IMG/VR virus record: IMGVR_UViG_3300023174_000078
Coordinates: 57,277 to 121,276 of that record
DNA: 64,000 bases
Direction: 5' to 3' (one strand)
Source: a virus
Program-made: the position numbers and the translations under genes
The notes under the pieces: model-generated
The model's input: only the letters and a program-made list of their open reading frames with translations
Databases searched by the model: none
What the model was told of the DNA's origin: nothing
Part shown: positions 1-64,000 of the stretch, piece after piece
How positions within the stretch are numbered: the stretch's first letter is position 1
Layout of the letters: every line of letters begins with the position of its first letter

Positions 1-140
1 AGTATACGGAAGTCCTTGCGAATATTTGCCATTGGAATAAGAAAAGTCACGATACGAGGACGATGGCGAACATTGTTTGTTCGGCCACCGCATCCCAACG
101 CGCCGAAGCATTCCTTAAAACATTAGGGCTTTGGAAATAA
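1..140 (+). CDS. 3' end of a phage hypothetical protein (truncated by window edge)
   Basis: Frame reads ...ATASQRAEAFLKTLGLWK, stop TAA ending at 140. Confidence 0.55.
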   Translation, partial: YTEVLANICHWNKKSHDTRTMANIVCSATASQRAEAFLKTLGLWK

Positions 141-164
141 TAATTAACATACACAGTATCCCCC

Positions 165-539
165 ATGAACGAAACACTAGAACCCTACGTTAAGAAGATG
201 TTAGACGGCGGACTCAAAACCGCTGAAGATGTTGCTAAATTTATTGAAGTACAGACGCCCGAGTTGGGTAAAGAGATCATTGTATGGGGTGCCGCTTCCG
301 AAATGGTGGCACCTATCATCAGCTTAATAGCTATTGGGTTAACGGTGGTTGTGCATTTTAAATACAAGCGTGCTGACTGGTATTGTGACTGGACGGATGA
401 AATGCCGTTTGCCGTTGCTAATGGTATATTGTTTCTGATATCGAACATGATATTCTGGGTAAATATCATGGACGTTGTATACCCGCTTGTGGCACCTCGC
501 CTGTTTATCCTTGAAAAGGTTAGTTCATTAATTAAATAA
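165..539 (+). CDS. Phage membrane protein (2 TM)
   Basis: Two hydrophobic segments; C-terminal APRLFILE resembles the APKVFLLE of the next gene. Confidence 0.7.
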   Translation: MNETLEPYVKKMLDGGLKTAEDVAKFIEVQTPELGKEIIVWGAASEMVAPIISLIAIGLTVVVHFKYKRADWYCDWTDEMPFAVANGILFLISNMIFWVNIMDVVYPLVAPRLFILEKVSSLIK

Positions 540-543
540 GCAC

Positions 544-972
544 ATGGCAAATCAAAATACACCGCCTCCGGCAATGGAATCCATTGATCAATTTGTTAAT
601 TGGGCTGTAGAGACAGCGCAAGTAAAAGGTCCCAAGATTGTGGACTGGCTTTATGCCGAGGTACCAGAAGTTGTTGCGCAATTTCTAGCATGGAGCTTTG
701 CGGAAAGTTTCATATCTTTCATTACAAGTGCATTCTTTATTTTCATTTATCCTATTTTGTATTTTTACATAGTTAAAAAAATCTATGTGCGATGTGAAGT
801 AGGTAAGATGCGGGATCAGTCAAACTTCTGGGGCGGCTGTGGCTTCCTCGGTATCAGTACCTTTGGTATTTCACAAATAGTAAGCTGGAATTCTATTAAT
901 TTGACTTGGTTACAGGTTTGGCTTGCGCCGAAGGTGTTTCTATTGGAAACGTTTGCGAACGTAGTCAAATAA
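544..972 (+). CDS. Phage membrane protein, paralog of 165..539
   Basis: EVPEVVAQFLAW and WLAPKVFLLE motifs match the preceding ORF. Confidence 0.7.
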   Translation: MANQNTPPPAMESIDQFVNWAVETAQVKGPKIVDWLYAEVPEVVAQFLAWSFAESFISFITSAFFIFIYPILYFYIVKKIYVRCEVGKMRDQSNFWGGCGFLGISTFGISQIVSWNSINLTWLQVWLAPKVFLLETFANVVK

Positions 973-973
973 C

Positions 974-1162
974 ATGAGCATATTTCAGAAACTGATATAC
1001 AATATATTTCTTAAGGTATTAAATCCGTACTTCACCAGACATCCCGGGGCGCTCATACCGATTATGTTCTCGCTGCAGGATCAACTTAAGAAAGCTGGAT
1101 TTACTGATGAGGAACTGAGCAGAATAAGGAAAGCATATGACCGCCGAAAAACATACAGGTAA
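974..1162 (+). CDS. Hypothetical protein
   Basis: ATG ORF tightly packed in the operon. Confidence 0.55.
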   Translation: MSIFQKLIYNIFLKVLNPYFTRHPGALIPIMFSLQDQLKKAGFTDEELSRIRKAYDRRKTYR

Positions 1163-1460
1163 AGTGACGAAATTTTTTGTTTCTCTCACTGCATTTTTAA
1201 TTATAACTGCAACAGCGTGTGCTTTTGTTTTTAGTTTGTATTCCGCTGCATACTTGACTGCTCGGCTCAAAGTAAACATCGACACGGGAAGTAAGGAGGA
1301 ACGCTTAGTAAGGGCTATTGAACAACTACCTGATTGCGCGTTAAAAAGTAATTGTTACGTTGTACTAGCCGCTGAATACGGCAAGGACAGTGATGAGTTG
1401 AATGACCTGTTAAACGCATATGCGGAGATGAAATTACAAGATTTGAAAGCGTCACAATGA
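1137..1460 (+). CDS. Hypothetical membrane-anchored protein
   Basis: N-terminal hydrophobic helix. Confidence 0.6.
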   Translation: MTAEKHTGKVTKFFVSLTAFLIITATACAFVFSLYSAAYLTARLKVNIDTGSKEERLVRAIEQLPDCALKSNCYVVLAAEYGKDSDELNDLLNAYAEMKLQDLKASQ

Positions 1461-1466
1461 TGCGGT

Positions 1467-2195
1467 ATGCGTGCTTTAAAGATTGAGTTACGGAATTATT
1501 GTGTTGAGATTGCTATACATGATTTGCCAGTGCCTAAAAAAGCGCAGTATCAAGGTGATATTCATGATGCTATGCACAAACAGATCAAAGGTTGGATGGA
1601 TCCAAATAGGTCCACGCCATGGTATGTGTGTGGTAATGTGGGTTACATACATGGAATATTGTTTGATAGTGATTTAGAGGTTGTTGTACGTAATGAGCGT
1701 GACGAAGTAATAGACAGCTTTAAGGGAGCTGATTGTTTTGAGCAGACATTCACAAAATACATATACTCCGCACAGCCATTTAAGTTACACCGTGGGTACA
1801 CCACAGGTGGAAGAGTTACAGGAATGGAAGTGAGGAAAGAAGGAGTAGCTAATTGCCTCATTAAATTACCCGCATACGCTCCCCCGTATTCCCGGGATAG
1901 CTTGCATTTATTATTAACGAAGGTAAGCAACATAGAGTCAGTTGATGAAAATTCATCTTACTATAAACGTGCCCATGCTTTTGTTGTTGATACGGGTGTG
2001 CTATCCTACAAAGGATCCGAATTTAATAATTACTTGATACCTTACGAAACAGACTTACAGGCGACAGAGCAAAAGCAACAACACCTATTTGCGGGCGCGT
2101 GGTTGCATGTAAAACCAAAGACATACACCGAAGCCAACCCAAAAGACTGTGATAGTTTGCGTAAATTGTATATTTCTAAAAAAGAATTTGTGTGA
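1467..2195 (+). CDS. Hypothetical protein
   Basis: 242-aa ORF. Confidence 0.65.
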   Translation: MRALKIELRNYCVEIAIHDLPVPKKAQYQGDIHDAMHKQIKGWMDPNRSTPWYVCGNVGYIHGILFDSDLEVVVRNERDEVIDSFKGADCFEQTFTKYIYSAQPFKLHRGYTTGGRVTGMEVRKEGVANCLIKLPAYAPPYSRDSLHLLLTKVSNIESVDENSSYYKRAHAFVVDTGVLSYKGSEFNNYLIPYETDLQATEQKQQHLFAGAWLHVKPKTYTEANPKDCDSLRKLYISKKEFV

Positions 2196-2219
2196 ATAGC
2201 AGCTTCAGCATGCGCCTAA

Positions 2220-2255
2220 ATGTCCGGGGGCCGATTAATTTCTGCTCCCGGACAT
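2220..2255 (+). terminator. Hairpin, probable terminator
   Basis: ATGTCCGGGGGC...GCTCCCGGACAT inverted repeat after the operon. Confidence 0.5.
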
Positions 2256-2365
2256 ATAATTTGTTTGCGTGTGTATAATTTGTGTTTACTATGCTTTATT
2301 AATGGATAGCTAAAAAAGAGGCATAAACACTATTAGCGTATAAATATTTAACAGTAATTATTTTA

Positions 2366-3313
2366 ATGTCCGATTCATCTTTTGTTCAATCTTTACAGCA
2401 ACTAGTCCGCAAGAATGAAGGAAGACCTCATTCGCAGGCTGAAGTACTGCGGGAGCTGGATCAGCGTTACTTGGATACATTTAATTTGAGTGTAGAACCA
2501 TTGGGGAAGAAAAACCTGATTTACTTTACTCTTAATTATAATTTAGAGTATATTGATTTATTTATTTATTGTTTGCGTTCTATTGTTAATAAAGACAGAC
2601 CTGATTTATTTGATTTATTGATTATATGTCCTCCTTTGTTTGAAACAACGATTAATGAATTAATTGAGGCGCGTAACATAGACCTGAAAGGATTTAAATT
2701 AATGTTTCATCATGTGGATGAAGCGGTTGATGGTATCGAGGCTTCTATGAATAAACTGAAGATATACCAATTCAAAGATATAAACGCATACGGAAAGATA
2801 TTATTCCTTGATGTTGATATTATGGCTGTAGAACCAGTCAGTAATTTATTCAAACTTGATGTAGACCCGAATAAATTACACGCAGCTATTCATTCTACGA
2901 CCTTGCATTTACATAATACTAAGTACCACAGGCTAGTGGATTATGACGCTGGTAAGATGAATGAATTTAGGGATGCTGGTATATATGCCTTTAATGCTGG
3001 GCAGTTTTTATTTAACAATAGTGCGAGGATGCTGCAGCATATGCGTAATGTGGATTGGTTATCCTCCACATGGCCCGGTGAATATTTCTTCGAACAATCT
3101 TATTTAAACCACTATTTTAATTGGTACGGCATTTCTGATATAGACTTGCTAGATAACTGCGTTAAATTCGAGGCTGTCCATTTAAACAATAAAGTAGGAT
3201 TTAATTGGCAAATTAAATTGAATTACTCTATTATACACTTTGCTGGGCATGCATGTGATGCGGGCAAGAAAATAGAATACATTCGTAACTTTCATCTTGA
3301 ATTAATTAATTAA
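2366..3313 (+). CDS. Glycosyltransferase, GT8-like
   Basis: ILFLDVD (DxD), FNAG, EQSYLN and IIHFAG motifs. Confidence 0.8.
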   Translation: MSDSSFVQSLQQLVRKNEGRPHSQAEVLRELDQRYLDTFNLSVEPLGKKNLIYFTLNYNLEYIDLFIYCLRSIVNKDRPDLFDLLIICPPLFETTINELIEARNIDLKGFKLMFHHVDEAVDGIEASMNKLKIYQFKDINAYGKILFLDVDIMAVEPVSNLFKLDVDPNKLHAAIHSTTLHLHNTKYHRLVDYDAGKMNEFRDAGIYAFNAGQFLFNNSARMLQHMRNVDWLSSTWPGEYFFEQSYLNHYFNWYGISDIDLLDNCVKFEAVHLNNKVGFNWQIKLNYSIIHFAGHACDAGKKIEYIRNFHLELIN

Positions 3314-3319
3314 TTAATT

Positions 3320-3946
3320 ATGTCAAACTACATACTATCCCATTGTAACTTTATCCACATTCCTAAATGTGGAGGTTCAGCATTAAATAATACTTTCCAT
3401 AGGCTAGGTTTAGTTACCGATCCAGATAAACAGATGTTAAAGGAGCCGCATTACGGACATCTATTCCCATGTCAGATGCCTGAGAGCGAGAATCCGTACT
3501 TTGCATTTGTTAGGCATCCTGCTTCGTGGTGGTTGTCTTATTACCACTTCAACATGAACACAGAACATTCGCGGTTTTCAGCTGCGGAACTCTCCACGAC
3601 TTCATTTGATGAATGGGTGCGTGACTACGGTCCTTTTTGGTTGGGATTTTATTCTAAAATAGTGCAGCGCTATTTGGGCCGCGATCCCAATTTTCCGGCG
3701 AGTTCTAAAATAGAGTTAATCGGACGCACTGAGTATTTATTCAGTGATTTACGCCGCATCTTTAATGTTATAGGACAACCATACAATTCAAATGTACTGC
3801 GTGATTTAATTTCTGGTAAACTTAAACTAAATGATAAACAGGCAAACAGGCAGGACTATGATCATACAGACATGTCCCAAGCATCCCGGGAAATAATCTT
3901 TGAGTGTGAACAACCCGTTTACAGGATGTTCAGCTATAAAATGTAA
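3320..3946 (+). CDS. Sulfotransferase family 2 protein
   Basis: FIHIPKCGGS (5'-PSB loop) and FVRHP..W..SYY (3'-PB) motifs. Confidence 0.85.
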   Translation: MSNYILSHCNFIHIPKCGGSALNNTFHRLGLVTDPDKQMLKEPHYGHLFPCQMPESENPYFAFVRHPASWWLSYYHFNMNTEHSRFSAAELSTTSFDEWVRDYGPFWLGFYSKIVQRYLGRDPNFPASSKIELIGRTEYLFSDLRRIFNVIGQPYNSNVLRDLISGKLKLNDKQANRQDYDHTDMSQASREIIFECEQPVYRMFSYKM

Positions 3947-3948
3947 TT

Positions 3949-4677
3949 ATGGAAGCATATGATCCGTTATTAATGGGGAATTGGCATCATGATATTGTCA
4001 TTAATGCTGCTGTTAGAACGCGCGATTTATCGCCAGCATACAATGACAGATCTACAACCAGTAAAGAAGGCTTGGCTAAAGAAATAAAGGACATATACGG
4101 AGAAGCATTAAAAGATAAGAATGTATTGGATATTGCCTGTAATGCGGGCGGTCATTTGTATGCGTTAAACAGATTTGGTATTAATTCCGGGTTTGGCTTT
4201 GATGCGCGGTCCTTATGGATACAGCAAGCGCATTGGTTAAAAAGGAATATAGATATTCCGTGTGATAACCTGACATTCGTGGAAGGTAGCTTTGATGTAC
4301 TGCAAGACTTTGAAGACAGACATTTTCATTTGTCTTTGTTTAACGGGATATTCTATCACTTAGCCGATCCTATAACGCAGCTAGCTAAAGTAGCGGAAAA
4401 GACATCTGAGTTGCTTGTTATTAATACTGCTTATGCGCCTCAGCACTCTGCAGGTCCTCCTGCGTTAATATTCAAAATGGAGGATGCGTCTATTGAAACA
4501 GGTTTAAGTGGTCTGGATGGATTATCTTGGCTTCCTAGTGGTGAATATGTTCTTTACCGTATTCTTAAACATATGGGCTTTCCATATGCGCAGCTCATGT
4601 TCAAAAGTCCTAAGACCAATCGCCTAGCTGTTATTGCGGCACGCGAGGAAGGTTTACTAACTATTGCTGATGTATGA
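3949..4677 (+). CDS. Class I SAM-dependent methyltransferase
   Basis: VLDIACNAG motif I; GIFYHL.DP. Confidence 0.8.
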   Translation: MEAYDPLLMGNWHHDIVINAAVRTRDLSPAYNDRSTTSKEGLAKEIKDIYGEALKDKNVLDIACNAGGHLYALNRFGINSGFGFDARSLWIQQAHWLKRNIDIPCDNLTFVEGSFDVLQDFEDRHFHLSLFNGIFYHLADPITQLAKVAEKTSELLVINTAYAPQHSAGPPALIFKMEDASIETGLSGLDGLSWLPSGEYVLYRILKHMGFPYAQLMFKSPKTNRLAVIAAREEGLLTIADV

Positions 4678-5180
4678 CCCCGCCAGTGCTATGGTTGTAT
4701 GGTTTATCTGGGAGCGGTAAAACGACTGTTTCTCGCTATGCGCAGTATATCATTAACTCGTGGCACGCACCCGTGATTGTATTAGATGCAGATGTATTGA
4801 GAAAAGATTACTGGCCTGAGATAGGATTAACCAAGAGTGCCCGGCTAGAGAATACACGGCGTATCGCTAAATTAGCGAAGACTTATAAAGATCTGAATAT
4901 TGCTGTATTGGTAGCTGCGTGTGCGCCGTTCCAGGAACAAAGAGAGGATGTACTTCGTTTATTACCTGACACTAAGTTTGTTTACATGGACACACCATTA
5001 GACATATGCCGGGAGCGTAAACCTTACACATATAAAGATCCGGCGAGATCAGTTACTTCGGTAGAGCACACACCACCCCCTTGGGCAACTATAGACGGTA
5101 AACAAGATATCGACTCGATTCTTACCGCGACTTCAGTCATCTTAGAGCGATGGCTTCCCTTTCAAATTTCAAGTACCTAG
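4674..5180 (+). CDS. cysC: Adenylyl-sulfate (APS) kinase
   Basis: GLSGSGKTT P-loop, LDAD.LR, R.EN.RR, DTPLDICRER. Confidence 0.8.
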   Translation: MTPPVLWLYGLSGSGKTTVSRYAQYIINSWHAPVIVLDADVLRKDYWPEIGLTKSARLENTRRIAKLAKTYKDLNIAVLVAACAPFQEQREDVLRLLPDTKFVYMDTPLDICRERKPYTYKDPARSVTSVEHTPPPWATIDGKQDIDSILTATSVILERWLPFQISST

Positions 5181-5202
5181 AGGTACGAACAAACAACAAA
5201 TA

Positions 5203-5445
5203 ATGAACTCACTGGTTAACTCTGTACCAGCTTTTAATGGTTGCTTTACGCATCAGATAAAAAGATTTGTATCCTACGGCGTGTTTACGCCTGTAATTCT
5301 AGCTTCATCCGCTGCTGTAACTGGCGATGTTTTAGGAGAGCTGTATAGCAAACTGTTTCAGCTCAGCCCTTTTTTCTCTGAATCACAATTGCAACTGAGA
5401 CATGTTATTAAAACCAAACTGTATGACGACACTGAATACGGGTGA
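5203..5445 (+). CDS. Small protein, probable diverged tetrapeptide-repeat family member
   Basis: Weak 4-residue periodicity (FVSY GVFT PVIL); first gene of the mini-gene cluster. Confidence 0.45.
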   Translation: MNSLVNSVPAFNGCFTHQIKRFVSYGVFTPVILASSAAVTGDVLGELYSKLFQLSPFFSESQLQLRHVIKTKLYDDTEYG

Positions 5446-5665
5446 ACGTCGCGAATTTGCTGCGTATCACCTACTGTACAAGCGGTCTGTATTTAATACA
5501 CAAGACGACGTGATTGACCTGTTTGATATTTTATCAAACTTCACGGATTGCGTGCATGGTGATGTATGGGATGTGATTTTAGTTAATCTACGAACGCCAA
5601 TATATCAAGCGGCAGGTAGCCATATAGCAAATTATGCGTCCGCAATCCTGAATGAGACAATATGA
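5402..5665 (+). CDS. Small protein, diverged tetrapeptide-repeat family (start probably at MTTLN)
   Basis: SVFN...CVHG DVWD VILV; ends LNETI like the array units. Confidence 0.6.
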   Translation: MLLKPNCMTTLNTGERREFAAYHLLYKRSVFNTQDDVIDLFDILSNFTDCVHGDVWDVILVNLRTPIYQAAGSHIANYASAILNETI

Positions 5666-5874
5666 GAAGAAAAAAAGATTACTTAGGTGATTATGTCGCT
5701 GATAGTGTAAACGATATATGTTGGAGTTGTGTGATACACATTATCACGGATATCATTTTTATGGCGACATCTCGTCCTGTTTACAAGGAAATTTATGGAT
5801 TTATAGATACACATGTTTCTGATTCTGTAGGCAATATAGTTCATATAAAAATAAATAATGAATGCGATTTATAA
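5662..5874 (+). CDS. Small protein, diverged tetrapeptide-repeat family
   Basis: YVAD SVND ICWS CVIH...HVSD SVGN IVHI KINNE. Confidence 0.65.
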   Translation: MRRKKDYLGDYVADSVNDICWSCVIHIITDIIFMATSRPVYKEIYGFIDTHVSDSVGNIVHIKINNECDL

Positions 5875-5904
5875 ATCTGTTAACGCTACGTATAGCCGAA
5901 AAAC

Positions 5905-6108
5905 ATGAAAACACTTTCTGATACTGTCTGGTCTCAAACTTGGTATTGTATTCACATTTCTATATGGACCTCGATAGGCCGCGCGACTAATGCTGATACG
6001 GCGGTTTCTACGCACGAATTTGTTTCGGACGCAATTTTTGAACCTGTAGCTAAAGCTACTGGCACGCGTTACGTCGATTCAACAATATATGAAATTGTTA
6101 AATCCTAA
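5905..6108 (+). CDS. Small protein, diverged tetrapeptide-repeat family
   Basis: MKTLSD TVWS QTWY CIHI SIWT SIGR...FVSD AIFE PVAK. Confidence 0.7.
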   Translation: MKTLSDTVWSQTWYCIHISIWTSIGRATNADTAVSTHEFVSDAIFEPVAKATGTRYVDSTIYEIVKS

Positions 6109-6130
6109 AAAACAAATGAGTACACACTAA

Positions 6131-6364
6131 ATGATGAATGATAAAACTCTTTATAACTCTATAACGACGCTAGTGTCTGTTTTTGCGCTCGATGGTTTAG
6201 AAGATCATGTTTTTAGCGTTACTCGCGGCTCCTGCGCAGCTAGGTCTGTGTGGATAACTGTTATGCATCAAGTCTTTGACATTACGCACAGGGCTACAGC
6301 CGATCCTAATTATGGTATTACCTCACGTCTTGCCAAAGTATTAAATAAAAAAATAAATGAGTAA
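6131..6364 (+). CDS. Small protein, diverged tetrapeptide-repeat family
   Basis: LYN SITT...SVWI TVMH QVFD; ends NKKINE with an aataaatgagtaa junction. Confidence 0.65.
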   Translation: MMNDKTLYNSITTLVSVFALDGLEDHVFSVTRGSCAARSVWITVMHQVFDITHRATADPNYGITSRLAKVLNKKINE

Positions 6365-6563
6365 TATTTACTACTCTATTTGGACATCTATTTGCGATAA
6401 TGTCTGTGGTGGCGTGGAGCGCAATGGGCTTGACACTTTATGGGATACAGCGCGCTATTCCGTAGAGGATACTGTTTGGTTTGCTATCAGCGCCAATATC
6501 TTCGGGATTATGCCCGACGCTGTAGAAAAAACTATTTGTAACCATCTTTATGCTAAAACTTGA
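6357..6563 (+). CDS. Small protein, diverged tetrapeptide-repeat family
   Basis: SIWT SICD NVCG GVER...TARY SVED TVWF AISA. Confidence 0.7.
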   Translation: MSNIYYSIWTSICDNVCGGVERNGLDTLWDTARYSVEDTVWFAISANIFGIMPDAVEKTICNHLYAKT

Positions 6564-6978
6564 AAAATCCGTTTCACACTTCGCGCGTATTATGGTTCAG
6601 CCCAATATAATTGACCCCGTTAAACATAATGCGTGGCAGGCTATTAGTGAGCAAGATTGGGAAGACGTATGGCTAATTCCTGCCGAATCGATATATACCG
6701 CCGCACGTAATAACGTGAGTGAGCTGGTCAGGAGTTTTTTGTTACACACACACACAAACCTTATTAAAATGAGTACCGATAATGAATTAAGACGGGCTGT
6801 TAACGAGATTAGCGACGCGCTAGTTTGGAAAAATTTAAGGAGCGCAATATGGTCTCATATGGAAGCTGATAGATGGTGGAGTACCCGTTTTGCGCTGAGT
6901 GACAGCATGACGGCTAAAAATGTATGTACCGCTAACTTCTTCGTTAATTCTTACATGAATCAACAAAAATATGGATAA
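6550..6978 (+). CDS. Double-length tetrapeptide-repeat family protein (two units fused; second ATG at 6769)
   Basis: SVSH..PVKH NAWQ AISE..DVWL, then MSTDNELRR AVNE..LVWK..AIWS. Confidence 0.6.
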   Translation: MLKLEKSVSHFARIMVQPNIIDPVKHNAWQAISEQDWEDVWLIPAESIYTAARNNVSELVRSFLLHTHTNLIKMSTDNELRRAVNEISDALVWKNLRSAIWSHMEADRWWSTRFALSDSMTAKNVCTANFFVNSYMNQQKYG

Positions 6979-7183
6979 TGTTTTATACAGAACTATTTTT
7001 CACAATGTGTGGCGTCCTGTACACCGCTGTGTGTTGTACCGTATACAAGATAGCACAGCAAACGCTTTAATAGGCGATGTGTTTGAATCTGGATGGGTTG
7101 CTATCAGAGATGCTGCTTACATACCTGTGGAGGATATGCTTCATCCGTACGTTTCTTTAAAATTTAATTCAATATGCGTGTAG
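6971..7183 (+). CDS. Small protein, diverged tetrapeptide-repeat family
   Basis: TIFH NVWR PVHR CVLY RIQD...AIRD AAYI PVED. Confidence 0.65.
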   Translation: MDNVLYRTIFHNVWRPVHRCVLYRIQDSTANALIGDVFESGWVAIRDAAYIPVEDMLHPYVSLKFNSICV

Positions 7184-7296
7184 ACAATTCACCACACCCG
7201 GCAGTCATTCGCTGTATTGACGATAAACATAACGCTTCAAATTAGACACCGCCATCGCGGTCGTTTCCCTGCGGTGAAATCCAAATTCTGCACAAC

Positions 7297-7500
7297 ATGA
7301 CAATTCACGATTCTAGCGATACCCAGGTATACTACGCGATCAATAAGTACATCTGGTTCGATATCCGGGCTGCTATAAAGGATTTTATTTGTTACGACGC
7401 GTATCGCTACGTTGAGAACGAAATTTATGATAAAGCAGACAGTGTTACATACTATTCTGTATGCGAATATGTGGAGCTGAGCCTCAAAATTTATAAATGA
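7297..7500 (+). CDS. Small protein, diverged tetrapeptide-repeat family
   Basis: QVYY AINK YIWF DIRA AIKD FICY...SVCE YVEL. Confidence 0.65.
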   Translation: MTIHDSSDTQVYYAINKYIWFDIRAAIKDFICYDAYRYVENEIYDKADSVTYYSVCEYVELSLKIYK

Positions 7501-7706
7501 ATAACCCGACACTTTTTGTTTCAGTCTATAACCCTCCCGGATTAATTCCCCTAGTTGGGCAGTTGCACTTAAGGTGTGCGATGAACTATAGAGACGAAGT
7601 ATGGACGGCTATGTCGAATAACGCCGCCCATATTAGCAAGCGTTTAGGCCATGCGTCTTATCATACTGATCGCAAGATAGCTGAGGATTTACACCAGTAC
7701 ACATAG
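7497..7706 (+). CDS. Small protein, possible diverged family member
   Basis: LFV SVYN...EVWT AMSN; similar size and overlapping start. Confidence 0.5.
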   Translation: MNNPTLFVSVYNPPGLIPLVGQLHLRCAMNYRDEVWTAMSNNAAHISKRLGHASYHTDRKIAEDLHQYT

Positions 7707-7736
7707 CTTATGAATTTATGATACAATACTGAAACT

Positions 7737-8087
7737 ATGAGCACAAATAAAGAAATCAAAGTCACACCAAGAGTCTGGAAAGCTATGCGCTACGCTGGAG
7801 ATGGCTATGACACATACGGTAAACAAAGAGATGGTAAAAATTATTGCGATCTCGAGACCGCAGTGACTCTAGAGACTGAATTACAGGCAGCTACAAAGGA
7901 ATTAAAACTTCTGCAAAAGCAGAACGATAAACTACTAAAAGCGCTGCGGGCCTTTACGCGATTCGGCAGCAGTCCCGGAGCAGGTGGCGGCGGAACTTTA
8001 GATTTATACACGCAAGGACAACGTGTAACCGAAAAGAATGTTCGTGACATAGCAAGGAAAGCACTAAAAGCATATGGCCCTAAATGA
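7737..8087 (+). CDS. Hypothetical coiled-coil protein
   Basis: 116-aa ORF with a heptad-like segment. Confidence 0.6.
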   Translation: MSTNKEIKVTPRVWKAMRYAGDGYDTYGKQRDGKNYCDLETAVTLETELQAATKELKLLQKQNDKLLKALRAFTRFGSSPGAGGGGTLDLYTQGQRVTEKNVRDIARKALKAYGPK

Positions 8088-8331
8088 AGAATTCATAAAG
8101 GTAGAAACAGCATATCACACACCTCCTGGAGGTCAGCAGGTTGGTCCAGTTTCCGCAGGGGTTAAAGTGACACATGAGTTCGGTGGTATATCTGTGACAT
8201 GCGATTTAGGTAGGTCACAGAAACAGAATAAAGATATGGCTTTAGGAGCTATTGAATACTTATTAGTAGAAGCAGGATACACAGACGCCGTGTTATTTAA
8301 AAAAGATGAACATAATTCAAAAAGCAGCTGA
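8074..8331 (+). CDS. Stand-alone peptide chain release factor (GGQ) domain protein
   Basis: PGGQQV..VSAGVKVTH..GISVTC..GRSQKQNKDMAL matches the class I RF catalytic domain consensus. Confidence 0.8.
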   Translation: MALNEEFIKVETAYHTPPGGQQVGPVSAGVKVTHEFGGISVTCDLGRSQKQNKDMALGAIEYLLVEAGYTDAVLFKKDEHNSKSS

Positions 8332-8776
8332 CTACGCGTTATTGGCGCATAATGGTCAGAAACGTAAAAATGGTAAGCCGTACTTCACACATGTTGAAGC
8401 TGTAGCGAACCTTGTGAACGATAACTGGTCCAGATTGATTCCGCCCACAGCGCAAGATAACTGGAACGATTATAAAGACCATGTGGTGGCTGCGGCATAT
8501 CTACATGATGTAATCGAAGATTGCGGTGTGACTAAAGATATGCTTATTGCATGCAGCTTCTCTGTGATGACTGTCGAAATTGTCGAAGCATTATCCAAGA
8601 AGCCCGGCGAGAATTACTTTGATTTCATTATGCGCATTCACGATAGTGGTGCGTTCCGTCCAGGTATAGTTGCAGTTAAACTTTGCGATCTAGAACACAA
8701 TATGAGTGACTTGGATAACGGTTCACTCAAGGATAAATACAGGCTAGCGCATTATATACTTAATTATTTTAACTGA
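8306..8776 (+). CDS. HD-domain (p)ppGpp hydrolase-like protein (SpoT/Mesh1 type)
   Basis: AH.GQ.RK.G.PY..H, AAYLHDVIED, VKLCD..HN. Confidence 0.85.
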   Translation: MNIIQKAADYALLAHNGQKRKNGKPYFTHVEAVANLVNDNWSRLIPPTAQDNWNDYKDHVVAAAYLHDVIEDCGVTKDMLIACSFSVMTVEIVEALSKKPGENYFDFIMRIHDSGAFRPGIVAVKLCDLEHNMSDLDNGSLKDKYRLAHYILNYFN

Positions 8777-8790
8777 GCAGATCAAAAACA

Positions 8791-9135
8791 ATGACAACCG
8801 CTACTACACCTATGCCAAAGACAAGACAAGAACTGAAAAAATCATCGCATAAATCATTGCGTGCGATGTATAAAACTGTGTTGAGAGAATTAGTTCTTAA
8901 AAAGAATTACAGTATCTTTGACGCTGCCTTTAAGTTTGACATGGATGAGATTACCGCTATCGGTATTTTGTTTGATAAAAAACCAACGCAGGCACAAATC
9001 GATTACGCGTTGGAGATTTATAATAAAGGATTGTCTATGACTGTCGCTTGTGTGGCCGCGAGCGTTCCATTCAAGATATTTAAGAAAGCGCACGGCACAG
9101 CCCCCCGGAACGAATACAAACCCAAGCGGTGGTAA
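8791..9135 (+). CDS. Hypothetical basic protein
   Basis: ORF in operon. Confidence 0.6.
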   Translation: MTTATTPMPKTRQELKKSSHKSLRAMYKTVLRELVLKKNYSIFDAAFKFDMDEITAIGILFDKKPTQAQIDYALEIYNKGLSMTVACVAASVPFKIFKKAHGTAPRNEYKPKRW

Positions 9136-9536
9136 TTATGACTCCAAATCGATTTAATGAGATTGTAGTAAATCGCGCCAAAGAGCGTGTGAAAGCTAAA
9201 GTAGCTAAATTTGAAGCTACTATTGCCAAAGCATTTAAGGATTTACATCCTTGCCTGGCGACAAGTAATTATTATAATAGATGGTCCTCAGGACCACAGA
9301 CGAAGCATGCTGTAGCTGTTATGCGCCTTCTATGTGGCGTGAAAGAAGAAAAGAATAAACCCGTTGGGTATCCCGAGGCCTTATGGCGGGACGAAGAAAA
9401 AGCAGTTGAAGAAGAATTGCTTGCTACTATGGATGAAATGGCTAAGGCTTTATTAGCCCCGCAAGATGACGAACCCTCCCCCATTGCAAAATATGACCCC
9501 ACTCCAGACGACTCCTTTATCCCCAGTGGCGTCTAA
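9129..9536 (+). CDS. Hypothetical protein
   Basis: ORF in operon. Confidence 0.6.
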   Translation: MVIMTPNRFNEIVVNRAKERVKAKVAKFEATIAKAFKDLHPCLATSNYYNRWSSGPQTKHAVAVMRLLCGVKEEKNKPVGYPEALWRDEEKAVEEELLATMDEMAKALLAPQDDEPSPIAKYDPTPDDSFIPSGV

Positions 9537-9792
9537 CGAGAAATTTATCAGCTGTGATTGCCATAGCGAATTTATACGGTTGAATTACGACAAAGAAATC
9601 GAATGCTTTGATGTATCCATTTGGACTTTACAGGCAAGTAGTAAACCACACTGGCGCACAAAGCTTCGTTGGTTATGGCGTATTCTGACCAATGACTCAC
9701 CGTATGGTGATCAGGTTATTATTAATGAAGATAAGGCCAAAGAACTGGCTGATTATATACTAGAAAAGTTAGCGAGCAAAAGCGGGGCTTAA
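9466..9792 (+). CDS. Hypothetical phage protein (CxCxxE motif); start uncertain
   Basis: CDCHSE motif; W..KLR..W. Confidence 0.55.
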   Translation: MTNPPPLQNMTPLQTTPLSPVASNEKFISCDCHSEFIRLNYDKEIECFDVSIWTLQASSKPHWRTKLRWLWRILTNDSPYGDQVIINEDKAKELADYILEKLASKSGA

Positions 9793-9825
9793 CGCCCTAG
9801 TAGTACTAGTGCCAAATTCACAGCG

Positions 9826-10335
9826 ATGAAAACAACTGAAGAAATTCAAATTTTGGAATGCCGCACGTGTAAGCATAAGCCTATATTCGTACCTTTGCCT
9901 GCTGCGGAATTTCCTATTTCGTTTGTTTCGTTATGTGGGTGCAATTATGGTTCTCTGCATCATGGTATTCATTCTACGATGCGTGTTAATGCTGATATTA
10001 TAAAGAATAATTCCGTAATACGTAAAGCCTCTTTAACAGCCGCAATCAAAAAGTGGAATCGGCGCGTTGCGACGTATATCAAATCCAAACAAACACGATA
10101 TGACCCTGATTATGTGACCTGTCGTTACTGCAAACGAGACGGTTTGCTGCGCGGTCGTCGTCCTTACATTTCTAGATGGAAACCTTCTTCTAAATTTTTG
10201 TTATACGAAAAAGTTGAACAACCGCCTTCACCTGCTGGATCTTCCAACTGGCCAACGTTTCAGACACACAAATTCAAGATACACAGTTGTTTGTCACGAA
10301 AGAACATCGTATCAGAGAAAATTATAACAGACTAA
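9826..10335 (+). CDS. Zn-finger-like hypothetical protein
   Basis: CRTC, CGC, AIKKWN, CRYC motifs. Confidence 0.55.
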   Translation: MKTTEEIQILECRTCKHKPIFVPLPAAEFPISFVSLCGCNYGSLHHGIHSTMRVNADIIKNNSVIRKASLTAAIKKWNRRVATYIKSKQTRYDPDYVTCRYCKRDGLLRGRRPYISRWKPSSKFLLYEKVEQPPSPAGSSNWPTFQTHKFKIHSCLSRKNIVSEKIITD

Positions 10336-10339
10336 AGTT

Positions 10340-10759
10340 ATGGCTAGAGATAAAACTGATGAAATTCTATGCGTTCTTTTCGATGAAGAATACATAAAGC
10401 GAGCTGCTGAATTCTTTGAATACACTTTACGTGGTTTAGGCAAGGACGATGAGTTTAGAATCGATATACTGTACAGTTACTCGTATGTAACCGAATCAGT
10501 TTATTACGTGGTCTCAGTACCCGGGCTATGTTTACCTGAAAACATCGCGGTCATATTGGATAAGCGATTTGACACCAAGTTGGAGGCTGTGAGGAATCTC
10601 GCACTGTGTGCTTGTATGTTCGCACAGCAACACGCTGAGAAGGAGCTAGCAACTCCTCCAGATGAGCAGGGCTGGATGTCAGAGTCAATGGCCTACTGGC
10701 ATAGGCTAAGAGAGGAAGTTAGCACGTACAAAAATCAATATTTATCCGATTTGACATGA
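10340..10759 (+). CDS. Hypothetical protein
   Basis: ORF in operon. Confidence 0.6.
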   Translation: MARDKTDEILCVLFDEEYIKRAAEFFEYTLRGLGKDDEFRIDILYSYSYVTESVYYVVSVPGLCLPENIAVILDKRFDTKLEAVRNLALCACMFAQQHAEKELATPPDEQGWMSESMAYWHRLREEVSTYKNQYLSDLT

Positions 10760-11010
10760 CAAAAAACACACGAATAGTTTTTGGCGACGATCTGGCGACT
10801 GATCAAAAAAACAGGTTGCGGTATATTAAAGATACTTTAGATAAAGGTAAAGTCGTCCGCTTTACCAATAATATTAATGGCATCACCAAAGATGTTAATA
10901 TCTGGAATTCTGATATCGAGGGAGATTTAACAGCTTTTAGGCATACAGGGCGTTCGCCTTATGTATGTTGGCGGGCAGAACAATACGATGTATCCGAACT
11001 AGATGAGTGA
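10756..11010 (+). CDS. Hypothetical protein
   Basis: ATGA overlap with the upstream gene. Confidence 0.6.
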   Translation: MTKNTRIVFGDDLATDQKNRLRYIKDTLDKGKVVRFTNNINGITKDVNIWNSDIEGDLTAFRHTGRSPYVCWRAEQYDVSELDE

Positions 11011-11485
11011 ACAATCCAATAACCAAGCTCCGCAACCTACTCGGCCCGATGGCTGGGTAGGTTGGTCGAAACACGCACTCGAAAATGAACTTCGGGCGCG
11101 TATGGCTCACTTTTATGGGCAGACGGATGGAACCATGAAATTTCCATCTTCTGCCGAAGGTGATCTATTAAAAATGGTGCATCGTCTTCTCGCGCAGAGT
11201 AATGATGCTCCTATTAAAGAAATAAAAGAAACAGATCCTTTTTATTATGTACTAAATCCCGATAAGGTAGTAACCAACCCAACTTGTGGTTGTCGTGAAT
11301 GTAATCCTAATGCCTGGTGGATGGTTGTGTGCTCTATATGTGGTAACAAACGATGTCCGCATGGTACGAGTCACGAATTCAAATGTACAAATAGCAATGA
11401 GCCGGGGCAACCAGGTAGTGTCTTTTCCCAAAAATTCTATCCGAATATTAAAGGCTCGACTGACAACGAAACACCAACAAAATAG
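11003..11485 (+). CDS. Zn-binding phage protein
   Basis: CGCREC...CSICGNKRCPH...CTNSNEPGQPGS. Confidence 0.65.
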   Translation: MSEQSNNQAPQPTRPDGWVGWSKHALENELRARMAHFYGQTDGTMKFPSSAEGDLLKMVHRLLAQSNDAPIKEIKETDPFYYVLNPDKVVTNPTCGCRECNPNAWWMVVCSICGNKRCPHGTSHEFKCTNSNEPGQPGSVFSQKFYPNIKGSTDNETPTK

Positions 11486-11496
11486 AAATTTACAAT

Positions 11497-12081
11497 ATGG
11501 GTCTTTACGATGATGTCTCTGTACCGATTGAGTTATTAAAAGCACAGGAAGATGAGCGCATAAAGAAATATGCGGCGCTACTAACTGGTGTGAATGTAGA
11601 TTTTCAAACCAAAAGCCTAGACTGCTGCATGCAGGAGTATGTGCTTAAAAAAATTGAAGATAAGTATGTGCTGCATAAAGAAAATGTTGAACGTGAGTGC
11701 GTAGAGTCTCCCGATTCTAAGTCTATATTTAAGTTCCATTTCGTAGAGAAATCCAGAACCACTACCCCGGAGTTAATTACCGCCACGCTGTCAATGTGTG
11801 ATTACTACAATAGCGATACCTTAGATATTTTTATAGATTTGAAAATGGAATTGGTTGCTGGTGTGGTCACGAGCATCGTCTGTGCGCTGTATGAAGAACG
11901 CGATCCAGCACCACGACTTCAAAGGAATAAGGAGATGGTGCAGAAAATGAAAGAGAGCGCTATCTATTACAAAAGCTTTCGGGGTAGAGCTGCGATTGTT
12001 TTAAGACGCGCGTTGTTCGCTATTCACAAAAAGATAGATAAATGCAACGGTTGGTTACAAAGATTGGCTTTTAAATTATGA
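11497..12081 (+). CDS. Hypothetical phage protein
   Basis: MGLYD...FQTKSLDC motif. Confidence 0.65.
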   Translation: MGLYDDVSVPIELLKAQEDERIKKYAALLTGVNVDFQTKSLDCCMQEYVLKKIEDKYVLHKENVERECVESPDSKSIFKFHFVEKSRTTTPELITATLSMCDYYNSDTLDIFIDLKMELVAGVVTSIVCALYEERDPAPRLQRNKEMVQKMKESAIYYKSFRGRAAIVLRRALFAIHKKIDKCNGWLQRLAFKL

Positions 12082-12464
12082 ATATCATTTTTTTAGATGA
12101 TGACTTAAATCGTTGGAAGAGTTTTCGTTCCAAGGTGCCGCAGGCTGTACATGTAGAGACAGCTGCGGCGTGCATTAAACTTATCAAAGACACACCTGTC
12201 ATTGATTGGTTATTTCTAGATCATGATTTAGGCGGTGAAGCTTATGTGAAATCTTATCGCGAAGATTGTGGTATGGAAGTTGTGCGTTATTTGTGTGCGG
12301 AAAATCGCAACCAAACTATACATAATATTGTTGTACATTCGCATAACGCCCCAGCCGCGCAGGAGATGTTTAATAAGTTACAAGATGCTGGCTATAAAAC
12401 GCAGCTATTGCCGTTTTATAGTTTAGTTGACGCAATATCTGTAAATCTTGATGCTACGACTTGA
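12078..12464 (+). CDS. Divergent receiver-like domain protein (cyclic-phosphate-processing REC type)
   Basis: IFLDDD..R, LDHDLG, VHSHN motifs. Confidence 0.7.
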   Translation: MNIIFLDDDLNRWKSFRSKVPQAVHVETAAACIKLIKDTPVIDWLFLDHDLGGEAYVKSYREDCGMEVVRYLCAENRNQTIHNIVVHSHNAPAAQEMFNKLQDAGYKTQLLPFYSLVDAISVNLDATT

Positions 12465-13126
12465 GCATGTTTGGGTCACCTTCATGTTACATCAAAAGTG
12501 CTAAACTTACTGCCTATCTATTAAATAAATTTAATATTACTAAAAGTGAAAACAATCAAGATATAGTTCTTCTGTCTTTATTCGCTAGCGTAAAATCCTT
12601 CAAACTTAACATGTTCTCTCGTTCCTTTACGGCCAAAGAAGTCGCCACAATGATCCTGAATGAAAATGATCCAAAAACAATGGATTATTTTTTTATGAAA
12701 TTACTAGATGTTCAATTAGAGAACACGCAGATTAATTATAGTGGTACTTTGACTGGTACTGTACGAAGTGCAAAGTCTAGAATTACTGAAGCTTTTGGTG
12801 TATTGAGTCGCATACGTAACTTTGCCCGTGGGCAAATCTATTTTGTTATGGATATTCATGAGCATCAGATTTTTCCAAAGTCTAGATCTTTCAGAATTTG
12901 CAGTCGCAGACTAATGCCAAGTAAGGTAATTAATCCTAATGCAGGGCAGAAGAAACAAATTACTTATGGTTCTGGTTATGTCTCGACTTACCTGGAGCCT
13001 AATGAGATTTTGATGTCGAAGCATCTCGTGCTTTACTGTCGAAATGCTTGGGAGCGTAAAGGAGAAGTTAAACCTTCGCGGGCAAACCAGGCTAAGCCTG
13101 TGGTAAATGTTGACGCAACAGCATAG
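12461..13126 (+). CDS. Hypothetical protein
   Basis: 221-aa ORF. Confidence 0.6.
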   Translation: MSMFGSPSCYIKSAKLTAYLLNKFNITKSENNQDIVLLSLFASVKSFKLNMFSRSFTAKEVATMILNENDPKTMDYFFMKLLDVQLENTQINYSGTLTGTVRSAKSRITEAFGVLSRIRNFARGQIYFVMDIHEHQIFPKSRSFRICSRRLMPSKVINPNAGQKKQITYGSGYVSTYLEPNEILMSKHLVLYCRNAWERKGEVKPSRANQAKPVVNVDATA

Positions 13127-13150
13127 GTACTTAGTGTTATATAATCATGT

Positions 13151-13417
13151 ATGGGTAAGTATATCAATCATACTCAAAATGGGCCGCTTCAGCAGAAACA
13201 CAAAGCGGCAGAATTGAATAAGGCAGGTGCAGAACTTCTGTTAGACACGCCTACAACGTGGGAAGAAGGACTGATCTGCGTGGTGAGTAATGGTATATTC
13301 GAAGCGGCGGCGTATGTCCAGGATGCCCGGGATCTCGAAGATTTCTCTGAGTTCGTGTGGGACACCAGGCCGCGTGTATGGCTCAAATGGGATAGGGCTA
13401 AAGAGTTCGCTAAATGA
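13151..13417 (+). CDS. Hypothetical phage protein
   Basis: MGKYIN, VVSNG.FEAAAY, DTRPR.W motifs. Confidence 0.65.
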   Translation: MGKYINHTQNGPLQQKHKAAELNKAGAELLLDTPTTWEEGLICVVSNGIFEAAAYVQDARDLEDFSEFVWDTRPRVWLKWDRAKEFAK

Positions 13418-13989
13418 ACATCTTCGCAATTTACAGATGCCCGGTCACGTCGGCCCGGCATCTTGTAGATTCCCATGTCGTGAAAATGGTATTGGAATCT
13501 GCGCAGATGCTAGCTAATTGCTTTACGCCAGAACAACTTGCTGGTGCTGACTGTCCCAGAACGAAGGCAGGCACAGTACGCAAATATTCATATTACAATC
13601 ATCCATGTAGTAAATGGGTGCGCGTGTCGCAAGAGAATATGCGCTGGTTATGTCGACATGCGCTGGCTATGGACGTTGAAAGAATTCAACGCTCAACAAT
13701 CAGAATACAAGAACAACGACAATTAAGAGACCGTGGCTTACCGTATAGTGAAGCGATAGCGAACAGCACACCTGTTCCGCATCACAGCATTTCTTTTATT
13801 AATTGGGTAGTCGCTAATTTTCCGCGCAGTCTAATACCTGAAGGACCTTTGACAGAATTTGCACAGGCTATGCCAGATGAATTCAAATGTGCAGATTCTG
13901 TTCAAGCCTACCGCAACCTTTATACGATAGGTAAAAAACATTTACATATATGGACGCGCAACAAACCTGACTGGATTAACCTATGCTAG
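13414..13989 (+). CDS. Pyrimidine-dimer DNA glycosylase / endonuclease V-like protein
   Basis: MNIF...D.HVVKMVLESAQML...NHPC..W...QAMPD...AYR. Confidence 0.8.
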   Translation: MNIFAIYRCPVTSARHLVDSHVVKMVLESAQMLANCFTPEQLAGADCPRTKAGTVRKYSYYNHPCSKWVRVSQENMRWLCRHALAMDVERIQRSTIRIQEQRQLRDRGLPYSEAIANSTPVPHHSISFINWVVANFPRSLIPEGPLTEFAQAMPDEFKCADSVQAYRNLYTIGKKHLHIWTRNKPDWINLC

Positions 13990-14028
13990 ACCTTAATGAT
14001 AGTTCACCCCTACTGCCCCGGCGTTTAA

Positions 14029-14241
14029 ATGAAACGATCACTTAATAATTCTGTCTGGCATTCTGTCCGTAATTCTGTCAATGAGTCTGTCCGTAATTCT
14101 GTCAGAAATTCTGCCCTGTATTCTGTCTGGGATTCTGTCTATAATTCTGTCTGGGATTCTGTCCGTAATTCTGTCAGTGGTTCTGTCTATAATTCTGTGT
14201 GGCATTCTGTCAGTAATAAAATAAATGAAACGATCACTTAA
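14029..14241 (+). CDS. SVxx-repeat mini-protein 1 (14 repeats)
   Basis: MKRSLNN-(SVxx)14-KINETIT. Confidence 0.75.
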   Translation: MKRSLNNSVWHSVRNSVNESVRNSVRNSALYSVWDSVYNSVWDSVRNSVSGSVYNSVWHSVSNKINETIT

Positions 14242-14389
14242 TAATTCTGTCTGGCATTCTGTCCGTGATTCTGTCAGTGATTCTGTCTATAATTCTGTCT
14301 GGGATTCTGTCCGTAATTCTGTCAGTGGTTCTGTCTATAATTCTGTGTGGCATTCTGTCAGTAATAAAATAAATGAAACGATCACTTAA
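14225..14389 (+). CDS. SVxx-repeat mini-protein 2 (10 repeats, 54 aa; absent from the ORF track)
   Basis: Manual translation MKRSLNNSVWHSVRDSVSDSVYNSVWDSVRNSVSGSVYNSVWHSVSNKINETIT. Confidence 0.75.
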   Translation: MKRSLNNSVWHSVRDSVSDSVYNSVWDSVRNSVSGSVYNSVWHSVSNKINETIT

Positions 14390-14561
14390 TAATTCTGTCT
14401 GGCATTCTGTCCGTGATTCTGTCAGTGATTCTGTCTGGGATTCTGTCTATAATTCTGTCTGGAATTCTGTCAGTGGTTCTGTCAGGGATTCTGTCTATAA
14501 TCCTGTCAATGAGTCTGTCAGAGATTCTGTCAGTAATAAAATAAATGAAACAAGCACTTAA
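14373..14561 (+). CDS. SVxx-repeat mini-protein 3 (12 repeats)
   Basis: Same architecture, 17-nt overlap with neighbours. Confidence 0.75.
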   Translation: MKRSLNNSVWHSVRDSVSDSVWDSVYNSVWNSVSGSVRDSVYNPVNESVRDSVSNKINETST

Positions 14562-14733
14562 TAATTCTGTCCATAGTTTTGTCAGTGATTCTGTCTTTAG
14601 TTCTGTCCGTAATTCTGTCAGAGATTTTGTCAGTAATTCTGTCCGGTATTCTGTCAGTGATTCTGTCTGGGATTCTGTCTTTAATTCTGTCAATAATTCT
14701 GTCAGTAATAAAATAAATGAAACGATCACTTAG
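14545..14733 (+). CDS. SVxx-repeat mini-protein 4 (12 repeats)
   Basis: Same architecture. Confidence 0.75.
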   Translation: MKQALNNSVHSFVSDSVFSSVRNSVRDFVSNSVRYSVSDSVWDSVFNSVNNSVSNKINETIT

Positions 14734-14905
14734 TAGTTCTGTCCGTAGTTTTGTCAGTAATTCTGTCAGTAATTCTGTCAGTGGTTCTGTCTGGGATTCT
14801 GTCTGGCATTCTGTCCGGTATTCTGTCAGTGATTCTGTCTGGGATTCTGTCTTTAATTCTGTCAATGAGTCTGTCCGTAATAAAATAAATGAAACAATCA
14901 CTTAA
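14717..14905 (+). CDS. SVxx-repeat mini-protein 5 (12 repeats)
   Basis: Same architecture. Confidence 0.75.
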   Translation: MKRSLSSSVRSFVSNSVSNSVSGSVWDSVWHSVRYSVSDSVWDSVFNSVNESVRNKINETIT

Positions 14906-15089
14906 TAATTCTGTCAGTGGTTCTGTCTGGGATTCTGTCAGTAATTCTGTCAGTAATTCTGTCAATAATTCTGTCAGTGATTCTGTCAGTGGTTCTGTCT
15001 GGGATTCTGTCGGTGATTCTATCTGGGATTCTGTCTATGATTCTGTCCGTAATTCTGTCAGTAATAAAATAAATGAAACAATTACTTAA
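14889..15089 (+). CDS. SVxx-repeat mini-protein 6 (13 repeats)
   Basis: Same architecture. Confidence 0.75.
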   Translation: MKQSLNNSVSGSVWDSVSNSVSNSVNNSVSDSVSGSVWDSVGDSIWDSVYDSVRNSVSNKINETIT

Positions 15090-15309
15090 TAATTCTGTCG
15101 ATGATTCTGTCTGGGATTCTGTCAGTAATTCTGTCGACGATTCTGTCTGGGATTCTGTCTGGGATTCTGTCTTTAGTTCTGTCTGGAATTCTGTCTGGGA
15201 TTCTGTCCGTAATTCTGTCAGTGGTTCTGTCTATAATTCTGTGTGGCATTCTGTCCGTGATTCTGTCAGTAATTCTGTCCGTAATAAAATAAATGAAACA
15301 ATCACTTAA
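15073..15309 (+). CDS. SVxx-repeat mini-protein 7 (16 repeats)
   Basis: Same architecture. Confidence 0.75.
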   Translation: MKQLLNNSVDDSVWDSVSNSVDDSVWDSVWDSVFSSVWNSVWDSVRNSVSGSVYNSVWHSVRDSVSNSVRNKINETIT

Positions 15310-15541
15310 TAATTCTGTCAGCAATTCTGTCTGGAATTCTGTCCGTAATTCTGTCAGTGGTTCTGTCTATAATTCTATCAGTGATTCTGTCCGGTATCCT
15401 GTCAGTAATTCTATCAGTGATTCTGTCCGGTATCCTGTCAGTAATTCTGTCAATGATTCTGTCTGGTATTCTGTCTGGGATTCTGTCCGTAGTTTTGTCA
15501 GTAGTTTTGTCAGTAATAAAATAAATGAAACAATCATTTAG
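15293..15541 (+). CDS. SVxx-repeat mini-protein 8 (17 repeats)
   Basis: Same architecture; internal 36-bp duplication (SISD SVRY PVSN x2). Confidence 0.75.
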   Translation: MKQSLNNSVSNSVWNSVRNSVSGSVYNSISDSVRYPVSNSISDSVRYPVSNSVNDSVWYSVWDSVRSFVSSFVSNKINETII

Positions 15542-15773
15542 TGATTCTGTCTGGGATTCTGTCAATAATTCCGTCCGTGATTCTGTCCGTAATTCTGTCC
15601 GTGGTTCTGCATATAATTATGTCGGTGATTCTGTCTGGCATTCTGTCTGGCATTCTGTCCGTGATTCTGTCCGTAGTTTTGTCTGGGATTCTGTCGGTGG
15701 TTTTGTCTGGGATCCTGTCAGTGATTCTGTCAATGAGTCTGTCCGTAATAAAATAAATGAAACAATCACTTAA
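15525..15773 (+). CDS. SVxx-repeat mini-protein 9 (17 repeats)
   Basis: Same architecture. Confidence 0.75.
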   Translation: MKQSFSDSVWDSVNNSVRDSVRNSVRGSAYNYVGDSVWHSVWHSVRDSVRSFVWDSVGGFVWDPVSDSVNESVRNKINETIT

Positions 15774-16017
15774 TAATTCTGTCAGTGGTTCTGTCTGGGA
15801 TTCTGTCAGTAATTCTGTCAGTAATTCTGTCAATAATTCTGTCAGTGATTCTGTCAGTGGTTCTGTCTGGGATTCTGTCTGTAATTCTGTCTGGGATTCT
15901 GTCTGGAATTTTGTCTATAATTCTGTCTGGAATTCTGTCAGTGGTTCTGTCAGGGATTCTGTCTGGCATTCTGTCTGGGCTTCTGTCAGTAATAAAATAA
16001 ATGAAACAATCACTTAA
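15757..16017 (+). CDS. SVxx-repeat mini-protein 10 (18 repeats)
   Basis: Same architecture. Confidence 0.75.
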   Translation: MKQSLNNSVSGSVWDSVSNSVSNSVNNSVSDSVSGSVWDSVCNSVWDSVWNFVYNSVWNSVSGSVRDSVWHSVWASVSNKINETIT

Positions 16018-16150
16018 TAATTCTGTCCATAGTTTTGTCAGAGATTCTGTCAGAGATTCTGTCTGGGATTCTGTCTGTCATTCTGTCTATAATTCTGTCC
16101 GTAATAAAATAAATGAAACTACACGATTACAAATTAGAACCTCAAAATGA
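16001..16150 (+). CDS. SVxx-repeat mini-protein 11 (7 repeats, 49 aa; absent from the ORF track)
   Basis: Manual translation MKQSLNNSVHSFVRDSVRDSVWDSVCHSVYNSVRNKINETTRLQIRTSK. Confidence 0.7.
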   Translation: MKQSLNNSVHSFVRDSVRDSVWDSVCHSVYNSVRNKINETTRLQIRTSK

Positions 16151-16541
16151 AACATTAGCTGTACTACGTAAACATGGTTTCAATTTGTCGCGCATGATTG
16201 CCTACAGCAAATCTACATACTTATCAATGCATCCGGAGCATCAAGTAGTGTTCAATGCCAATATTTTTACTCCGCAAGGTAAAGCTTGGTGGGGTGACTT
16301 GGATCTAACGAAAGATTCAGAAAATCTACAGCTTGCAGCTGCCGATATCGGTTCCACTTTATACGTGCTACGTGAATCGGATGGTCGCTTTGGCAATGAG
16401 CAGCGTACTGTGTCAGAATTAGAAAAATTAGCCGTCAAGAAATTTGAAGTTAAGTCAAAACAAAAAAAATCAATTCAAACATGTCTACAATCTTTAGCAT
16501 CCAAGGTAACACAATTTTTCTCCGCGACCCGGAGGCGATGA
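16113..16541 (+). CDS. Hypothetical phage protein, coupled to the array
   Basis: ATG sits in the same AATAAAATAAATGAAAC junction; SKSTY, FNANI, WWGDLDL, YVLRESDGRF motifs. Confidence 0.75.
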   Translation: MKLHDYKLEPQNETLAVLRKHGFNLSRMIAYSKSTYLSMHPEHQVVFNANIFTPQGKAWWGDLDLTKDSENLQLAAADIGSTLYVLRESDGRFGNEQRTVSELEKLAVKKFEVKSKQKKSIQTCLQSLASKVTQFFSATRRR

Positions 16542-17581
16542 ATTTCCACGATAAGCTTCCACCGGAAGTTTACGCGATTAAAGAGCACCCTATCACTGAG
16601 GAGTTGTTTTTAGATAAGATTGATTGTTTTAATATACCGCACAAGAGATACGGTAATAATGACAGGTACGCCCAACGTATCTTGAACAGCTTCAAGCTAC
16701 GCAATCAAGCGACCGGTGTTCTCTTGTGTGGGGAGAAGGGGTCCGGTAAGTCGCTACTTGCCAAAACTCTAGCCAATATCGCGCAAGCAGAGGGGTTGCC
16801 AGTTATCGTGGTTAACACACCACGCACTGGTGACGCTTTCTTCCAGCTTATTCAGCGGATTGAGCAGCCCGCTATTATTCTCTTTGATGAGTTCGAGAAG
16901 GTGTACGACTCAGACAAACAGAAAGAAGTTCTGACGCTGCTTGACGGCATCTATCCGTCCAATAAATTGTATGTCTTCACGGTCAACGATAAGTGGAAGC
17001 TGGATGTGAACATGCGCAACCGCCCCGGACGTATTTTCTATTCCATTGACTACAAAGGCATCGAAGAAAAGTTTATTCGTGAGTACTGCGAAGACAATTT
17101 GAATGATAAGTCGCAGGTCGACCATATCGTTCGTATCAACACACTGTTCAGTGCGTTTAATTTTGATATGCTGCAGGCTTTGGTTGAGGAAATGAATCGT
17201 TATAATGAAGATCCATTTGAGGCGATTCAGTTGCTGAATATCAAACCCGAGTACGAAGATGCCACAACCTTCACTACGTTTATTTCCGTCGATGGTACGC
17301 CTGATTCGCATATCACATGTGACCGGGACTTTAATGGTAAGCCTTTGGGCGACCGTGTGAAAATCTATTACCATAAGTATAGGCGTCTGGATATTTCCAA
17401 GGAACACTGTGATAACGAAGCCGACTGGCTGTCCGCTGAGTTTGTTCCAACGGATTTGGTTTCCGTCAGTAAGGACGGTAAAACTTTCTTGTTTAAGAAT
17501 AGCAAAGGCGAATCTGTTACGCTGCAAGCTAAAAAGAGTGATACCGCATTCGATTACCGCACTTTCGCTTACGCGAGCTAG
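16481..17581 (+). CDS. AAA+ ATPase
   Basis: Walker A GEKGSGKS, Walker B ILFDEFEK, LLDG, RPGR arginine finger. Confidence 0.9.
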   Translation: MSTIFSIQGNTIFLRDPEAMNFHDKLPPEVYAIKEHPITEELFLDKIDCFNIPHKRYGNNDRYAQRILNSFKLRNQATGVLLCGEKGSGKSLLAKTLANIAQAEGLPVIVVNTPRTGDAFFQLIQRIEQPAIILFDEFEKVYDSDKQKEVLTLLDGIYPSNKLYVFTVNDKWKLDVNMRNRPGRIFYSIDYKGIEEKFIREYCEDNLNDKSQVDHIVRINTLFSAFNFDMLQALVEEMNRYNEDPFEAIQLLNIKPEYEDATTFTTFISVDGTPDSHITCDRDFNGKPLGDRVKIYYHKYRRLDISKEHCDNEADWLSAEFVPTDLVSVSKDGKTFLFKNSKGESVTLQAKKSDTAFDYRTFAYAS

Positions 17582-17628
17582 TGTGCATTAAAAACAAATC
17601 AAACAAATTAAACAAAAGTCATACAATC

Positions 17629-18666
17629 ATGGACGCGAAACAGCAAAAAGAAAAGATCTCCGAACTCACTCCTGAGCAAAAGGCTAAGATGCCAGAATAT
17701 GTTAAGAAGTGGATTGCTATCGGCAACGACACTTCCCGGTTGAATTATGATCGTACTGTCGACATCATTCATGCGGTTCAGAAGCACATCCTGAAGAAAG
17801 AACCTACTCCGGTTTTGATCTTTGATAACCCCATGGAGGCCTGGGTAGCGTGTAACTATGCCGCACACGGTCACAAGGTTAATGAACTCAAGAACTGTGT
17901 GGAGGAGTTCTTCAGTGGAAAGAAACCCAAGTGGAAACTTGGTCAGTATGTTTCACCCTATCTCAATGGGTCATTCGCAGCACCAACGTTCGCCTTCTAC
18001 GACTTTTTCAAGTTCGAGTTGGGCGTTTCGTTTGACACTACCGGTACGCCAGTCGCAGCTGCGCAAGACAACAGCGCGCTTAGCGTGGATGAACTGTATG
18101 AGATCTGGAAGAGCACCACAGAGCTTGGACTGATCTATCCAATTCACGACGTCCAAGGTGCAGCACAGGATATGTGTATCGTGTCTCAAAAACCATCGCG
18201 GGTAAAAGTTAATGAAGCCGGTGTCGTACACTGCGATGGCGCTGTTGCCATTGAGTACGAGGGGCATGGCGATATCAAGATTTATGCGCTCAATGGTGTG
18301 ACTGTTCCTGATTGGTTGGCTTTGACGCCAGCCCAGAACATCCCCGTCGAGCGGATACACGAAATTAAAAATGCAGACATTAAAGCCGAGTTTGTTCGCA
18401 AGATCGGTGTTGAGCGTTTGCTTGACATGGGAAGCAAAGTGGACTCTTATGAGGCTCATTCTGATGAGTGGTGGCACAAGTCGCAATACGAGCTTTGGGA
18501 TATGCACAACCTGTTTCCTAATGTTGAGTACGCCCCACACCTCAAGATGCTGAATCAGACGACCAAAATCTGGCACGTTGAGGCTGTATCTCCTAGTTGC
18601 AGAACAATCGAAGATGCGTTGAAAGACCGGTATGGTCGCAATGTTGACATCATTGAAATCGCCTAA
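17629..18666 (+). CDS. DUF6745-like protein (ATG at 17629 preferred over GTG at 17581)
   Basis: LTPEQ...Y..KW..IG N-terminus; FYDFF; G.VHCDGAVAIEY...YALNGVTVP; I.NAD..AE..RKIG. Confidence 0.7.
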   Translation: MDAKQQKEKISELTPEQKAKMPEYVKKWIAIGNDTSRLNYDRTVDIIHAVQKHILKKEPTPVLIFDNPMEAWVACNYAAHGHKVNELKNCVEEFFSGKKPKWKLGQYVSPYLNGSFAAPTFAFYDFFKFELGVSFDTTGTPVAAAQDNSALSVDELYEIWKSTTELGLIYPIHDVQGAAQDMCIVSQKPSRVKVNEAGVVHCDGAVAIEYEGHGDIKIYALNGVTVPDWLALTPAQNIPVERIHEIKNADIKAEFVRKIGVERLLDMGSKVDSYEAHSDEWWHKSQYELWDMHNLFPNVEYAPHLKMLNQTTKIWHVEAVSPSCRTIEDALKDRYGRNVDIIEIA

Positions 18667-18676
18667 ATAAATTACG

Positions 18677-18700
18677 GGGCAATAAATAAACCTATTGCCC
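18677..18700 (+). promoter_or_regulatory. Intergenic hairpin
   Basis: GGGCAATA-N8-TATTGCCC. Confidence 0.35.
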
Positions 18701-18746
18701 TATTTAAAAAAACAAAGCACCGTAACACAAATCAGACGCTAACAAC

Positions 18747-19115
18747 ATGTCAAAATCCAAAGCAACCAAGTCCAAAGTCAATTCCAACGCCGCGCGCGCA
18801 ATCCTTCACGGCGAGTGCGGTATCGTACAATCCCCCATCCCCGAGGATGCCACCGCCGTCAAGATCAAGGACAACTGCTTGATCCTGGCCGACTCCGAAA
18901 CCACGGGTAACCACCACGTTCTCGACGTCTTGCCGGGCGTTGAAGTCCTGGAGAAGGAAGGGAAGCGTTTTATGCGCAATTCCGTCCCCGCCCAGGTCCG
19001 CTGCTTACACACGGACCGGCACGATGCCCTCGTCGTACCCCCCGGTGAATGGGAGTTCATCATCGCTCAGGAGTTCGACTACTTCGAAATGAGCAAGCGC
19101 AATGTCCGCGACTAA
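18747..19115 (+). CDS. His-motif beta-rich phage protein (ETTGNHH); probable partner of the DUF6745-like gene
   Basis: HGE, LADSETTGNHHVL, H..H..L.VPPG.W...Q.E.D.....R.VRD; visibly GC-rich codons. Confidence 0.7.
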   Translation: MSKSKATKSKVNSNAARAILHGECGIVQSPIPEDATAVKIKDNCLILADSETTGNHHVLDVLPGVEVLEKEGKRFMRNSVPAQVRCLHTDRHDALVVPPGEWEFIIAQEFDYFEMSKRNVRD

Positions 19116-19282
19116 GCTCCTGGACTCGCTCTTGCTCGAGCTTGAGGATACTTGGGGATATACCCGGGAAGAACTCAGTGATATTCAAGATAAGCTGCTA
19201 GTGTTTGCTAGCACTGTTTCTATTAGTACGACTATGTCCGAAGAAGTGCAGAAATTAGCTGAAGACTTATAATTGATTATGC

Positions 19283-19314
19283 GCCCAGGTGTTGTGTAAA
19301 TGCAGCACCTGGGC
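19283..19314 (+). terminator. Hairpin, probable terminator
   Basis: GCCCAGGTGTTG...CAGCACCTGGGC. Confidence 0.45.
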
Positions 19315-19329
19315 CTTATCAAATAGTGC

Positions 19330-19635
19330 TTGCGTCTATTTTTTTATTTATTAGCAGCCTTCTGTTCCGTTATGAGTAGTAATGTAATCAAAAAAGAAAC
19401 TAAATTTGCGTACAGACACAGGCCCACAGGTAATTGGGTAGTGTTTGATTTTTTTATTTTTAATGAACCATACCTCTTTTTGGTTGATGAATTTGTTCCG
19501 GCGGCTGCTTACAGCGCGAGGAATGTCATCGAAGAAGACTTTGATCGTAGCATATTACGCGCGCTTACGTTACAATCCAAAAATAAAGAAGATTTTGACT
19601 TGTTAGAGATCGAAGTTCAATATACTATTAATTGA
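19330..19635 (+). CDS. Hypothetical protein (start probably at MSSNV)
   Basis: ORF. Confidence 0.5.
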   Translation: MRLFFYLLAAFCSVMSSNVIKKETKFAYRHRPTGNWVVFDFFIFNEPYLFLVDEFVPAAAYSARNVIEEDFDRSILRALTLQSKNKEDFDLLEIEVQYTIN

Positions 19636-19636
19636 T

Positions 19637-19970
19637 ATGACTGAAAAAGAATTCATTGTGTGGTTGCATGGCTATTTAGAAATTAGTGGTGCAAAGACCT
19701 TAGGCGAAAAAGAATTACAGGTGATTCGAGATCATCTGGATAAATTCTTTGTTAAAGTTACACCTGACCGCAGTACCCCAACGGATATCCCAGATTCCCC
19801 CGGTATTAATTTACCGCATGTTACGTGGCCGCAACCTTCGACTACACCGTTACCTTATATTTACACCGTTACCTTATATTCCAACTCTGCCTTTCCAACC
19901 TTGGCCTTGGGCTGATCCGACAAAAATTATTTGCACGACCGCAACTGACGGGACTCAAACCTATTGTTGA
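19637..19970 (+). pseudogene. Phage protein frameshifted by a 19-bp tandem duplication
   Basis: WLHGYLE..I.DHL..F.KVTP N-terminus; TACACCGTTACCTTATATT at 19843-19861 repeated at 19862-19880. Confidence 0.65.
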
Positions 19971-19984
19971 TTTGTATCTAGCGT

Positions 19985-20875
19985 ATGGCCATTGTTTTTT
20001 ACATCAGAGGGTTGTTTCATGAGAACAACCTCACGACTCATTCTGGTGTAGATAACAAAATATATTATGATATCTTTAATAAGATATACAACTACGATAT
20101 TCTGCAGTACAGAAGAGAAGTAAATGAAATACAAAGAATAAATTTAGCGCAAATTGGATGCCGTGTTATCGTGAACGCACATCCGTATGCGCCTCAGCCA
20201 TTGGCGCAGCGTCCGTCTTATGTCGTGATTCCGAGTTATGTGCATGACCAGCTCATGTCATTAGCTGACGATGATATACTCATTCCTTTAGATGATGACG
20301 ATTGGATTTCGCCTGCTATCCTAGATTATCCTTTTGACGTTGACGCGCTTAATATTTGGGGTGCTGGTTGTGTAATGAAAAAAGCGCCACATTACAGCCC
20401 TATATCTATTTGTGATCCTTTAAGTGTCGATGCTGATTTGCGGGATCCTGAAAACATAAAAATATGTCGCAGTCTTTTATCTAATTGTTACGGTGTACCG
20501 GCCAAATTCATTAAATCTCTAATTACAAATACACATATTCGTGAACGTAATTACAGATTGAAAGAGATACTACAGCGGCATTCATTGGTGCGGTCAACTA
20601 TCCGCACGCATAAAATTATCAGTAAAGAAAATATACAGCCTGTTCATTTGGCTGTATATGTGCGCCACCTTGGTAACATCACATCATTAAAACAGTGGGT
20701 AACATTGGGTACAGACATTGATCAGATAAAAGCTTTGGTTACTGCTCAACTCGGTAAGCATATACTTAATACAGTGACTGATAGCAGTCTGTGGTTTTCC
20801 GAATATCAGAATAAACTAATTGATTTGAACACGTATGTAATAAACAATATGCGAAACAATATGCGCCTGTCATAA
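19985..20875 (+). CDS. Putative glycosyltransferase-like protein
   Basis: LIPLDDDDW acidic motif; YVRH.GN. Confidence 0.45.
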   Translation: MAIVFYIRGLFHENNLTTHSGVDNKIYYDIFNKIYNYDILQYRREVNEIQRINLAQIGCRVIVNAHPYAPQPLAQRPSYVVIPSYVHDQLMSLADDDILIPLDDDDWISPAILDYPFDVDALNIWGAGCVMKKAPHYSPISICDPLSVDADLRDPENIKICRSLLSNCYGVPAKFIKSLITNTHIRERNYRLKEILQRHSLVRSTIRTHKIISKENIQPVHLAVYVRHLGNITSLKQWVTLGTDIDQIKALVTAQLGKHILNTVTDSSLWFSEYQNKLIDLNTYVINNMRNNMRLS

Positions 20876-20880
20876 TAATT

Positions 20881-20955
20881 GCCTTCGTAGCTCAGTGGTA
20901 GAGCGGCTACTTTGTAAGTAGCGGGTCGGGGGTTCGAATCCCTCCGCAGGCTCCA
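20881..20955 (+). tRNA. tRNA-Thr(UGU)
   Basis: GCTAC-TT-TGT-AA-GTAGC anticodon arm, GGTTCGAATCC T-arm, CCA end. Confidence 0.92.
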
Positions 20956-20956
20956 T

Positions 20957-21031
20957 GCTCCGGTAGCTCAATGGTAGAGCAGTACCCTTTTAAGGTATTT
21001 GTTGCAGGTTCGAGCCCTTCCCGGAGTACCA
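20957..21031 (+). tRNA. tRNA-Lys(UUU)
   Basis: GTACC-CT-TTT-AA-GGTAT anticodon arm, T-loop TTCGAGC, CCA end. Confidence 0.88.
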
Positions 21032-21074
21032 TTTTTCATTGGCGTATCGCCAAGAACAAAGTAGAGTAACATAT

Positions 21075-21149
21075 TCCCGGGTAGCTCAGCGGTAGAGCGA
21101 ACGGCTGTTAACCGTTAAGTCGTAGGTTCAAGCCCTACCCTGGGAGCCA
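21075..21149 (+). tRNA. tRNA-Asn(GUU)
   Basis: AACGG-CT-GTT-AA-CCGTT anticodon arm; TCCCGGG/CCTGGGA acceptor; G73, CCA. Confidence 0.92.
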
Positions 21150-21167
21150 ATAATTTATTTTAATTTT

Positions 21168-21629
21168 ATGCCTGCAATCAAAACATACGATAGAAACCAT
21201 GTATTAAAGACCATTGGCGCGCACGGTATTAGGTTAAATGGTGTTTGCTTAATGGACGCCGAATATGTTTACCTGGATGCAAACAAAGTGGAGCAATTTT
21301 TTTGGGAGTTATCCATGCAGGTGATTTCTACGTTGCAAAGCTGGCAGGAAAACTACCGAGATTGCGACAAGTATTCTCGTGTCGTGCAGGCATTAGGACA
21401 AATGTCCCACGCATTACAATGGGGCGATAAACAGAGTAAACCAGCCGGACTAGCGTTGGGTGTGTTTAACTATGTAGATAAAAAAATAGGCCCGCACTCC
21501 ATTAATTGTGCCATTGTCAAAACGCCCGACAAAGATGAATTTAAATTAAAGTTTTTCGAACCACAATCCGCTAAAGAGATAGCGCTGACACCCGCAGAAA
21601 TTCAAAGCACCTTTTTAATTTTGTTATGA
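21168..21629 (+). CDS. Putative papain/transglutaminase-like protein (agglutinin C-terminal type)
   Basis: DCDKYS...HSINC...FFEPQ Cys-His-Glu pattern. Confidence 0.55.
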   Translation: MPAIKTYDRNHVLKTIGAHGIRLNGVCLMDAEYVYLDANKVEQFFWELSMQVISTLQSWQENYRDCDKYSRVVQALGQMSHALQWGDKQSKPAGLALGVFNYVDKKIGPHSINCAIVKTPDKDEFKLKFFEPQSAKEIALTPAEIQSTFLILL

Positions 21630-21752
21630 AAAAGTATATCATTTCCTTGTTGTGTTTATTTACCGTCGCATCCTGCGTGCAGAGAGAAGAGGTTAAGTTC
21701 AAGTTACCTAATGTTCCTTACGCTATATCCGGAAAAGCAGCTATGAGTAAAC

Positions 21753-22199
21753 ATGAGTTTACGTTTCCGGTTGTACCTTATGCCAAATAAAAATAATAAA
21801 GAGCTGATACAAGATTTAAGTATGCAAGTGCAGCAGTTGCTTGCTGCGTTAAATGAGAGCCGCCGCTATGCGGATAAGTTAGTTGAACACATTCCTTACT
21901 TACCGGCGGACATAGAAAATTTGAGGGCTGCTAATTTACAGTTTTCCAACGAGCTAGCCGATCTAAAAAAAGAAAATGAAGAGCTTTGTCTTTTAATTAA
22001 GCCCGCACTGGAAGTAGCCAGGCAGTTTACATTATCAGACGAGTTTCCCGGGCCCTATAGGTTGGAGATCACGCCTACAATTTATCAGATATACAGTCAG
22101 TCCGGTGATATTGTAGCCTCCACGCGTTATTCTGATTTTGCTACGTTCATTTTGAACATGCTGAATGCGGTGGACAAACATATCGCTTTAGGCGATTAG
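21753..22199 (+). CDS. Hypothetical coiled-coil protein
   Basis: ORF. Confidence 0.55.
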   Translation: MSLRFRLYLMPNKNNKELIQDLSMQVQQLLAALNESRRYADKLVEHIPYLPADIENLRAANLQFSNELADLKKENEELCLLIKPALEVARQFTLSDEFPGPYRLEITPTIYQIYSQSGDIVASTRYSDFATFILNMLNAVDKHIALGD

Positions 22200-22406
22200 T
22201 ACACCACATCTCGGTAGGCCTCTCCAAGACGCCCACTTTATCGGGTCCTTTAAAAATAGGGTAAGCTACAAATAAACAAAAAGCTGAACCGCCTCGCATT
22301 TATATATTCCCTGCGGCCTGATCAACCGAATACAGTATATGCTTGCGAGGTTTTTTATTTTTGCTCTTTACAAGGTCTGACTTTTCTCTATAGAAGGTAA
22401 GACCTT

Positions 22407-24161
22407 ATGAGCTATAAAATATCCCTCTTACATGCGACGCGTGGTCGCGCCCTGCAAGCTAAAGAATGTCGTGATGCGTGGATGAGCGCCGCAAAGCATC
22501 CTGAAGACATTGAGCATATCTTTGGTATAGACGATGATGACATCGACAGTCTAACCAACATTAATACGCAAAGAGTTATTGCGGAACGCGGTAAGGGCTG
22601 CGTCGCAGCTTGGAACGCTTGCGCGAAAGCCAGTAAGGGTGATATCCTAATTCAGTTGTCGGATGACTGGGAACCCACAAAGAATTGGGATGTGGATATT
22701 CTGCGCGAATTTGAGGATGCTAAGGGGGAGCGTGTGCTAGCCATATCGGACGGGCATCGTACTGATGACCTGCTGTGTATGGCAATACTGAATAGGGCGC
22801 GGTACGAAAAGCAGGGATACCTGTTTCACCCTGAATTCTTCAGTGTTTACAGCGATAATTATTTTACTTGGGCGGCTACCAAGGACGGTGTCATAAAAGA
22901 TTCTAGACATATTGTTTTCGAGCACAAACATCCTGTGTTCAACAAGGCAGAATGGGATCCTACATATTTAGCAAGTAACGCGCAGCAAAATTATGTGCAG
23001 GGGCATGGTAAATTCTTGGAACTTACACGCCCGGCAGGATCTAAGATTTGCTTGGCGATGATTGTAAAGAATGAAATGCATAACATGCGTAAGTGTTTGG
23101 AGTCTGTTAAAGACGTCATTAATTACTGGGTAATTTGCGATACAGGATCTACAGATGGTACACAGCAATTCATTAAAGATCTGATGACCGAATGGAATAT
23201 TCCGGGGGAGCTTCATGAGAGACCCTGGGTAGACTTCGCAACGAACAGAACAGAATCTTTGCAGCTCGCCCGCGATAAGGGCGATTACACACTGGTAATG
23301 GACGCTGATGATTATCTGGAAGTACAGGGGGACATAAGTGCACTGCGTAATTTAAAGTTTGATCAGTATCACCTCAAGATCACGCATGGTGCGCTTGCGT
23401 ACAGCCGCGTGCAGCTAGTACGTAACGAATATGAATGGAAGTATGTAGGTGTGCTGCATGAGTATCTAGACGGTCCTAAAGACATTAAGCTGTTTCCTGC
23501 TGTTGTTCTTAACAATGTTATTATTCGTGCGTCGGCATCTGATACCAGGAACGGATTTTCAGGGTCTAAAAAGTATATTAGTGATGCTTTAATTTTAGAG
23601 AAAGCATTACTCGATGACTCCATTGACCCCGGTCTCCGCTCACGTTATTTCTTTTACTTAGCGCAAAGTTACAGAGACGCGGGCGCGCATGAGCGTGCTA
23701 TTGTAGCGTATAAGCAGCGCGTAGATCTGGGTGGTTGGGATGAAGAGGTATACTACTCTAATTACATGATTGCGCGTCTTAAGGTTTTAATGAATTATAA
23801 GGAGGAAGAAATCATCAACTCTTTCTTGAAGGCCTGGGAAAGCCGACCTGGTCGCGTAGACGCTTTATTTGACCTGATAATTTATTTAAGAGGACAAGAG
23901 CGATTCGCGCTTGCGTGGGCGCTTGTTTCCATAGGTGTTAAAATTCCGCCGACCAACGACAATTTATTCGTGCGATTTGAGATTCAACAATGGAGAATGT
24001 TAGATGAGTATTCTATTTTAGCCGCGCGTACAGGAAATAAGGAAGAGGCAATTCGTGCCGCTAAAACCTTGCTAGAAAGTCCGTTGTCTGCCAAGCTAAT
24101 TCCAGAGAATGAAAGAGAAAGAATAGATAAGAACTTAATAGAGTTTAACAAACTACCATGA
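22407..24161 (+). CDS. Fused double GT2 glycosyltransferase with TPR tail
   Basis: Domain 1 HATRGR..QLSDDW..YSDN; domain 2 MIVKNE..DTGSTDGT..DADD..GVLHE; TPR YLAQSYRD. Confidence 0.85.
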   Translation: MSYKISLLHATRGRALQAKECRDAWMSAAKHPEDIEHIFGIDDDDIDSLTNINTQRVIAERGKGCVAAWNACAKASKGDILIQLSDDWEPTKNWDVDILREFEDAKGERVLAISDGHRTDDLLCMAILNRARYEKQGYLFHPEFFSVYSDNYFTWAATKDGVIKDSRHIVFEHKHPVFNKAEWDPTYLASNAQQNYVQGHGKFLELTRPAGSKICLAMIVKNEMHNMRKCLESVKDVINYWVICDTGSTDGTQQFIKDLMTEWNIPGELHERPWVDFATNRTESLQLARDKGDYTLVMDADDYLEVQGDISALRNLKFDQYHLKITHGALAYSRVQLVRNEYEWKYVGVLHEYLDGPKDIKLFPAVVLNNVIIRASASDTRNGFSGSKKYISDALILEKALLDDSIDPGLRSRYFFYLAQSYRDAGAHERAIVAYKQRVDLGGWDEEVYYSNYMIARLKVLMNYKEEEIINSFLKAWESRPGRVDALFDLIIYLRGQERFALAWALVSIGVKIPPTNDNLFVRFEIQQWRMLDEYSILAARTGNKEEAIRAAKTLLESPLSAKLIPENERERIDKNLIEFNKLP

Positions 24162-24799
24162 CAAAACAGGACATTCACAAAATTCGCAAGTGCGTAGGTA
24201 TCTACGATAAATTAATTAAGTATTTAGAAATCAAAGGTTTGTTGTACAAGCGCCCAGAAGCTGAAACGCTAAAAGGGTGGCGCAGCTGGAAGAGTAAAGT
24301 TAAGGCCCAGTATCCCATTCAATACTTCATCCGCGAATCATTTGATTCTGTGAAGTATTATATTGCACACAGGTTTACAAATATAAAATACTATGTGAGA
24401 ACTTTTTTGTTTCCAGAGAATCAGATGATCCGAAAAACCATCCCTAAGCGGGGACATGATTTAGTATACTTAATTCCTCTGATGAATTTCGCGGCTATTA
24501 CGCAGTTCAAAGAAGAAGCGGATAAGTCATGCGTAGATTGGGATGCGCATGAGGAGCATAGGGAATTTAAACAATGGTTAGACGCCTCTGCTTTATGGAT
24601 TCAAGAAGGCAAAAACAGACTAGAAAAAGAATTATCTGCCGCGTATCCTGAAATGGATATAGATAAAATTTTCTCAGGCGAAGTAATCAATTACGAAGAG
24701 ACTTACCGCGAAGTAAATCGCATAGAAGCTGTAATTGCGCAGACTGAAGAAGATATTCTTTTGCAGATGGTGAAGTACAGAAATTACTTCTGGACTTAA
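24158..24799 (+). CDS. Hypothetical phage protein
   Basis: 213-aa ORF ending YFWT. Confidence 0.65.
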   Translation: MTKQDIHKIRKCVGIYDKLIKYLEIKGLLYKRPEAETLKGWRSWKSKVKAQYPIQYFIRESFDSVKYYIAHRFTNIKYYVRTFLFPENQMIRKTIPKRGHDLVYLIPLMNFAAITQFKEEADKSCVDWDAHEEHREFKQWLDASALWIQEGKNRLEKELSAAYPEMDIDKIFSGEVINYEETYREVNRIEAVIAQTEEDILLQMVKYRNYFWT

Positions 24800-25039
24800 T
24801 TATTTGAAAGACAGCCGCACCTCCAATTCCCGGTAGCGACGATCAGAGTGCCATACTTCATCTTTCTCCGCTGTATACAGCCCTTCTTTAGTCAGAACTT
24901 TTGTTCCTGCTCGTATAGCTAAAATAGGTGGCTGATGCACGCTCCCAAGCACGTTCCCTCTCTTGAAGTGCGAGCAGGAGACCATCGGCACGATCTGTAG
25001 CAACAGTAGTAGCCTGGTTACGTAATTGTGTGATTTCAT
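24800..25039 (-). CDS. Putative o-spanin (Rz1-like lipoprotein)
   Basis: Hydrophobic leader plus MVSC lipobox; overlaps the 3' end of the i-spanin gene in another frame. Confidence 0.55.
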   Translation of the reverse strand: MKSHNYVTRLLLLLQIVPMVSCSHFKRGNVLGSVHQPPILAIRAGTKVLTKEGLYTAEKDEVWHSDRRYRELEVRLSFK

Positions 25040-25196
25040 AGCGTGTCTTGTCTTTGTACTCTAAATGTTTCGCAGTAGCTTCTAGGAAATTGGTTTCTCT
25101 TTTTAATTCTAGGAACGCTACGACGGCTTTGAGTGTGTACTTTAACAGATCAATTATAGATATGATCGCATTCATTTCTTTGGAGCTATTGCGCAA
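24888..25196 (-). CDS. Putative i-spanin (Rz-like)
   Basis: N-terminal hydrophobic segment plus coiled coil, immediately after the endolysin. Confidence 0.55.
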   Translation of the reverse strand: MRNSSKEMNAIISIIDLLKYTLKAVVAFLELKRETNFLEATAKHLEYKDKTRYEITQLRNQATTVATDRADGLLLALQERERAWERASATYFSYTSRNKSSD

Positions 25197-25942
25197 AGTT
25201 CTTTGATCGGGGCTACGGTAGCTTTCTGCGTATTATCGTAATAAGCATTTTCCAGCCACTCTGTACCGAAATAGAATAAGTTGTCTTCATCTTTTTTTAG
25301 TAATTTCGTGATGTCCTCAGAACTATAATGTTTAACATCCTGAAGATACTCAGCAACTTTGACGAATTGCATTTCAAGTACTGGGTTTTGAACTGGCTTA
25401 ATATCTAGCGTCTTTGTATCAGCGGCGCGTATAAGATCTAGAACCCAAGGCTTTTGCACCTGCCTTCCAGGGCAAGTCTTTGATGTTTTTGGATCATCTC
25501 TATGAAATAGAACTGTATTGTAATTCGGTTCCAGATTTAACCAGCGCAGGATTTTTGCAGTAGCTGCTGCAGTAGTTTTCCAGCATTCTAGCCCGCGTCC
25601 TTTGTTAGGCAATTCTGTATCGTAATCTCCAAGCACTTCTATGCCTATAGTGCTGCGATTGAATGAAACAGCATGAACGCCTTTTAGATTAGGTGGCGTC
25701 ATACCGAAAATTTCATTTTCATCAATAAAGAAATGAGGACCTGCGCTCCACTCTTTATTTTTGTAAAAAGCTTCTATGTTGCGGATATGCTGGCCGAGTA
25801 ACCCCTGGGGTCGCATAGATAATGAAGGGGCCGCAGTATGATGCAGGCATACGCCTTTACACCAGCTAGGCTTCTCGACACTGTTTAAGTAAGCATCAAA
25901 ACTCTCTAACGACCACACTTTACCTACATTCGCGTAACTCAT
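25172..25942 (-). CDS. Endolysin, N-acetylmuramoyl-L-alanine amidase (Amidase_2)
   Basis: LHHT, GPHFFID, GVHA..N..IGIE, FHRD...KTCPG. Confidence 0.88.
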   Translation of the reverse strand: MSYANVGKVWSLESFDAYLNSVEKPSWCKGVCLHHTAAPSLSMRPQGLLGQHIRNIEAFYKNKEWSAGPHFFIDENEIFGMTPPNLKGVHAVSFNRSTIGIEVLGDYDTELPNKGRGLECWKTTAAATAKILRWLNLEPNYNTVLFHRDDPKTSKTCPGRQVQKPWVLDLIRAADTKTLDIKPVQNPVLEMQFVKVAEYLQDVKHYSSEDITKLLKKDEDNLFYFGTEWLENAYYDNTQKATVAPIKELCAIAPKK

Positions 25943-25980
25943 ATAGCCGCTAATTTACATCTGCGTCGGTGTGTGTAAAC

Positions 25981-26014
25981 AAAAAAGCTGCGTCACCTTT
26001 CGATGACGCAGCTT
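25981..26014 (-). terminator. Intrinsic terminator between holin and endolysin genes
   Basis: AAGCTGCGTCA/TGACGCAGCTT stem followed by a T-run on the minus strand. Confidence 0.7.
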
Positions 26015-26030
26015 GTGGATATTTTGTATC

Positions 26031-26225
26031 TTATTTACCGGTCTGTTTAGCTTTGCCGATATTCAGCGCGAGAAAGTCGATGACGGCATAGAATTTGGCC
26101 CATACGGTCCCGGCTTTAGGGGTAGGCGTAACAGCTGCGATAGCAGAAGCCAGCGTGACAACAGCAGTAGCCACTTTGACCCAAGAATTATCGATATAAG
26201 GAGTGAGTAAGGTTATGAAGTCCAT
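26031..26225 (-). CDS. Putative holin
   Basis: VVTLASAIAAVTPTP...Y.VIDFLALNIGKAK; sits upstream of the amidase. Confidence 0.7.
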   Translation of the reverse strand: MDFITLLTPYIDNSWVKVATAVVTLASAIAAVTPTPKAGTVWAKFYAVIDFLALNIGKAKQTGK

Positions 26226-26261
26226 AATATTTCAGGTTGACAAAAACATTGTATTCATTTA

Positions 26262-26921
26262 ATGCGTGAATGCAAGCAAATAAACATATACAATTGTATG
26301 AACGTCAAAAAAGTATTGATCAACAAAAACGACGCCGGGTTCGGGCTATCTAAAGAAGCTCATGAGTTATTTCTAAAGAAGGCCAACATACCTTTTAACA
26401 AAAGAATTGAAAATTTTAAAACTATACTAATTAAAAGCAGCGAACTAGACTATGTCGCAGCAGTTAACAACGCCAAAGGTAGTGCGGATTTAGAAGAAAT
26501 TAGGAAAACACACATTCACCACAGCTGCGAAATTCCCCGGGATCATCCTGCTTTGTGGGAAGTGGCTGATCTTCTTGGTATGGAGCGCATGAATGATCGT
26601 TTTTCCAAGCTAGAATTTGCTGAGGTTCCCGAAGACAAGCAGTGGAGTATCAAACAAATTAACGGAGTTGAGTATATTTCTATAAATCCTAATACAATTG
26701 CTAAATTTAATGGGAAATGCGAGCATTGGTACGCTTCTGATTTTCGCCCGCCTTGGATGGAGGACACAAAAGATATCGTTGTTGTCGCGGGTATTGACAA
26801 AAACGACACTGTAACTTGCATGATTTGTGCTTGGGGTGCTATTTCAGCACACACCTCGGATTGGGCAACTTATAAGTGGTATCCTCTCACCAAACTTTGT
26901 TCTTTCTACACCACAAAATAA
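26262..26921 (+). CDS. Hypothetical phage protein (start probably at MNVKK)
   Basis: KVLIN....GFGLS, RDHP.L, G.EY motifs. Confidence 0.6.
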   Translation: MRECKQINIYNCMNVKKVLINKNDAGFGLSKEAHELFLKKANIPFNKRIENFKTILIKSSELDYVAAVNNAKGSADLEEIRKTHIHHSCEIPRDHPALWEVADLLGMERMNDRFSKLEFAEVPEDKQWSIKQINGVEYISINPNTIAKFNGKCEHWYASDFRPPWMEDTKDIVVVAGIDKNDTVTCMICAWGAISAHTSDWATYKWYPLTKLCSFYTTK

Positions 26922-26977
26922 GCAATAAATGCTTGCGCATGCCTACATGCTATCGGATAGCATGAAGTTACGCACAA

Positions 26978-27190
26978 ATGAAATCAAAAAAGAATCTAGA
27001 AACATCTATAGGGTTCTTGGATAACCTATTAAGTCAGATAAGTCCAGAACATCCGAGTTACGACAACTACATAAAAGCGGTAAATACAGCCGTAGCAGCT
27101 ATAAAAGCGTTTCGTGCGCTGGAATTAAAGAAACAAAACAAACACAGATTAACAAAAATCGAAAAAACCAAATCAACTGATGCAGACTGA
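26978..27190 (+). CDS. Hypothetical protein
   Basis: ORF. Confidence 0.5.
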   Translation: MKSKKNLETSIGFLDNLLSQISPEHPSYDNYIKAVNTAVAAIKAFRALELKKQNKHRLTKIEKTKSTDAD

Positions 27191-27755
27191 ACACGATACG
27201 TTTATTATTTCAGATACGCATTTCTCGCACGAGAATATTTTGAAATTTGACCGCGATGACGGCCAAAAAGTACGTCCCGGGTTCTCGTGTTTCGAGGAAA
27301 TGGACGAATATATTGTAAATAAATGGAATTCCGTCGTTAAACCAAACGATAAAGTTTATCATTTAGGTGACGTTGTGATGAAAAAGCGCTACATAGACGT
27401 TGTTAAGCGACTTAACGGTAAAAAGCGGCTAATTATGGGTAACCATGACATATTTGGCTTCCAATTTTATGCCGATTACTTTGACGAAGTGTACGCAATG
27501 CGTATTTTACCGAAAGAAAGGGTTATGATGACCCATATTCCGTTACATTTGAATTCCATCAAACGTGGATTCATCAATATACACGGGCATATTCACGAAA
27601 GAATCATCGGACAAGACACTCAGATGGTTTTAGGGCATATTTCTGACCAACATCCATTTTATTTCAATGCTTGCGTTGAGCATCACGACTACACACCCGT
27701 AGCTATGGACATCATTTGCGATAAAATCAAAAATCTAGACCAAATTAGTACTTAA
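27180..27755 (+). CDS. Calcineurin-like metallophosphoesterase
   Basis: SDTHF.H, LGD, GNHD, THIP, HGHIH. Confidence 0.9.
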   Translation: MQTEHDTFIISDTHFSHENILKFDRDDGQKVRPGFSCFEEMDEYIVNKWNSVVKPNDKVYHLGDVVMKKRYIDVVKRLNGKKRLIMGNHDIFGFQFYADYFDEVYAMRILPKERVMMTHIPLHLNSIKRGFINIHGHIHERIIGQDTQMVLGHISDQHPFYFNACVEHHDYTPVAMDIICDKIKNLDQIST

Positions 27756-27870
27756 TATGTGGAAATATGTAGATAAACTGCTTTGTTACATAGGATGCCA
27801 CAATTGGCGCAATGGCCCCGGCACACCTTGCGCTAGTTGTGGTAAAGAAGACGATTTTTGGAGCTAATTT

Positions 27871-28836
27871 ATGCCTGAACTCACTTGGTATTTTATAGGG
27901 CCTGATAAAACTGGGTTCAATTGCACGGATTGCTGCGCTGGATTTTCTTTCTCTGGCGAATCTTGCTTACCTTACGCTTGTCCCACTTCTCCTTCAAAGT
28001 TCAGAAAATATCTGTGTCCAAATTCAGAGTTTCCTACTCCGCATCATATGTATAAGTGGAATGGTAATCCTGATTCAAGTGCGACTATTGCTGTAAATCC
28101 AATAGTGTGTCCTAATTCGTCTACGACATGTTGGAGCTACACACCTTCCGGTGGTTTAAACGCGGCGGGACGTATTGGCTCTAATTGTTCGCAATCATAT
28201 GTTACGTCTAGCAACATATGTATGACTTCTATTACACCATGCACGCCAGGCCCCTGCGCAATGGTCTCGGGAAATATTTTCTATCCTAAGAGCTGCATCA
28301 CCACCGCTTCGGGATGTATTTGTTCTTCAGGTTCTTCTTATAACACTTGCACGGCTACCTGTGATGATTCTGATCCAGAATGCGATCCATGTGAAAGATG
28401 TTACCATACATGTCCTTCCGGGGAGATAGTAGAATACGATTGTGGTTATAGTTATGAATGTTCGTGTGATTCTGCATCGGAACCCACATGTCCTGGCGGT
28501 TGCAGTCCTGACTGCGACGGAAACGGAAACTGGTTTTGCCCTCCTGTTTCTTGTACGCCTGCCTGTTCTTCGGGTTATTCCTGCAACTGCGGCATATGTT
28601 CATGCGTCGAACAAGCGTGCTGTAGCGGCATCTCTGCGGGCTGGACTTGGAACTCGGGACTTAATACGTGTGAGCCTTGTTACCAGGGGTATTGGTCGAG
28701 GTCAGATTGCTGCTATAAACGTTATAAACAAAAACACTGCTCAAATGAAAATGATACATGCTGCAATGACGGGCGTTGTTACTCGCAAAGTACCGTACTT
28801 TGTCAAATTCCAACTGGCAATCAACCTCCTCCGTAA
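27871..28836 (+). CDS. Cysteine-rich protein (45 Cys in 321 aa)
   Basis: Manual count; rich in S/T/G/P/C. Confidence 0.75.
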   Translation: MPELTWYFIGPDKTGFNCTDCCAGFSFSGESCLPYACPTSPSKFRKYLCPNSEFPTPHHMYKWNGNPDSSATIAVNPIVCPNSSTTCWSYTPSGGLNAAGRIGSNCSQSYVTSSNICMTSITPCTPGPCAMVSGNIFYPKSCITTASGCICSSGSSYNTCTATCDDSDPECDPCERCYHTCPSGEIVEYDCGYSYECSCDSASEPTCPGGCSPDCDGNGNWFCPPVSCTPACSSGYSCNCGICSCVEQACCSGISAGWTWNSGLNTCEPCYQGYWSRSDCCYKRYKQKHCSNENDTCCNDGRCYSQSTVLCQIPTGNQPPP

Positions 28837-28847
28837 TATATAGGCAT

Positions 28848-29060
28848 ATGAACAGACCCGTCCCATCTAATAACGCCGAATTGAGAAAGGCGGTTGATGT
28901 CGCTAATAATATCTTTGAGAATATAGCGTCTATGCCTGAAACCTTTGAAATGTATCCTTTTTTACTAGCGAGCTACAATAGTCTGTGTAAAGGATGTACA
29001 GATCCTCGCGCCTTTAATTATGACCCAAATGCGGAAGTAGACGATAATTCTTGTTTATGA
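28848..29060 (+). CDS. Small protein with a GCTD..A.NY...A..DD.SC motif
   Basis: ATG at 28848; C-terminal GCTDPRAFNYDPNAEVDDNSC. Confidence 0.6.
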   Translation: MNRPVPSNNAELRKAVDVANNIFENIASMPETFEMYPFLLASYNSLCKGCTDPRAFNYDPNAEVDDNSCL

Positions 29061-30667
29061 ACTTACCCTTCAAGAAAAGTTTATTCCTGGAACTGATACG
29101 CTATCCGCTGTTCGTTGATTTCGTCCGAAACACGGCAGCATTGGATATTCCTGATAATATTGAAGATAAGCATTTCCGAGGCCACAATCTGAAAAATTAT
29201 AAGGCTTATTTACAAAGCAACATAACTGTAGTTGAAGACTTACTGACGTTGTTTTTAGAGAGCTATCCTGTTTTTTGGGGGGTGGTTTTTACCATAAACG
29301 CAATGGCGGCGGAATATAGTATCTGGCAAGCGAGTGACGTGCGCAAAGCATCGCGCAGGCAGGATCATGCTATTGCAAAAATATATATTATTATTGATTG
29401 TGTTTTCCAGGCTAAGCTAGGCGACTACGACGCTGCTCGGCTGCATCACAGAATCGATAAATTAGTTCTTGGTGCTTTGACTAGTTTCGATTTTAAGCAG
29501 CATTTGAAAGACAAGATAGGCACGTACAAAGACCAAACCCTAAGTAATTTATATAATTATGTGGTGAGTATTACTTATAGATTTGTGCCGACCGTTAAAG
29601 ACTATATTATGCAAAAATTAGATTCCATTATGAGTGCTGACGATGTATTAAAGAATTATTTTGATCGTGTTGTTGTTATCAACTTAGATCGTCGGACAGA
29701 CAGATGGGAGGCGATACAAGAAAAGTTCGCTAAGATTAATTGGCCATTCAAGGAGCCTGAGCGGTTCTCTGCTTACGACGGGGACAGGTTACCAGAGCCT
29801 ATTGGTTGGACACACGGCAGAGGCACATGGGGTTGTCTGCTGTCCCACAGAGAGGTACTGAGTCGCGCGATACAAGACGGACTCAATAGCGTGTTAATTT
29901 TAGAAGACGACATTTTCTTCGCGCCAGACTTTGAAACTCGAGTCATTAATTTCATCCAGGGGCTACCTGTAAATTGGGATCAGATAATGCTGGGCGGTCA
30001 ATTTTTCGATAACTCTAAAGCATACGACATTTCCCCGGAAGTAAGGAAGGTCTCTCTTTGCCACCGGTCGCACGCGTACGCCGTTAAGGGAGCATTCATG
30101 CATTACATGTATTCTAAACTGTGTGCATCTTATGGGCACGTAGACCACATCATGAACACGTTTCAGGAGCGATTTAATGTGTACACGCCAAGACACTTTC
30201 TGATAGGACAAGACGGATCTCCTAGCGACATATCCGGGGCGCAGGGTAGCCCGGATCTGCTGCGAAATCCGCCGGATAAAGATACGCCTGTGTTCGTGAT
30301 AGCTCCAGATCTTGATTTGCATAAGCAAGTATTTGAATCAGATTTGCCGTTACACTTCGGTACCCTTGCACCGTCTGGAGCAAACGCACAGTTACAACAT
30401 TTTGTGGACCATCCAGTTCCTAATCTAAAATTCGCGATTTTTGAATTTTTGAATTCTAGTATCTGGTACGCTAGATCTGTGTACCCTTCTAAATACAGCA
30501 CCATATTAAATCCGGAAGGATTGTTAATGGATGAGGTAATGCAGGCCAAAGGAAATCTTAATTTGATATACATTGAATCGATGGCGCAACTGCAAGAAGC
30601 GATTGCTAAATATCCCTTTGGTGAGGATTTACCATCCCAGTTTCCAGAAGACAAACGTGAAATTTAA
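29051..30667 (+). CDS. Glycosyltransferase family 25 domain protein
   Basis: VINLDRRTDRW, GCLLSH, LILEDD, HAYAV, HVD. Confidence 0.85.
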   Translation: MFMNLPFKKSLFLELIRYPLFVDFVRNTAALDIPDNIEDKHFRGHNLKNYKAYLQSNITVVEDLLTLFLESYPVFWGVVFTINAMAAEYSIWQASDVRKASRRQDHAIAKIYIIIDCVFQAKLGDYDAARLHHRIDKLVLGALTSFDFKQHLKDKIGTYKDQTLSNLYNYVVSITYRFVPTVKDYIMQKLDSIMSADDVLKNYFDRVVVINLDRRTDRWEAIQEKFAKINWPFKEPERFSAYDGDRLPEPIGWTHGRGTWGCLLSHREVLSRAIQDGLNSVLILEDDIFFAPDFETRVINFIQGLPVNWDQIMLGGQFFDNSKAYDISPEVRKVSLCHRSHAYAVKGAFMHYMYSKLCASYGHVDHIMNTFQERFNVYTPRHFLIGQDGSPSDISGAQGSPDLLRNPPDKDTPVFVIAPDLDLHKQVFESDLPLHFGTLAPSGANAQLQHFVDHPVPNLKFAIFEFLNSSIWYARSVYPSKYSTILNPEGLLMDEVMQAKGNLNLIYIESMAQLQEAIAKYPFGEDLPSQFPEDKREI

Positions 30668-30672
30668 ATGCT

Positions 30673-30903
30673 ATGAATGGAGAAGCAGGCAAAGGTTCAG
30701 CTATTCGCCAGTCCTCGGACTGGAAAAAATATGAGTCAAACTATGACCAGATATTTAAAAAAGAGACTACGATAACTGACGGGCACACTACATGGAATAG
30801 ATGTGATAGAAAACATTGTGATCTGCATGTGGTGAGGCCGGGTAAAGTGCAATGCTGGTGTGACGAGCTGAAGGACCATTACACAAATGAAAGCCTTAAT
30901 TAA
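30673..30903 (+). CDS. Small phage protein
   Basis: AGKGS..R...YESNYDQIF. Confidence 0.6.
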   Translation: MNGEAGKGSAIRQSSDWKKYESNYDQIFKKETTITDGHTTWNRCDRKHCDLHVVRPGKVQCWCDELKDHYTNESLN

Positions 30904-31020
30904 ATTTTTATATCGCTGGGTAATAAATAAACTTTATTTTTCTACCTGTAAAAAGAAAATGAATAGTGCTAGGCGGCGATACCAGCGAGCCAAAGAAAAA
31001 CTTAATAGCGATATGTTTAC

Positions 31021-31230
31021 ATGAGTGCCGCCTTACCCCCTAGTTCAGCCATCATTTCCCGGATCACGCAGTATCTCATGACAGGTGGTAATTTTAATCC
31101 CGAATTAGCAGATCACATCGCTGTCAGAGATTTATTGATTGATTGTCGTGATGTTTTGATTGCAATACAAAAACGCGACGGTAAATACTCAAGTCCGTCA
31201 TTACCACTTGTACCGAATGAGCGGCTATAA
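31021..31230 (+). CDS. Hypothetical phage protein
   Basis: YL..GG.FNPEL..H..VRDLLIDCR. Confidence 0.55.
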   Translation: MSAALPPSSAIISRITQYLMTGGNFNPELADHIAVRDLLIDCRDVLIAIQKRDGKYSSPSLPLVPNERL

Positions 31231-31254
31231 TCCCGCAATCGTACCCGATAATTT

Positions 31255-32010
31255 ATGCGCATAATTCATACCCATAACGGGTTAAGACTTGGGGATAACT
31301 TAATACAACTGAATTTTCTCAGACGAGCAAGTCAGATAAATAAGGATGTGCAGTTCATTCATTACTACAATCCGCATTTTTGTAATGGTGCGGAGCTTCT
31401 ACCTTTTGTTGAGGGCTTTGAAACGCAGATTACAATTTCGCCAGCTTCCCCGCCAGCGCACAGTATAGATTCTTGGCGCGGACCTATGTGGTATTCGCAC
31501 GCGGATAGATTAGACTTTGCGAAGTTTCATTTATTCTGGTTCGCTCATTTGGCGGCAGTAATGCAGATTGTAAATCCAATTAATGACACAGAGCATTTAC
31601 TTATCGACTACCCGTTACTGTACAATAATGACGTACCGTCTTTTGACGCAGTAATCATTAATTCCCCTGCGCTGTCAGGACAGTATCATGCTTATAACGA
31701 GGACGACTACAGGCATCTTATTATTGCGTTGCTCGCTCGCGGTTACTCTGTGCTGACTACAAAGCCTACAGATTTATGTCCTTCTGCGGTAGGGCATAAC
31801 GTGGCCTGGATTGGCGCTGTAGCGGCAAATGCCAAATTGATTATAGGTACTAGCACCGGACCTAGCTGGCCTTGTTTGAATGTGAGAAATAGAGATGCTA
31901 AACACATTTTATGTCTAGATACTGAAAATGTTATCTTGACACCACGAGGTAGCGTGGCTAGGAATGTGCCGCAAGTTATCGATATTTTGGCTAAAGAAAA
32001 TTTTTTATGA
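31255..32010 (+). CDS. Glycosyltransferase-like protein (GT-B / GT9-like)
   Basis: RLGDNL N-terminal motif; IGTSTGPSW. Confidence 0.55.
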   Translation: MRIIHTHNGLRLGDNLIQLNFLRRASQINKDVQFIHYYNPHFCNGAELLPFVEGFETQITISPASPPAHSIDSWRGPMWYSHADRLDFAKFHLFWFAHLAAVMQIVNPINDTEHLLIDYPLLYNNDVPSFDAVIINSPALSGQYHAYNEDDYRHLIIALLARGYSVLTTKPTDLCPSAVGHNVAWIGAVAANAKLIIGTSTGPSWPCLNVRNRDAKHILCLDTENVILTPRGSVARNVPQVIDILAKENFL

Positions 32011-33098
32011 AGCAGAACAAATATAGTGATTTTAAGATATTTGCTTTTCCTGAGAAAGTGCAAAGTTTCAGAGATAACGTCTTAACTGCGCCCATTTATG
32101 TACGCATTAAGCCTATTAATCGTTGTAATCATGCTTGTCACTGGTGCGTGTATTCGGATGGTACACTACGACCTAAGGATCGCCCAGACAAGCATTTGAA
32201 AGCGGGTATGCACGAGACCATGCGCGAGCAGGACATCATGCCTACGGATGCCGCGCTCGGCCTCATCGATGACCTGGCTGATATTGGTACTAAAGCCGTG
32301 ACATTCTCTGGCGGTGGAGAACCTCTACTTCATAAAGACATAGCTTCTATCATGCAGAGAACTTTGGATAAGAATGTAGCATTATCCATCATTACCAACG
32401 GGCAGTTACTTCAAGGGGCCCGCGCAGAGACTTTAGCGCACGCCAAATGGGTTCGTATTTCTATGGATTACACTAGCGAGAAGCAGATGGTGGAATCGCG
32501 TAATGTACCGGGGCGCTTCTTTACTGGTGTGCTGGATAATATTAAGACCTTCGCTAAAATCAAAGATAGCAATTGTGATCTGGGCATTAATTTTATTATT
32601 ACTAGAGACAATTATGAAGGTATTGTAGACTTTGCAAAACAGCTAAAGGATTGCGGCGTCGAGAACATTCGGTTCAGTCCTGTTTATGTTAGCGGTTTCA
32701 AAGAGTATCACACACCTATCGCTGCGCGCGTTGTTGAGCAGCTTTTAGAATGTCAGACTTTTTGTGATGCCAATTTTTCTATCAATACTACATACGATTT
32801 AGACAGCCCATCCAAGTCCCCGGTCAGACCGTTTAACCGTTGCTTATATGCGCAGACAACATGTGTCGTTGGTGCTGATCTGAATATCTACGCCTGCCAC
32901 AATACCGCATATAGTAAGCACGGACTGATCGCGGGTATGCAGAATAGAAAGTTTTCAGAGGCGTGGTTCTCTGATGAAGTTAAGGAGTGGCACGCCAAGT
33001 TTAGACCTTGCAACGTGTGTCACCATGAGTGCGCTAATCATAACAAGGTTGCGCTATACGAACAATTAGCGACAGATAGTGTAGATTCATTTGTATAA
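32007..33098 (+). CDS. Radical SAM / SPASM protein
   Basis: CNHACHWC, SGGGEPLLH, ITNG, C-terminal Cys cluster. Confidence 0.9.
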   Translation: MKQNKYSDFKIFAFPEKVQSFRDNVLTAPIYVRIKPINRCNHACHWCVYSDGTLRPKDRPDKHLKAGMHETMREQDIMPTDAALGLIDDLADIGTKAVTFSGGGEPLLHKDIASIMQRTLDKNVALSIITNGQLLQGARAETLAHAKWVRISMDYTSEKQMVESRNVPGRFFTGVLDNIKTFAKIKDSNCDLGINFIITRDNYEGIVDFAKQLKDCGVENIRFSPVYVSGFKEYHTPIAARVVEQLLECQTFCDANFSINTTYDLDSPSKSPVRPFNRCLYAQTTCVVGADLNIYACHNTAYSKHGLIAGMQNRKFSEAWFSDEVKEWHAKFRPCNVCHHECANHNKVALYEQLATDSVDSFV

Positions 33099-33104
33099 AT
33101 TTTT

Positions 33105-33911
33105 ATGAGTAAACAAACAAACAGCATGCCTAGAGTTGCATTTACAATTATATTTAATGGATTAAGACATTTAATCCATAATGACTACTATAAATTTATG
33201 GTCGAAAATTTCGACCTGTGGGTTATAGCTGAAGGGGTCTCTAAAAATACAGGGTCTACAGCTTGGTGTAATGTGTTACCTGACACTATCCATGATAATT
33301 TTCTATCTAAAGACGGAACGACTCAGTTTTTAGATGAGTTAGCAAAACAACATTCTAATGTTAAAATAGTTAGAAGTCCTACACGATATTGGCCTAACAA
33401 GGATCATCAAGTAAATGCGGCAATCGAGGAGATTAAGAAGCATTATAGTAACTGTCTATTATGGGAAGTTGATATAGATGAGCAGTGGAATAAAGAAAGT
33501 TTGGAAAAATCAGAATCTGAGCTAATAGAAAGTAACGCTAAAACTGGTTGTTTTTTAGCCAACTATTACGTAGGTAAAGATTTAGTAGCCCGTGGTGTTT
33601 GGGGTGAAGGCAGTCATACACCATATATGCGTTTGTGGAATTGGAATGGCGAACTATTCAGTACGCACGAACCTCCAAATTTAGCCGGGGGAAACGGACA
33701 TACAGTATTATTGACCCCTAGGTTCAATCATTATTCATACTTTTTTGAAGAAGATGTTCTTTTTAAAGAGTTATATTATGGTGGTTACACGGGATTACAT
33801 AGCAGGTGGAGTGCCGTGCAAACATCACCGACATTCCCTATTCATATTAGGAGTCTGCTTGGTAACAATACAGGATGGGCCAATACAGATACGTTTATTC
33901 ACAAGATTTAA
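33105..33911 (+). CDS. Glycosyltransferase-like protein (GT-A)
   Basis: S.DGT..FL, WEVDIDEQW (DxD), HYSY. Confidence 0.6.
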   Translation: MSKQTNSMPRVAFTIIFNGLRHLIHNDYYKFMVENFDLWVIAEGVSKNTGSTAWCNVLPDTIHDNFLSKDGTTQFLDELAKQHSNVKIVRSPTRYWPNKDHQVNAAIEEIKKHYSNCLLWEVDIDEQWNKESLEKSESELIESNAKTGCFLANYYVGKDLVARGVWGEGSHTPYMRLWNWNGELFSTHEPPNLAGGNGHTVLLTPRFNHYSYFFEEDVLFKELYYGGYTGLHSRWSAVQTSPTFPIHIRSLLGNNTGWANTDTFIHKI

Positions 33912-34576
33912 TTAAGCATATGCAAAGTGAAATACATCTAGGAGAAGAATTCGGACAAATGATACACAGGTATGTTAGTCTGTATAAGTTGAGAAATAAT
34001 CTTGAGATAGGTTCTTGGGATGGCGCGGGTTCCACGCGCTGCTTTGTTGATGCGCAGCAGGCCCTAGACGGGCCTAAAAGGTTGATATGTGTGGAAGCGC
34101 TAAAAGACAGGTATGATGTCCTGGTAGATAGGTATAAGGACGTAGATTGGGTGGATTGCAGGCATTGCACAAGTTTGTCCTATGATCAATTAATCTATAA
34201 AGATTTTGAAGATATATGGACATCGCCTTATAACAAAATATCAGGGTACAGTAAAGCTCTCGTTAAGAGCTGGTTTGATAATGGTGTGGAGTTGATAAAG
34301 AATTCCGTCTCACTACAATTGGAGACACTGGGTCCGTTTGACTCAGTCCTACTGGATGGGTGTGAGTTCTCTGGCTACTCTGAGTTTGTCCTTTTGAAAG
34401 ACAAGACTAACGTGTTCTTCCTAGACGATGTACACTCCGCCTTCAAATGTTACCAAGTATACGAAGAGTTAAAAAACAATACGGATTGGGTGCTGACAGC
34501 GGAAAACGCGAGTACCAGAAATGGCTACGCTATATTCGTTAGACGTCATTTGCACCTTTGCAACGCAACGCTATAA
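33875..34576 (+). CDS. SAM-dependent methyltransferase-like protein (start probably at MQSEI)
   Basis: LEIGSWDG.GST, VLLDG.EF, FLDD, RNG. Confidence 0.65.
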   Translation: MGQYRYVYSQDLIKHMQSEIHLGEEFGQMIHRYVSLYKLRNNLEIGSWDGAGSTRCFVDAQQALDGPKRLICVEALKDRYDVLVDRYKDVDWVDCRHCTSLSYDQLIYKDFEDIWTSPYNKISGYSKALVKSWFDNGVELIKNSVSLQLETLGPFDSVLLDGCEFSGYSEFVLLKDKTNVFFLDDVHSAFKCYQVYEELKNNTDWVLTAENASTRNGYAIFVRRHLHLCNATL

Positions 34577-34590
34577 CCAGTAAATAATTC

Positions 34591-35796
34591 ATGAGCAAAA
34601 CAGCACTAACAAAAGAGGATCTTATATCGTTTGAAAAACGTATTTGTGATTTGTACTTAGATAACAAACTTCCATTCCTATTCCATTTGTCTGGTGGTAA
34701 TGAAGACCAGTTGCTCGATATTTTTAGCAATATAGAAAAGGATGATTATGTGTTGTCTAATCACAGAAGTCATTATCATGCCTTACTGCACGGTATTCCA
34801 CCGGCTGAGCTGGAACAGAAGATCCTTGATGGGCAGAGTATGTTTATATACGACCGCGCCCGTAATTTCTTTTGTTCGGCTATTATTGGCGGTACGCCAG
34901 GCATTGCCGTTGGGATTGCGTGGGCATTGAAACAAAAAGGATCCAAACAAAAGGTATGGTGTTTTGTTGGTGACGGTACAGAAGATTCTGGACATTTGTT
35001 TGAGGCCGTGCGTTACGCAGAAGGGCTGGAGCTTCCATGTACTTTTGTAATTGAGAATAATAACCGCTCGGTGGAAACGCCTAATGAAGAGCGTTGGGGT
35101 TCTACGGGCGACATCACTTGGGAATCTCCCAGTGTGCTAAAGTATTACTACGACATCACATATCCCCACGCGCGTATGCCTGGTAAGATTGATCTCAGTA
35201 AAGCGGTCAAGAAAACTGACGAGGAGTATTTCCCACTTCTTCAAAATCCGGATTACGTGGATAGAACACAAGCGGATGAAATGAATTTATCTTATAAGGA
35301 TGCTGTGGCTCTTGCCATGAAAGAAATATCCACGCATAACGCAGTCTTTATTGGTTACAATGTGCGCAGAGGGGATGCGATGGGCACGTTGAAAGATGTG
35401 CCTATGTCTCAGAAGCTGGAGACGCCCGTGGCAGAGAACTTGATGGCGGGCTTAGCGATTGGTATGTCTTTTGAAGGTTTTATACCTGTGCTTTACTATG
35501 AACGGCATGACTTCATGCTTGTAGCCATGGACGCGATTGTTAATCATATTGATAAGATTGAGAGAATTTCGCACGGGCAATATAAAGTACCTGTTATTAT
35601 TCGCGCAGTTGTCGCGGATGGTGGGCCTTTCTACTCAGGGCCTACACATTCACAGGACTTTACTAGCGCCTTCAAATCCCTCGTCTCATTCCCGGTGCTG
35701 GATCCTGTTACAGGTAAAGATGTTTTGAATGCTTTCCGCAACGCACTAGCTAGTGGTAAACCTGCTATGATTGTAGAACGTAAAAGCAGATATTAA
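34591..35796 (+). CDS. Fused TPP-dependent E1-alpha/E1-beta (transketolase-like) enzyme
   Basis: HLS.GNE, SNHRSHYH, GDG..(x~25)..NN TPP motif; second half ETPVAENLMAG.AIG, GPTHSQ. Confidence 0.85.
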   Translation: MSKTALTKEDLISFEKRICDLYLDNKLPFLFHLSGGNEDQLLDIFSNIEKDDYVLSNHRSHYHALLHGIPPAELEQKILDGQSMFIYDRARNFFCSAIIGGTPGIAVGIAWALKQKGSKQKVWCFVGDGTEDSGHLFEAVRYAEGLELPCTFVIENNNRSVETPNEERWGSTGDITWESPSVLKYYYDITYPHARMPGKIDLSKAVKKTDEEYFPLLQNPDYVDRTQADEMNLSYKDAVALAMKEISTHNAVFIGYNVRRGDAMGTLKDVPMSQKLETPVAENLMAGLAIGMSFEGFIPVLYYERHDFMLVAMDAIVNHIDKIERISHGQYKVPVIIRAVVADGGPFYSGPTHSQDFTSAFKSLVSFPVLDPVTGKDVLNAFRNALASGKPAMIVERKSRY

Positions 35797-35824
35797 CGCA
35801 ATGAAAATTTTGAGAGATAGTTTA
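35794..35824 (+). repeat. 31-bp direct repeat, left copy
   Basis: TAACGCAATGAAAATTTTGAGAGATAGTTTA. Confidence 0.9.
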
Positions 35825-35862
35825 TCTGTATTATGCTTAAATAATTACGGAATATTCGAAAC

Positions 35863-36603
35863 ATGATAACAAGTGTATACAGCGGAGGTCTAGGCAATCA
35901 GTTATTTCAAGTAGTAGCTGGTTATTTTTTAGCAAAAGACAACAACGATGAGTACGGTATAAACCCGGATCTAAGTAAAGGCCTGGGGCAAGGAAGCGCT
36001 ATCACCGCTTATACAGATTCGATATTTAAAAATGTAAAGAAAACAAAGCACGCAGGATTAAATCTTTACACAGAACCGCAGTTTAACTACACGGCTATAG
36101 AATATTCAGAAGATTTATTATTAGAAGGCTACTTTCAATCTGAAAAATACTTCTTAAATAAGCGAGACGCGATAAACGAATTATTAGATTTCCGATGCGA
36201 CGAAGCGCCGACAAATGTTTGTGTCATTCATGTAAGGACGGGTGATTATTTGAATCGCACAGAGTTTGATGTAGTTACACCTCGATATTTTCAAAATGCA
36301 ATAAATTACGTTTTATCTATTAATCCGGCTGTAGTATTTAAAGTTGTGGCTGACAACGATAGTCACGCGTTGAGATATATACCTTCGGATATCAAATATG
36401 AATTTGTTTCATCGGATGATGAGCTGCGAGACTTAAGAACTATTTCACAATGTGATTACTCTATAATCTCCAATAGCTCGTTTGCTTGGTGGGGTAGCTA
36501 TTTAGGTAAAGGTAAAATGACACTAGCTCCCAGTACATGGTTTAATGTGAACTATAGTGTTGCGGATGTATATCGGAACGATATGATACAAATAGAAATA
36601 TGA
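35863..36603 (+). CDS. Alpha-1,2-fucosyltransferase-like (GT11)
   Basis: GGLGNQLFQ, GYFQSEKYF, HVRTGDY, SNSSFAWW. Confidence 0.9.
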   Translation: MITSVYSGGLGNQLFQVVAGYFLAKDNNDEYGINPDLSKGLGQGSAITAYTDSIFKNVKKTKHAGLNLYTEPQFNYTAIEYSEDLLLEGYFQSEKYFLNKRDAINELLDFRCDEAPTNVCVIHVRTGDYLNRTEFDVVTPRYFQNAINYVLSINPAVVFKVVADNDSHALRYIPSDIKYEFVSSDDELRDLRTISQCDYSIISNSSFAWWGSYLGKGKMTLAPSTWFNVNYSVADVYRNDMIQIEI

Positions 36604-37217
36604 TATTTGATTTCAAACATCTAATAACTAAATACAATATGAATTTACGTAATGTTATTCATATTGGCGGACATCACGGACATGAAGTGAAATTGTATAA
36701 AGAAATTAATCCTAATTGCACAGTTGAAATTTTTGAACCGCATCCTAATACGTTTTCGATAATGAAGAATAACGTGGCGTCATTCGCACAAATAAACTGT
36801 CATAATGTGGCATTAGGACCCCGGGAAACGGTTATGGAGCTTTACGTAGAAACGGATAATCAAGGACAGAGTAATTCCCTCTTAAAACCCAAATATCATG
36901 TTGAGCAGTATCCGTATATAAGATTTCAAAATGTAATTGAAGTGCCGGTTAAAACATTAGATAGCTTCCAATTAGATGAAAGCTACAATTTTATATCAAT
37001 TGATGTTCAAGGTTTTGAATTAGAGGTACTGAAAGGAGCAGTTTCTACGCTTAAAAATATAGAATATTTAATAGCCGAAGTTAACAATAAGGAGTTGTAT
37101 GAAGGCTGTTGTTTGGTTGAAGAATTGGATCAATTTTTAGAACAATTTAATTTACATCGTGTAGAAACAAATTGGGAGGGCGGAACCTGGGGAGACGGTT
37201 TTTATATAACGCAATGA
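36600..37217 (+). CDS. FkbM-family methyltransferase
   Basis: IHIGGH.G, FEP, SNSLL.P, IDVQGFELEVLKG, WGD..Y. Confidence 0.9.
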   Translation: MIFDFKHLITKYNMNLRNVIHIGGHHGHEVKLYKEINPNCTVEIFEPHPNTFSIMKNNVASFAQINCHNVALGPRETVMELYVETDNQGQSNSLLKPKYHVEQYPYIRFQNVIEVPVKTLDSFQLDESYNFISIDVQGFELEVLKGAVSTLKNIEYLIAEVNNKELYEGCCLVEELDQFLEQFNLHRVETNWEGGTWGDGFYITQ

Positions 37218-37237
37218 AAATTTCGAGAGATAGTTTA
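37207..37237 (+). repeat. 31-bp direct repeat, right copy (1 mismatch), overlapping a tRNA 5' end
   Basis: TAACGCAATGAAAATTTCGAGAGATAGTTTA. Confidence 0.9.
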
Positions 37238-37298
37238 AGTGGTCAGAACACGAGCAGACGTGCTGCAGGTCCAGGTTCGAGTCCTGGTCTCTCGACCA
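37224..37298 (+). tRNA. tRNA-like gene with a Pro-type acceptor (C1-G72, A73) and an aberrant anticodon arm
   Basis: CGAGAGA/TCTCTCG acceptor plus ACCA, intact D and T arms (CCAGG TTCGAGT CCTGG); anticodon arm AGCA-GACG-TGCT has only a 4-nt loop. Confidence 0.7.
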
Positions 37299-37484
37299 AA
37301 TCTAAAACAAAGCTTTGGCAAAAATTGCGAAAGCTCGACGCGTTATGCGCAAAGCATAAAGTTTTATACTTTAGCGACATCCCTTTTTGTATGTCGCTTA
37401 GGTCTTTAAGCAATACAGAAAAACACGAGCGCGCATTCGCTAAGTATGACAAACAAAGAAAAGATGTTCGACAGCAATTAAAGG

Positions 37485-38507
37485 CTATCGCAGCGCCATG
37501 CTCATGAGCATTTGTCGTTGTAAGTCTCTGTCTTGATTTTTTTGAATTAATGGATCGGCTTCGTAATCTCGAAGTGTAGCACCGCGAGGTAATCTACGCA
37601 TAATTTCTTCGATATTAGAATTCTCTTGTGAACGCTTTAAATAAGCTATGAGTGCGGCTATACCGCCCACGCCTAAACCTCCAATTAGTGAGCCTGCTGT
37701 TTCATTACCTTTTAGCTTGCCTATGGCTTTGCCCGCTAGAGCACCGCCAGCACCACCCAGCGCTCCTGCGGCTAACGCAGGCATCAAAGGGCTATACATG
37801 TTAGCTGCAGGCGAATCCGAATAGTTAGGGAAGAAAGTAGGTAGTAAAGCTCTCTTTCTTTTTTCGACAGCTTTAGCCTCATCCTCTCCCAGTTCCCGGC
37901 GAGGATTTTGACCCATAAACTGCTGAATATTCATGAGCTGTTTAGCCATCTCTGCTTCGTCGGCTTTTTTAACTGCGTCGGCTTTACCGGCGCTAATAGG
38001 ACGGCAACTACCTTTAGACTTTGGCTTTTTACCGGGAACTGGTTCATAGCCTTTCCAGCAGCGTCCAGCCGCTTCCTTTTCGGATTCTTTAGTAACTTTC
38101 TTCCACTGCTTCGCGTCTGGAAAATCAGCATCTCCGGGTTTAGCTGGAGTTTCTCCGCGTTCGCGTTTCGCATGAATATTCGCCCACAAACCCTTTCTTT
38201 TTGCGGCAGCTTCTTTTATTTCGCTCATGTCGAACGAGCACTTCCACTTACGAAGTGACTTGTTAATACGTGAATCAGGATCTCTGGCAGTTTCTGCGCT
38301 AGTCAGTTTAGCCTTCATACCTTTCATACGCGCGCAGAATGAATCTCTTCTGCTGCCACCTTCAGGTTGTGGACGTTTGAGATTTCCGCCTGTTTCTCTG
38401 TTGTAAGCCTTACGTCCAGCTTCGCTAAGTCCTCCTTCTGGATTTTTGTGTTTAGCTTTAAATTGAAAGTCTTCTTTTGCTCTCTTGTTGCTGGAAACTA
38501 GATTCAT
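37485..38507 (-). CDS. Modular phage (virion-associated?) protein with a DUF6321-like domain
   Basis: GGLSEAGR..YNRETG..LK...R.SFCARM...SRINKSLRKWKC; GLWANIHAKR; RCWKGY; Gly-zipper segment. Confidence 0.7.
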   Translation of the reverse strand: MNLVSSNKRAKEDFQFKAKHKNPEGGLSEAGRKAYNRETGGNLKRPQPEGGSRRDSFCARMKGMKAKLTSAETARDPDSRINKSLRKWKCSFDMSEIKEAAAKRKGLWANIHAKRERGETPAKPGDADFPDAKQWKKVTKESEKEAAGRCWKGYEPVPGKKPKSKGSCRPISAGKADAVKKADEAEMAKQLMNIQQFMGQNPRRELGEDEAKAVEKRKRALLPTFFPNYSDSPAANMYSPLMPALAAGALGGAGGALAGKAIGKLKGNETAGSLIGGLGVGGIAALIAYLKRSQENSNIEEIMRRLPRGATLRDYEADPLIQKNQDRDLQRQMLMSMALR

Positions 38508-38558
38508 AATTTAGCAAGCGGGTATGTTTGTGTGTTATATAATAATGAGGAGTTAAGC

Positions 38559-39050
38559 TTATTTCTTGCTAGTAAGAAGCTTAAACACTGTAGCCTTACT
38601 TTTATCTGTTGCTTCTTTAGTTTCTGAAGCAGCCTCGGCAGAAGAGGACTTACTAATACGTTGCTTGAGTTTGTATTGGCGTGTTTCTGAATCGTTGCAC
38701 ATAGCCTGCAGCAGGTCTTGTGTTCCGAGTGACGCGCCTTCATTAGCTTCTGATATAAGCTTACATAAATCCTCCTCACAAGTCAGGACAGCAGAAAAAG
38801 CAGCGTTGAATGCTGTTGGCGTTGTTTCGCCTTCTAGCATTTTAACAGCCTCGCTTTGAACTTTTATTAGGTCTACAGCTTGACCTAACCCAATCATACG
38901 CTCAATTACATTGTCGTATAGCCCCTCATAAACACCGTAAAGAGCACCAAGCTCTTCGTGGTCAGAATAAAAGGTTTCACCCTTACATGCGTTGTGTGCG
39001 TTGTGCGCGTAGAACTGCATGTAACGCAACTTTGTGGCTAATTTAGTCAT
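38559..39050 (-). CDS. Ferritin/Dps-like four-helix protein
   Basis: HNAH..CKG..F..DH..L..LY......D...E pattern. Confidence 0.7.
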   Translation of the reverse strand: MTKLATKLRYMQFYAHNAHNACKGETFYSDHEELGALYGVYEGLYDNVIERMIGLGQAVDLIKVQSEAVKMLEGETTPTAFNAAFSAVLTCEEDLCKLISEANEGASLGTQDLLQAMCNDSETRQYKLKQRISKSSSAEAASETKEATDKSKATVFKLLTSKK

Positions 39051-39083
39051 AATTTGATAATTCTATGTACCGAATAACTTAAT

Positions 39084-39749
39084 ATGCAAATACAATTACT
39101 TCAAGACAAACACGTGGAATATATTGATAATATTCTACTAAAAGACGGCGAATTGCAAGTTTTACCTGCAGTTGAGCTTTTACAAATCAATAATTACGAT
39201 CTTCGTCTTTGGTGTCATCACAAAGGCATATATGGTATTCCTTCTCAGGAACTTATAGACATTATTAATTCGCACTTGGTTGCGTATAAAAGTATAGAAG
39301 TCGGCGCTGGTTGCGGGGTATTTGGTCGTGCGCTGAATATACCTAGCACTGATTCCATGATTCAGAGCAATCCGGCAGTCGCTGCCTATTACGCGGCGCT
39401 GCAACAGCCTGTTGTTTCGTACGGTAAAGATGTCATAGAATTGGAAGCTTCAGCTGCGATTAACAAGTTTAAAGCTGATGTAGTATTTGGATCCTGGGTA
39501 ACACAGTATCACTCGTCGTTAGATACTGAAACGCTGGTTGGTGGCGGCTCTGTGCATGGCCTCCGGGAATCGGAGTTTATGCCGCGTATCAAGAAATATA
39601 TTGTTTATGGTAACGATCTCATTCACGGACAAAAAGAAATATTTATGAACCCTAAATACAAAGTCGAACGCATTTACAATGTACAAGACTTCTTTTCCCG
39701 GGCATCCAAACCGGAATTGAATTGTCTGTACATTGTCACACACGCTTAA
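39084..39749 (+). CDS. Methyltransferase-like protein
   Basis: IEVGAGCG motif I. Confidence 0.55.
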   Translation: MQIQLLQDKHVEYIDNILLKDGELQVLPAVELLQINNYDLRLWCHHKGIYGIPSQELIDIINSHLVAYKSIEVGAGCGVFGRALNIPSTDSMIQSNPAVAAYYAALQQPVVSYGKDVIELEASAAINKFKADVVFGSWVTQYHSSLDTETLVGGGSVHGLRESEFMPRIKKYIVYGNDLIHGQKEIFMNPKYKVERIYNVQDFFSRASKPELNCLYIVTHA

Positions 39750-40369
39750 ATAACAATATGGAAGAAGATTTTGAATCACTATTGATGCGCAGTTATCCTG
39801 CTTTGTTTGCTAAAAATGGAAAAGGCGAGTCCTATTGTATATGCGGGGCGGACGTACCTAAAGGTTGGCGCTCCATAGTTTTCGAACTGTGTGGCGCTAT
39901 TGATTATTATATCAAGAGCACGTATGTATTGAAATTTCAAGCGACCAGTAAGAAATACTACTTCTGGCACTTCCTACAATCAGCTACGCAAACGTTGCAT
40001 CACTTTATAATTAAGACGCTTTGTAAAAAGCTAAACAAACATGAATTCAATAAACCCTGGTTTGAATTGAATCGCAAATTAATAGGGCAAGTGACGCGGT
40101 ATGTCAAATATGACAGAATCCATCCGCCAGAAATTAATATTGAACAAATCAAACAAAAATTTGGCGGCCTAAGATTTTATTATTCTGGAGGTGATACGAC
40201 TGTAGCTGGTATGATTTATTTCGCTGAGCACCTTTGTAAGCAAACTTGCGAAGTATCTGGCGAAAAAGGAGAATTACATCGCAGAGCAGCGTGGTATAAA
40301 ACTTTGTCGCATACCGTAGCGAATACCATGCCTCATGTCGGTTACACACCAGTTAAACCAAATGAATAA
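39722..40369 (+). CDS. Conserved phage hypothetical protein (start probably at MEEDF)
   Basis: GW..I...L, QIKQKFGGLRFY, TCEVSG. Confidence 0.7.
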   Translation: MSVHCHTRLNNNMEEDFESLLMRSYPALFAKNGKGESYCICGADVPKGWRSIVFELCGAIDYYIKSTYVLKFQATSKKYYFWHFLQSATQTLHHFIIKTLCKKLNKHEFNKPWFELNRKLIGQVTRYVKYDRIHPPEINIEQIKQKFGGLRFYYSGGDTTVAGMIYFAEHLCKQTCEVSGEKGELHRRAAWYKTLSHTVANTMPHVGYTPVKPNE

Positions 40370-40727
40370 GAACAGAGCAATTCTAATTGACGCAGAAAAT
40401 CGTATTATTAAAGAAGTTGAAATTGGCGCGGGACTTGAAGACATTTACAAAAACATAGGATGTGATCTTTTCACCGTGGCCGGTAATTTCAATGAGGATG
40501 TTAACGCTAATTTACTCGATTCATTGCTAGTCGATGATGAAGGGTTACTAACACCAGGCAAACCTATATTCTCATTCAATCCGCCCGGATGGGACATGCA
40601 AACAGAGTTTGCCGGTAACGGATTGATTACTGGTGTTGATTATAATAACGGAGAAACTATTTCTTGTAGAATTCCATTGTATGATCTAGCGACATATGTG
40701 GACTGGACTAATAAATTAACAAATTAA
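40335..40727 (+). CDS. DUF3846-like protein (start probably at MNKNR)
   Basis: L..IY..IGC, VDDEGLL, FAGNGLITG. Confidence 0.65.
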   Translation: MSVTHQLNQMNKNRAILIDAENRIIKEVEIGAGLEDIYKNIGCDLFTVAGNFNEDVNANLLDSLLVDDEGLLTPGKPIFSFNPPGWDMQTEFAGNGLITGVDYNNGETISCRIPLYDLATYVDWTNKLTN

Positions 40728-40744
40728 TCTTTACAAAATTTAAT

Positions 40745-41080
40745 ATGGCTAATAAAAAATATCCTATACGCTTAAAACGCGTCGGCGTTTCTGAAATATT
40801 TAAGATCAGCGCAACACAAATAATTGTGACGCATTCGCCTGATAAATGTAAAGGACATTTCTGTTGTCTTCATAACCCTTCTAAGCATCATATGCGGGAT
40901 TGGACGCTAGTTTGGCGCGACGATAAGGGTGTGATGGAGCGCCTGTGTCCTGAGCATGGCGTAGGACACCCCGATCCTGATGATGCTGCGTATAACGAAA
41001 GAATAGGTAAAGCCTACAACAACATCCATGGTTGCTGTGGTTGTTGTCATGAACAACCGGTTAAACTTGTTGAAGCTTAA
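40745..41080 (+). CDS. His/Cys-rich metal-binding phage protein
   Basis: CCLHNPS.HHM..W, ERLCPEHGVGHPDPD, HGCCGCC. Confidence 0.7.
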   Translation: MANKKYPIRLKRVGVSEIFKISATQIIVTHSPDKCKGHFCCLHNPSKHHMRDWTLVWRDDKGVMERLCPEHGVGHPDPDDAAYNERIGKAYNNIHGCCGCCHEQPVKLVEA

Positions 41081-41409
41081 TTGGATTTTTCTAACCACTT
41101 CATTCCTAGCTGGACTAGAAATGTAAGTGCTGTTGATATGAGTGACGCAGCTACGCCGATCTTATACTTAATTAGTGTAATGTCCGTAGCCTGCGTTACA
41201 GAGCTTTGCTCAAATTGTTTTATTTGTTTAGATAATTCTTTGATAGACTCTGTGTTTTGATTTAACACTGCTGACATGTTGGCCACTAGCAAACGAAGGT
41301 CGGTCAGGTCTTTTGAGAGCTGATCTTGCTTTTCTTCGTGTCTTTCAAGTTCGGATAATACCATTTTTTGGTAGTGTGTCCAAGAATCTGGAATTGGCGT
41401 GTCAGGCAT
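41077..41409 (-). CDS. Coiled-coil protein with a C-terminal TM anchor
   Basis: W..Y.K.VL.ELER; heptads; C-terminal hydrophobic helix. Confidence 0.65.
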   Translation of the reverse strand: MPDTPIPDSWTHYQKMVLSELERHEEKQDQLSKDLTDLRLLVANMSAVLNQNTESIKELSKQIKQFEQSSVTQATDITLIKYKIGVAASLISTALTFLVQLGMKWLEKSN

Positions 41410-41872
41410 TTTGTGTTAAGAAGGGACAGTCGTTACATTTTTTGAGTAATGGCCACCCCGTACAGAATATGGAGTCGGAGCCCGAGTCATAAGATAAACT
41501 CATATGTATGAAGGTCCACTCATCTTTTTCGTAATGCTTGCATCTTGCGATGACTGTTTGTGTTTTATTGATTGTTTTAAGTTGAGTTAGGACAGTACTG
41601 ATTTTTTCTTTGTCCTGCTCGTGTATTAATTCGCATAGCTCTTTGTGTTCGATATGCTCTTGCGAATAGCCAAAATATTCTTCCCAAGCTGGATTAATTC
41701 GAGATATTCGATTGTCTCTTATTAGTACCAGTAATGCAGGATTCAGTTTCCAAAATAGAATCATGTCGGACTCAACTTCTTCTAGTCGTTTAGAAAGCGC
41801 ACGGAGCTCAGGTAAGAGACTTCGTTTTTCTTTCTTGACTGGGCGGCAATTCTCTTCAAGTATAGCAGGCAT
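41402..41872 (-). CDS. PAS-domain protein
   Basis: INPAWEEYFGYS..E.....ELIHEQD PAS signature. Confidence 0.75.
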   Translation of the reverse strand: MPAILEENCRPVKKEKRSLLPELRALSKRLEEVESDMILFWKLNPALLVLIRDNRISRINPAWEEYFGYSQEHIEHKELCELIHEQDKEKISTVLTQLKTINKTQTVIARCKHYEKDEWTFIHMSLSYDSGSDSIFCTGWPLLKKCNDCPFLTQNA

Positions 41873-41917
41873 GGCGGAGCTTCGGTAGTAACGTCATTAA
41901 CTTATATCATTAAATCT

Positions 41918-42391
41918 ATGTATTGGCAAAGTCCTAATCACATCGTTCTGGGCGGTAACATCACTTTTGATCCTTCGATCAGAGAAGTTAAAGTTTCAGA
42001 AGGTACTTCTAAGGTAATTGATTTTTCAATTGCTAACAACTTAAAATCTTCAGGTTCTCCTGCTGGAAAAGCACATTTTTTTAAATGTGAAGCCTGGGGC
42101 AAAACTGCGGAACTCATTAACGAATATTTTAAGAAGGGAGACCCTATCACTGTAGTGGGCTCGCTGCATTGGCATTCGTGGGAAGACAGCAAAACAAATG
42201 AGAAGCGGGAAGCCGTAAAGGTGCGTGTGGAATCTTTCTATTTCCCCGCATCCGCTTCGCGCAAAGGAGCAGATGAGCGCGCCGCTGCGCCCGTCATTAA
42301 TAATCGCCCACCACCACTACCAACACCAGCACCAGCGCAGAAGGGCGTGTCGCTATACCAAGGCACTAGCACCGATGACATCCCTTTTTAA
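41918..42391 (+). CDS. ssb: Single-stranded DNA-binding protein
   Basis: GNIT.DP, FSIA.N, C.AWGKTAE, KGD.I.V.G.L, C-terminal DDIPF. Confidence 0.93.
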   Translation: MYWQSPNHIVLGGNITFDPSIREVKVSEGTSKVIDFSIANNLKSSGSPAGKAHFFKCEAWGKTAELINEYFKKGDPITVVGSLHWHSWEDSKTNEKREAVKVRVESFYFPASASRKGADERAAAPVINNRPPPLPTPAPAQKGVSLYQGTSTDDIPF

Positions 42392-42513
42392 TTGACCCGC
42401 GCTAAATTTCGCGTGTCAAAGATTGTTACACGGTTACACAAACGTAGTTGTCTGCTATGGGCTAGTTTCTTGTGTTATATAAATTTGATACGCCTATCAA
42501 AGGCTGTCACATG

Positions 42514-42540
42514 AACACCCGGAGTAATGTCCGGGTGTTT
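42514..42540 (+). terminator. Hairpin
   Basis: AACACCCGGA-GTAATG-TCCGGGTGTT. Confidence 0.5.
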
Positions 42541-42621
42541 CGTGTTAGTGTTATTTATTATAAGCAGCAAAAGCAAAAGAAATAGAATCAGTTACAAATC
42601 CACACAAACGCAAACAAAACA

Positions 42622-43005
42622 ATGGCTAAAGTTATTATTACTATCAACGACGGTGAAGAATCAGGCAGTATCCACGTAGACTACGTTTTCGATCCCGAAA
42701 TTCCTCGCACAGCTACTGAGGCTGAAGCCTCAGAAATTCCTCTAACTCCCGCGCAAACTATGGCGTTGCATTTATATAACCAAATACAGGAAGCGGCCCA
42801 GGCTGTTATTGACGAAGATTATGAAGAACAAACAACCTCAGGCGAAGCTGAAGGCGAAAAAGATGAAGATACCTGCTGTGGTGGTAATTGTCACGCATCC
42901 GCAGCCGTTATTTCTGAGATCGAGCAAGACGATCCATTCGCAGGAGAAACGCTTACGCCGCGCCCGTGCAGCGTAGAAGACCCCAGCTGTGATTCATGTC
43001 AGTAA
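42622..43005 (+). CDS. Acidic protein with a Cys-rich C-terminus
   Basis: CCGGNC and CSVEDPSCDSCQ. Confidence 0.6.
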   Translation: MAKVIITINDGEESGSIHVDYVFDPEIPRTATEAEASEIPLTPAQTMALHLYNQIQEAAQAVIDEDYEEQTTSGEAEGEKDEDTCCGGNCHASAAVISEIEQDDPFAGETLTPRPCSVEDPSCDSCQ

Positions 43006-43011
43006 GCTGCT

Positions 43012-43269
43012 ATGACTGGTGCTTATTTGCGCGCAAAAAGAAATGGTAAGTGGGATAATGTAGAAGTTGAGCATCTCACTGAAGAAGAGTTAATAGCTAA
43101 ATTTATTACCCGCCCTCCTGAGGAGCTGGTAAATTGGATGTCCATGCTTTGTGCTAAACTGCGGCAGATTGAACCTGTCCTGAACGGTTTAGTTGCAGAT
43201 GGTATTCTTGTGTTAGCTGATCCGTGTAGTGCTACGAACGACAATTCTGAAAATGAGAACGAATCCTGA
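43012..43269 (+). CDS. Hypothetical protein
   Basis: ORF in operon. Confidence 0.6.
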   Translation: MTGAYLRAKRNGKWDNVEVEHLTEEELIAKFITRPPEELVNWMSMLCAKLRQIEPVLNGLVADGILVLADPCSATNDNSENENES

Positions 43270-43822
43270 TTACTGTTCTGCCATTAATTTTGCAGAACCA
43301 AAGGCCGCACCTACGGCACCTGTCCCTGAAGCACAATATTTAAGCCTTATAATTGAATTTACTAAGGTAGTATTTATGCATAAGCATACTATTGTGCCTG
43401 TTTTTATTTATGAAAAAGATGGGAACCTTCAGCACGTAAATATTCCGGCGTCCTTAATGGAGCCAGGCAGTAAAGAAGATCTGTACGGGTTGATTGGTTC
43501 TGCGGTGCAGGCGTTCCAACCTGATAGCTACTGCTTTGTTGCAGAGGCTTGGGCGTATAAGATGGATAATTTTACAAACGCCGAAGCAACCGCAAAAGCT
43601 CTTTCTGATTTTAAGAAAGGTATGCCAGATACCGGTATTACGCGCGAAGAGGTTGTTTCGTTGACGTTTACTAAAGTTAATGCCGACAAAAGCGTAGAAC
43701 GCTGGACCGGTACTGTACCGTTCTCGCGCGACGATGATGACGCAATAAACAGTTTTGGTTCTGAAAGATGGATCAAAGAAACTGCAAGTATGAAATTCAA
43801 AGGAGGCTTGGTAGTTCCATGA
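43229..43822 (+). CDS. Hypothetical protein
   Basis: EAW...REEV motif. Confidence 0.6.
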   Translation: MLRTTILKMRTNPDYCSAINFAEPKAAPTAPVPEAQYLSLIIEFTKVVFMHKHTIVPVFIYEKDGNLQHVNIPASLMEPGSKEDLYGLIGSAVQAFQPDSYCFVAEAWAYKMDNFTNAEATAKALSDFKKGMPDTGITREEVVSLTFTKVNADKSVERWTGTVPFSRDDDDAINSFGSERWIKETASMKFKGGLVVP

Positions 43823-44448
43823 CGGAGACAAAAACAAGTGAAAACCATGCGTTTGAAATCTTAGCGCAAGAAGTAGATAAAGTGTTCAGCGACATGCCTC
43901 CTAATAGGATCAAGCTCGCCGCTAACGCTTTGAATTTTTTAAACAAAAATGGTGGTAATGTCACTGAGGCGGCTAAAAAGTTTAAAATTACACGCCCTGC
44001 ACTAACAGCCTGGGTTAACTGGTTTAATGCTAAAGCGGACAGCGCGCACCATGTGGCGGTTAAAAAGAGAAATAATTATAGCGCTGTGTTTATGCGCAAA
44101 GTTGTAGACGCGTATAATAACGGCACCCCCGTAGATACCTTAAGTGTAGATTTTGGAGTCCCGGCGGCTTCTGTTTATAACTGGATAAGAGCCAGTAATA
44201 ACGGAAAACCGCAGAAGCGTGGTCGTAAACCAGGCGTTCCCAATTCTTTAGTGCGGCGTGTTATGCAGGATATTAAACACGAATATGATACTGAACAATC
44301 ATACAGTCTCGCAACCGATTTCACCGCTACCCCGGCAATATCGAAACCAGAGGCTAATACAGAATTAAATTTCTGTCCTTGCTGCGGTACCAATATCAAA
44401 GCGGTACGTGTAGCATTAGAAACGTGTCAGGAAATGAGCATCTCGTAG
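43768..44448 (+). CDS. Tandem HTH DNA-binding protein with AT-hook-like RGRKP and a CPCC element (start probably at 43819)
   Basis: VTEAAKKFKITRPALTAW and LSVDFGVPAASVYNW helix-turn-helix patterns. Confidence 0.7.
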   Translation: MDQRNCKYEIQRRLGSSMTETKTSENHAFEILAQEVDKVFSDMPPNRIKLAANALNFLNKNGGNVTEAAKKFKITRPALTAWVNWFNAKADSAHHVAVKKRNNYSAVFMRKVVDAYNNGTPVDTLSVDFGVPAASVYNWIRASNNGKPQKRGRKPGVPNSLVRRVMQDIKHEYDTEQSYSLATDFTATPAISKPEANTELNFCPCCGTNIKAVRVALETCQEMSIS

Positions 44449-44822
44449 ATATGCAAAAAAGCAAATTAACACTACCGATTGTGCGCGTGAGATCAACCGG
44501 TCTCACAGACAACTACACTTCGAAGGAAGATAGTTATATTAACTATGAAGTTATTAGATTAATATTATACGGCTTCGCAACGACAGCTGTTGCGCATAGA
44601 ACAGGCTTGACGTTTTCGCAGGTTCAAAACCGTGTGCGGATGTATAACCTGCAGGGTATGCGATCTATGTTTCGTATGGGTCATACGGAGCACTCGCAAC
44701 AAGTCATGAAATTGGCTATGCGCGTCCCTGCGCAGCGGGTAAACCAAGAGAAGGACTTGTATCAGACCATTCGTAATGGTGTACTAGAAACCTTTAGACA
44801 AAGAAAACAGCATCACCAATGA
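44379..44822 (+). CDS. HTH-like protein (start probably at MQKSK)
   Basis: GF.T.AVAHRTGLT.SQV..R. Confidence 0.55.
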   Translation: MLRYQYQSGTCSIRNVSGNEHLVDMQKSKLTLPIVRVRSTGLTDNYTSKEDSYINYEVIRLILYGFATTAVAHRTGLTFSQVQNRVRMYNLQGMRSMFRMGHTEHSQQVMKLAMRVPAQRVNQEKDLYQTIRNGVLETFRQRKQHHQ

Positions 44823-45181
44823 GTACAGCTGTTTATGATGATATATATGATCGTATTAACGATCTAATCGACAGAGAGAAAAGTCTGAAAGCTGAAATTG
44901 CTGCTGTTCGTAATGAACGCTCGCGGCTTAAATCACAGCTAAACTTTTCCGATGCGTCAAAGCCTAAGTGGGTATCAGAATTACCTAAAGAATTCTGGTA
45001 TCCTTCGTTTTATACATCTAAAGTAATTAATGACTTGTATCCCAACTTGGAATACAGGAATGTGCCGCCTGACCTTGAAGACTGGGCGAAAGGAGGAGGA
45101 GTGAAAGAATTCATTATAAACACAGCGCTAGGTATTGGTGTTGTGATCATAGCGCTGCAGTTATTTTTCTTTTTGTTGTGA
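44819..45181 (+). CDS. Coiled-coil protein with a C-terminal TM
   Basis: Sequence composition. Confidence 0.6.
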   Translation: MSTAVYDDIYDRINDLIDREKSLKAEIAAVRNERSRLKSQLNFSDASKPKWVSELPKEFWYPSFYTSKVINDLYPNLEYRNVPPDLEDWAKGGGVKEFIINTALGIGVVIIALQLFFFLL

Positions 45182-45717
45182 ATACTGCGTCTACGGCATT
45201 GACTGATTTTGTCAGCGCTATAGCGAAATGTCGCCGTGGTATGTGTAGTGTATCGGGGGAAGAAATTCCCCCGATATCTATGTCTACGCCGCTGCAGGAA
45301 GTAGCAAAAGAGCGAGGACTAGAGGCGTTGTATGTGCCGTTTGATAAAATAAATCACACGCACAAGTATAAAGGTAAATTGGGATTCTGCTACCGGGAAG
45401 CTTATAAGCTAGCCATAGGCGACCCAATTTTTATTTATTGCGAAGGCTACGCTACCAGTGAAAAACTGAGTATTCCGTTGATGCATGCTTGGTGCGTTAA
45501 TAGAGAAACCCAAGAAGTCTATGACCCGGTGTGGAATACTAAAAGGATTCGAGGTAGCGCGTATTGTGGGTTACCTTTGAGCTTGGACTTTGTGAACAAG
45601 GTTATGCTACAGCGAGAATGTTACGGAGTAATAGATCAATTATGGCTGTGTAAAAACCTTTTTGATGTATCATTCAGTGCCGTAATTCATCCAGACTATC
45701 ACACCATAATCTTATGA
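45178..45717 (+). CDS. Papain-like/transglutaminase-fold phage protein
   Basis: CY.EA, YCEGYA, HAWC, YDP.W (Cys-His-Asp). Confidence 0.6.
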   Translation: MNTASTALTDFVSAIAKCRRGMCSVSGEEIPPISMSTPLQEVAKERGLEALYVPFDKINHTHKYKGKLGFCYREAYKLAIGDPIFIYCEGYATSEKLSIPLMHAWCVNRETQEVYDPVWNTKRIRGSAYCGLPLSLDFVNKVMLQRECYGVIDQLWLCKNLFDVSFSAVIHPDYHTIIL

Positions 45718-46088
45718 TTGATTTTGATAACGAAAACTTCATTAGCTACAAAACTCAGCTTAAAGACAATTTTATGTTTTTTCGTATGTTTCTTGCGGAT
45801 GACGTGGACGCTATCATAACTTATTTTATTTCGACGGGCGAAATTAGCTATACGGATTTATCTAAAATTTATGAAGGATTGTACCAGGCGCTTGTGCAGC
45901 TTATGGCGGCATATCCAAATAAAACTGCTAAATCACTTGATTCTATTCTTAAACTACCAAAAGGTAAGAACATTAATACTTGCGACACATTTAATTACCA
46001 TATAGTATTTAGATTATCACAAGTGCTGATGCATCTTTTAGCTGAAACCTCTTATATATTATCCGGAATAGATCCTGATGCTCCTTAA
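45714..46088 (+). CDS. Hypothetical protein
   Basis: ORF in operon. Confidence 0.55.
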   Translation: MIDFDNENFISYKTQLKDNFMFFRMFLADDVDAIITYFISTGEISYTDLSKIYEGLYQALVQLMAAYPNKTAKSLDSILKLPKGKNINTCDTFNYHIVFRLSQVLMHLLAETSYILSGIDPDAP

Positions 46089-46662
46089 CTCTATAATCTG
46101 TGCAGACTGCGAAGAGATCATGGCCGTATACGAGCTGCATGACTTCTACTGCGAGAAGAGTAAGTTAGTGTTACAGATCGAAGAGCGTTTATGTTTGCAA
46201 TGCAGTAGCGCTGTATGGCAAATAGTTAATGTGTTTCCAGCCGATCATAACTTAGAGGTGGGGCGCAGCGAATCATTGGAAGTCAGCCTGACAAGTGACA
46301 GAGTCTCGCGCGCGCTTTCCGCTGCGCAGATAAACAGTCTGACCAAAGTATACTTCTTGGAAAAACTGAAAAATCTATGCCTAAATAAAAAAAATCACAT
46401 TTGGTACGACAAATTTGAAATAGAATTATGGGAGTCGCTATTAGGATTATCTGATAGTATTGAATTAGCTAAAGAAGAAATTTTCTTTTTAAAAAGCATA
46501 AGCGAGAGCCTTAATGTATGGGGGATTAACCCATCAAATTGGGCGGGCTTGGAAAAACAGCCCAGTCCACTTATAAATTTAAAAGCTTGGAAAGAGCTTT
46601 ACAACAACAGAAAACAACTCTTCAAAAAATCATTCTTGCATGAGCCGCAATCCAGTTCTTGA
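46078..46662 (+). CDS. Hypothetical Zn-ribbon protein
   Basis: CADC...CLQC. Confidence 0.55.
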   Translation: MLLNSIICADCEEIMAVYELHDFYCEKSKLVLQIEERLCLQCSSAVWQIVNVFPADHNLEVGRSESLEVSLTSDRVSRALSAAQINSLTKVYFLEKLKNLCLNKKNHIWYDKFEIELWESLLGLSDSIELAKEEIFFLKSISESLNVWGINPSNWAGLEKQPSPLINLKAWKELYNNRKQLFKKSFLHEPQSSS

Positions 46663-47791
46663 AACACTAAGGAAAACACCGGATCTTAAAAATAAGATCA
46701 ATAGCATTCTCAAAAATAAATTTGTATATACAGAGCCTATCGCTGACATCTTGGCGTCGGCAATCTACAGCAAGCAAAACGTCATTCTTTATGGGCCTGG
46801 CGGGCATGGTAAGTCTGAGATGGTCGAGGAGGTTCTTTGCGGTCTCGGTCTGTGGGATCGTCACAATCCTGTTAATTCCGCAACTTTGATTCAATCCTTC
46901 GGTGAAGGTTTGACGGAAGATGCACTCTGGGGCGGTATTGATTTCCGCAAACTCAACTCTCCCACAGATCCGGAGATGTGGTTTAACGTTGAGAATAGTT
47001 TCCTCAAATACCCGGTTGCGGTATTCGAAGAATTATTTGACGCTCCAGCATTTTGTTTGTTGCCGCTGAAGCACACCATTCAGGCCGGGTTCCTGGCAAA
47101 GAACGGTAAGTCTTATCCCATGCAGACGGAGCTGATCATCGCTTGTACGAACCGTGATCCTTCCGAGATTGCCGAGATGGGCGAGACCTATCGCGCACTT
47201 CTGGAACGTTTTGTTCTGCGGCAAGAGGTAGCCTGGCCTGAATACAGCGCTGATACTTACTACAATCTGCTGGGTAAACATCCAAAAGTCCAGGAGCGCA
47301 TGAGCGACGAAACCCGTGGTGCGCTCGCCGGTATCTTGCAGGAATGCTTTGAGAATGGCGATTTCGTTTCTCCGCGTACCGCGATGAAGTGTGTCGATAT
47401 TATTTATGGTGCGGCAATCTCTCGTGGCTCTGACAGGATCGAGCCGCAAGATTTTCACGCCCTGCGCAATGTGGCTGGCTTCGGACAGACTGCGGATAAA
47501 TTCCAGGAAGATATCGAACGGCGTGTCGCGGAATCTGCCGCACAGCAGGCGCTTGCGGCGTACACGACTGAAATCATGGCGGAGATTAATAAAATCAAAC
47601 AAGGTACCATCAGTAAAGTTATCGACTGGTGTATACTGTCTCGGCGGTTGCTGGATCTTAAAGCTAAAGTTGGCGATGTCAGCGTGCCTGATTCGTTGTT
47701 TAATAAGCGAGATACCTTGATGGCTAACGCAGACGAGTTTTCGACAAAATGCTTGTTCGCGGCACGAGACGCAGTTCGACTTTCAAATTAA
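46640..47791 (+). CDS. MoxR/RavA-like AAA+ ATPase
   Basis: GPGGHGKS, VFEELFD, CTN, ALLERF, VSPR. Confidence 0.85.
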   Translation: MSRNPVLETLRKTPDLKNKINSILKNKFVYTEPIADILASAIYSKQNVILYGPGGHGKSEMVEEVLCGLGLWDRHNPVNSATLIQSFGEGLTEDALWGGIDFRKLNSPTDPEMWFNVENSFLKYPVAVFEELFDAPAFCLLPLKHTIQAGFLAKNGKSYPMQTELIIACTNRDPSEIAEMGETYRALLERFVLRQEVAWPEYSADTYYNLLGKHPKVQERMSDETRGALAGILQECFENGDFVSPRTAMKCVDIIYGAAISRGSDRIEPQDFHALRNVAGFGQTADKFQEDIERRVAESAAQQALAAYTTEIMAEINKIKQGTISKVIDWCILSRRLLDLKAKVGDVSVPDSLFNKRDTLMANADEFSTKCLFAARDAVRLSN

Positions 47792-47792
47792 A

Positions 47793-49232
47793 ATGCAAAT
47801 CACAGTAGCTCCCGGCTACTTGCCGCCGTCTGATCGCGAGATTCAGACGGCGGCAGATACAGCCGAGTTAAAACTTAAGGTGCCTAGCTTTGTTAGGGAC
47901 GTATGTAATATAGCGGCAGGCGGTCAGTTTTTGTCGCAAGCAGAAATAGCGGGTAGCATCCAAGAAGAGTGGATGTCTACTAAAATAAAGAAAGATTACT
48001 GCAACGGGCAACACAAATTCATAAGAGGCGATAACAATAAAGCTTATACTAATTTTGCGGCAGCAAGATCTGATTTCTTTAAAGACAAAGAAAAATTGGC
48101 ACGCCGCACGCAAGATTCTATTAATGCCATGCCGCGTCTAGATGTTCCCGGGAATACTCCGTTGGAGCGGTCGGTAAATCTTATTAACCTGCTGGTGCGG
48201 CAACGTTATGGTAAGAAAGGCCCACCTGCTAACGGTCATTCTGATGACATACTGCGAGACTTGTTGTCGCAAGAAAACGTTGCTAAAGCCAAGCAAAATT
48301 TGGATACTGCTCGTAATCTGTCTGACGATGAGCAGGACTTACTTAGCCAGATAGCAGATCTTAAAAATAAACCAGAGCCAGAAGAAGGGCAAGATCCTAA
48401 TAGCGGCAAATTCGGTACTGGTATATCCGCCGGTACTGACACTAATTTTACAGCCAAGGGTAAACGTATCCTCGAGAACGCTATGCACCTTACCGACTCG
48501 CGACTCGCTGAGATTCTTGCTGTCAGCAGGAAAATGAAATCGTTTTCTAAATTACGGACATCTAAAATTCAGGAATTTACGCCAGATGTCGAAGGTAGTC
48601 AGGTGCGTAATCGCGCCATGCAGAATTATGGCGAATTAGCCAGAATGAAAGCATCGCAGTACGCTGATAAAGTCTATACTCCTCATCTATTTAATTATAG
48701 ATCTGTAACTCAGCAATACATGATTCGTGAGCGTGGTCGTTTCCTTGAAAAGAAACAACTGCTATACTTGTTGGTTGATTGCTCTGGCTCTATGACGGAA
48801 GACGATTCTTCTCGTATTAACATGGCGGCAGGTATTTTGATAAACAGACTTATGGCTGTTACTAAAGGTGACGCCAATGTTTACTGGCGTTTCTTCGATA
48901 CTGTAGCGCATGATGTTACTTTTGTGGATGATAAATTTAAGGCGCAAGCGTCTATCTCTAAGATCCTCGAGCAGGGACAGTACGAGGGCGGTGGGACAAA
49001 TTTTGATAACGCTATCCTTAGTGCCGTCGAGCATATTGAGAGTCTTAAGGAAACTATGAAATACGCTAAACCAGAAATCTTCATGGTTACTGATGGCGGC
49101 TGTCATTGTTCTCTCAGCCGTAAGGACCTGAAGGGTACTAAGCTGCATGTGGGTGTCGTGGCCGCCGAGCAGCCGCACCAGCTAAAAGCTTTAGCTGGTG
49201 CTACTGGTGGTGCGTATATTGATTTTTGTTAA
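47793..49232 (+). CDS. vWA-domain protein (ViaA-like partner)
   Basis: MIDAS DCSGSM, GGGTNF, VTDG. Confidence 0.85.
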   Translation: MQITVAPGYLPPSDREIQTAADTAELKLKVPSFVRDVCNIAAGGQFLSQAEIAGSIQEEWMSTKIKKDYCNGQHKFIRGDNNKAYTNFAAARSDFFKDKEKLARRTQDSINAMPRLDVPGNTPLERSVNLINLLVRQRYGKKGPPANGHSDDILRDLLSQENVAKAKQNLDTARNLSDDEQDLLSQIADLKNKPEPEEGQDPNSGKFGTGISAGTDTNFTAKGKRILENAMHLTDSRLAEILAVSRKMKSFSKLRTSKIQEFTPDVEGSQVRNRAMQNYGELARMKASQYADKVYTPHLFNYRSVTQQYMIRERGRFLEKKQLLYLLVDCSGSMTEDDSSRINMAAGILINRLMAVTKGDANVYWRFFDTVAHDVTFVDDKFKAQASISKILEQGQYEGGGTNFDNAILSAVEHIESLKETMKYAKPEIFMVTDGGCHCSLSRKDLKGTKLHVGVVAAEQPHQLKALAGATGGAYIDFC

Positions 49233-49248
49233 TCCTCGTGGTATGTGT

Positions 49249-49291
49249 ATTAAGGTGGTGGTATAGTCAAATACCACCACCTTAATTTTTT
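49249..49291 (+). terminator. Intrinsic terminator
   Basis: Perfect 16-bp stem ATTAAGGTGGTGGTAT/ATACCACCACCTTAAT followed by a T-run. Confidence 0.8.
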
Positions 49292-49315
49292 ATTAGTTAG
49301 CGCTAGTTAAATAAT

Positions 49316-49396
49316 GCGGGTATGCGCAGAGAGGCCGAATGCACCTGTGTTACATACAGGAAATCACCGTTGGTTCGAATCCAACTACCCGTACCA
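49316..49396 (+). tRNA. tRNA with UAC anticodon (Val), atypical body
   Basis: GCGGGTA/TACCCGT acceptor plus ACCA; CCTGT-GT-TAC-AT-ACAGG; GTTGG TTCGAAT CCAAC. Confidence 0.7.
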
Positions 49397-49411
49397 TTTT
49401 AGAATTACAAC

Positions 49412-49651
49412 ATGAGAAAACCCAAGTTGACATACATACATGTCAATCAGCATAAGATTCGCGCTAATAAAACTAAGGGCGCGAATGAACCTGTTATTAC
49501 CGTCAAGCAAGGTAGAAAAAATACATATTGCTACAGAGTAAAAATTCACGGACCTAGTGAAGTTGTTTACTCTGGAAACGATACTACTTTACTGGCTTGC
49601 GGTGCTAGAGTAGCTATCGTAACAGAAAGTGCAGTTGAGATTTTAGAGTAA
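49412..49651 (+). CDS. Conserved small phage protein
   Basis: IHVNQH.I..N...G..EPVITVK...I.GPS.VVY...CGARV. Confidence 0.7.
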   Translation: MRKPKLTYIHVNQHKIRANKTKGANEPVITVKQGRKNTYCYRVKIHGPSEVVYSGNDTTLLACGARVAIVTESAVEILE

Positions 49652-49699
49652 GTTTTTATTTAGCTTATACGGCGTACACAATCTTTTTGTAAAAACAAT

Positions 49700-50017
49700 A
49701 TGAGTAAAAAAACACAGACTGATATTAGCGAAATGGTGGCGGTCAATCGCGTAGGTTGGGAGGCTATCAGACATAAAGATGGTTGGTGGGTTGGTACTGA
49801 CAAAGGTGTAACTTGCTACGGCGATCACCAAATTGCCCGGATGGCCCTAACTATGATTTGGCAACGTGATGGTGGTGGTCCGCTAAAGTTTAAGATTGAA
49901 AAATATACACATGTAGCCGATAAGCAAGCAACGCCTGATTACGTGCCAAAATATGGCGCTGTTGAAGCTTTACGTAATTACGAGCGACGGAAGACACGTA
50001 CGCGCGTTAAATCATGA
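49700..50017 (+). CDS. Hypothetical protein
   Basis: ORF. Confidence 0.6.
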   Translation: MSKKTQTDISEMVAVNRVGWEAIRHKDGWWVGTDKGVTCYGDHQIARMALTMIWQRDGGGPLKFKIEKYTHVADKQATPDYVPKYGAVEALRNYERRKTRTRVKS

Positions 50018-50220
50018 TACATGAATTTAATAATCCTATTCTGGCGCATACGCCTCTCGGCGTAGGGTATGTTTGGTATGTGCGAGATACAGGCATGCAT
50101 GAAAATGATCAGTTCGCTGTTATTTTAAAAGATGGTGGTAAGATTGTGCACTTATTAAGTCATCAAATCCGAATTCATTCTAATAATACGTTTGACATTA
50201 CCAAAGACGAGTCTAATTGA
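50014..50220 (+). CDS. Small phage protein
   Basis: TPLG.G...N.TF motif; ATGA overlap. Confidence 0.6.
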   Translation: MIHEFNNPILAHTPLGVGYVWYVRDTGMHENDQFAVILKDGGKIVHLLSHQIRIHSNNTFDITKDESN

Positions 50221-50226
50221 TAATAT

Positions 50227-50314
50227 GGGAAGGTGGTAGAGCGGTTTATTGCACTGGTCTTGAAAACCGGAGTGCTGCAAGGCACCGTGGGTTCGAATCC
50301 CACCCTTCCCGCCA
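50227..50314 (+). tRNA. tRNA-Ser(UGA)
   Basis: CTGGT-CT-TGA-AA-ACCGG, long variable arm, G73, CCA. Confidence 0.93.
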
Positions 50315-50323
50315 ATTTTAAAT

Positions 50324-50399
50324 CACAGGGTGGACAAGTGGTTAAGTCGCTTGGCTCATAACCAAGAGATCGAGGGTTCGACTCCCTCCCCTGTAACCA
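50324..50399 (+). tRNA. tRNA-Met(CAU), initiator-like (C1:A72 mismatch)
   Basis: CTTGG-CT-CAT-AA-CCAAG; CACAGGG/CCCTGTA; ACCA. Confidence 0.88.
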
Positions 50400-50407
50400 A
50401 TTCAAGT

Positions 50408-50830
50408 ATGAGCGAAAAAGAAACACATCCACCATATCCCCCTTATGAAATTCTTCCGATAGATCCGGAAAAAAATCCGCCCGAAACAATTGAAGAATTA
50501 GAAATTCTTATAGATAAGCTGCAGGGTAAGTCTGCAAGTATTAAGCAGCAATTAGAAGTGATTGCGATTCGCGAGAAGCAGGGGCTAGCAGTAGACTATT
50601 CCAGAGTAAAACGCGCGATGTTTGCCAGGACGCAGACTAACAGATCGATTGCAGCTTTACAACGTATTGTTAAAAACAAGCGCCAGCAAGCAGCGCTTAA
50701 GTCAGGAAGCCCGTTCGAGAAATTCTTTTTCGAGGTTGCAAAGGCAAAACTTTCGGCGGATATGCTGACTGCCCTTATGGACGATGCGTTCCTTAAAATG
50801 CGAGAAGCCGAAAGATCAAACAGCGATTAA
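50408..50830 (+). CDS. Hypothetical coiled-coil protein (true start after the tRNA)
   Basis: ATG at 50408; the ORF-track start at 50330 lies inside tRNA-Met. Confidence 0.65.
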   Translation: MSEKETHPPYPPYEILPIDPEKNPPETIEELEILIDKLQGKSASIKQQLEVIAIREKQGLAVDYSRVKRAMFARTQTNRSIAALQRIVKNKRQQAALKSGSPFEKFFFEVAKAKLSADMLTALMDDAFLKMREAERSNSD

Positions 50831-50947
50831 TTATTCTTTTGTGCTATATAATTATGTTGACAAAACTTATTAATCAGATATTTTTATAAGTCTGAAAGTT
50901 TTACGTTGACAAGTTGTTTAATTAATTAACTATTAAGAAATATAACC

Positions 50948-51238
50948 ATGCACACAGAACTCATCGCACAATCCCTTGTGGCACGGCTTCATGCCGATGG
51001 CCTGAAAATTCAACAAGTCGAGCAAAGTGAAGTCGACGGTAACCTGGAAATTACCATCACTACACAACAACTCAATGGCTTAAAATCGCTAACGGTCCGT
51101 ATGCAAGAGGTTGAGGTTTCTCATCCGCTGACTGCAGACTTTGGTTTACTAGGTCCTGATGAGGGCTTTGTAGATCATGAAGACCACAGCCCAGATCAAC
51201 TTAGAGAGCTGGCGCTGGCGGCAGACGAAGAAATGTGA
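50948..51238 (+). CDS. Hypothetical acidic protein
   Basis: ORF after an AT-rich promoter region containing TTGACA boxes. Confidence 0.6.
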   Translation: MHTELIAQSLVARLHADGLKIQQVEQSEVDGNLEITITTQQLNGLKSLTVRMQEVEVSHPLTADFGLLGPDEGFVDHEDHSPDQLRELALAADEEM

Positions 51239-51736
51239 TTGTCAGTCGCCCATACCTGTGTAACATACAGTATGGGCGACGATCAATTCTCTAGATTAAA
51301 AGGTAGAAGTTTAGTTAACTCGCTAAACGCGCATATTATTTTCAGCTTATTTTTAGCTGGTATAAGCATAGCAATCGCAGCTATTTCTTTCATAGGCTTA
51401 CTATTCAGCCCTGCTTTTATTTTACTTATTGTATTATTCACAGGCATAAGTTTGCAGCTTTTCAGACATTTGAAAAAAGTCAGCGAGGCGCGGCAAAAGT
51501 TAAGTAGAGCTCTTTATACCATAGACGACAAAGCGTACGTCTGGGACTTAGAAAACGTCAGAGATAAACTGATGGCGCGAATTATTCAAGAAGGCAAGTG
51601 TCCCTGGAACGAAGGACTTTGCAATTCGCCTAACCCATGTTTTTGTACCCAGCAAAAAGAGCATCTAAAGGATATGAATTTAGATACCGACAAAAAACAA
51701 AAGATACTATTGAATGAGTACGACGCAGGAACGTGA
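51239..51736 (+). CDS. Membrane protein (2 TM)
   Basis: Hydrophobic hairpin. Confidence 0.6.
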   Translation: MSVAHTCVTYSMGDDQFSRLKGRSLVNSLNAHIIFSLFLAGISIAIAAISFIGLLFSPAFILLIVLFTGISLQLFRHLKKVSEARQKLSRALYTIDDKAYVWDLENVRDKLMARIIQEGKCPWNEGLCNSPNPCFCTQQKEHLKDMNLDTDKKQKILLNEYDAGT

Positions 51737-52973
51737 CAGGGAGTTTCAACAGCAAGTTACCGCTTTGCTAAAGTGTTTTAAATACCTAGAGCTTTATGAA
51801 AAAACGCAGATTGATTCCACAGGATTTTTCATCAAGCAATTAAATAGGCGAGTTACCATCCAAAGAAAAACAAACATTACCCCGGATAATAAATCGGATG
51901 TAATAATTAAAAATAAATTACAATTAGTACCTGCTGTTTTAGATTTAGCTTTTACTACTGATAGTGCTAAAGATTTTAAGAGTGCATTATTTTCTTGTCC
52001 GTTTGATTCCGATGTCTTAAACAACGTGGAAGCCAGAATTTCTGGAGTAGATTTAGATGATACTATGGGCGTGTGGTATCAGAATAAAGAAAGAGGGCAA
52101 CAGACTTACGATCTATTAAACGCCGATCAAAAGGTTGCGCGTACATCGCTACAGCAGCTGCGCTGGAAAGCGTATCATTCTAAAAATGAGCACGAAGATA
52201 TTATTTACGTACATTTTCCCGGAAACGATTCTTGGTTAGCTGTGTACTTTGCTTCTTTATCAAGTGATTCGGACGCAATACAAATTCTGGATAAGCACAA
52301 TGGTTTTATTGTTGATACACACGATTTAAAATATGATAGGTATGCGGAAACTTTTTCTTCTGAGTACTCCATAAGCTCTACAACTTATAGTATTGAGCCG
52401 TCTCTAGATAAAGATTCTTTCTTTGACTTGTCGGAAATGGCGTGTGCTTTAGATTTTGTAGCAGATGCGTTCAAAGAAGATCAAGACGATCCGTATATTG
52501 ATGCTGATCTGTTAGATTCTGAGGCGTTAAACTTCTTGAGCGGATCGGAAGATGAGCTTGAGAGGTTATTAATTTTAATTTGTCACGCAGCAATACCTAT
52601 GCAGCATTGGGACGAGCTAGAGCCGTTTGAGATTCTCGCGGATAGTGCGATGAATGATGGCGAATCCGCGTCTATAAATTATGATTCAATGAGTTATGAC
52701 ACCTGGGCGCATGTAAAAGATCGCTTGGGTGATAAGCTAGTATTTGTAGAACGCGCCTTTGACGCTGCGTTAGATCAAAATCAACCATGCGGCCATACAT
52801 GGGAGTACAACGATGGACCTTATGACAGGCGGTCTGGGTATGACTGCAGCCCGTGCCGCTTAAGTTTTCAGATACCTGCTCCATCTGCGCACGAACAGAT
52901 TTGTGCAAAAATTGAAATTAAGAAGCTAGCGCACATACTAAGCAAAGACACAATTGATGGATTGTTAAAATAG
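51714..52973 (+). CDS. Hypothetical protein
   Basis: 419-aa ORF; C-terminal PAPSAHEQICAK. Confidence 0.7.
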   Translation: MSTTQERDREFQQQVTALLKCFKYLELYEKTQIDSTGFFIKQLNRRVTIQRKTNITPDNKSDVIIKNKLQLVPAVLDLAFTTDSAKDFKSALFSCPFDSDVLNNVEARISGVDLDDTMGVWYQNKERGQQTYDLLNADQKVARTSLQQLRWKAYHSKNEHEDIIYVHFPGNDSWLAVYFASLSSDSDAIQILDKHNGFIVDTHDLKYDRYAETFSSEYSISSTTYSIEPSLDKDSFFDLSEMACALDFVADAFKEDQDDPYIDADLLDSEALNFLSGSEDELERLLILICHAAIPMQHWDELEPFEILADSAMNDGESASINYDSMSYDTWAHVKDRLGDKLVFVERAFDAALDQNQPCGHTWEYNDGPYDRRSGYDCSPCRLSFQIPAPSAHEQICAKIEIKKLAHILSKDTIDGLLK

Positions 52974-52986
52974 AAATATACAAACA

Positions 52987-53460
52987 ATGAATGGTTACGA
53001 GGACACAGAAGCTCTAAAATATAATAAAGAATTATCTAATCTGGCTGCCCCTACATTGGAGGAGCGGGAAGAGTTTATTAAATGGCTAGACTACATTCAG
53101 ACTGTTTGTATGAATGTATTTTATGCTACGGCTCCCGCTACACTGTGGGAGTCTAACGATGTATTTAACTTTGTATTAGTCGGGCAAACCGATAAACGTA
53201 ATACAGAAATTGCTAGAGGGTTATACTGCATCGATTTGCATTCTGCATTTGATGAAACATTTAGAAATCCTATTGCTTTAGCTTTTGCACATCTAGCTAA
53301 AGCGCCAGAGCATTTTACGTATGTGCCTAGCATTCTAAGTGTGGTTTTACCAAAGCCTACTGCGCATGAGATTTTCTCGGCCAAAATGTTTTTTAGAAAA
53401 CTGATTAATGATAATGTAGAAAATCAAGAATTGTGCGACTGGGCCTCTAAACTTAAATAA
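52987..53460 (+). CDS. Hypothetical protein
   Basis: C-terminal PKPTAHEIFSAK resembles the preceding gene. Confidence 0.65.
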   Translation: MNGYEDTEALKYNKELSNLAAPTLEEREEFIKWLDYIQTVCMNVFYATAPATLWESNDVFNFVLVGQTDKRNTEIARGLYCIDLHSAFDETFRNPIALAFAHLAKAPEHFTYVPSILSVVLPKPTAHEIFSAKMFFRKLINDNVENQELCDWASKLK

Positions 53461-53462
53461 AA

Positions 53463-54572
53463 ATGTCAAACCTAAACATCGACTCTGTGAGCCCCAAGCG
53501 GGCATATGACCTAGCAAATGAAATGGTTAAACTACGGACGATTCCGTTCTTTTTCCACGGCAGACCTGGAATTGGTAAATCTGATATTGTGGAGCAGTTG
53601 GCGCAGGCCAACAATATGAAATTGGAAATTCTGATGTTAACACAGATCGATTCACAAGATCTGCGTGGTATTCAGTATCCAGACGCAGCCAGCAAACGAA
53701 TGGTCTACTATCCTCCAGAATTTCTGCCGGGGCCTGAATCGCCGCCGACTCTTCTGTTTCTGGATGAGTTGACCGGCGCGGAGCCGCGTTTGCAAGTTTC
53801 AGCGTACCAGCTCCTCCTATCCCGGCGAATTGGTAGTTACCATCTGCCAGATAACTGCTATGTTTGTGCTGCGGGTAATGGACCTGCTGACGGGGCGATT
53901 GCTTACGAAATGGGTACTGCCTTAGCTTCCCGCTTGCTGCACATTGCCGTGCAAGCAGAACCTCGTTCGTGGATTGCGTGGGCATTAGCCAATAATATTC
54001 ACAGTAGTATTATTACGTTGATTCAACTTAAGGGCGACCTGTTGGAGCAAACAGATTCGCAACTTGATCGTGGCGATTTAATTGGTCCCAACCCTCGGGC
54101 TTGGGCTCGTGCTTCTTCTATTATGCATAGTGTGGGTGCGCAAAACCGTTCTATCGCTGAGCCTCTCATCGAGGGCTTAGTCGGCAAATCGGCGGCAGCT
54201 GATCTTTTTCTCACTGCTGAGGAAATGAAAGACTTACCGTCTCCGGAAAAAATTCTAGCAATGGATGAGAAGGAATTTGGCAAGATTGTGCCTAAATCCA
54301 TTCCCAGCCTTTACGGGCTGACATACTCGCTTGTAGCGTACGCCTCTGATTTGGCGGATATGCGCAAAGCTATTAAATTCTTAGACATAACGGTTGAACG
54401 TGCCAAGGATTTACCTGCCGCAGACTGTATGTCATTGGGCATGGAACTTCTGATGGAGAAAGCCATAAAATCACGTCTTGATAATGAGCTCATGGAAAGT
54501 AAAGAATTCATTGATAATTACGACAGGGTCAAAGATGTGTATTCTGTTTCATCCAACGGTAAAGACAAATAA
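53463..54572 (+). CDS. MoxR-like AAA+ ATPase
   Basis: GRPGIGKS, DLRG, LFLDEL, AAGN, ALASR, PRAW. Confidence 0.9.
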   Translation: MSNLNIDSVSPKRAYDLANEMVKLRTIPFFFHGRPGIGKSDIVEQLAQANNMKLEILMLTQIDSQDLRGIQYPDAASKRMVYYPPEFLPGPESPPTLLFLDELTGAEPRLQVSAYQLLLSRRIGSYHLPDNCYVCAAGNGPADGAIAYEMGTALASRLLHIAVQAEPRSWIAWALANNIHSSIITLIQLKGDLLEQTDSQLDRGDLIGPNPRAWARASSIMHSVGAQNRSIAEPLIEGLVGKSAAADLFLTAEEMKDLPSPEKILAMDEKEFGKIVPKSIPSLYGLTYSLVAYASDLADMRKAIKFLDITVERAKDLPAADCMSLGMELLMEKAIKSRLDNELMESKEFIDNYDRVKDVYSVSSNGKDK

Positions 54573-55915
54573 TGTCTGTAAAAACACTCACTACGGGACA
54601 TAAGCTGTATACGGATCTAGACCGTGTTAGAAAATACTGCATTACCAAAAGTCCCGGTTTTGCTGGTGTAGCGCTGTTACCGCAATATTACATAGTCGAT
54701 CCAAAGGACCAGCACGGTAAGGAATTTGGCTTTACTGATGGTAAATCAATCTGGCTGGGTACTAGACTTTTCAAGGAAAGTCCAAAGGCTCAAGCATTTG
54801 TGTTAATCCATGAAGTTCTCCACGTTGCGTTGCGTCATCCGCAACGTGGCTTGGCACTGCGTAAGGCCAGACAAGCTGCCGGGTTACCTTGGTCTGGTGA
54901 GGTATTTAATTGGGCTGCTGATGCAATTATTCATTTCAGTATGGAAAACTTGCAGTCATGGGTCAATAAACCTGACATAGGTATTATAACATTTAGTAAT
55001 CTATTGAAAGCAGAAACGCTTGCCGTCAAACCGCCACACAAGTGGAATGTGGAAAGTCTATTTGCGCATTTGATGGATAATGAGATTATGCCCGCTATCG
55101 CTAACGGTACAATAAGCTCAATAGACGCATTCGGGGAAGGCTTACCACGTAACGGTAAAGGTATGCTGGACATCGAGTTACCAGAAAAACCTGGAGCTGC
55201 TACCAGCGGTAAAGACCCCATCAAACCAGATACTCGCGAAGAAACGCGCAACTGGGAAAACAGAGTTAAGCGTGCTGCGGCTGGTGATAGGCCTGGCGGT
55301 ATCATGAAAGAGATTCTGTTTGATATTCCAGTAACGCGCACGCCTTGGCAGCATATATTACGTAGGTTTATTAGTGATGCCGTTATGCCTGTGACGCATG
55401 TACAACCATATAGACCATCCAGACATTCTATAATTTTAGACTCTTTCTACAAGGAAACTTGTAGTGACTGTCCAGTTCCATTCTTCCCTGCATTCCGCCC
55501 TAAGCCCGGGATCAGGAAAATTGTGGTTGTCATAGATACTTCCGGTTCTATTGATGACGCTATGTGTGAGTATTTTGCAGGTGAGATTCAAACAATCCGC
55601 AAAAAGGTGGGTTGTGATCTGACGCTAATTACATGCGACACAGAGGTACATCAAACGATTGACGTCCGTCCTTTTGATAATTTCCATTCCGTGATTAAAC
55701 GTAGTGGTGGTTTTAAAGGGAGGGGTGGGACAGATTTTGTCCCAGGTGTAGCTGCTGCGGAGAAAGTTCCTGGTGCTGCAGTCATCATTTATTTGACTGA
55801 CATGATGGGTCCATATCCTAGTAAGTGTCGTTTGCCTCTTTTGTGGGCATCGACATCTACAGATTATCAGAAGCCACCAGTTGGTAAAGTGTTTGTACTG
55901 AAAAAAGACGACTAA
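54572..55915 (+). CDS. Metallopeptidase + vWA protein (DUF2201-like)
   Basis: TDG, HEVLH zincin motif, N.AAD; DTSGSI, GRGGTDF, YLTD. Confidence 0.88.
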   Translation: MSVKTLTTGHKLYTDLDRVRKYCITKSPGFAGVALLPQYYIVDPKDQHGKEFGFTDGKSIWLGTRLFKESPKAQAFVLIHEVLHVALRHPQRGLALRKARQAAGLPWSGEVFNWAADAIIHFSMENLQSWVNKPDIGIITFSNLLKAETLAVKPPHKWNVESLFAHLMDNEIMPAIANGTISSIDAFGEGLPRNGKGMLDIELPEKPGAATSGKDPIKPDTREETRNWENRVKRAAAGDRPGGIMKEILFDIPVTRTPWQHILRRFISDAVMPVTHVQPYRPSRHSIILDSFYKETCSDCPVPFFPAFRPKPGIRKIVVVIDTSGSIDDAMCEYFAGEIQTIRKKVGCDLTLITCDTEVHQTIDVRPFDNFHSVIKRSGGFKGRGGTDFVPGVAAAEKVPGAAVIIYLTDMMGPYPSKCRLPLLWASTSTDYQKPPVGKVFVLKKDD

Positions 55916-56515
55916 ATGGGAGATCCACTTCAACACAGCAAATCGTCTGCGGCACGTTTCGGCGGCACCGCAGACGATTATCTGCACATTCATACAGTCA
56001 TGGACAGCTCTAAATTATTTCTGGCTGACTGGCGACATCGTGCATTATTGCATAACACTTTCGGCATCCATGTATTTGAGCAACTTATGGGTTCATCGTT
56101 CAGGCGTAAGTCTGACGGAATCGATGTTTGCACTAGAACGGTTATCACGCAGCATATCATGGAAGATTTGGGAGCAGTTCCAACTCCGGGTGAATTTCTG
56201 CGTGAGATGCCTATCAGATACTGGATGTCCGGAATTAAAGAAAAAGATAAACAGAGGATGCAGACACTGACAATTGAGGGAGACAGTAATAAAGAAGCTT
56301 ATATTACCTCTTCTCTTCGGTGGGTCTTATATAAAAATGATAAGCCAGAAAAAGATGGCTACTACATCGTGACTGTAGAAAACGCTACTGAGCCAGCTGT
56401 TTTATACTACGACACCCGTAAAAAAGAATGGCTGGACACAGGGAAAATATTTGTTATTAGCGACATCCGTTTTCAATATTGGGCTGAATTACCAATTAAC
56501 CCGGTGGAGAAATAA
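55916..56515 (+). CDS. DUF6915-like His-rich protein with a C-terminal DUF551-like segment
   Basis: P..HSKSSA.RFGG...DY..IH..MDSSK....D.RHRALLH..FG; H..ED. Confidence 0.7.
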   Translation: MGDPLQHSKSSAARFGGTADDYLHIHTVMDSSKLFLADWRHRALLHNTFGIHVFEQLMGSSFRRKSDGIDVCTRTVITQHIMEDLGAVPTPGEFLREMPIRYWMSGIKEKDKQRMQTLTIEGDSNKEAYITSSLRWVLYKNDKPEKDGYYIVTVENATEPAVLYYDTRKKEWLDTGKIFVISDIRFQYWAELPINPVEK

Positions 56516-56729
56516 TATGAATGTGATTGATATAATAGAACAAAGAAATAAATACTTAGACGAAGTAGCTCAGTTTTTGATTAAGCACGTGCCTGATTAC
56601 ACTGAGTTGCCTGATGATAGCATCCGTGCGCTAGAGCATGTTTGGCTTGCGATTGGTGATAACAGAATGGAGTTTATTTCCATTCTAAATAATCTGCGTA
56701 AAGCGCGTAAAAAAAAGAGTTGCGCCTAA
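56451..56729 (+). CDS. Hypothetical protein (start probably at MNVID)
   Basis: ORF. Confidence 0.5.
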   Translation: MLLATSVFNIGLNYQLTRWRNNMNVIDIIEQRNKYLDEVAQFLIKHVPDYTELPDDSIRALEHVWLAIGDNRMEFISILNNLRKARKKKSCA

Positions 56730-56763
56730 GCCCTGATTCTATTAGTCTGGCGCACATTAATTT

Positions 56764-57096
56764 ATGCAATTTGAATCAGATCCCGAGTACCGCCTTTATG
56801 TTGGTAACTTAAGTTTTAAAATAACTGAAGAAGACGTGCGCAGCATGTTTAGTACTACGGGAAAAGTGATAGATGTGTATTTACCACGAATTTACAAAAC
56901 TACAAAGCATAAAGGTTTTGGTTTTGTAGAAATGGAAAGCTATGAAGACGCGAAAAATAGTATTGCGCAACTTCACGAGCGTCCTGATTTGTTTGGTAGA
57001 AACATGGTCGTTCGATTTGCGGATGCGCGACGCTCCAGCGAAGAACAAGCGGAGCGGCGTAAAAGGTCATATCAAATTAATAAAGACAATGAGTAA
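56764..57096 (+). CDS. RNA recognition motif (RRM) protein
   Basis: RNP2 LYVGNL and RNP1 KGFGFVEM. Confidence 0.92.
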   Translation: MQFESDPEYRLYVGNLSFKITEEDVRSMFSTTGKVIDVYLPRIYKTTKHKGFGFVEMESYEDAKNSIAQLHERPDLFGRNMVVRFADARRSSEEQAERRKRSYQINKDNE

Positions 57097-57466
57097 TCCT
57101 TCTCCTGTAAAAAGAAAACAAGTTTTAGCGGGTTCGGCAGCAGCGCAGCCGTGGCGCGTACTTCTTCAAGTGCGCCCGAGTCTACTTGCGACTGACTTAG
57201 TTCCCGTAATTTATTATGTTAGAGGGCGCGTGGATGAGGTAGGTAACATTGCTTACTTAATGTGGAAACGCTGGGAGAAAAACGATATTGGTTTAGGCGA
57301 CCAGCAATATCCTGATATTGAAGAAAACGGAGTCATTGAGTGTATTGATGAGGACGACTTCAAGAAAGCTTACGCGGCGGCAAAAAAGTATAAGTTACCG
57401 CACGCAGTTGCTGGCGACCCAAAAAATCCTACTGTGTTTACATGTTTTAAACGTACTAATTTATAA
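56942..57466 (+). CDS. Hypothetical protein (start probably at MSNPS, 57089)
   Basis: ORF. Confidence 0.55.
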   Translation: MKTRKIVLRNFTSVLICLVETWSFDLRMRDAPAKNKRSGVKGHIKLIKTMSNPSPVKRKQVLAGSAAAQPWRVLLQVRPSLLATDLVPVIYYVRGRVDEVGNIAYLMWKRWEKNDIGLGDQQYPDIEENGVIECIDEDDFKKAYAAAKKYKLPHAVAGDPKNPTVFTCFKRTNL

Positions 57467-57729
57467 TGCAGACAAGCTTTGATTTTATCGCTACGCAGCC
57501 GGATGCTTTGACAGTATTGGCTGCTCTGTGTTTGTACGAAGATAAGTGCGCTACGCGTGCACAACTTGAGAATAGATTAACATTAGATACTGACGCTATC
57601 GAAGACGCCTTGTCATTCCTAAAAGAACACGAGTACGTAATTGAGAATATTAATTCAGTATTATATATAATGCAAAAAGGAGTAGACTGCGTTAATCAAC
57701 AAACATACTCAGATTTTAAACTAATATGA
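57466..57729 (+). CDS. Winged-helix-like protein
   Basis: AT.AQL...L.......I.DAL..L....Y...Y.I..KG pattern. Confidence 0.55.
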   Translation: MQTSFDFIATQPDALTVLAALCLYEDKCATRAQLENRLTLDTDAIEDALSFLKEHEYVIENINSVLYIMQKGVDCVNQQTYSDFKLI

Positions 57730-58112
57730 ATATCAGCGACACTGCTTCCGAAATAGTAGATCTTGTTCAGACAGAACTATCAAACAAGACAAATGTCGGT
57801 AAAATAAACAGGCAGGTCGCTAATATACTATCTAAGATAGTTCGTAATTTTTCAGACGCCGAGGATGACGCTAGTTATGTGGTAGTGATGAATCTTTTCC
57901 AGGGTGTTCCTGAGTCAGTCGTATCCAATCACCCCGGGTTAAGTGGGGCGTTGGTTGTATGCACTGATAGTATAACTGTAGCGGATGATGAAGAAAATGC
58001 TGTAATAGTTCATGATGATGTCATCGTTATAGCCGTTTCCCAAGTGGAAGCCCATGATGACATGGCGCAGCATGTAAAAGCTGCGCGAAAGTTCGAAAGA
58101 CTTAATTCGTAA
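57726..58112 (+). CDS. Hypothetical protein
   Basis: ORF in operon. Confidence 0.6.
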   Translation: MNISDTASEIVDLVQTELSNKTNVGKINRQVANILSKIVRNFSDAEDDASYVVVMNLFQGVPESVVSNHPGLSGALVVCTDSITVADDEENAVIVHDDVIVIAVSQVEAHDDMAQHVKAARKFERLNS

Positions 58113-58142
58113 ATAAATCTTGTTTGAGTAAAGTTATTTGTA

Positions 58143-58952
58143 ATGGAACCAAATCAAAGCGGAACCTTAGAGGCCGCACAAGTGGAAAGCACGTCTGCAG
58201 ACGCATATAACATTGACGTTATTAGCACTGAAGAAACAACTGATATACCAGAAATTCATAGAGGAACCGTAGATAATCCATTTTTATATGATGCGGGTAT
58301 TCCTGAACTGGAGAAGTTCATTCTAGTTAATATGTTTGTGGCTGGTAAAAATGCCAGCATTCAGCAGCTTAAGCTAGACCAATTTGTAGACCGCGTGCGT
58401 CGCGATTTAGGCGACTACGTCGTTGATACGTTAGGCGTTCTTAGCGCTATTAATAACTGCCTAACTAGCGCCACACTTAATGACACAGTGCTGGGTTGGT
58501 TAAAAGAAGTTAAGGCAGGACAATACACAAGATTAACTACCGGTATTATCCAGCTAGCCGAGTATATAGGTGCTGGTAAGATCGATCTAAAAAAGTGTAC
58601 GCGAAACGACCTTGTTCGCGTGAAAGGTATTGGCTGGAAAACAGCCTCTATGTTCCTGCTGTACACAAGACGTAATGCAAAGACAGCGTGTTTAGATACG
58701 CACATTTTGAAATATCTCAGAGAAGAAGCAGCAATTCCTGATGTGCCTCTTACGACGCCTACTGTTAAAAATGATTATCTACGGCTGGAAGCAGCTTTCA
58801 TAGAAATCGTGCGTTTGTCTGGCAAGACGGTTGCGGAGTTTGACTTCGAGATTTGGAGTCGGTATAGACAAAAGGTTGATAACGCCGATACTACTAGTGT
58901 TCAGAAATCTACTGTGGTTATTACTGAAGAAGTAGCCACAGCTTCAGCGTAA
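58143..58952 (+). CDS. HhH-GPD DNA glycosylase-like protein (Ogg type)
   Basis: L..VKGIGWKTASMFL HhH motif; LDTHIL; Y..LE; D..IW. Confidence 0.75.
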   Translation: MEPNQSGTLEAAQVESTSADAYNIDVISTEETTDIPEIHRGTVDNPFLYDAGIPELEKFILVNMFVAGKNASIQQLKLDQFVDRVRRDLGDYVVDTLGVLSAINNCLTSATLNDTVLGWLKEVKAGQYTRLTTGIIQLAEYIGAGKIDLKKCTRNDLVRVKGIGWKTASMFLLYTRRNAKTACLDTHILKYLREEAAIPDVPLTTPTVKNDYLRLEAAFIEIVRLSGKTVAEFDFEIWSRYRQKVDNADTTSVQKSTVVITEEVATASA

Positions 58953-59133
58953 ACTTAATCTAATGCTACGTCGCGTATGTTGTTTAGCCATAGTTCCGCT
59001 GGGAATCTTAATTAGCATTAATTCATTTTTTAGGAACTGGAATAATGGACGTATATGGTGGCAACTATGGCGCGATTTGTGGTTTGATAAACAGCCATCT
59101 GTTTGTTATAGATTTGATGAGTAAAACCTGATC

Positions 59134-59439
59134 ATGAATAGAATCCCTGTATACGCCGAGGATAAACCGCATCGTCGTTTCCTGCATGAAATCAGGAAGT
59201 GGTTGAAGGATCGTGGAATAAAAGCTTCAGCTCTATTGGTGTCAAAATCCAATCTTGTTATAGCCATTATCCCGGGTATACATGGATCGTCATTAATATG
59301 TTTTTACATACAAAAATTATGCTCGTTAGGCACTGGAGGTATCATTGTATACTACGATCTGCACGCGATGAGTACTAGATTAAGAATGAATGTTGAAAAT
59401 ACCTTTACTAACTGGTTAGCACAAAACGCATTTGTATAG
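59134..59439 (+). CDS. Hypothetical protein
   Basis: ORF. Confidence 0.5.
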   Translation: MNRIPVYAEDKPHRRFLHEIRKWLKDRGIKASALLVSKSNLVIAIIPGIHGSSLICFYIQKLCSLGTGGIIVYYDLHAMSTRLRMNVENTFTNWLAQNAFV

Positions 59440-59457
59440 AGCAGTACACATTTTTAA

Positions 59458-60204
59458 ATGTCCGAACCCGAAACCCGTCCATTGTTAAAATTTAACTTTG
59501 GAGGAAACGCAAAACTATCGAAAGAGATAGTTACATTTTCTTTACCCTCAGGATATTCTTGTCCAGGAGCCAAAGATTGTTTAGCCAAAGCAGATAGAGA
59601 AACCGGTAAGATCATTGACGGAAAGCATCAAAAGTTTCGATGTTTTTCAGCTGTCAGCGAAACACGCCCGGCAGTTCGTTTGCAGCGTTGGCATAATTAC
59701 GCACTTCTAAAGCAGGCTAAGACTAAAGCCGGAATGGAAGAATTAATTACAGAATCATTTCCACGCGGAGCTAAAATATTAAGGCTGCATGTGGGTGGTG
59801 ACTTTTTCAGTCAGGCGTATTTTGACGCCTGGGCTGCCGTAGCTAAAAGATTCTATCATTGTATCATATACGCTTACACCAAAAGCATTCATTATGTAAA
59901 AGCGCATAAAGATAAACTTCCTGATAACTTTAGAATCACTCTTAGCAAAGGCGGTAAGTATGATCATCTTATTGAAGAATCAGACGATGAGGATGCTGTT
60001 CAGTACGGGATTGCTGAAGTACTTGGACATCCTGAAGAAGCCGAAGCATTAGAATTAGAAGTTGATCATGATGATTCACATGCTATAGCTGGTAAGCAGC
60101 ACTTTGCATTACTTCTACATAGTATGCAGCCCGCCGGATCGGAAGCTGCAGAAAAAGTAAAGCGCATGCGCAAAGAAGGCGTTAAATTCTCATACCCTAG
60201 TTAG
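59458..60204 (+). CDS. GP88-like (radical-SAM-related) phage protein
   Basis: GN.KL, FSLP.G.SCPGA..C, RLHVGGDF, YAYTKS. Confidence 0.75.
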   Translation: MSEPETRPLLKFNFGGNAKLSKEIVTFSLPSGYSCPGAKDCLAKADRETGKIIDGKHQKFRCFSAVSETRPAVRLQRWHNYALLKQAKTKAGMEELITESFPRGAKILRLHVGGDFFSQAYFDAWAAVAKRFYHCIIYAYTKSIHYVKAHKDKLPDNFRITLSKGGKYDHLIEESDDEDAVQYGIAEVLGHPEEAEALELEVDHDDSHAIAGKQHFALLLHSMQPAGSEAAEKVKRMRKEGVKFSYPS

Positions 60205-60208
60205 TAAT

Positions 60209-60574
60209 ATGGCAAGACCTAAAAAGAATACAGACACGACGGAAGAGCCAGTTGTGGAAGAAGTTCAAACTATTCCAGCAGCTGAGGCGGCTACCGAAAC
60301 AAAAGTTATAGAAAATCCTCCAGCGCCATCGCCAGAAGTAATTCTTCCGGAAGCTGATAGGATTGAAATGGATAGGTATTTTTGTGTTATAAATACTAGT
60401 AACCAAGCTAGTCGTATCTCCCAAGCAATATCGCATCAACGAGACCTGCAGATGTGGGGAGTACATCAATACGATAACAACACTAGTCGCAATTCTTTCT
60501 CTCGGAGTTTTTACTTCAAGAATAGAGATAATGCGGTGAAGGCGCTTGAACACGCAAATAGTCTGCTAGGCTAG
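60209..60574 (+). CDS. Hypothetical protein
   Basis: MARPKK start; P/E-rich linker. Confidence 0.6.
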   Translation: MARPKKNTDTTEEPVVEEVQTIPAAEAATETKVIENPPAPSPEVILPEADRIEMDRYFCVINTSNQASRISQAISHQRDLQMWGVHQYDNNTSRNSFSRSFYFKNRDNAVKALEHANSLLG

Positions 60575-60674
60575 TCTGCTTAGCGTGCTACATGAAAAGA
60601 TACGGCAGCGCCGAGGTTCCCCGCCTCGGCGCTGCTCTTTTAACAACACTCCGGGGATAAGAAAAATAAAGCAA

Positions 60675-61568
60675 ATGAAAAAGAATACTGAAATTCAGAA
60701 CGGCATCTTCGGTGGCTCCGCCGCCGCCCAGCTGCAGAAGTTGGTCATTAAAGACAGTCGCATCAGACTCTGCTCTTCTCTGATGACCGCGAGTCGGGAA
60801 ATCGTTCCCATCGCAGAAGCGTTGGTGGCGTACGACACGCGGACGGACTTGATTGTCAAGTTCATCTCGGCGTTCATTCCGCCGCCCCTGGACGGGAAGC
60901 ACAAGGGTATCAAGTACCTCATTTCAAAAGACCACAAAACCGGCGAGCACAAGCCGGTGGTGATCGCATGGAACGGGCAGAAAAAGGAGGGGGCCTTCTG
61001 GAACCCTCACTTCCTGACCGGGTTTCTGGACTACTCCAAGCTCCCCATGACATGCGAACATGCGGAATTCCGCGTGCTCCGCGCCTATCGTGCCGGACTG
61101 CGCGCTCCCGCGCGGTTTGAGCTCCTGTCGTTCGAAACTCCTGCCGCAGGGCAGGATGTTGACAAGCACACGATGGCGGTCGAGTGCCCATTCAATTCTG
61201 TGCCGCCAATCCAACTCGCCCGGTGCTACAAGCACCTGTTCTGGTGGCAGAAACAGATCGTTAACGAACTCGGCCTCTTTTCAGGGGTCGATCTCATGGC
61301 AGCTCTCGGTCTCGGCATCAAGCGGAAGCTTGACCAGGCCGTCGCGGAGGGGACCATGTCCCCGGCCATGGAGGAGGAGATCCTCCACGACCACTCGGAA
61401 GATCCAGTGGAAATGGAAGAGCCACTGGGCGTTTCCTTCGACCTCCCGGCAGAACACATGATAAAAGCGGAGGATGGCAAGGACTTCTATGTCCCGCCCA
61501 ATCCTCTGGCGCAGACCATGCCGGAAGCGGAAGTGACCGAAGAAGAGACGGTAGAGCTCTTCGACTAA
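60675..61568 (+). CDS. Hypothetical protein with GC-rich codon usage (ATG at 60675 preferred)
   Basis: A-rich leader before ATG; acidic C-terminus; followed by a terminator. Confidence 0.7.
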   Translation: MKKNTEIQNGIFGGSAAAQLQKLVIKDSRIRLCSSLMTASREIVPIAEALVAYDTRTDLIVKFISAFIPPPLDGKHKGIKYLISKDHKTGEHKPVVIAWNGQKKEGAFWNPHFLTGFLDYSKLPMTCEHAEFRVLRAYRAGLRAPARFELLSFETPAAGQDVDKHTMAVECPFNSVPPIQLARCYKHLFWWQKQIVNELGLFSGVDLMAALGLGIKRKLDQAVAEGTMSPAMEEEILHDHSEDPVEMEEPLGVSFDLPAEHMIKAEDGKDFYVPPNPLAQTMPEAEVTEEETVELFD

Positions 61569-61574
61569 AGAATC

Positions 61575-61611
61575 AGGCAAGGCGCAGTAAAATGCGCCTT
61601 GTCTTTTTTTT
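61575..61611 (+). terminator. Intrinsic terminator
   Basis: AGGCAAGGCGCA-GTAAAA-TGCGCCTTGTCT followed by a T-run. Confidence 0.85.
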
Positions 61612-61662
61612 AGCTATCGGGCACTTGAAAACATGTTATATTGATGATTATATTACTTAATT

Positions 61663-62826
61663 ATGTTCACGGTCGAAAAAGTTCAGTTTATTAAGGCTGC
61701 GCATGAAACAGCGACTTCTATTAATTTGGAAGCTCGACGGGAATGTGAAGATATCATGAAAAAGATTTATGAAGAAAATCCTTCATTCTGGCCTTATGGC
61801 TTGGACATGGCCGCACATGACGGCGGTGTGTATATGATTAGAGAAGCCAGCACTAAAAAACCAATAGGTTTTACTGGCTGGCAGGAAAGAATGGATGGTA
61901 CTACCAAAGTCGGTTTTTATTCTATAGGCATTCTACCAGAGTATAGACATAACGGTTATGCTAAGCAGGCTGTAGCGAAATTAATTTCTATTAAAGCAGC
62001 TAATGTGGATCGTGTACAAGCGCTGGTGATGAAGCATAATAAACCTTCTTTAGCTTTGGCTGATGCATTACATATTCCTGTTGTGAAAGCGGGGTCAGAA
62101 AAGAAGGCTTCATCTGCTAAACAGTTATTGAAAATGTTAGCAGGCGGTGCAGGAGCAGCGGGCTTTATGGATGCCTACACTTATGGGCGCGATAAAAGTC
62201 TAGATGAGTATTTAAATACTCCATTTAGTATGAGTCGCGGAGCTCAAGCTCTTGCTAATACAATATTTGGTGGTGCTGCCGCAGCTGCTCCTTCTTTTGC
62301 TTCCGCCTTACCCGCTTTAGCTGCTATACCCGCTAAGGATGTTGCGGTAGCTGCAATTCCCGCGATTCCTTCTATAACTGAAAGCGTAAAAGCTATTTCG
62401 GAAAATAAAAGCAGAAGTATGGCTGACTTGTTGAGCGCGCTGAGCCCTACTCAAAAAGCTTTAGGTGTTGGAGCTGGCGCTGCAGGTTTATTAGGCGGTG
62501 GTTATTTGGGTTACAAGGCTATAAAAGCTATGCGTGAAATGGCCAAAGCGCAGGAACAATCTGCCCGGGGTAAAGTACGTGTAGCTCTTCCTACTAAAGA
62601 TCCAAATGACCAAGAAACTATTATTGAGTTACCTATAGATGATCTTGACGTGTCGAGATCTCAATTTGAAAAATTACAAAGAGATCTGAGACGTAGAATT
62701 CGTAGAGAAACAAAAGAACGTACTGTTCAACGCACGCTAGGCGGTTTAATGGAACCTAAAGAAGCTTCTGTTAAAACAGGATCGTTACAGAAAGTAAACT
62801 ATTTACTTAATATTTTAAATGCATAA
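61663..62826 (+). CDS. GNAT acetyltransferase domain fused to a Gly/Ala-rich (virion-like) region
   Basis: IGILPEYRHNGYAK acetyl-CoA motif, N.PS..LA; Gly-zipper segments. Confidence 0.75.
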   Translation: MFTVEKVQFIKAAHETATSINLEARRECEDIMKKIYEENPSFWPYGLDMAAHDGGVYMIREASTKKPIGFTGWQERMDGTTKVGFYSIGILPEYRHNGYAKQAVAKLISIKAANVDRVQALVMKHNKPSLALADALHIPVVKAGSEKKASSAKQLLKMLAGGAGAAGFMDAYTYGRDKSLDEYLNTPFSMSRGAQALANTIFGGAAAAAPSFASALPALAAIPAKDVAVAAIPAIPSITESVKAISENKSRSMADLLSALSPTQKALGVGAGAAGLLGGGYLGYKAIKAMREMAKAQEQSARGKVRVALPTKDPNDQETIIELPIDDLDVSRSQFEKLQRDLRRRIRRETKERTVQRTLGGLMEPKEASVKTGSLQKVNYLLNILNA

Positions 62827-64000
62827 TTCTGCTTATAAACTTTTAAAGCATATTAAAAATGCTGCAGCTATGGGTTCTGGATCTTTTATGCCTCCAGAGC
62901 CCTTGCCCAATTCTGTCAAAGCCAACCAGATAGAACAGCAAGAACTAGCAGAGCAACAAGGCGCTGCCTCTGCGGGAGCAGGCAATGAGCAAATGATGCA
63001 GATGCAAAAGGCTCAAGAGGATGCTGTTAATGAATTACAGCAAACGAAGCAACAGTTAGCGCAGATGCAAGGTGAATTGCAGAATGTTCAAGCGCAAGCG
63101 CAGCAGCAGCAACAAGCTATGCAAATGAGCGCGCAACAAGAAATTCAAAAAGCACAGATGGACGCGCAATATGAGCTTCAATCTGAGAAGATTAAGAATC
63201 AGCAAAAGTTGCTTAGTGTGCAAGAGAAGTCTATGCGCACTGCAGGCAAAGCAAAGCCTGACCAAAATCATATTCTTTCTAATCAACTCAAACGTGTCGT
63301 TAGGAAAGTTAATAGTTTAAAGTCAGCTAGTGCGCCTCCGATCATTGACGCCGCGACTGGTAAAGTTATTGGCAGCACCGCAAACACGGCATTATCTACC
63401 GCTACTCGTGCAGCTCCTCAGGCTGGTCTTAAAGCGACAGGCATGGCTGCGGGCAAGGGCTTAAGTCGGGCTATACCATTTGCGGGTGCTGCAATTAGCG
63501 GCGGTCTCGCTCTTAATAATTTAAGAAAAGGCAATTATCTTTCTGCGGGTGTGGACGTTGCGGGTGGTGTACTAAGTCAAATTCCTTTAGTTGGTATTCC
63601 TTTGGCGGTCGGCTCGAGTTTCTTATCTTCAGCTCTCGAAAATAAACCAAAGCAACCTACGCAGGCTGCGACTCCTACGCAGTATCCAGATATGAATACA
63701 GAACAAAGTCCTAACCAGTCTGTAGTTGGCGGCTCATCATTTCCTGGTGGTTTTTATGCGCCACAACCACAACAACAAAGATGGGATGCCGGTTTAAGCC
63801 CCTCAGAAAGATTTTCAGTTATGAACCAGGCGATGGGCAAACGGGGATCTGAGTTCAATCCCCTGGCGGCAGGAGGTCCTCAGCTTTATCAACAATGGAC
63901 ACCTGATGCGTTAGATGGTATTAAAAAACGCATGCCGCAGCTTCCTCCTAATTTCAATCCCCTGGCGGCAGGAGGTCCTCAGCTTTATCAAAAGATGCGC
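62819..64000 (+). CDS. Gln-rich / Gly-zipper protein, runs off the window end
   Basis: Manual translation MHNSAYKLLKHIKNAAAMGSG...; no stop seen before the window end; not in the ORF track. Confidence 0.7.
   Translation, partial: MHNSAYKLLKHIKNAAAMGSGSFMPPEPLPNSVKANQIEQQELAEQQGAASAGAGNEQMMQMQKAQEDAVNELQQTKQQLAQMQGELQNVQAQAQQQQQAMQMSAQQEIQKAQMDAQYELQSEKIKNQQKLLSVQEKSMRTAGKAKPDQNHILSNQLKRVVRKVNSLKSASAPPIIDAATGKVIGSTANTALSTATRAAPQAGLKATGMAAGKGLSRAIPFAGAAISGGLALNNLRKGNYLSAGVDVAGGVLSQIPLVGIPLAVGSSFLSSALENKPKQPTQAATPTQYPDMNTEQSPNQSVVGGSSFPGGFYAPQPQQQRWDAGLSPSERFSVMNQAMGKRGSEFNPLAAGGPQLYQQWTPDALDGIKKRMPQLPPNFNPLAAGGPQLYQKMR
63854..63991 (+). repeat. 39-bp direct repeat, period 99 bp (FNPLAAGGPQLYQ x2)
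   Basis: TTCAATCCCCTGGCGGCAGGAGGTCCTCAGCTTTATCAA at 63854 and 63953. Confidence 0.85.

What the first reader, a model, noticed from the sequence alone, without database searches (positions are those of the whole stretch)
5203..7706. A second, older cluster of about 11 diverged mini-genes of the same 4-residue-repeat family
Seen: about 65-85 aa ORFs, mostly overlapping, that keep a hydrophobic residue every fourth position and scattered Trp (TVWS QTWY CIHI SIWT SIGR; SIWT SICD NVCG GVER; QVYY AINK YIWF DIRA). Several end like the young array (LNETI, KINNE, NKKINE), and one has an aataaatgagtaa junction at about 6352-6364. The DNA-level 12-bp repeat has eroded but the frames are intact. Inference: this is the aged outcome of an earlier array expansion retained by selection, which is the best in-window evidence that the 14-16 kb units are real genes and that the array acts as a gene nursery.
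Basis: partly seen in the sequence, partly recalled or inferred. Interest (0 to 1): 0.8.

Follow-up and report, generated by a model that had tools for sequence, protein, structure and literature searches.

The report
Diverged cluster of four-residue-repeat phage mini-genes
An uncultured lake phage carries nine small back-to-back genes that have lost all DNA repetition but still keep a strict four-amino-acid rhythm, which suggests that the repeat mini-genes found in many phages can settle into lasting genes, though what they do is unknown.

Summary
Window 5203-7706 (+) carries 10 tiled ORFs, or 11 units because one ORF is a fusion of two. Eight ORFs (nine units, 5402-7500) keep a hydrophobic residue every fourth position. 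Their spectrum peaks at period 4.0, not 3.6. Trp falls right after the hydrophobic position in 17 of 19 cases. Three ORFs keep the young array's C-terminal cap, and the ATG-in-cap junction recurs. The two outer ORFs (5203-5445, 7497-7706) are not shown to be members.

An HMM of the young array ranks these eight ORFs directly after the array among 708 ORFs of the 121-kb phage record. A profile built only from the old units finds their orthologs in other samples, plus 44 long proteins, 39 of them DUF6745 with an internal tetrapeptide tract. No DNA repeat remains and Val codons match genome usage, so the rhythm is kept at protein level.

A related phage (G001) has a live 12-bp-repeat array at the syntenic place. 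A distant phage (L014) shows a range from repetitive to aperiodic capped mini-genes.

Function is unknown. Docking on this phage's tract-less DUF6745 protein got only weak model support. dN/dS could not be computed. This scan had already noted detached DUF6745 repeat mini-gene arrays on other DNA (71 findings, at least 40 genomes). The diverged cluster is the new part.

The parts
5402..5665 (+). Old unit 1, 87 aa, C-terminal cap AILNETI, ATGA overlap with the next gene
   Evidence: Young-array HMM 10.4 bits, above all 200 full and all 200 phase-keeping shuffles. Period-4 p 0.0485. Ortholog P0055 is 77% identical.
5662..5874 (+). Old unit 2, 70 aa, 14 tetrads in one phase, cap KINNE
   Evidence: Period-4 power 11.5, p < 0.0005. 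HMM E 1.7e-6. Ortholog P0004 is 99% identical.
5905..6108 (+). Old unit 3, 67 aa, N-terminal cap MKTLSDTVW, like young unit MKQSFSDSVW
   Evidence: Period-4 p 0.001. HMM E 0.0036. Ortholog P0006 is 94% identical and runs on for 8 more residues.
6107..6122 (+). Relic junction AAAAAACAAATGAGTA in a spacer; other strains carry extra DNA here
   Evidence: Repeat family D5. In one search the X4 contig has about 690 extra letters here, and X3 and X5 contigs run on unlike the window after 6112.
6131..6364 (+). Old unit 4, 77 aa, cap NKKINE with the next start codon inside it
   Evidence: HMM 10.4 bits, above all 200 + 200 shuffles. Period-4 p 0.0185. Ortholog P0008 is 95% identical. A 15-nt junction matches all 11 young junctions at 93%.
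6357..6563 (+). Old unit 5, 68 aa, 17 tetrads in one unbroken phase
   Evidence: Period-4 power 12.8, p < 0.0005. HMM E 1.2e-5. Orthologs P0001, P0002 and P0003 are 97%, 85% and 86% identical.
6550..6768 (+). Old unit 6, first half of the 142-aa fusion ORF 6550-6978
   Evidence: Period-4 power 9.0, p < 0.0002. HMM 16.7 bits, above all 200 full shuffles. The separate 72-aa ortholog P0053 is 96% identical.
6744..6756 (+). (AC)6 run where 4 extra bases fuse units 6 and 7 in this strain
   Evidence: Sequence. X3 and X4 contigs lack 4 bases at 6744. Without them the first frame stops at about 6770, overlapping the ATG at 6769.
6769..6978 (+). Old unit 7, second half of the fusion ORF; the weakest member
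   Evidence: Period-4 power 3.3, p 0.035, and Trp in phase 1 at 3 of 4. HMM only 3.4 bits, reached by 29 of 200 shuffles. The separate 69-aa ortholog P0020 is 90% identical.
6971..7183 (+). Old unit 8, 70 aa
   Evidence: Period-4 power 10.6, p < 0.0005. HMM E 1.2e-4. Ortholog P0040 is 93% identical.
7297..7500 (+). Old unit 9, 67 aa, N-terminal cap MTIHDS, like MTLKDS of the relative's arrays
   Evidence: Period-4 p 0.0005. HMM E 0.016. Ortholog P0005 is 97% identical with a longer N-terminus.
5203..5445 (+). Flanking 80-aa ORF, not shown to be a member (only MNSLVNSV recalls the N-terminal cap)
   Evidence: Period-4 p 0.29. HMM 2.4 bits, reached by 8 of 200 shuffles. Codon usage is gene-like, 0.143.
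7497..7706 (+). Flanking 69-aa ORF, not a member; it starts at a junction of the family type, ATAAATGAATAA
   Evidence: Period-4 p 0.96. HMM 0.6 bits. Junction family D12. 7422-7639 is identical in the X4 contig.
14029..16150 (+). Young array: 11 overlapping mini-genes with a 12-bp DNA repeat (the comparison set)
17581..18666 (+). DUF6745-like protein without the internal tetrapeptide tract; candidate partner
   Evidence: Pfam PF20530 E 7.4e-4, 19.3 bits, below the cut-off of 27. phrog_31813 E 2.3e-5. 41% identical over 158 residues to the C-domain of tract-bearing P0011. The alignment shows the tract missing.

Best explanation
Window 5402-7500 is a second, diverged locus of the phage's family of stand-alone tetrad-repeat mini-proteins. 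It holds nine units in eight translationally chained genes.

Each unit keeps the grammar [V/I/L]-[W/Y/R/x]-[D/N/x]-[S/T/A] over most of its length. Some units keep the family's end caps and the junction in which the next start codon lies inside the cap codons. The units have lost every trace of the 12-bp DNA repeat, so the rhythm is held by selection on the protein and not by replication slippage.

The same grammar forms the internal tract of DUF6745 proteins, which a model folds as a long two-helix arm. This phage's own DUF6745-like protein lacks that tract.

Inferred and not shown: the mini-proteins are helical hairpins that either supply that arm in trans or act alone on host or rival-phage targets. 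The old cluster would be a set of fixed variants and the 14-16 kb array the slippage-prone, fast-changing set. The locus most likely began as a repeat array like the one a related phage still has at the same place.

The confidence given is for what the cluster is (diverged, selectively kept paralogs of the tetrad mini-gene family). For the trans-docking mechanism alone I would give about 0.3.
For: Family link.
- The young-array HMM run against all 708 ORFs of at least 40 aa in the 121-kb record puts 8 old ORFs directly after the 11 array units, at E 1.7e-6 to 0.024.
- The genome search with one young unit hits 5 further places in the record, all in the cluster.
- 8 of 11 segments beat all 200 full shuffles.
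- hhalign of old against young gives probability 93.5%, E 2.2e-7 over 25 columns.
- Trp lies in the phase after the hydrophobic residue in 17 of 19 old cases and 39 of 39 young cases (binomial p 5.8e-9).
- The cap is present in 3 of 10 old ORFs against 1 of 687 other non-array ORFs.
- The junction motif is shared with all 11 young junctions.

DUF6745 link.
- The old-only profile A2, run against 1.84 billion proteins, gives 53 hits at E <= 0.001. Nine are small orthologs and 44 are long proteins.
- 39 of those 44 carry PF20530.

Coding and selection.
- In-frame codon-usage score is 0.13-0.25 for all 10 ORFs (long genes 0.21 +- 0.05). Shifted frames score -0.2 to -0.9.
- Val at the rhythmic phase is GTC in 140 of 143 young cases. 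In the old units it is GTT 14, GTG 10, GTA 10, GTC 4, which is genome usage. Meanwhile 70% of those positions stay V/I/L/M/F/C.
- 11 ortholog pairs are 77-99% identical and all intact.
- Indels inside ORFs net 0 or +3 bases. The indels that are not multiples of 3 lie in spacers or at junctions.

Origin.
- In relative G001 (DUF6745 79%, AAA ATPase 78%, kinase 65-66% identical) the collinear interval after the kinase holds a live 12-bp-repeat array of 7 listed units.
- In L014, 18 capped chained mini-genes range from 3 DNA-repetitive ones to 6 aperiodic ones.

Structure.
- The tract of P0011 is modelled as helices 64-167 and 179-276.
- Complex of the core with unit 6357: weak support. Median score 0.37 (runs 0.02, 0.51, 0.37), best of 3 controls 0.00. 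The mark was reached by 58 of 80 solved complexes and 2 of 110 mismatched pairs, but at 0.60 or under by only 7 of those 80 and by both mismatches that passed. Runs agree in at least 61% of contacts. Partner pLDDT is at least 45. My own alignments were used, so the counts hold only roughly.
Against: - Most of the HMM score survives shuffles that keep each residue in its phase (means 10-19 bits for 6 segments). Similarity is therefore mainly the tetrad grammar, which could in principle arise twice. Only 5402, 6131, 5662 and 6971 carry extra, non-periodic signal.
- Unit 6769-6978 is weak (HMM 3.4 bits, period-4 p 0.035).
- Of the strain differences that read laying displayed in the cluster, 8 of 9 codon changes alter the residue. 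In the neighbouring gene 7737-8087, 14 of 26 single-base differences alter the residue. This is a small, non-random sample: 40 of 378 differences were shown.
- Ortholog substitutions spare the hydrophobic phase only as a trend: 11 of 189 against 53 of 574, Fisher p 0.17.
- The AF2 monomer of unit 6357 is unconfident (pLDDT 45.1), and tract confidence in P0011 is 34-59.
- The complex pass is of the weak kind, which is more often wrong than right unless the guess was likely beforehand.
- Old units are no closer to G001's syntenic array than to its other array or to the window's young array, so descent from that particular array is not shown.
- G001 has no orthologs of the old units.
- No function is known for DUF6745. 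No paper was found and no solved fold matched.
Confidence: 0.68

Rival explanations
1. Same family, but the units work on their own. They would be a multigene set of small helical proteins, each fixed on a different host or rival-phage target (decoys or inhibitors), with no physical link to the DUF6745-like protein.
For: The cluster lies about 10 kb from the DUF6745-like gene and in a different gene neighbourhood. The units are only 12-27% identical to each other, as expected for different targets. The complex test gave only weak support (median 0.37, best control 0.00).
Against: The old-only profile retrieves DUF6745 tracts almost exclusively among long proteins (39 of 44). The phage's own DUF6745-like protein lacks exactly that tract. 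The controls of the complex test scored 0.00.
Confidence: 0.3
2. Decaying remains of a dead array. The ORFs are open only because too little time has passed, and they make no useful protein.
For: Most displayed strain differences change residues. Strains differ by insertions of about 673 and 690 letters and by a replaced 198-nt stretch. One pair of units is fused by a slip in an (AC)6 run. The relic junction at 6107-6122 encodes nothing.
Against: DNA similarity between units is gone and Val codons are at genome equilibrium. Even so, 9 units of 67-87 codons stay open and cover 93.4% of the stretch. At about 40% G+C, a 67-codon frame stays open by chance about 1 time in 80 (my calculation). Codon usage is gene-like. 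Indels inside ORFs are frame-neutral. All 9 units are intact in other assemblies. The Trp phase is kept.
Confidence: 0.08
3. Unrelated small amphipathic proteins that only resemble the array by convergence on a helical pattern.
For: Phase-keeping shuffles retain most of the HMM score. The units have no PHROG or Pfam family.
Against: The period is 4.0, not the 3.6 of an ordinary amphipathic helix. Shared features also include the Trp phase, end caps and the ATG-in-cap junction DNA. The genome, strand and chaining are the same. A live array sits at the syntenic place in G001. Only 13 of 6559 small ORFs outside this genome pass the same criteria, against 6 within 3 kb here.
Confidence: 0.04

Closest known systems
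Internal tetrapeptide tract of DUF6745 (Pfam PF20530, phrog_31813) phage proteins, for example P0011 (SV tract) and P0007 (QV tract)
   Same: Same four-residue grammar: V at one position, W, R or G next, then D or N, then S or Q. The old-only profile hits these tracts (39 of the 44 long hits carry DUF6745). The tract is modelled as a two-helix arm.
   Different: There the tract is one long, DNA-repetitive insert between two globular domains of a single protein. Here there are nine separate 67-87 aa genes with unique sequences, their own start and stop caps, no DUF6745 domain and no DNA repeat.
The window's own young array (14029-16150) and the detached DUF6745 repeat mini-gene arrays noted earlier by this scan (71 findings in at least 40 genomes; unchecked notes, none found in print)
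   Same: Stand-alone chained mini-genes of 49-86 aa with the same grammar, Trp phase, caps and junction.
   Different: Units are 12-27% identical to each other, against 60-78% identity to the first unit in the young array. Lag-12 DNA identity is at background. Codons are randomised. Hydrophobic-phase occupancy is 70% instead of 97%.
Mycobacteriophage Tweety gp54, with Che8 gp57 and PMC gp51 (phrog_3416)
   Same: A phage accessory protein built around a variable run of tetrapeptide repeats. It is not essential. Repeat-number changes tune escape from the Phrann gp29/gp30 defence (PMC2884959 and PMC9262239, passages read).
   Different: The repeat is Ala-Ala-x-x inside one 374-aa protein. gp54 has no DUF6745 hit, and the old units have no phrog_3416 hit. 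No homology is shown, so this is an analogue of build only.
Bordetella phage BMP-1 bbp36 variable region 2, as cited in PMC2884959 (passage read)
   Same: A variable-copy short repeat inside a non-essential phage gene.
   Different: It is a 24-bp unit within one gene. It was not examined here.

Membership tests
SV-tetrad mini-gene family of this phage (young array 14029-16150) | Stand-alone ORF of about 50-90 aa, chained to its neighbours on one strand | tested here: met
   8 ORFs of 67-142 aa on the + strand. Overlaps are 4-14 nt and gaps 22-113 nt between member ORFs. The 142-aa ORF is a fusion of two units.
SV-tetrad mini-gene family of this phage (young array 14029-16150) | Hydrophobic residue (V/I) every fourth position over most of the protein | tested here: met
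   6 of 10 ORFs at p <= 0.001 and 8 of 10 at p < 0.05. The spectrum peaks at 4.0. Phase occupancy is 70%, against 97% in the young array.
SV-tetrad mini-gene family of this phage (young array 14029-16150) | Trp confined to the position after the hydrophobic residue | tested here: met
   17 of 19 old, 39 of 39 young. Binomial p 5.8e-9.
SV-tetrad mini-gene family of this phage (young array 14029-16150) | C-terminal cap NKINETIT, with the next ATG inside the cap codons | tested here: inconclusive
   A cap-like end is present in 3 of 10 ORFs (LNETI, KINNE, NKKINE). The junction motif is present at 4 places. The other units end differently, one with NLIK, like G001's NLIKSHDT.
SV-tetrad mini-gene family of this phage (young array 14029-16150) | 12-bp tandem DNA repeat | tested here: not met
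   No TRF row in 5203-7706. Lag-12 identity is 0.23-0.38. This is the sense in which the cluster is 'old'.
DUF6745 (Pfam PF20530) | Match to the Pfam domain model | tested here: not met
   None of the 10 ORFs has a PF20530 hit at E <= 1. They resemble the inter-domain tract, which the Pfam matches seen here do not cover, so they are not members of the domain family.
DUF6745 (Pfam PF20530) | Similarity to the internal tetrapeptide tract of members | tested here: met
   The A2 profile gives 44 long hits, 39 of them with PF20530, and the matched stretches lie in the tract.
Tweety gp54 family (phrog_3416) | Homology to the gp54 N- and C-terminal domains, and an Ala-Ala-x-x repeat | tested here: not met
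   None of the 10 ORFs has a phrog_3416 hit. The repeat grammar differs.
Tweety gp54 family (phrog_3416) | Counter-defence activity tuned by repeat number | not testable with these tools
   Needs phage genetics. Known only for Tweety (PMC9262239, passage).
Ordinary amphipathic helix, heptad coiled coil, or pentapeptide repeat | Hydrophobic period of 3.6, 3.5 or 5 | tested here: not met
   Mean power is 7.75 at 4.0 and 0.61 at 3.6. Power at period 5 is 0.0-3.7 per ORF.

The most novel reading that the evidence does not exclude
Slippage-born repeat arrays may be a birthplace of new phage genes. A 12-bp repeat expands into chained mini-genes. Some copies then stop slipping, randomise their DNA, keep only the structural rhythm and caps, and finally lose even the rhythm and become ordinary orphan small genes.

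Three stages would be seen here:
- The relative G001 shows the live-array stage at this locus.
- The window's old cluster shows the middle stage.
- L014 shows all stages in one chain (3 repetitive, 9 more periodic but not DNA-repetitive, 6 aperiodic, out of 18 capped units).
Probability: 0.4. Interest if true: 0.8.

Novelty: new variant of a known kind. Interest (0 to 1): 0.62.

Why it matters
Tetrapeptide-repeat tracts in phage proteins have been treated as slippery, possibly unstructured spacers. The 2007 Tweety paper links such repeats to intrinsically unstructured proteins (passage read).

Here the rhythm outlives the DNA repeat. Codons are randomised, but the V/I position and the Trp position are kept. 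This argues that the four-residue pattern is a structural requirement under selection. It also argues that the array units are real protein genes.

The cluster gives nine fixed, sequence-unique variants that can be synthesised and tested one by one. A repeat array cannot offer that.

Together with the live array at the same place in a relative and the range seen in L014, the cluster offers a concrete, testable route by which phages could mint new small genes.

DUF6745 is widespread and unstudied, and I found no paper that names it.

Tried and rejected
Searches for known relatives that gave nothing.
- Megablast of the cluster against 50,697 phage records: no match.
- tblastn of the 142-aa ORF against the same records: no match.
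- PHROGs and Pfam on the 10 ORFs: only chance-level rows.

Attempts to get DNA of close strains for dN/dS.
- Viral-contig scans with unit 6357, the kinase and the DUF6745-like protein found nothing.
- Both metagenome-contig scans found no relative.
- dN/dS was therefore not computed. I have only the 40 of 378 differences that read laying displayed.

- Alignment A4 was too diverse for the search for related loci. The smaller A6 worked.

Analyses that did not discriminate.
- Global DNA Fourier power at period 12 was uninformative, because the phase breaks at each gene. Even the young array scores only 1.02.
- Ortholog substitutions by phase were not significant (p 0.17).
- HMMs of G001's two arrays and of the window's array score the old units alike, so no closest array can be named.

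Structure and function searches.
- AF2 monomer of unit 6357: pLDDT 45.1, not usable.
- Foldseek of the P0011 model against PDB: no match at E <= 0.001.
- ESM Atlas for unit 5662: the nearest clusters are small viral hypothetical proteins at 0.89-0.91, a lead only.

Other points.
- No RNA holder was listed for the stretch.
- The sigma-70 promoter scan of 4500-8500 found 10 sites, no more than the 11.5 expected from shuffles.
- Literature: 'DUF6745' gave 0 papers. Two further searches listed nothing on stand-alone tetrapeptide mini-genes. Supplements were closed, so Tables S1 and S2 of PMC2884959 were not seen.
- The scan for old-type clusters covered only about 10 kb on each side of DUF6745 homologues, while the window's own cluster lies further than that from its core gene. 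The rarity of such clusters (1 of 82 sources with at least 3 in 3 kb) is therefore a lower bound.

Full report
ANATOMY. The window is the last 64 kb of a 121,276-base IMG/VR virus record (G000, 67% complete by CheckV). It has about 41% G+C and almost all genes lie on the + strand. No record among 50,697 phages is close. Between an APS-kinase-like gene (4674-5180, Pfam PF01583 E 2.7e-25) and a 116-aa gene (7737-8087) lie 10 + strand ORFs of 67-142 aa. They cover 93.4% of 5203-7706. Six of the nine junctions overlap by 4 to 44 nt and three are gaps of 22, 30 and 113 nt. The 142-aa ORF 6550-6978 is two units joined. At an (AC)6 run (6744-6756), contigs of two other samples have 4 bases fewer. That would end the first frame at about 6770 in an ATGA-type overlap with the Met codon at 6769. 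The two halves exist elsewhere as separate proteins of 72 and 69 aa (P0053, P0020).

OBSERVATION. Hydrophobicity power at period 4, against 2000 shuffles of each protein, gives p <= 0.001 in 6 of 10 ORFs and p < 0.05 in 8 of 10. The outer ORFs 5203-5445 (p 0.29) and 7497-7706 (p 0.96) show nothing. The two halves of the fusion give p < 0.0002 and p 0.035. Averaged over the nine units, the spectrum has a sharp peak at 4.0 (7.75; 4.6 at 3.9, 4.3 at 4.1) and only 0.61 at the 3.6 of a plain amphipathic helix. In a ranking of all 286 window ORFs of at least 50 aa by best 48-residue window, 23 ORFs of the array region come first. Then 5 old ORFs fall among the next 7. The DNA repeat is gone. Tandem Repeats Finder reports nothing between 3852 and 10782. 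Repeat search finds only short two- or three-copy families, four of which are junction motifs. Base identity at lag 12 is 0.23-0.38, against 0.64-0.80 in the array and a background median of 0.29.

SAME FAMILY AS THE 14-16 KB ARRAY. I built an HMM from the 11 young units and ran it against all 708 ORFs of at least 40 aa in the whole record. The 11 units came first, followed by eight old ORFs and nothing else: 5662 (E 1.7e-6), 6357, 6971, 6550, 5905, 7297, 6131 and 5402 (E 0.024). The next hits are alternative frames of the array itself. The genome search with a single young unit gave the same picture, with 5 extra matches, all in the cluster. Eight of 11 segments exceed all 200 full shuffles. 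Shuffles that keep every residue in its phase retain most of the score, so the similarity is chiefly the tetrad grammar. Four units (5402, 6131, 5662, 6971) exceed all or nearly all such shuffles as well, which reflects the caps. hhalign of the old alignment (A2) against the young alignment (A7) gives probability 93.5%, E 2.2e-7 over 25 columns at the C-terminal end.

Three features do not depend on hydrophobic periodicity:
- Trp lies in the position after the hydrophobic one in 17 of 19 old and 39 of 39 young cases (p 5.8e-9).
- The cap pattern occurs in 14 of 708 ORFs: 10 young, 3 old, 1 other.
- The only DNA similarity left between the two loci is the junction. A 15-nt stretch at 6346-6360 matches all 11 young junctions at 93%.

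LINK TO DUF6745. I tested that lead with the old units alone. The profile of A2, run against 1.84 billion representative proteins, gave 53 hits at E <= 0.001. Nine are small and each is the ortholog of one old unit. Forty-four are 304-3209 aa long with several matched stretches in the middle, and 39 of those 44 carry PF20530. Their middle is a long tract of xxQV or xxSV tetrads. The window's 17581-18666 protein is a weak DUF6745 match (E 7.4e-4, below Pfam's cut-off; phrog_31813 E 2.3e-5). Its C-domain is 41% identical over 158 residues to tract-bearing P0011. In the alignment it has a short linker where the others have the tract. The mini-proteins themselves have no DUF6745 domain. They resemble the tract, not the domain.

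ARE THEY GENES UNDER SELECTION? For:
- Codon-usage log-odds in frame are 0.13-0.25 for all 10 ORFs. The 67 long training genes average 0.21 +- 0.05. Shifted frames score -0.2 to -0.9. Sixty minus-strand ORFs of similar size average 0.03. The antisense ORF 7237-7512 scores 0.044.
- In the young array, Val at the rhythmic position is GTC in 140 of 143 cases, the genome's rarest Val codon. In the old units it is GTT 14, GTG 10, GTA 10, GTC 4, which is genome usage, yet 70% of these positions are still V/I/L/M/F/C. Synonymous sites have equilibrated while the residue class was kept.
- Eleven ortholog pairs covering all 9 units are intact and 77-99% identical.
- Contigs of four other studies (lake and freshwater metagenomes) hold the stretch. 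X2 is identical, X3 and X5 differ by up to about 7% per piece, and X4 by about 6-9%.
- In X4, indels inside ORFs cancel to 0 or +3 bases (5351/5353/5356, 5731/5735, 6168/6169). The indels that are not multiples of 3 lie in spacers (5186, 5191, +29 at 6127) or at junctions (+5 at 5659, -4 at 6744).

Against or open:
- Of the 12 differences displayed inside the cluster, 9 codons are affected and 8 change the residue. In the next gene, 12 of 26 single-base differences are silent. Only 40 of 378 differences were shown, so this is a hint of relaxed or diversifying change, not a measurement.
- Substitutions in orthologs spare the hydrophobic phase only as a trend (11 of 189 against 53 of 574, p 0.17).

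TURNOVER. The X4 contig has 673 letters in place of 59 at 5830-5890. It has about 690 extra letters at 6107-6112 and 173 letters in place of 198 at 7223-7422, and it is identical to the window over 7422-7639. X3 and X5 contigs also run on differently after 6112. The ortholog P0006 runs 8 residues past the window's stop at that point. The spacer there holds a dead junction motif (6107-6122). The locus therefore gains and loses unit-sized pieces between strains.

RELATIVES. A small alignment of DUF6745 homologues found 80 IMG/VR loci. The closest, G001 (101 kb), is collinear with the window. Identities are 65% for the kinase, 41% for the 8791-9135 gene, 72% for the 13414-13989 gene, 78% for the AAA ATPase and 79% for the DUF6745-like protein. 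In G001 the interval after the kinase, where the window has the old cluster, holds a live array: L090 14921-16493, minus strand, 7 listed units of the form MTLEDSV...NLIKAYDT, with a 12-bp repeat by TRF. A second array of 11 units lies where the window has its young array. G001 has no orthologs of the old units, and the old units score alike against all three array HMMs. The old cluster is thus positionally equivalent to an array, but its age relative to the split is open. Some old caps resemble G001's (NLIK, MTIHD) and others the window's own (KINE, MKTLSD).

HOW COMMON ARE DIVERGED CLUSTERS? I scanned 7070 ORFs of 45-160 aa in G000 and 81 loci. 'Old-type' ORFs (period-4 power >= 7, lag-12 identity < 0.42, hydrophobic phase >= 55%) number 20. 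Seven are in G000, six of them within 3 kb. Thirteen of 6559 are elsewhere. Only G000 has three or more in 3 kb. L014 (DUF6745 43% identical, tract-less) has a chain of 18 capped mini-genes (MNIE...YEY). Three are DNA-repetitive, 12 are period-4 at p <= 0.025 and 6 are aperiodic. The range from repeat to unique sequence is therefore not confined to this phage.

STRUCTURE AND MECHANISM. AlphaFold2 models the tract of P0011 as two long helices (64-167, 179-276) between confident N- and C-domains. Tract confidence is low (34-59). No solved structure matches. The monomer model of unit 6357 is unconfident (pLDDT 45.1) with four short helices. The complex test of the tract-less core with unit 6357 gave weak support. 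The median score was 0.37 (runs 0.02, 0.51, 0.37) and the best of 3 controls 0.00. The mark was reached by 58 of 80 solved complexes and 2 of 110 mismatches, but at 0.60 or under by only 7 of the 80 and by both mismatches. Runs agree in at least 61% of contacts, partner pLDDT is at least 45, and my own alignments were used. My reading is that the units are helical hairpins that can stand in for the missing arm or act alone. This is inference. The one studied analogue of this build is Tweety gp54, where repeat number tunes escape from a prophage defence (PMC9262239, passage). It is not a DUF6745 protein and uses an Ala-Ala-x-x repeat (PMC2884959, passages).

NOVELTY. This scan had already described detached DUF6745 repeat mini-gene arrays on other DNA (71 findings in at least 40 genomes) and on this genome's young array. 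I found nothing in print. 'DUF6745' gave 0 papers, and two further searches found nothing relevant. What this stretch adds is a diverged, non-repetitive sister cluster. It shows that the rhythm is held at protein level, it sits where a relative has a live array, and it gives sequence-unique variants for experiments.

Noticed in passing
window 8074-8331 (+): An 85-aa phage protein that is little more than a release-factor GGQ domain (Pfam RF-1 PF00472, E 7.9e-11, above cut-off; PPGGQQ in the sequence). It may be a mini peptidyl-tRNA hydrolase of the ArfB type (the name is recalled, not tested).
   Followed up: no
window 8306-8776 (+): A 156-aa HD_4 domain protein (PF13328, E 9.5e-8, above cut-off) about 600 nt after the cluster. 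From recall, HD_4 is the (p)ppGpp-hydrolase type of HD domain, and the defence that Tweety gp54 counters is said to be alarmone-synthetase-like. A possible thematic link, untested.
   Followed up: no
L014:8802-14820 (+): Another phage, with a tract-less DUF6745 at 3879-4853, has a chain of 18 coupled mini-genes with shared caps (MNIE...YEY). Three are DNA-repetitive, 12 are period-4 at p <= 0.025 and 6 are aperiodic. A 497-aa gene ending in SYHY sits inside the chain.
   Followed up: partly
L090:14921-16493 (-) and L090:5129-7376 (-): Relative G001 has two live 12-bp-repeat arrays (7 and 11 listed units, caps MTL.DSV...LIK..DT). They are alike and sit at the places of the window's old cluster and young array. 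This fits homogenisation between the two loci or a recent re-seeding.
   Followed up: partly
window 6744-6756: An (AC)6 run inside a gene. This strain and X2 have 4 bases more than X3 and X4, which fuses two mini-genes into one 142-aa ORF. It looks like a natural slip-driven gene fusion or split.
   Followed up: yes
window 6107-6122 and 7223-7422: Strain-variable points. Extra DNA of about 690 letters in X4 (X3 and X5 also diverge) lies at a dead junction motif. A 70-nt or 198-nt stretch before unit 9 is missing or replaced in X3 and X4, which lengthens the ortholog P0005 at its N-terminus.
   Followed up: partly
window 7237-7512 (-): A 91-aa antisense ORF over unit 9 has a codon-usage score of 0.044, like spurious ORFs. 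It is probably not a gene.
   Followed up: yes
window 39722-40369 (+) and 544-972 (+): Two longer ORFs reach local period-4 power of 10.5 and 9.0 in the window-wide ranking. They do not hit the array HMM and do not look like the family.
   Followed up: partly
window 3949-5180 (+): A class I methyltransferase-like gene (several Pfam methyltransferase models, E 2e-5) overlaps an APS-kinase-like gene by 4 nt just upstream of the cluster. This may be a small modification module.
   Followed up: no

Follow-up and report, generated by a model that had tools for sequence, protein, structure and literature searches.

At the prfB +1 frameshift site, CUU-UGA-C, the P-site tRNA re-pairs in the +1 frame beside a slow A-site codon, and in the bypassing of T4 gene 60 ribosomes leave from one codon and land on a matching one. 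There, a stop immediately follows the take-off codon, and a stem-loop forms at the same place. In bacteria and phages, overlapping genes can be coupled through termination-reinitiation or RNA unfolding (PMC12548453; Huber et al. 2019, PMC6728339). According to the available text of PMC12548453, overlaps shorter than 30 bp account for more than 80% of overlapping pairs, and coupling can occur without a Shine–Dalgarno motif. Among overlap motifs, −4 and −1 are the most frequent.

The locus described here lies in a 64,000-nucleotide stretch of viral DNA (the window) from IMG/VR record IMGVR_UViG_3300023174_000078, wherein 11 small ORFs follow one another head to tail. A first-pass annotation proposed that these ORFs are read either as a translational relay or by +1 frameshifting. 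We consider it probable that they are a tandemly amplified family of 11 small phage genes, separately translated, whose products are a free-standing form of the repeat segment of DUF6745 proteins and partner a repeat-less DUF6745 protein.

Results

Eleven small ORFs share one overlapping junction

The array occupies window positions 14029 to 16150 on the + strand. Its ORFs, of 49 to 86 aa each, follow the formula MK[RQ]SLNNSV-(xxSV)n-SNKINETIT, with 7 to 18 xxSV copies per unit and 146 tetrads in total. The units are unit 1 (14029–14241; 70 aa, 14 tetrads), unit 2 (14225–14389; 54 aa, 10 tetrads), unit 3 (14373–14561; 62 aa, 12 tetrads), unit 4 (14545–14733; 62 aa, 12 tetrads), unit 5 (14717–14905; 62 aa, 12 tetrads), unit 6 (14889–15089; 66 aa, 13 tetrads), unit 7 (15073–15309; 78 aa, 16 tetrads), unit 8 (15293–15541; 82 aa, 15 tetrads), unit 9 (15525–15773; 82 aa, 17 tetrads), unit 10 (15757–16017; 86 aa, 18 tetrads), which was the query for searches and folding, and unit 11 (16001–16150; 49 aa, 7 tetrads), after whose start the next gene begins at 16113.

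Successive starts are 196, 148, 172, 172, 172, 184, 220, 232, 232, 244, and 112 nt apart, and every one of these periods fits 28+12n. From unit to unit, the frame index cycles through 0, 1, 2, and so on. A TAA stands immediately 5′ of each unit ATG, and all 10 unit-to-unit overlaps are 17 nt long (ATG...TAA or ATG...TAG). The ORF coordinates therefore bear out the first-pass annotation on the overlaps, the +1 frame step, and the periods. Its double reading of the junction, as KINETIT* by one unit and as MKxSLN by the next, holds for the 10 unit-to-unit overlaps, where NETIT* is simply the MK.SLN(N) of the next unit read in another frame. It fails at unit 11, which runs 38 nt into the following gene and ends in ...NKINETTRLQIRTSK rather than ...NETIT. 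The +1 step at the 11 junctions is a single feature, a 28-nt junction within a 12-nt repeat, present in 11 copies, and does not represent 11 independent events.

Tandem Repeats Finder reports a 12-nt period with ∼159 copies. The 17-mer AATAAAATAAATGAAAC has 11 exact copies, all within the array, where shuffled sequences predict 0.07 and 0 of 100 reach 11; it was not found elsewhere in the 121-kb contig. In Logan contigs from two runs, the sequence stops at 14055 and is picked up again at 16012; exact repeats inside the array reach lengths of 150 to 199 nt. Because no independent contig spans the array, the number and order of the units rest on the original short-read assembly. Local pieces of the array match at 99% identity or better in both runs (49 of 49 in X1, 31 of 31 in X2), one of which may be the source sample of the window itself.

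Genes flanking the array

Directly upstream is a + strand denV-like gene (13414–13989; 191 aa; Pfam Pyr_excise, E 6.4e-6; phrog_624, E 1e-38). Its homologue in L127, the closest relative, is 72% identical and lies directly 5′ of the L127 array. The 20-codon ORF that the earlier annotation placed between the denV-like gene and unit 1 is indeed in the ORF list (13983–14045, + strand), overlapping the denV-like stop (13987–13989) by 7 nt and the start of unit 1 by 17 nt. It may serve as a coupling leader. The peptide that it encodes is not conserved, a single contig of the related strain X3 (depth 3.7) carries an additional C after 14006 that changes its frame, and L127 and L207 lack such an ORF; in both, unit 1 overlaps its upstream gene by ATGA.

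Downstream, the ATG of a 142-aa gene (16113–16541, + strand) lies within an array-type junction. No family for its product was found in Pfam, PHROG, NCBIfam, or PADLOC. The L127 homologue is 63% identical and is separated from the L127 array by ∼1.7 kb of other genes, and in strain X3 an unlike loose end of 112 nt precedes 16104, such that the link between array and gene is not kept. The proposal that the array is tied to both flanking genes is thus correct for the window, given the 7-nt and 17-nt overlaps of the leader ORF and the 38 nt shared with the 16113 gene, yet the downstream link is absent from L127 and X3.

Next on the + strand are an AAA-type ATPase gene (16481–17581; Pfam AAA, E 1.1e-9; phrog_2376, E 3e-89) and a repeat-less DUF6745 homologue (17629–18666, with GTG 17581 as a possible alternative start). 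Overlaps of 1 to 61 nt, including 8, 11, 14, and 23 nt, are present in 25 of 56 gene pairs examined elsewhere in the window. Glycosyltransferase-like genes are located at 22407–24161 and 29051–30667.

The xxSV frame is conserved through differing codons

The Ser-Val codon pair is specific to each array. In the window it is TCTGTC in 125 of 129 pairs tallied; Ser is TCT in 133 of 134 codons and Val is GTC in 138 of 141, whereas in 34 other genes of the window GTC makes up no more than 14% of the codons for Val. The pair is TCTGTT in L127, TCCGTT in L207, TCAGTG in L208, TCAGTT in L210 and L351, TCTGTG in L332, and TCTGTA in five arrays. On this sequence evidence the ORFs are genuine genes, wherein the xxSV frame is kept across arrays despite the differing synonymous codons. 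The second + frame and the − strand frames vary by array (ILSV, ILFG, IPFG; DRI, NRI).

Within the 12-mer, entropy is 1.0 to 1.65 bits at positions 1 to 4 versus 0.06 to 0.34 bits at positions 6 to 12. At the first position of the tetrad (x1), W, R, S, G, and Y predominate, as do D and N at the second (x2); Ser-Val follows. Thus, x1 and x2 are highly variable, whereas Ser-Val is fixed to the codon level inside one array and synonymously different between arrays. This pattern of homogenization within and synonymous difference between arrays indicates concerted evolution under a protein-level constraint. The scarcity of synonymous variation beside variable x1 and x2 could alternatively stem from a constraint that acts on the constant 8 nt as DNA.

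Diversity-generating retroelements yield variable AAY-type codons templated by adenines and have a template repeat and a reverse transcriptase nearby. The array was considered as a target of such an element and rejected, because its variable codons are mainly TGG, AGT, CGT, and TAT, which is not an adenine-mutagenesis pattern.

An AF2 model of unit 10 is a single helix (residues 2 to 85; pLDDT 82.6, pTM 0.37), and the same repeat within a full-length DUF6745 model has a pLDDT of 30 to 50. The predicted helix is not secure, and its 4.0-residue period would be unlike that of a canonical coiled coil.

Internal start codons resemble independent starts

Shine–Dalgarno motifs (GGAG, GAGG, AGGA) are present at only 2 of 64 gene starts, and the internal ATGs carry the usual A/T-rich leader of this genome without such a motif. 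By a start-site PWM of weak discrimination (mean of 0.77 bits for gene starts versus −2.5 for other ATGs), the 10 internal ATGs and the ATG of the 16113 gene score 1.2 to 2.8 bits, which is above 56 to 79% of 63 gene starts and 87 to 95% of 1205 other ATGs. The unit 1 ATG scores −5.88, below all 63 reference gene starts, and that of the 20-codon ORF scores 0.66 bits, approximately the median of gene starts. Junction RNA has no predicted structure beyond that of shuffled sequences (z of −0.19 to +0.48), and no start-occluding fold is predicted.

Overlaps of the kind expected of coupled genes occur throughout: ten of 17 nt, one of 38 nt into the 16113 gene, and one of 7 nt between the denV-like gene and the leader ORF. 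A 17-nt overlap is in the usual range, because more than 80% of overlapping pairs fall below 30 bp (PMC12548453, available text). A stop 17 nt beyond the next ATG appears compatible with termination-reinitiation. The best reading of these junctions would be ordinary, optional translational coupling, which may be most relevant for unit 1, whose own leader is poor.

Related arrays occur in other large phages

We defined an (xxSV)n mini-gene array as a head-to-tail series of at least three ORFs on the same strand, each of no more than 130 aa and containing an unbroken run of at least four xx[ST][VIM] tetrads, with array-specific Ser-Val codons. The 11 units and 146 tetrads of the window form such an array, and the same features are found in at least 13 other distinct arrays from large phages that are uncultivated (L127, L207–L210, L258, L314/L335, L325, L332, L334, L336, L351, and L355), the longest having 16 units. 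Like the window array, these are head to tail on one strand and have homogenized codons, and in their units, of 27 to 112 aa, a short head and a short tail enclose the xxSV tetrads. Unlike it, they have other heads and tails and spacings of −11, −8, −4, 0, or +2 to +97 nt; the −17 spacing is found in the window only, save for one L351 junction. This variation in spacing makes the relay geometry lineage-specific.

L127 has 11 units right behind its denV-like gene and a possible degenerate twelfth. The first 10 are head to tail with 11-nt overlaps, and all periods are 12n+4. Its ATPase (78% identical to that of the window) is likewise followed by a repeat-less DUF6745 gene (79% identical).

The mini-gene family has no match in Pfam, PHROG, or NCBIfam (units 1 and 10 being those of the window scanned by Pfam). 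The literature searched did not name DUF6745, DUF7666, or their Pfam accessions, and the repeat strings were absent from it as well. The mini-genes are apparently a phage family without prior description, recurring in large freshwater phages as arrays of up to 16 units.

The repeat is shared with DUF6745 proteins

Units 1 and 10, the two scanned, belong to no Pfam family and match only the repeat insert of DUF6745 proteins. Unit 10 matches DUF6745 (PF20530) proteins such as P0044, P0031, and P0037 with E-values down to 1e-32. At E ≤ 1e-3 it matches 27 proteins of 47 to 151 aa and 739 longer ones, and PF20530 is present in most of the 120 longer matches listed. The same (xxSV)n repeat is located inside hundreds of DUF6745 proteins, between their N- and C-terminal parts. 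The window has a different arrangement, in that the same tetrapeptide repeat is encoded as separate proteins of 49 to 86 aa, and the DUF6745 gene 1.5 kb downstream of the array has no xxSV run. The product of that gene (17629–18666) aligns with P0044 by BLASTP (32% identity over 234 aa, E 3e-29, plus an N-terminal segment), and scores 19.3 bits against Pfam DUF6745, below the cut-off of 27 (E 7.4e-4); P0044 itself scores 88 bits. In L207, a repeat-less DUF6745 gene whose product is 46% identical to that of the window overlaps unit 1 by ATGA, and five units follow.

Among 40 viral loci encoding relatives of the repeat-less protein, none has repeats within the gene. At least three mini-ORFs are present in 12 of the 40, and every mini-ORF in all 40 loci is on the DUF6745 strand. 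Arrays are absent from both control sets, one of 79 ATPase loci (Fisher 6e-7) and one of 118 random loci (2e-8), and removal of near-duplicates and of the close relative of the window leaves 9 of 36 versus 0 of 79 (p 1.3e-5). The other 28 of 40 loci have no array within 6 kb, many of them being cut by contig ends. No DUF6745 gene was seen near the L208, L209, L210/L257, L258, L314, and L325 arrays, for which only short stretches are available; the L314 array recurs in L335, which has a DUF6745 gene. Shared phage ancestry may be a partial cause of the co-occurrence. The pattern suggests that the arrays represent the repeat module of DUF6745, diversified and set free from the domain.

Discussion

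We propose that an ancestral unit consisted of a 28-nt junction, with its own A/T-rich start region, and n copies of the 12-nt repeat, and that unequal recombination or slippage multiplied it and altered its length. Because all units would descend from this one, they measure 28+12n = 3m+1 nt, every stop comes 17 nt after the ATG of the following unit, and the reading frame advances by +1 from unit to unit. Frame rotation would then be a by-product of array growth and not a decoding device. A polycistronic + strand message would give rise to one polypeptide per unit. The internal ATGs all look capable of initiating alone, and termination-reinitiation coupling may add to this, probably most for unit 1. 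Comparison with DUF6745 proteins shows the encoded products to be, in free-standing form, the (xxSV)n segment that is otherwise inserted in those proteins. Judging by gene neighborhood, the mini-proteins would act as a module of diversified and exchangeable repeats, together with the repeat-less DUF6745 protein whose gene lies 1.5 kb downstream.

An obligatory relay, wherein ribosomes load essentially a single time, either at the denV-like gene or at the 20-codon leader, and then pass from ORF to ORF by termination-reinitiation, would yield near-equimolar amounts of the 11 peptides and leave the 16113 gene dependent on the array for its expression. The unbroken chain of overlaps from the denV-like gene to 16113, the unit 1 leader that ranks under every reference start beside an average leader ORF ATG, and the stops found in every frame no more than ∼20 nt from each ATG are as such a relay would have them. 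So are the ATGA overlaps of unit 1 in L127 and L207, the −11 or −17 overlaps in five distinct arrays with differing junctions (window, L127, L207, L210, and L351), and the coupling free of Shine–Dalgarno motifs described in the available text of PMC12548453. We nevertheless regard obligatory passage as unlikely, because the internal ATGs resemble good independent starts that no predicted structure occludes, the units do not overlap at 27 of the 70 spacings tallied across the family, and the link to the 16113 homologue is missing from L127 and strain X3. A true −17/−11 ribosome relay combined with a split, combinatorial DUF6745, wherein 5 to 16 fast-evolving mini-proteins with x1 and x2 under diversifying selection serve the scaffold in trans, is a long shot. 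If it were true, the x1/x2 diversity might serve, for example, to recognize or evade a variable host or defense target, and the relay would set mini-protein stoichiometry in a host that initiates without Shine–Dalgarno pairing.

Readings that deny separate genes fare worse. Fusion of the units into long, variable (xxSV)n proteins, by programmed +1 frameshifting as the first-pass annotation had suggested or by a 28-nt bypass from AAU to AAU, would draw on the matched AAT codons that flank the junction, the seamless 12-nt repeat that its excision would restore, and the long unbroken xxSV runs of other proteins (∼290 aa in P0028). The zero-frame sequence, however, is AUC ACU UAA U or ACU UAG, where the ACU tRNA should be unable to re-pair on CUU. 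No Shine–Dalgarno-like stimulator is present, in a genome that largely dispenses with such motifs, the codon after the would-be take-off is AAA and not a stop, no stem-loop is predicted, a double stop follows 11 of 11 junctions, and the frame relation between units varies by array (−4, +2, +4, +9, and others), since different spacings in relatives give different frame relations between separate units. Such recoding is scarcely credible. The junctions do resemble insertions in a continuous 12-nt repeat, and the neighboring DUF6745 gene has no repeats, as if one long repeat gene, such as a DUF6745 insert, had been broken by 28-nt insertions and were decaying. Yet ATG, head, tail, and stop are intact in every piece, the same unit structure with other heads and tails recurs in the related arrays, and protein-language-model look-alikes form viral clusters of 51 to 74 members with 65 to 86 aa, which makes decay extremely improbable. 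Finally, the array might be non-coding, its ORFs being incidental to a repeat that acts as DNA, such as a series of 160 protein-binding sites ATTCTGTC placed every 12 nt or an element used in recombination or replication, or it might be an assembly artefact. The near absence of synonymous variation in the constant 8 nt, the + frames, all of which are open across the repeats, the two − frames open for up to about two units (ORFs of 99 to 123 aa), the AT skew of −0.29, and the lack of a spanning contig all point this way. Set against them, xxSV is conserved with at least six codon pairs over the arrays and in hundreds of proteins from other genomes, every unit has its TAA-ATG and its stop, the independently assembled L127 shares the architecture, and local pieces match in two runs, such that we judge this reading very improbable.

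The preferred reading, a family of separately translated small genes, has implications of its own. The contrast between a repeat fused inside DUF6745 and one split into separate genes beside a repeat-less DUF6745 provides a first functional handle on this domain. Within-array codon homogenization, between-array synonymous difference, and two hypervariable residues per tetrad together form an unusually clear evolutionary signature, and the array is a convenient natural substrate for reinitiation tests at −17 and −11 overlaps without Shine–Dalgarno motifs.

Among known repeat proteins, the TLP-4 glycofibril from freshwater is a linear tetrapeptide repeat under an O-glycan coat, according to the available text of PMC11725842. 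It shares with the xxSV units the four-residue repeat, a Ser in every repeat, and the freshwater source, and the glycosyltransferase-like genes of the window are a further point of resemblance, whereas its repeats read P[TS]xx or [TS]Pxx and contain a dihydroxyproline (PMC11725842) and proline occurs in only 4 of 146 tetrads of the xxSV units. A relation between the two is a lead only and is not supported.

With prfB-type frameshifting and T4 gene 60, the array shares a zero-frame stop and continuation in the +1 frame; it differs in having no slippery codon, stimulator, post-take-off stop, or stem-loop, and in the double stop that follows. As in coupled overlapping gene pairs, its ORFs are co-directional, with the downstream ATG near the upstream stop. 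Unlike those pairs, in which −4 and −1 are commonest, the array presents an identical −17 overlap ten times, because the unit was duplicated. The relay idea thus reduces to an ordinary gene overlap that was copied by duplication, and would call for no new decoding mechanism.

Architecture of the mini-gene array

The source contig is a 121-kb IMG/VR virus sequence estimated to be 67% complete, and the window constitutes its 3′ 64 kb, with six tRNA genes, a GC content of ~41%, and nearly all ORFs on the + strand. A denV-like gene (13414 to 13989, + strand; Pyr_excise E 6.4e-6, phrog_624 E 1e-38) is followed by 11 ORFs of 49 to 86 amino acids that are arranged head to tail on the + strand, with starts at 14029, 14225, 14373, 14545, 14717, 14889, 15073, 15293, 15525, 15757, and 16001, a count that rests on assembly through 2.1 kb of repeats. 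The next gene after the array encodes 142 amino acids (16113 to 16541, + strand). The unit proteins, whose pI values spread from 4.05 to 10.0, follow the plan MK[RQ]SLNNSV, 7 to 18 x1-x2-S-V tetrads (xxSV), and [SR]NKINETIT; unit 11 ends NETTRLQIRTSK, since its frame runs on into the 16113 gene. The periods (196, 148, 172, 172, 172, 184, 220, 232, 232, 244, and 112) all equal 28+12n, and the frame index rotates 0, 1, 2. The 17-mer AATAAAATAAATGAAAC is confined to the array, where it occurs in 11 copies (0.07 expected), and Tandem Repeats Finder identifies ~159 copies of a 12-nt unit there. The ORF starts, the 17-mer count, and the 12-nt repeat confirm the 11-unit array, the 28+12n periods, and the rotating frame described in the first-pass annotation.

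The unit tail NETIT* arises when ATG AAA C.A TCA CTT AA of the next unit is read in another frame, and the same is true of the 20-codon ORF (13983 to 14045), a possible leader that bridges the denV-like stop and the start of unit 1. All three + frames are closed at every junction, where TAA lies immediately 5′ of the ATG and TGA lies within ATGA; in 11 of 11 cases, ACT is followed by a double stop. Because the 28-nt junction (24+4) is set within a 12-nt repeat, each unit is 3m+1 nt long and the frame moves by +1. The periods are thus fixed by the junction length, and the 11 periods are copies of one junction rather than independent evidence of design. The earlier description of a +1 shift at every junction is therefore geometrically correct, but it reflects one copied 28-nt junction and not 11 independent events.

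Sigma-70-like promoters at the junctions were considered and rejected. The pattern CTGTCA/TTGTCA-16-TAAAAT is present at 6 of the 11 junctions (14515 to 15754), but the region is poorer in promoter-like sites than are shuffled sequences (12 versus 16.9), and the −10 element would put the transcription start inside an ORF.

Variation at the array ends

No RNA data set is among the public sequencing runs listed as matching the window. Logan contigs from two such runs (X1 and X2) break off at 14055 and begin again at 16012, and none spans the array, in which exact repeats reach 150 to 199 nt. Internal array pieces in both data sets all match the window at ≥99%. In the related strain X3, ~194 extra bases follow the denV-like gene, and a 112-nt loose end unlike the array precedes 16104, such that the 16113 gene is not joined to an array unit. 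Hence, both flank links vary even among close strains. One X3 contig, with a depth of 3.7, has an extra C after 14006, possibly an error, which by our reading of the sequence would end the 20-codon leader at the TGA of ATGA. The leader peptide itself is probably not what matters. Inside the array, X3 differs from the window exclusively in variable codons, although the short repeat contigs were possibly placed on nonorthologous tetrads.

The 142-aa gene and the ATPase gene share 61 nt (16481 to 16541), and the last ~30 residues of the 142-aa product follow an A-rich run near 16450 to 16470. The homologue in L127, the viral locus most closely related to the window, ends earlier (...KKFVPA) and does not overlap the ATPase gene. 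A homopolymer error or a difference in frame may account for the long tail in the window.

Selection on the xxSV frame

A second + frame (ILSV...) is also open, and two − frames are open for about two units, forming ORFs of 99 to 123 amino acids (DRI..., TEL...). With these other frames open as well, the lack of stops in the xxSV frame says little in favor of coding. Across the window array, TCT encodes Ser in 133 of 134 codons and GTC encodes Val in 138 of 141, even though 34 other window genes use GTC least of all Val codons (14%); Asp is always GAT (50/50) and Asn always AAT (54/54). The L127 array uses TCT GTT (Val is GTT in 132 of 138 codons), and other arrays use TCC GTT, TCA GTG, TCC GTG, TCA GTT, TCT GTA, or TCT GTG. 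The alternative frames also vary by array, reading ILSV, ILFG, or IPFG on the + strand and DRI or NRI on the − strand. The fact that Ser-Val is kept while codons and other frames differ between arrays indicates that the xxSV frame is the one under selection. Judging from these sequence comparisons, each array is homogenized internally by concerted evolution. Entropy within the 12-mer is 1.0 to 1.65 bits at positions 1 to 4 (codon x1 and the first base of x2) and 0.06 to 0.34 bits at positions 6 to 12; in the window units, x1 is mostly W, S, R, N, or Y and x2 is mostly N, D, G, or H. A diversity-generating retroelement was considered as a reading of the array and rejected, as the variable codons, chiefly TGG, AGT, CGT, and TAT, do not show the pattern of adenine mutagenesis.

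Related arrays differ in unit spacing

Among 80 viral loci encoding relatives of the neighboring ATPase, xxSV runs occur in L127 only, whose ATPase is 78% identical to that of the window. L127 alone of these loci also shares the denV-like gene (72%), an 88-aa gene (68%), the 142-aa gene (63%), and the DUF6745 gene (79%). Its unit 1 overlaps the denV-like stop by ATGA, and it carries 11 units of the form MTLKDSV...S[IV]KDL[IV]KS[YH]DT, possibly followed by a degenerate twelfth. The first 10 units lie head to tail and overlap by 11 nt (ATGACACTT[AG]A), once more with a +1 frame shift, and the ten unit-to-unit periods (172 to 232 nt) are all 12n+4. As read by eye from the sequences, the L127 junction can be aligned with that of the window except for a 6-nt indel. 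Two L127 ORFs (4638 to 4928 and 5297 to 5602) have a long identical stretch in common (ISRRQQMGIKKYNST...IEQIDKDNG), and the head MKKTQSQNKNMQSQNEEFHA is likewise common to two ORFs. This sharing suggests that a stretch lying between the array and the 16113 homologue was duplicated locally and recently.

Searches with unit 10 (15757 to 16017) revealed arrays in L207 to L210, and a degenerate DNA pattern revealed those in L258, L314, and L325. Other arrays lie beside DUF6745 relatives (L332, L334 to L337, L339, L351/L352, L355/L356, and L365). L211, L252, L259, and L308, four of the eight DNA-pattern loci with at least three mini-ORFs, are plain simple-sequence repeats and were rejected. The exact 17-mer gave single chance matches in A-rich DNA of viral contigs and no second array. 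Two arrays are the largest observed: that of L336/L337 (7643 to 12881) has 16 units downstream of a repeat-less DUF6745 gene and reaches the end of the fetched locus, and in L351/L352 such a gene is flanked on both sides, by 4 and 8 units (1371 to 2180 and 7414 to 9104).

We tallied 70 unit-to-unit spacings of ≤150 nt from nonduplicate arrays, with each start placed, by a crude rule, at the last Met ahead of the first run of tetrads. Overlaps measured −17 (11 cases, 10 in the window and 1 in L351), −11 (20), −8 (1), and −4 (11), and the remaining spacings were 0 (1), +2 (10), +4 (3), +6 (2), +9 (4), and +12 to +97 (7). This mixture indicates that the overlapping relay marks one sublineage (the window, L127, L207, L210, and L351) and not the family.

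The window also contains a second string of 11 small ORFs (5203 to 7706, + strand; 67 to 142 amino acids) with overlaps of 4, 8, 14, and 44 nt. Weak matches to the unit profile occur therein at 5686 to 5862 (E 5e-5), 6366 to 6488 (E 1.5e-4), and 6986 to 7144 (E 6e-3), and these three stretches possibly represent ancient paralogues of the mini-genes that have since diverged.

Mini-genes associate with repeat-less DUF6745 genes

At E ≤ 1e-3, unit 10 matches 27 proteins of 47 to 151 amino acids and 739 that are longer. Of the 120 longer matches listed, most contain PF20530 (DUF6745), with the xxSV run placed between the N-terminal and C-terminal parts. In a second context, represented by database proteins P0094, P0054, and P0001, the repeats follow a DUF7666-type N terminus and precede a conserved C-terminal piece (...WKY..PFQ..DLW..GLVPSFDG..WRLH). 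Thus, xxSV is a module common to at least two otherwise unrelated protein families.

The protein encoded at 17629 to 18666 in the window aligns with both parts of P0044, a DUF6745 protein with repeats (32% over 234 amino acids, E 3e-29, plus residues 10 to 59), but has no repeats itself. Repeat-less DUF6745 genes are also present in L127 (7153 to 8190) and L207 (644 to 1612), the latter followed at once by five mini-genes. A single DUF6745 protein used as the query found no relatives, whereas an alignment of the three repeat-less proteins (window, L127, and L207) identified 40 viral loci with relatives at 35 to 79% identity, many of these loci being cut by contig ends. The relatives in these 40 loci contain no internal xxSV runs (0/40). 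At least three mini-ORFs share a strand in 12 of the 40 loci (L365 joins them if the start rule is relaxed), and all mini-ORFs in all 40 loci lie on the DUF6745 strand. The same scan found none in 79 ATPase-relative loci (833 kb) or in 118 unrelated viral loci (1.1 Mb), giving Fisher p values, which ignore phage kinship, of 6e-7 and 2e-8, respectively. After removal of near-duplicates and the close relative of the window, the comparison is 9/36 versus 0/79 (p 1.3e-5). None of the loci with the four true DNA-pattern arrays also contains a long ORF that carries the repeats.

A pattern in which two elements are either fused or adjacent is a classical hint of functional partnership. From this gene pattern, we infer that the mini-proteins and the repeat-less DUF6745 proteins could be functional partners.

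Among GenBank phages, no match was found to 12400 to 18700 by megablast or to unit 10 by tblastn, where the low-complexity filter was on and the blank is consequently weak. The 16113 protein found no relatives in viral contigs, and PADLOC and NCBIfam assigned no family to the units, the 16113 protein, or the DUF6745 homologue of the window. The literature searched did not mention DUF6745, DUF7666, PF20530, or PF24703 or contain the repeat strings SVWDSV, DSVRDSV, DSVWDSV, or SVRDSV. The units belong to a family of small genes for repeat proteins that is arranged in tandem, is linked to repeat-less DUF6745 genes, and is apparently undescribed.

Predicted structures and proposed kinships

AlphaFold2 predicts unit 10 (41-row alignment) to be a single helix over residues 2 to 85 (pLDDT 82.6, pTM 0.37), and a homodimer prediction scored 0.01. 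In the P0044 model (61-row alignment), the N-terminal and C-terminal parts mostly exceed pLDDT 90, whereas the repeat (residues 74 to 180) is helical with a pLDDT of just 30 to 50. Given this low value versus the unit 10 helix, the helical fold of the repeat is tentative. Searches with the DUF6745 body of the P0044 model found no solved relatives (Foldseek against PDB, best E 0.86; VIA-align wide, best Z 4.4).

Identity with TLP-4 glycofibrils was rejected because the repeat type differs: in excerpts of PMC11725842, the freshwater TLP-4 repeats are P[TS]xx or [TS]Pxx, whereas the window units are xxSV. Glycosyltransferase-like and radical-SAM-like genes are located 6 to 16 kb downstream of the array (22407 to 24161, 29051 to 30667, and 32007 to 33098). 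That the Ser of each tetrad might be modified is pure speculation.

Translation across the junctions

The first-pass annotation offered two readings of the overlaps, termination-reinitiation that relays ribosomes from unit to unit or +1 frameshifting that concatenates the repeat proteins. A +1 frameshift is expected to involve re-pairing in the P site, and a hop like that of gene 60 is expected to have a stop after the take-off codon and a hairpin. At the array junction, a +1 shift would exchange the P-site codon ACU for CUU; no re-pairing is seen, there is no stimulator, and the double stop follows. AAU...AAU pairs do flank the junction, but the take-off codon is not followed by a stop, and no hairpin is predicted. 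Moreover, the frame relation between units is a different one in arrays spaced at −4, +2, or +9. Frameshifting into concatenated proteins is therefore unsupported, and we regard recoding of either kind as a highly improbable means of joining units.

The relay reading is partly supported, as ordinary coupling. One of the motifs GGAG, GAGG, or AGGA is present at −20 to −4 of only 2 of 64 window gene starts, and the leaders are A/T-rich and G-poor; this near-absence of Shine-Dalgarno motifs may reflect a host in which initiation does not rely on Shine-Dalgarno pairing. A 20-nt leader PWM, built from 63 gene starts and scored leave-one-out, gave 0.77 ± 2.45 bits for gene starts and −2.50 ± 3.12 for 1205 other ATGs. 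Scores of 1.18 to 2.83, above 56 to 79% of gene starts, were obtained for the ATGs of the 10 internal units and of the 16113 gene. Junction RNA is no more structured than shuffled sequences (five 81-nt windows, z −0.19 to +0.48; a 361-nt stretch, z −1.03), and nothing in these predictions suggests that a start is hidden until the upstream ribosome arrives. With good internal starts, no occluding structure, and variable spacing, coupling within the array is probably ordinary and optional. The entry to the array is a different matter. The unit 1 leader is G/C-rich and, at −5.88, ranks under every one of the 63 gene starts, the 20-codon ORF has an ATG score of 0.66, and unit 1 of L207, as in L127, overlaps the upstream gene by ATGA. 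These features make coupling at unit 1 plausible.

Outside the array, 25 of the 56 window gene pairs examined overlap, with overlaps of 1, 4, 7, 8, 11, 14, 23, 37, 44, and 61 nt. In the excerpts of PMC12548453, most gene overlaps are <30 bp, and translational coupling is described as proceeding by RNA unfolding or ribosome scanning and as occurring without a Shine-Dalgarno motif too. The overlap geometry of the window fits that of the known coupled overlapping genes described there.

Follow-up and report, generated by a model that had tools for sequence, protein, structure and literature searches.

The array at 14029-16150 of the window (the whole 64,000-nt stretch of freshwater phage DNA analyzed here) consists of eleven chained open reading frames of 49-86 aa each. 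The reading that we favor, at a probability of roughly 0.6, is that these are eleven genuine small genes that form a family built by tandem amplification, that their products represent a free-standing form of the DUF6745-type tract, and that they work with a DUF6745-like protein. Tetrapeptide-repeat tracts inside phage proteins are already known from Pfam DUF6745 and, as one studied case, from mycobacteriophage Tweety gp54. Literature searches returned no description of free-standing tract mini-gene arrays beside a tract-less DUF6745-like gene.

Each unit is built from a 21-nt head, n modules of 12 nt encoding S-V-x-x, and a tail. Unit length is 28 + 12n nt, all units being 1 mod 3 and 4 mod 12. 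All lie on the plus strand, the first coordinate being that of the ATG: unit 1 (14029..14241, 70 aa, n = 14), unit 2 (14225..14389, 54 aa, n = 10), unit 3 (14373..14561, 62 aa, n = 12), unit 4 (14545..14733, 62 aa, n = 12), unit 5 (14717..14905, 62 aa, n = 12), unit 6 (14889..15089, 66 aa, n = 13), unit 7 (15073..15309, 78 aa, n = 16), unit 8 (15293..15541, 82 aa, n = 17), unit 9 (15525..15773, 82 aa, n = 17), unit 10 (15757..16017, 86 aa, n = 18) and unit 11 (16001..16150, 49 aa, n = 7), giving 148 modules and predicted proteins of 5.7-9.4 kDa. The head consensus is MK(R/Q)(S/A/L)(L/F)(N/S)(N/S/D) and the tail consensus NKINET(I/S)T, with the stop codon 17 nt within the following unit; each unit-to-unit junction is thus a 17-nt ATG...TAA overlap that advances the frame by +1. 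Unit 11 is exceptional in that its tail reads ...KINETTRLQIRTSK, ends at 16150 and overlaps the next gene by 38 nt.

Exact S-V is present in 129 of the 148 modules, and TCTGTC spells 125 of these 129 dipeptides. The hexamer occurs 141 times in the genome, with 126 copies falling into the pair of 2-kb bins that contain the array; elsewhere in the genome, GTC is the least used Val codon (14%). Module positions 1-6 are near-invariant and position 12 is T in 144/148, while the variable hexamers comprise 33 types, the commonest being TGGGAT, AGTAAT, CGTAAT, TATAAT, AGTGGT, TGGCAT and AGTGAT. Tandem Repeats Finder reported a 12-nt period across 14046-15993 with 159 copies. Re-reading the sequence upheld the original prediction on the array layout, the module counts and their total, on a near-invariant TCTGTC combined with a small hexamer vocabulary, and on eleven units that all differ and are stop-free in the S-V frame.

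The sequence comparisons support the units being selected small protein genes and not a neutral minisatellite: diverged phages share the open frame and preserve S-V despite spelling it with other codons. The S-V frame alone is stop-free in 22/22 units of the window and its relative L119; from independent base frequencies, 4.85 stops at codon 3 would be expected in the window and 21.25 in L119, and none was observed. In L119 each of the five other frames contains stops in 11/11 units, and in the window both other forward frames do so in 11/11 units, although units 4 and 5 have partly open reverse frames. All 11 L119 units are also 1 mod 3, and the sole indel off the 12-nt register among the 22 units is an in-frame 6-nt deletion in L119 unit 11. 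The dipeptide is spelled mostly TCTGTT in L119 (118/124), TCAGTA in L414 (215/236), TCTGTA in L384 (198/205) and TCAGTT in L412 (57/73); Arg-Asp modules use three codon spellings. Selection on the units had been proposed from DNA-level homogenization combined with strict frame conservation, with related phages as the place to look for stops and frame-breaking indels; in the S-V frame these 22 units contain neither, and the proposal stands.

It is very unlikely that the array is a 12-bp minisatellite that codes for no protein, has either a role as DNA (for instance as a protein-binding array) or none, and contains open frames by accident. The core hexamer is indeed near-invariant even at synonymous sites, and the +1 frame too is open over the repeat body in the window. 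However, the DNA core changes between lineages while S-V stays, the S-V frame is the sole open one across the 22 units, and in L119 the +1 frame has gained extra stops. ATG, cap and stop are present in all units, an eroded older cluster described below still has open frames, and hundreds of long proteins contain the same tract. A neutral minisatellite would be expected to collect stops and frame-breaking indels in all frames, and the S-V frame of the 22 units has none.

The advance of exactly +1 frame per junction could also suggest programmed +1 frameshifting that fuses the units into a single long repeat protein or a small number of them, but this is hardly credible. The next unit's frame has a stop directly 5' of its ATG (TAA in the window, TAG or TGA in L119), so that a shift would be possible only inside the 17-nt (or 11-nt) overlap. 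No known slippery site was found there by reading, and the caps are conserved as starts and ends. An SD-like motif precedes only 11 of 151 long ORFs, SD-less starts being normal in this genome. A promoter/terminator reading of the junctions was set aside: the pattern CTGTCA-16-TAAAAT occurs at six junctions, but its total of 11 is below the shuffle mean of 16.0.

For three units tested, neither Pfam nor PHROGs gave a family match. Among GenBank phages, nothing nearly identical to 12400-18400 was found, and unit 9 had no tblastn match there either, as expected given the low-complexity filter. Exact look-up of nine unit proteins in a 15-billion-protein collection found 0/9. Such array ORFs matter for annotation, being overlapping, low in complexity and without Shine-Dalgarno sites.

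Most of the variation among the units alters amino acids. Units share exact blocks of 123, 94, 69 and 64 nt, and blocks of up to 123 nt are shared between non-adjacent units; the first 123 nt of unit 6, for example, are those of unit 10. Single-base neighbor pairs of module types in the window are nonsynonymous in 63 cases and synonymous in 5, where a synonymous share of 0.228 would be expected. This nonsynonymous excess is significant in the window only (p = 0.0013; L119, p = 0.11), and part of it could stem from DNA-level homogenization of third positions. Evolution of the units by module gain and loss together with block exchange is supported by these patterns, in agreement with the recombination- or slippage-driven variation first proposed. 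The proposal that this is not a diversity-generating retroelement (DGR) also held. The array resembles DGR target genes in showing localized hypervariability in phage genes, but RVT_1 gave 0 matches at E <= 0.01 in the 121-kb record (estimated to be 67% complete; controls matched in 3/14 genomes), and no template repeat was seen. Whereas changes there are adenine-specific, the variable module positions here use all four bases, and length varies as well.

How far unit number and order can be taken literally depends on the assembly. In two public lake/freshwater runs, contigs carry inner pieces of the array identical to the window that cross some unit junctions, but the long flank contigs of both runs end at 14055 and restart at 16012. 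Since no listed contig piece spans the array, unit number and order rest on one assembly. It is a substantial possibility, though the less likely one, that the array is real but its exact unit number and order in the record are a product of short-read assembly. Besides the flank breaks at 14055 and 16012, this would fit the short inner pieces (only 90-251 nt), the relative L288 with just 2 units, the relative L287, which breaks off within its array and differs in the penultimate unit, and a related strain (run X3) with a joint that does not fit the present order. On the other side, window-identical inner pieces cross junctions (e.g., 14467-14584 and 14703-14837), and the mosaic blocks and strict 28+12n lengths are coherent.

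The surroundings of the array are partly conserved in relatives, and all genes discussed are on the plus strand. Upstream lies a 191-aa gene (13414..13989) annotated as phrog_624 'DNA binding protein' (E 1e-38) and Pyr_excise-like (PF03013, 26.9 bits), a homologue of which is directly 5' of the array in relatives L119 and L288. A possible 20-aa bridging ORF, MLDLNDSSPLLPRRLNETIT (13983..14045), has an ATG overlapping the stop of the upstream gene (ATGCTAG) and, like the units, ends 17 nt into the following gene, here unit 1; chance could account for it. Downstream, a 142-aa gene without family (16113..16541) begins with an ATG within a copy of the unit junction; exact look-up in the 15-billion-protein collection placed it on 3 contigs, and its homologues precede the ATPase in L119 and L288. 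It is followed by an AAA+ ATPase (16481..17581; PHROGs match to phrog_2376), a repeat-less DUF6745-like protein of 345 aa from its ATG (17629..18666), and a 122-aa ETTGNHH-motif protein (18747..19115) for which no family was found and which adjoins the DUF6745-like gene in L119 too.

A search for related loci with the upstream gene recovered one close relative, the L119 contig, and 79 further loci that are array-less. In L119 the ATPase is 78% identical and the array has 11 units whose lengths differ from those of the window. Another young array in L119, with at least 7 units, occupies the spot that is syntenic with an older, diverged mini-protein cluster in the window (5402..7500, plus strand). 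Six ORFs of that cluster match the unit profile (5662-5874, 5905-6108, 6357-6563, 6550-6978, 6971-7183 and 7297-7500). Among the 451 ORFs of the genome, the profile matched these at E 1.2e-6 to 3.3e-3 and nothing else, with 0 matches in 10 shuffles. The DNA repeat is eroded there, the frames are still open, and a period-4 hydrophobic signal in 5/10 ORFs was reached by 0/500 shuffles. Similar arrays of 5-26 units with lineage-specific caps occur in other IMG/VR phage contigs. Searching for the DNA pattern of TCTGTC spaced by 6 yielded mostly (CTGT)n-type microsatellites, true tract proteins being those of L007, L015 and L021.

At the protein level, the unit profile matched 3357 protein cluster representatives at E <= 1e-3. 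The best matches (E 1e-47 to 1e-57) were proteins in which DUF6745 comes after an internal (x-x-S-V)n tract; of ten top matches tested, five carried DUF6745 (PF20530) above the 27-bit cut-off C-terminal to the tract, and four others had a short ...SFDGxxWRLH C-domain instead. The repeat is thus not unique to the array and corresponds in sequence to the inter-domain tract of DUF6745-type phage proteins. In the DUF6745 (Pfam PF20530; phrog_31813-type) proteins, such as P0028, P0030 and P0034, the same x-x-S-V tetrad has two fixed and two variable residues, but there a tract of up to about 50 tetrads is a segment of one 400-570 aa protein, whereas in the array the tract is free-standing, has its own short cap and tail, and is distributed over eleven separate genes. 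In the window, the tract is not joined to a DUF6745 domain in one polypeptide, the 49-86 aa units having stops on both sides.

In other phage proteins the (x-x-S-V)n tract stands between an N- and a C-module, and both modules recur in the 345-aa protein encoded downstream. This protein matches the C-terminal part of P0028 (itself 27.4 bits to PF20530) with 41% identity over 158 aa (E 5e-38), and the N-module of P0003 with 36% identity over 59 aa. Its direct match to PF20530 (E 7e-4, 19.3 bits) is below the gathering cut-off of 27, and its close homologues carry a precomputed PF20530 annotation. Its AF2 model (pLDDT 92) found no PDB structure with Foldseek at E <= 0.001 (best 0.23) and no chain with Z >= 5 among 48,161 chains with VIA-align (best 4.0). 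Repeat-less proteins of this DUF6745-like type, about 283-354 aa long, are numerous (264 matches at E <= 1e-5), and a full-text literature search on DUF6745 found nothing.

The proposed link between array and DUF6745 comes from gene neighborhood. In the window the array is upstream of the DUF6745-like gene, with a gap of 1.5 kb and two genes between. A DUF6745-like open frame of 316-363 aa was present in 7/10 array-bearing contigs (the other three being 20-27% complete), and in 5/5 other lineages tested a same-strand array followed a repeat-less DUF6745-like gene directly downstream, at 0.45-0.7 kb; several of the neighborhood contigs are related to one another and these counts are not independent. 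Array and DUF6745-like gene are both found in L119, L287 and L288, and neither is found in 156 more distant ATPase loci.

These neighborhoods also bear on two other readings. That an internal DUF6745 tract was once fragmented by frameshifts and the units are its remnants, on their way to loss, would fit a neighboring DUF6745-like gene without a tract and the +1 frame shift at all junctions. It is nevertheless highly improbable, given the identical, designed-looking ATG...TAA overlap at the junctions with conserved head and tail, the 5-26 intact units with their own caps in other lineages, and the large conserved subfamily formed by repeat-less DUF6745-like proteins. The second, which is unlikely but deserves more weight, is that the mini-proteins are real and act alone as decoys, inhibitors or scaffolds, the proximity of DUF6745 reflecting common descent or shared regulation. 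Free-standing forms of 65-86 aa make up whole viral clusters (Atlas, score 0.91), 124/211 of the complete S-V ORFs from the sampled loci do not exceed 100 aa, fusion of the tract to the quite different short C-domain suggests a portable module, and in the window two genes intervene. Against it stand the distance of at most 0.7 kb in 5/5 other lineages tested and the joint presence or absence of the two among ATPase loci.

The nearest studied analogue of the array is the tunable counter-defense protein Tweety gp54, which is non-homologous and offers a loose functional analogy. This protein contains 48 A-A-x-x repeats in which third codon positions are invariant and the first and second vary, with 26 tetrapeptide copies in Che8 gp57 and 15 in PMC gp51 (PMC2884959). 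Changes in gp54 repeat number are reported from defense-escape mutants and tune escape from the prophage defense Phrann gp29/gp30 (PMC9262239). Both systems are phage tetrapeptide runs with two fixed and two variable residues and share invariance at third codon positions (compare T at position 12 of the array module), but gp54 comes from one gene, whose product combines A-A-x-x repeats with N- and C-domains, whereas the S-V-x-x units have no flanking domains. Tweety gp54 showed no sequence similarity to the DUF6745-like protein of the window (E 1.7) and no match in Pfam. Bordetella phage BMP-1 VR2 in bbp36 is likewise described as an in-gene tandem repeat whose copy number varies between isolates; its 24-bp unit lies within one gene (as cited in PMC2884959). 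A glycofibril reading was set aside: freshwater TLP-4 fibrils have tetrapeptide cores that need dihydroxyproline in each repeat (10.1101/2025.09.30.679562), and S-V-x-x has no Pro.

Under the reading that we favor, of free-standing tract genes working with a DUF6745-like protein, each product would consist of a short cap, a predicted helical run of S-V-x-x tetrads and a short tail, the run being a detached form of the tract found between domains of DUF6745-type proteins in many phages. A single-sequence AF2 model of unit 10 gave three helices at low confidence (mean pLDDT 62), and a two-copy complex prediction for this unit scored 0.01 where the mark was 0.42, giving no verdict. The array genes are probably co-transcribed, and the units are probably translated serially by termination-reinitiation at the 17-nt ATG...TAA overlaps, with the A-rich, SD-less leaders typical of this phage presumably serving their translation. 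Module slippage, unequal exchange and gene conversion would keep the S-V core uniform in DNA while changing the length of the tract and shuffling its two variable residues. If the variable residues fall on one face of the helix, they may create a variable binding surface, and by analogy with Tweety gp54 the unit set and the DUF6745-like protein may act in phage-host conflict.

A more ambitious and doubtful extension is that the arrays constitute a protein-level repertoire, in which slippage and exchange yield different helix surfaces and the mini-proteins serve as interchangeable specificity subunits on a constant DUF6745-like protein, in a complex that perhaps includes the His-motif neighbor and the AAA+ ATPase. 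If this were true, one phage would confront variable host targets, defense proteins for example, with a whole set of variants of a single complex, by a route to combinatorial diversity in phages that involves neither a DGR nor a recombinase. Units that are variable partners of one constant protein would give phages a new means of maintaining a standing repertoire of binding surfaces without reverse transcriptase or invertase. And if the units do partner the DUF6745-like protein, they would provide the first functional handle on the large DUF6745 family.

The array consists of 11 ORFs of 49-86 aa on the plus strand, between 14029 and 16150, in a virus record made up of a single sequence of 121,276 bp with 42% G+C. 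Most of the window stretch is present in two lake/freshwater metagenome runs. When the units were cut by script into a 21-nt head, n modules of 12 nt and a 7-nt remainder, the module numbers given in the original prediction were reproduced exactly (n = 14, 10, 12, 12, 12, 13, 16, 17, 17, 18 and 7 for units 1-11; sum 148). All 11 units differ, as had been claimed, and the reported near-invariance of TCTGTC holds for 125 of the 129 S-V dipeptides of the array. GTC is the rarest Val codon in the rest of the genome (14%). The variable hexamers comprise 33 types, and the pI of the units ranges from 4.05 to 10.0.

Since unit length is 28+12n nt, the reading frame moves on by one base with each unit. 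Each unit ORF ends in ...NKINETIT-TAA, 17 nt into the following unit, whose ATG lies within AATAAAATAAATGAAAC. Immediately 5' of this ATG, the next unit's frame has a TAA, and the units are therefore separate ORFs. The unit junction is copied before unit 1 and again at the start of the 142-aa gene after the array (ATG 16113), and a 20-aa ORF 5' of unit 1 (13983-14045) could connect the upstream gene's stop with the array. At six junctions (14515-15754) a promoter-like match, CTGTCA-16 nt-TAAAAT, ends 2 nt 5' of the ATG; because the total of the promoter scan was below the shuffle mean, these matches are probably a by-product of the repeat.

Four lines of sequence evidence argue that the units are indeed coding, and we put the probability that they are translated genes of the S-V tract family at roughly 0.9. 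One is the comparison with L119, a 101-kb IMG/VR contig with an ATPase 78% identical to that of the window. It also carries 11 units in the same place, directly 3' of a homologue of the upstream phrog_624 gene, with caps unlike those of the window (MTLKDSV... head, ...IKDLIKSHDT tail) and a unit overlap of 11 nt (ATGACACTTAA). All 11 of its unit lengths are 1 mod 3 and ten are 4 mod 12, the eleventh having an in-frame 6-nt deletion. Across the 22 units of window and L119, the S-V frame alone lacks stops throughout. Stops interrupt all five other frames in 11/11 units of L119, and the two other forward frames in 11/11 units of the window, where three reverse-strand frames are open, two in unit 4 and one in unit 5. 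From base frequencies, with positions taken as independent, 4.85 codon-3 stops were expected in the window and 21.25 in L119, and none was observed; a stricter test on distinct module types gave P(0) = 0.20 and 0.076, respectively. The S-V hexamer is nearly uniform within lineages and differs between them (TCTGTC, TCTGTT, TCAGTA, TCTGTA or TCAGTT), which indicates that what is conserved is the S-V peptide, not the DNA word. A Shine-Dalgarno motif precedes 11 of the 151 long ORFs of the genome, leaders are A/T-rich, and the unit starts look like its normal starts. In L119, a 12th ATG after unit 11 has the same head (MTLEA...) and opens a repeat-less 81-aa ORF (7858-8103), parallel to the post-array gene of the window, which starts within a junction copy. 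The same contig shows a local tandem duplication 5' of the ATPase, with two successive ORFs at 9297-9975 sharing their first 20 residues (MKKTQSQNKNMQSQNEEFHA).

A second cluster of about ten small plus-strand ORFs (67-142 aa) lies at 5203-7706. Among the 451 ORFs of the genome, the unit profile matched six beyond the array, all of them within this cluster (5662-7500), and none elsewhere; ten rounds of shuffled ORFs gave no match. A period-4 hydrophobic signal, reached by 0/500 shuffles, was present in 5/10 ORFs of the cluster. The DNA repeat has been lost in this older cluster while the 67-142 aa frames and the four-residue period were kept, a pattern that would be expected for proteins under selection. 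Directly 5' of it is an APS-kinase gene (PF01583, 4674-5180). In the relative, the syntenic site (L286, minus strand) is occupied by another young array, of seven or more units bearing that phage's own caps, and follows an APS-kinase homologue that is 65% identical (L286:2297-2809, minus strand). Speculatively, the invariant Ser of the units might be modified.

Scanning IMG/VR with a degenerate DNA pattern for SVWDSVxxSVxxSV returned at least 119 loci, and S-V ORFs were found in 117 of 119 among the matches listed; the complete ones numbered 124 of up to 100 aa, 36 of 100-250 aa and 51 above 250 aa. Small S-V ORFs form arrays in several contigs, with lineage-specific heads and tails: 26 in L414 (MILGKSIKDKV...PKIKL), 21 in L384 (MNKINDSV...DYFKQK), 12 in L475, 11 in two clusters in L467, 10 in L395, 8 in L412, 6 in L471 and 5 in L472. 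The profile of the tract-less DUF6745-like protein (DUF6745, PF20530) matched open frames of 316-363 aa in 7/10 array-bearing contigs, and in the 5/5 contigs with both mapped an array lies 0.45-0.7 kb downstream of the DUF6745-like gene on the same strand, counts that are not phylogenetically independent because four contigs share very close DUF6745-like homologues. The three array contigs lacking this match are fragments (20-27% complete). Two of the contigs (G004 and G006) are distant. None of 156 loci surrounding ATPase homologues of greater divergence has an array, and three weak matches there to the DUF6745-like profile were repeated hits to one short profile segment and not a domain. At one distant phage locus reached via the upstream gene (L260, 3307-3390, minus strand) there is a run of x-x-S-I tetrads (GDSIRDSIRYSIRY...).

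Window units differ in length by whole modules only, and unit lengths in relatives differ from those of the window. Exact blocks are shared out of register with unit order (123 nt by units 6 and 10, 94 nt by 1 and 2, 69 nt by 1, 2 and 7, and 64 nt by 2 and 3), and in run X3 a related strain shows a joint incompatible with the unit order of the window. Only two units are visible in L288, whose assembly may be collapsed. The original prediction that this is not a DGR was borne out: the genome (record 67% complete by CheckV estimate) has no RVT_1 domain and the variable module positions use all four bases, so a DGR is not the source of the variation. The simplest account would be that 12-nt modules undergo slippage, unequal exchange and gene conversion with one another. 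One-base neighbour module types of the window are nonsynonymous in 63 cases and synonymous in 5 (expected synonymous share 0.228, p = 0.0013), and in L119 in 57 and 10 (p = 0.11).

Neither Pfam nor PHROGs has a family for the units. A word-based search returned 27 proteins with x-D-S-V repeats, 65-145 aa in length; many have a conserved C-terminal ...LVPSFDGxxWRLH domain, and some are short and free-standing. A profile of the 22 units, searched against 1.84 billion representatives, gave 3357 matches at E ≤ 1e-3, 473 at ≤ 1e-10 and 24 at ≤ 1e-30, the best being proteins of 400-570 aa. When ten of these matches were scanned, five had DUF6745 above the Pfam cut-off directly after the tract, four a short C-domain and one neither. 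In the usual architecture, (x-x-S-V)n is preceded by an N-module (LTxEQ...KW..IGL) and followed by DUF6745. In the ESM Atlas, three viral clusters of 65-86 aa proteins were found (score 0.91), and the nearest structure is a 445-aa cluster, 92% with DUF6745. A second, unnamed architecture joins (x-x-S-V)n to a domain of about 60 aa, ...LW..GLVPSFDGxxWRLH.G (P0001, P0002, P0009, P0072, P0074 and others), with no Pfam family for it in the four scanned (P0001, P0009, P0072 and P0074).

The genes 3' of the array encode the 142-aa protein, an AAA+ ATPase and a 345-aa protein (17629-18666). Numbered on its 361-aa GTG-start frame, residues 196-350 of the last of these share 41% identity with the C-terminal part of P0028, a tract-bearing protein (E 5e-38), and residues 26-84 align with the N-module of P0003 (E 2e-7), with the tract absent in between; its Pfam DUF6745 score is 19.3 bits against a cut-off of 27. 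This tract-less subfamily is large (283-354 aa, 264 matches, of which 120 are listed), and such a gene also follows the ATPase in L119, L287 and L288. The predicted fold of the 345-aa protein is of high confidence (pLDDT 92, pTM 0.81); no solved structure matched it convincingly, the best Foldseek E being 0.23 and the best VIA-align Z 4.0. Unit 10, modeled by AlphaFold2 without alignment, gave three helices at low confidence (pLDDT 62). By reasoning alone, the four-residue period would let Val, aromatic/basic, Asp/Asn and Ser residues each trace a stripe that winds slowly around a helix.

Among studied proteins, we could find just one of like design, mycobacteriophage Tweety gp54, described in passages of PMC2884959 as having 48 A-A-x-x repeats in which codon position three is invariant and positions one and two are variable. 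According to a review, mutants escaping Phrann gp29/gp30 defense map to gene 54 and have altered repeat numbers (PMC9262239, section 14). The Tweety protein is not a homologue; it has neither a Pfam match nor similarity to the DUF6745-like protein. The window encodes an 85-aa protein consisting only of an RF-1/GGQ domain (PF00472, 42.4 bits; 8074-8331), overlapping a 156-aa HD_4 (RelA/SpoT-type HD) protein at 8306-8776 (PF13328, 32.4 bits); the domains suggest action on peptidyl-tRNA or alarmone-type nucleotides. Papers about RelA-SpoT-homologue (alarmone synthetase) toxins reportedly mention Phrann gp29/gp30, the target of gp54, and the shared RelA/SpoT theme is a thematic link. There are also nine phage tRNA genes (window 20881-21149 and 49316-50399; genome 49682-51145), for Arg-TCT, Met (two), Leu-TAA, Thr-TGT, Lys-TTT, Asn-GTT, Val-TAC and Ser-TGA. 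Some of these tRNAs correspond to residues that are prominent in the repeat proteins (S, V, N, K, T, M). The anticodons do not directly match the TCT and GTC codons of the array.

Full-text literature searches returned no account of S-V mini-gene arrays or of tandem small phage genes of this kind, nothing on the tract motifs and nothing naming DUF6745 or PF20530; in the phage tetrapeptide-repeat literature, the Tweety papers alone bear on S-V arrays. To our searches, the array class is thus unpublished. We rate the array as a tetrapeptide-tract phage protein, known as such, here detached and multiplied. The reading to which we commit takes the units to be variable, free-standing versions of the DUF6745 tract, which would work in host conflict together with the DUF6745-like protein that lacks a tract. 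Joint action with that protein is, in our judgment, an even bet, and counter-defense as the role of the units is a more doubtful, tentative proposal.
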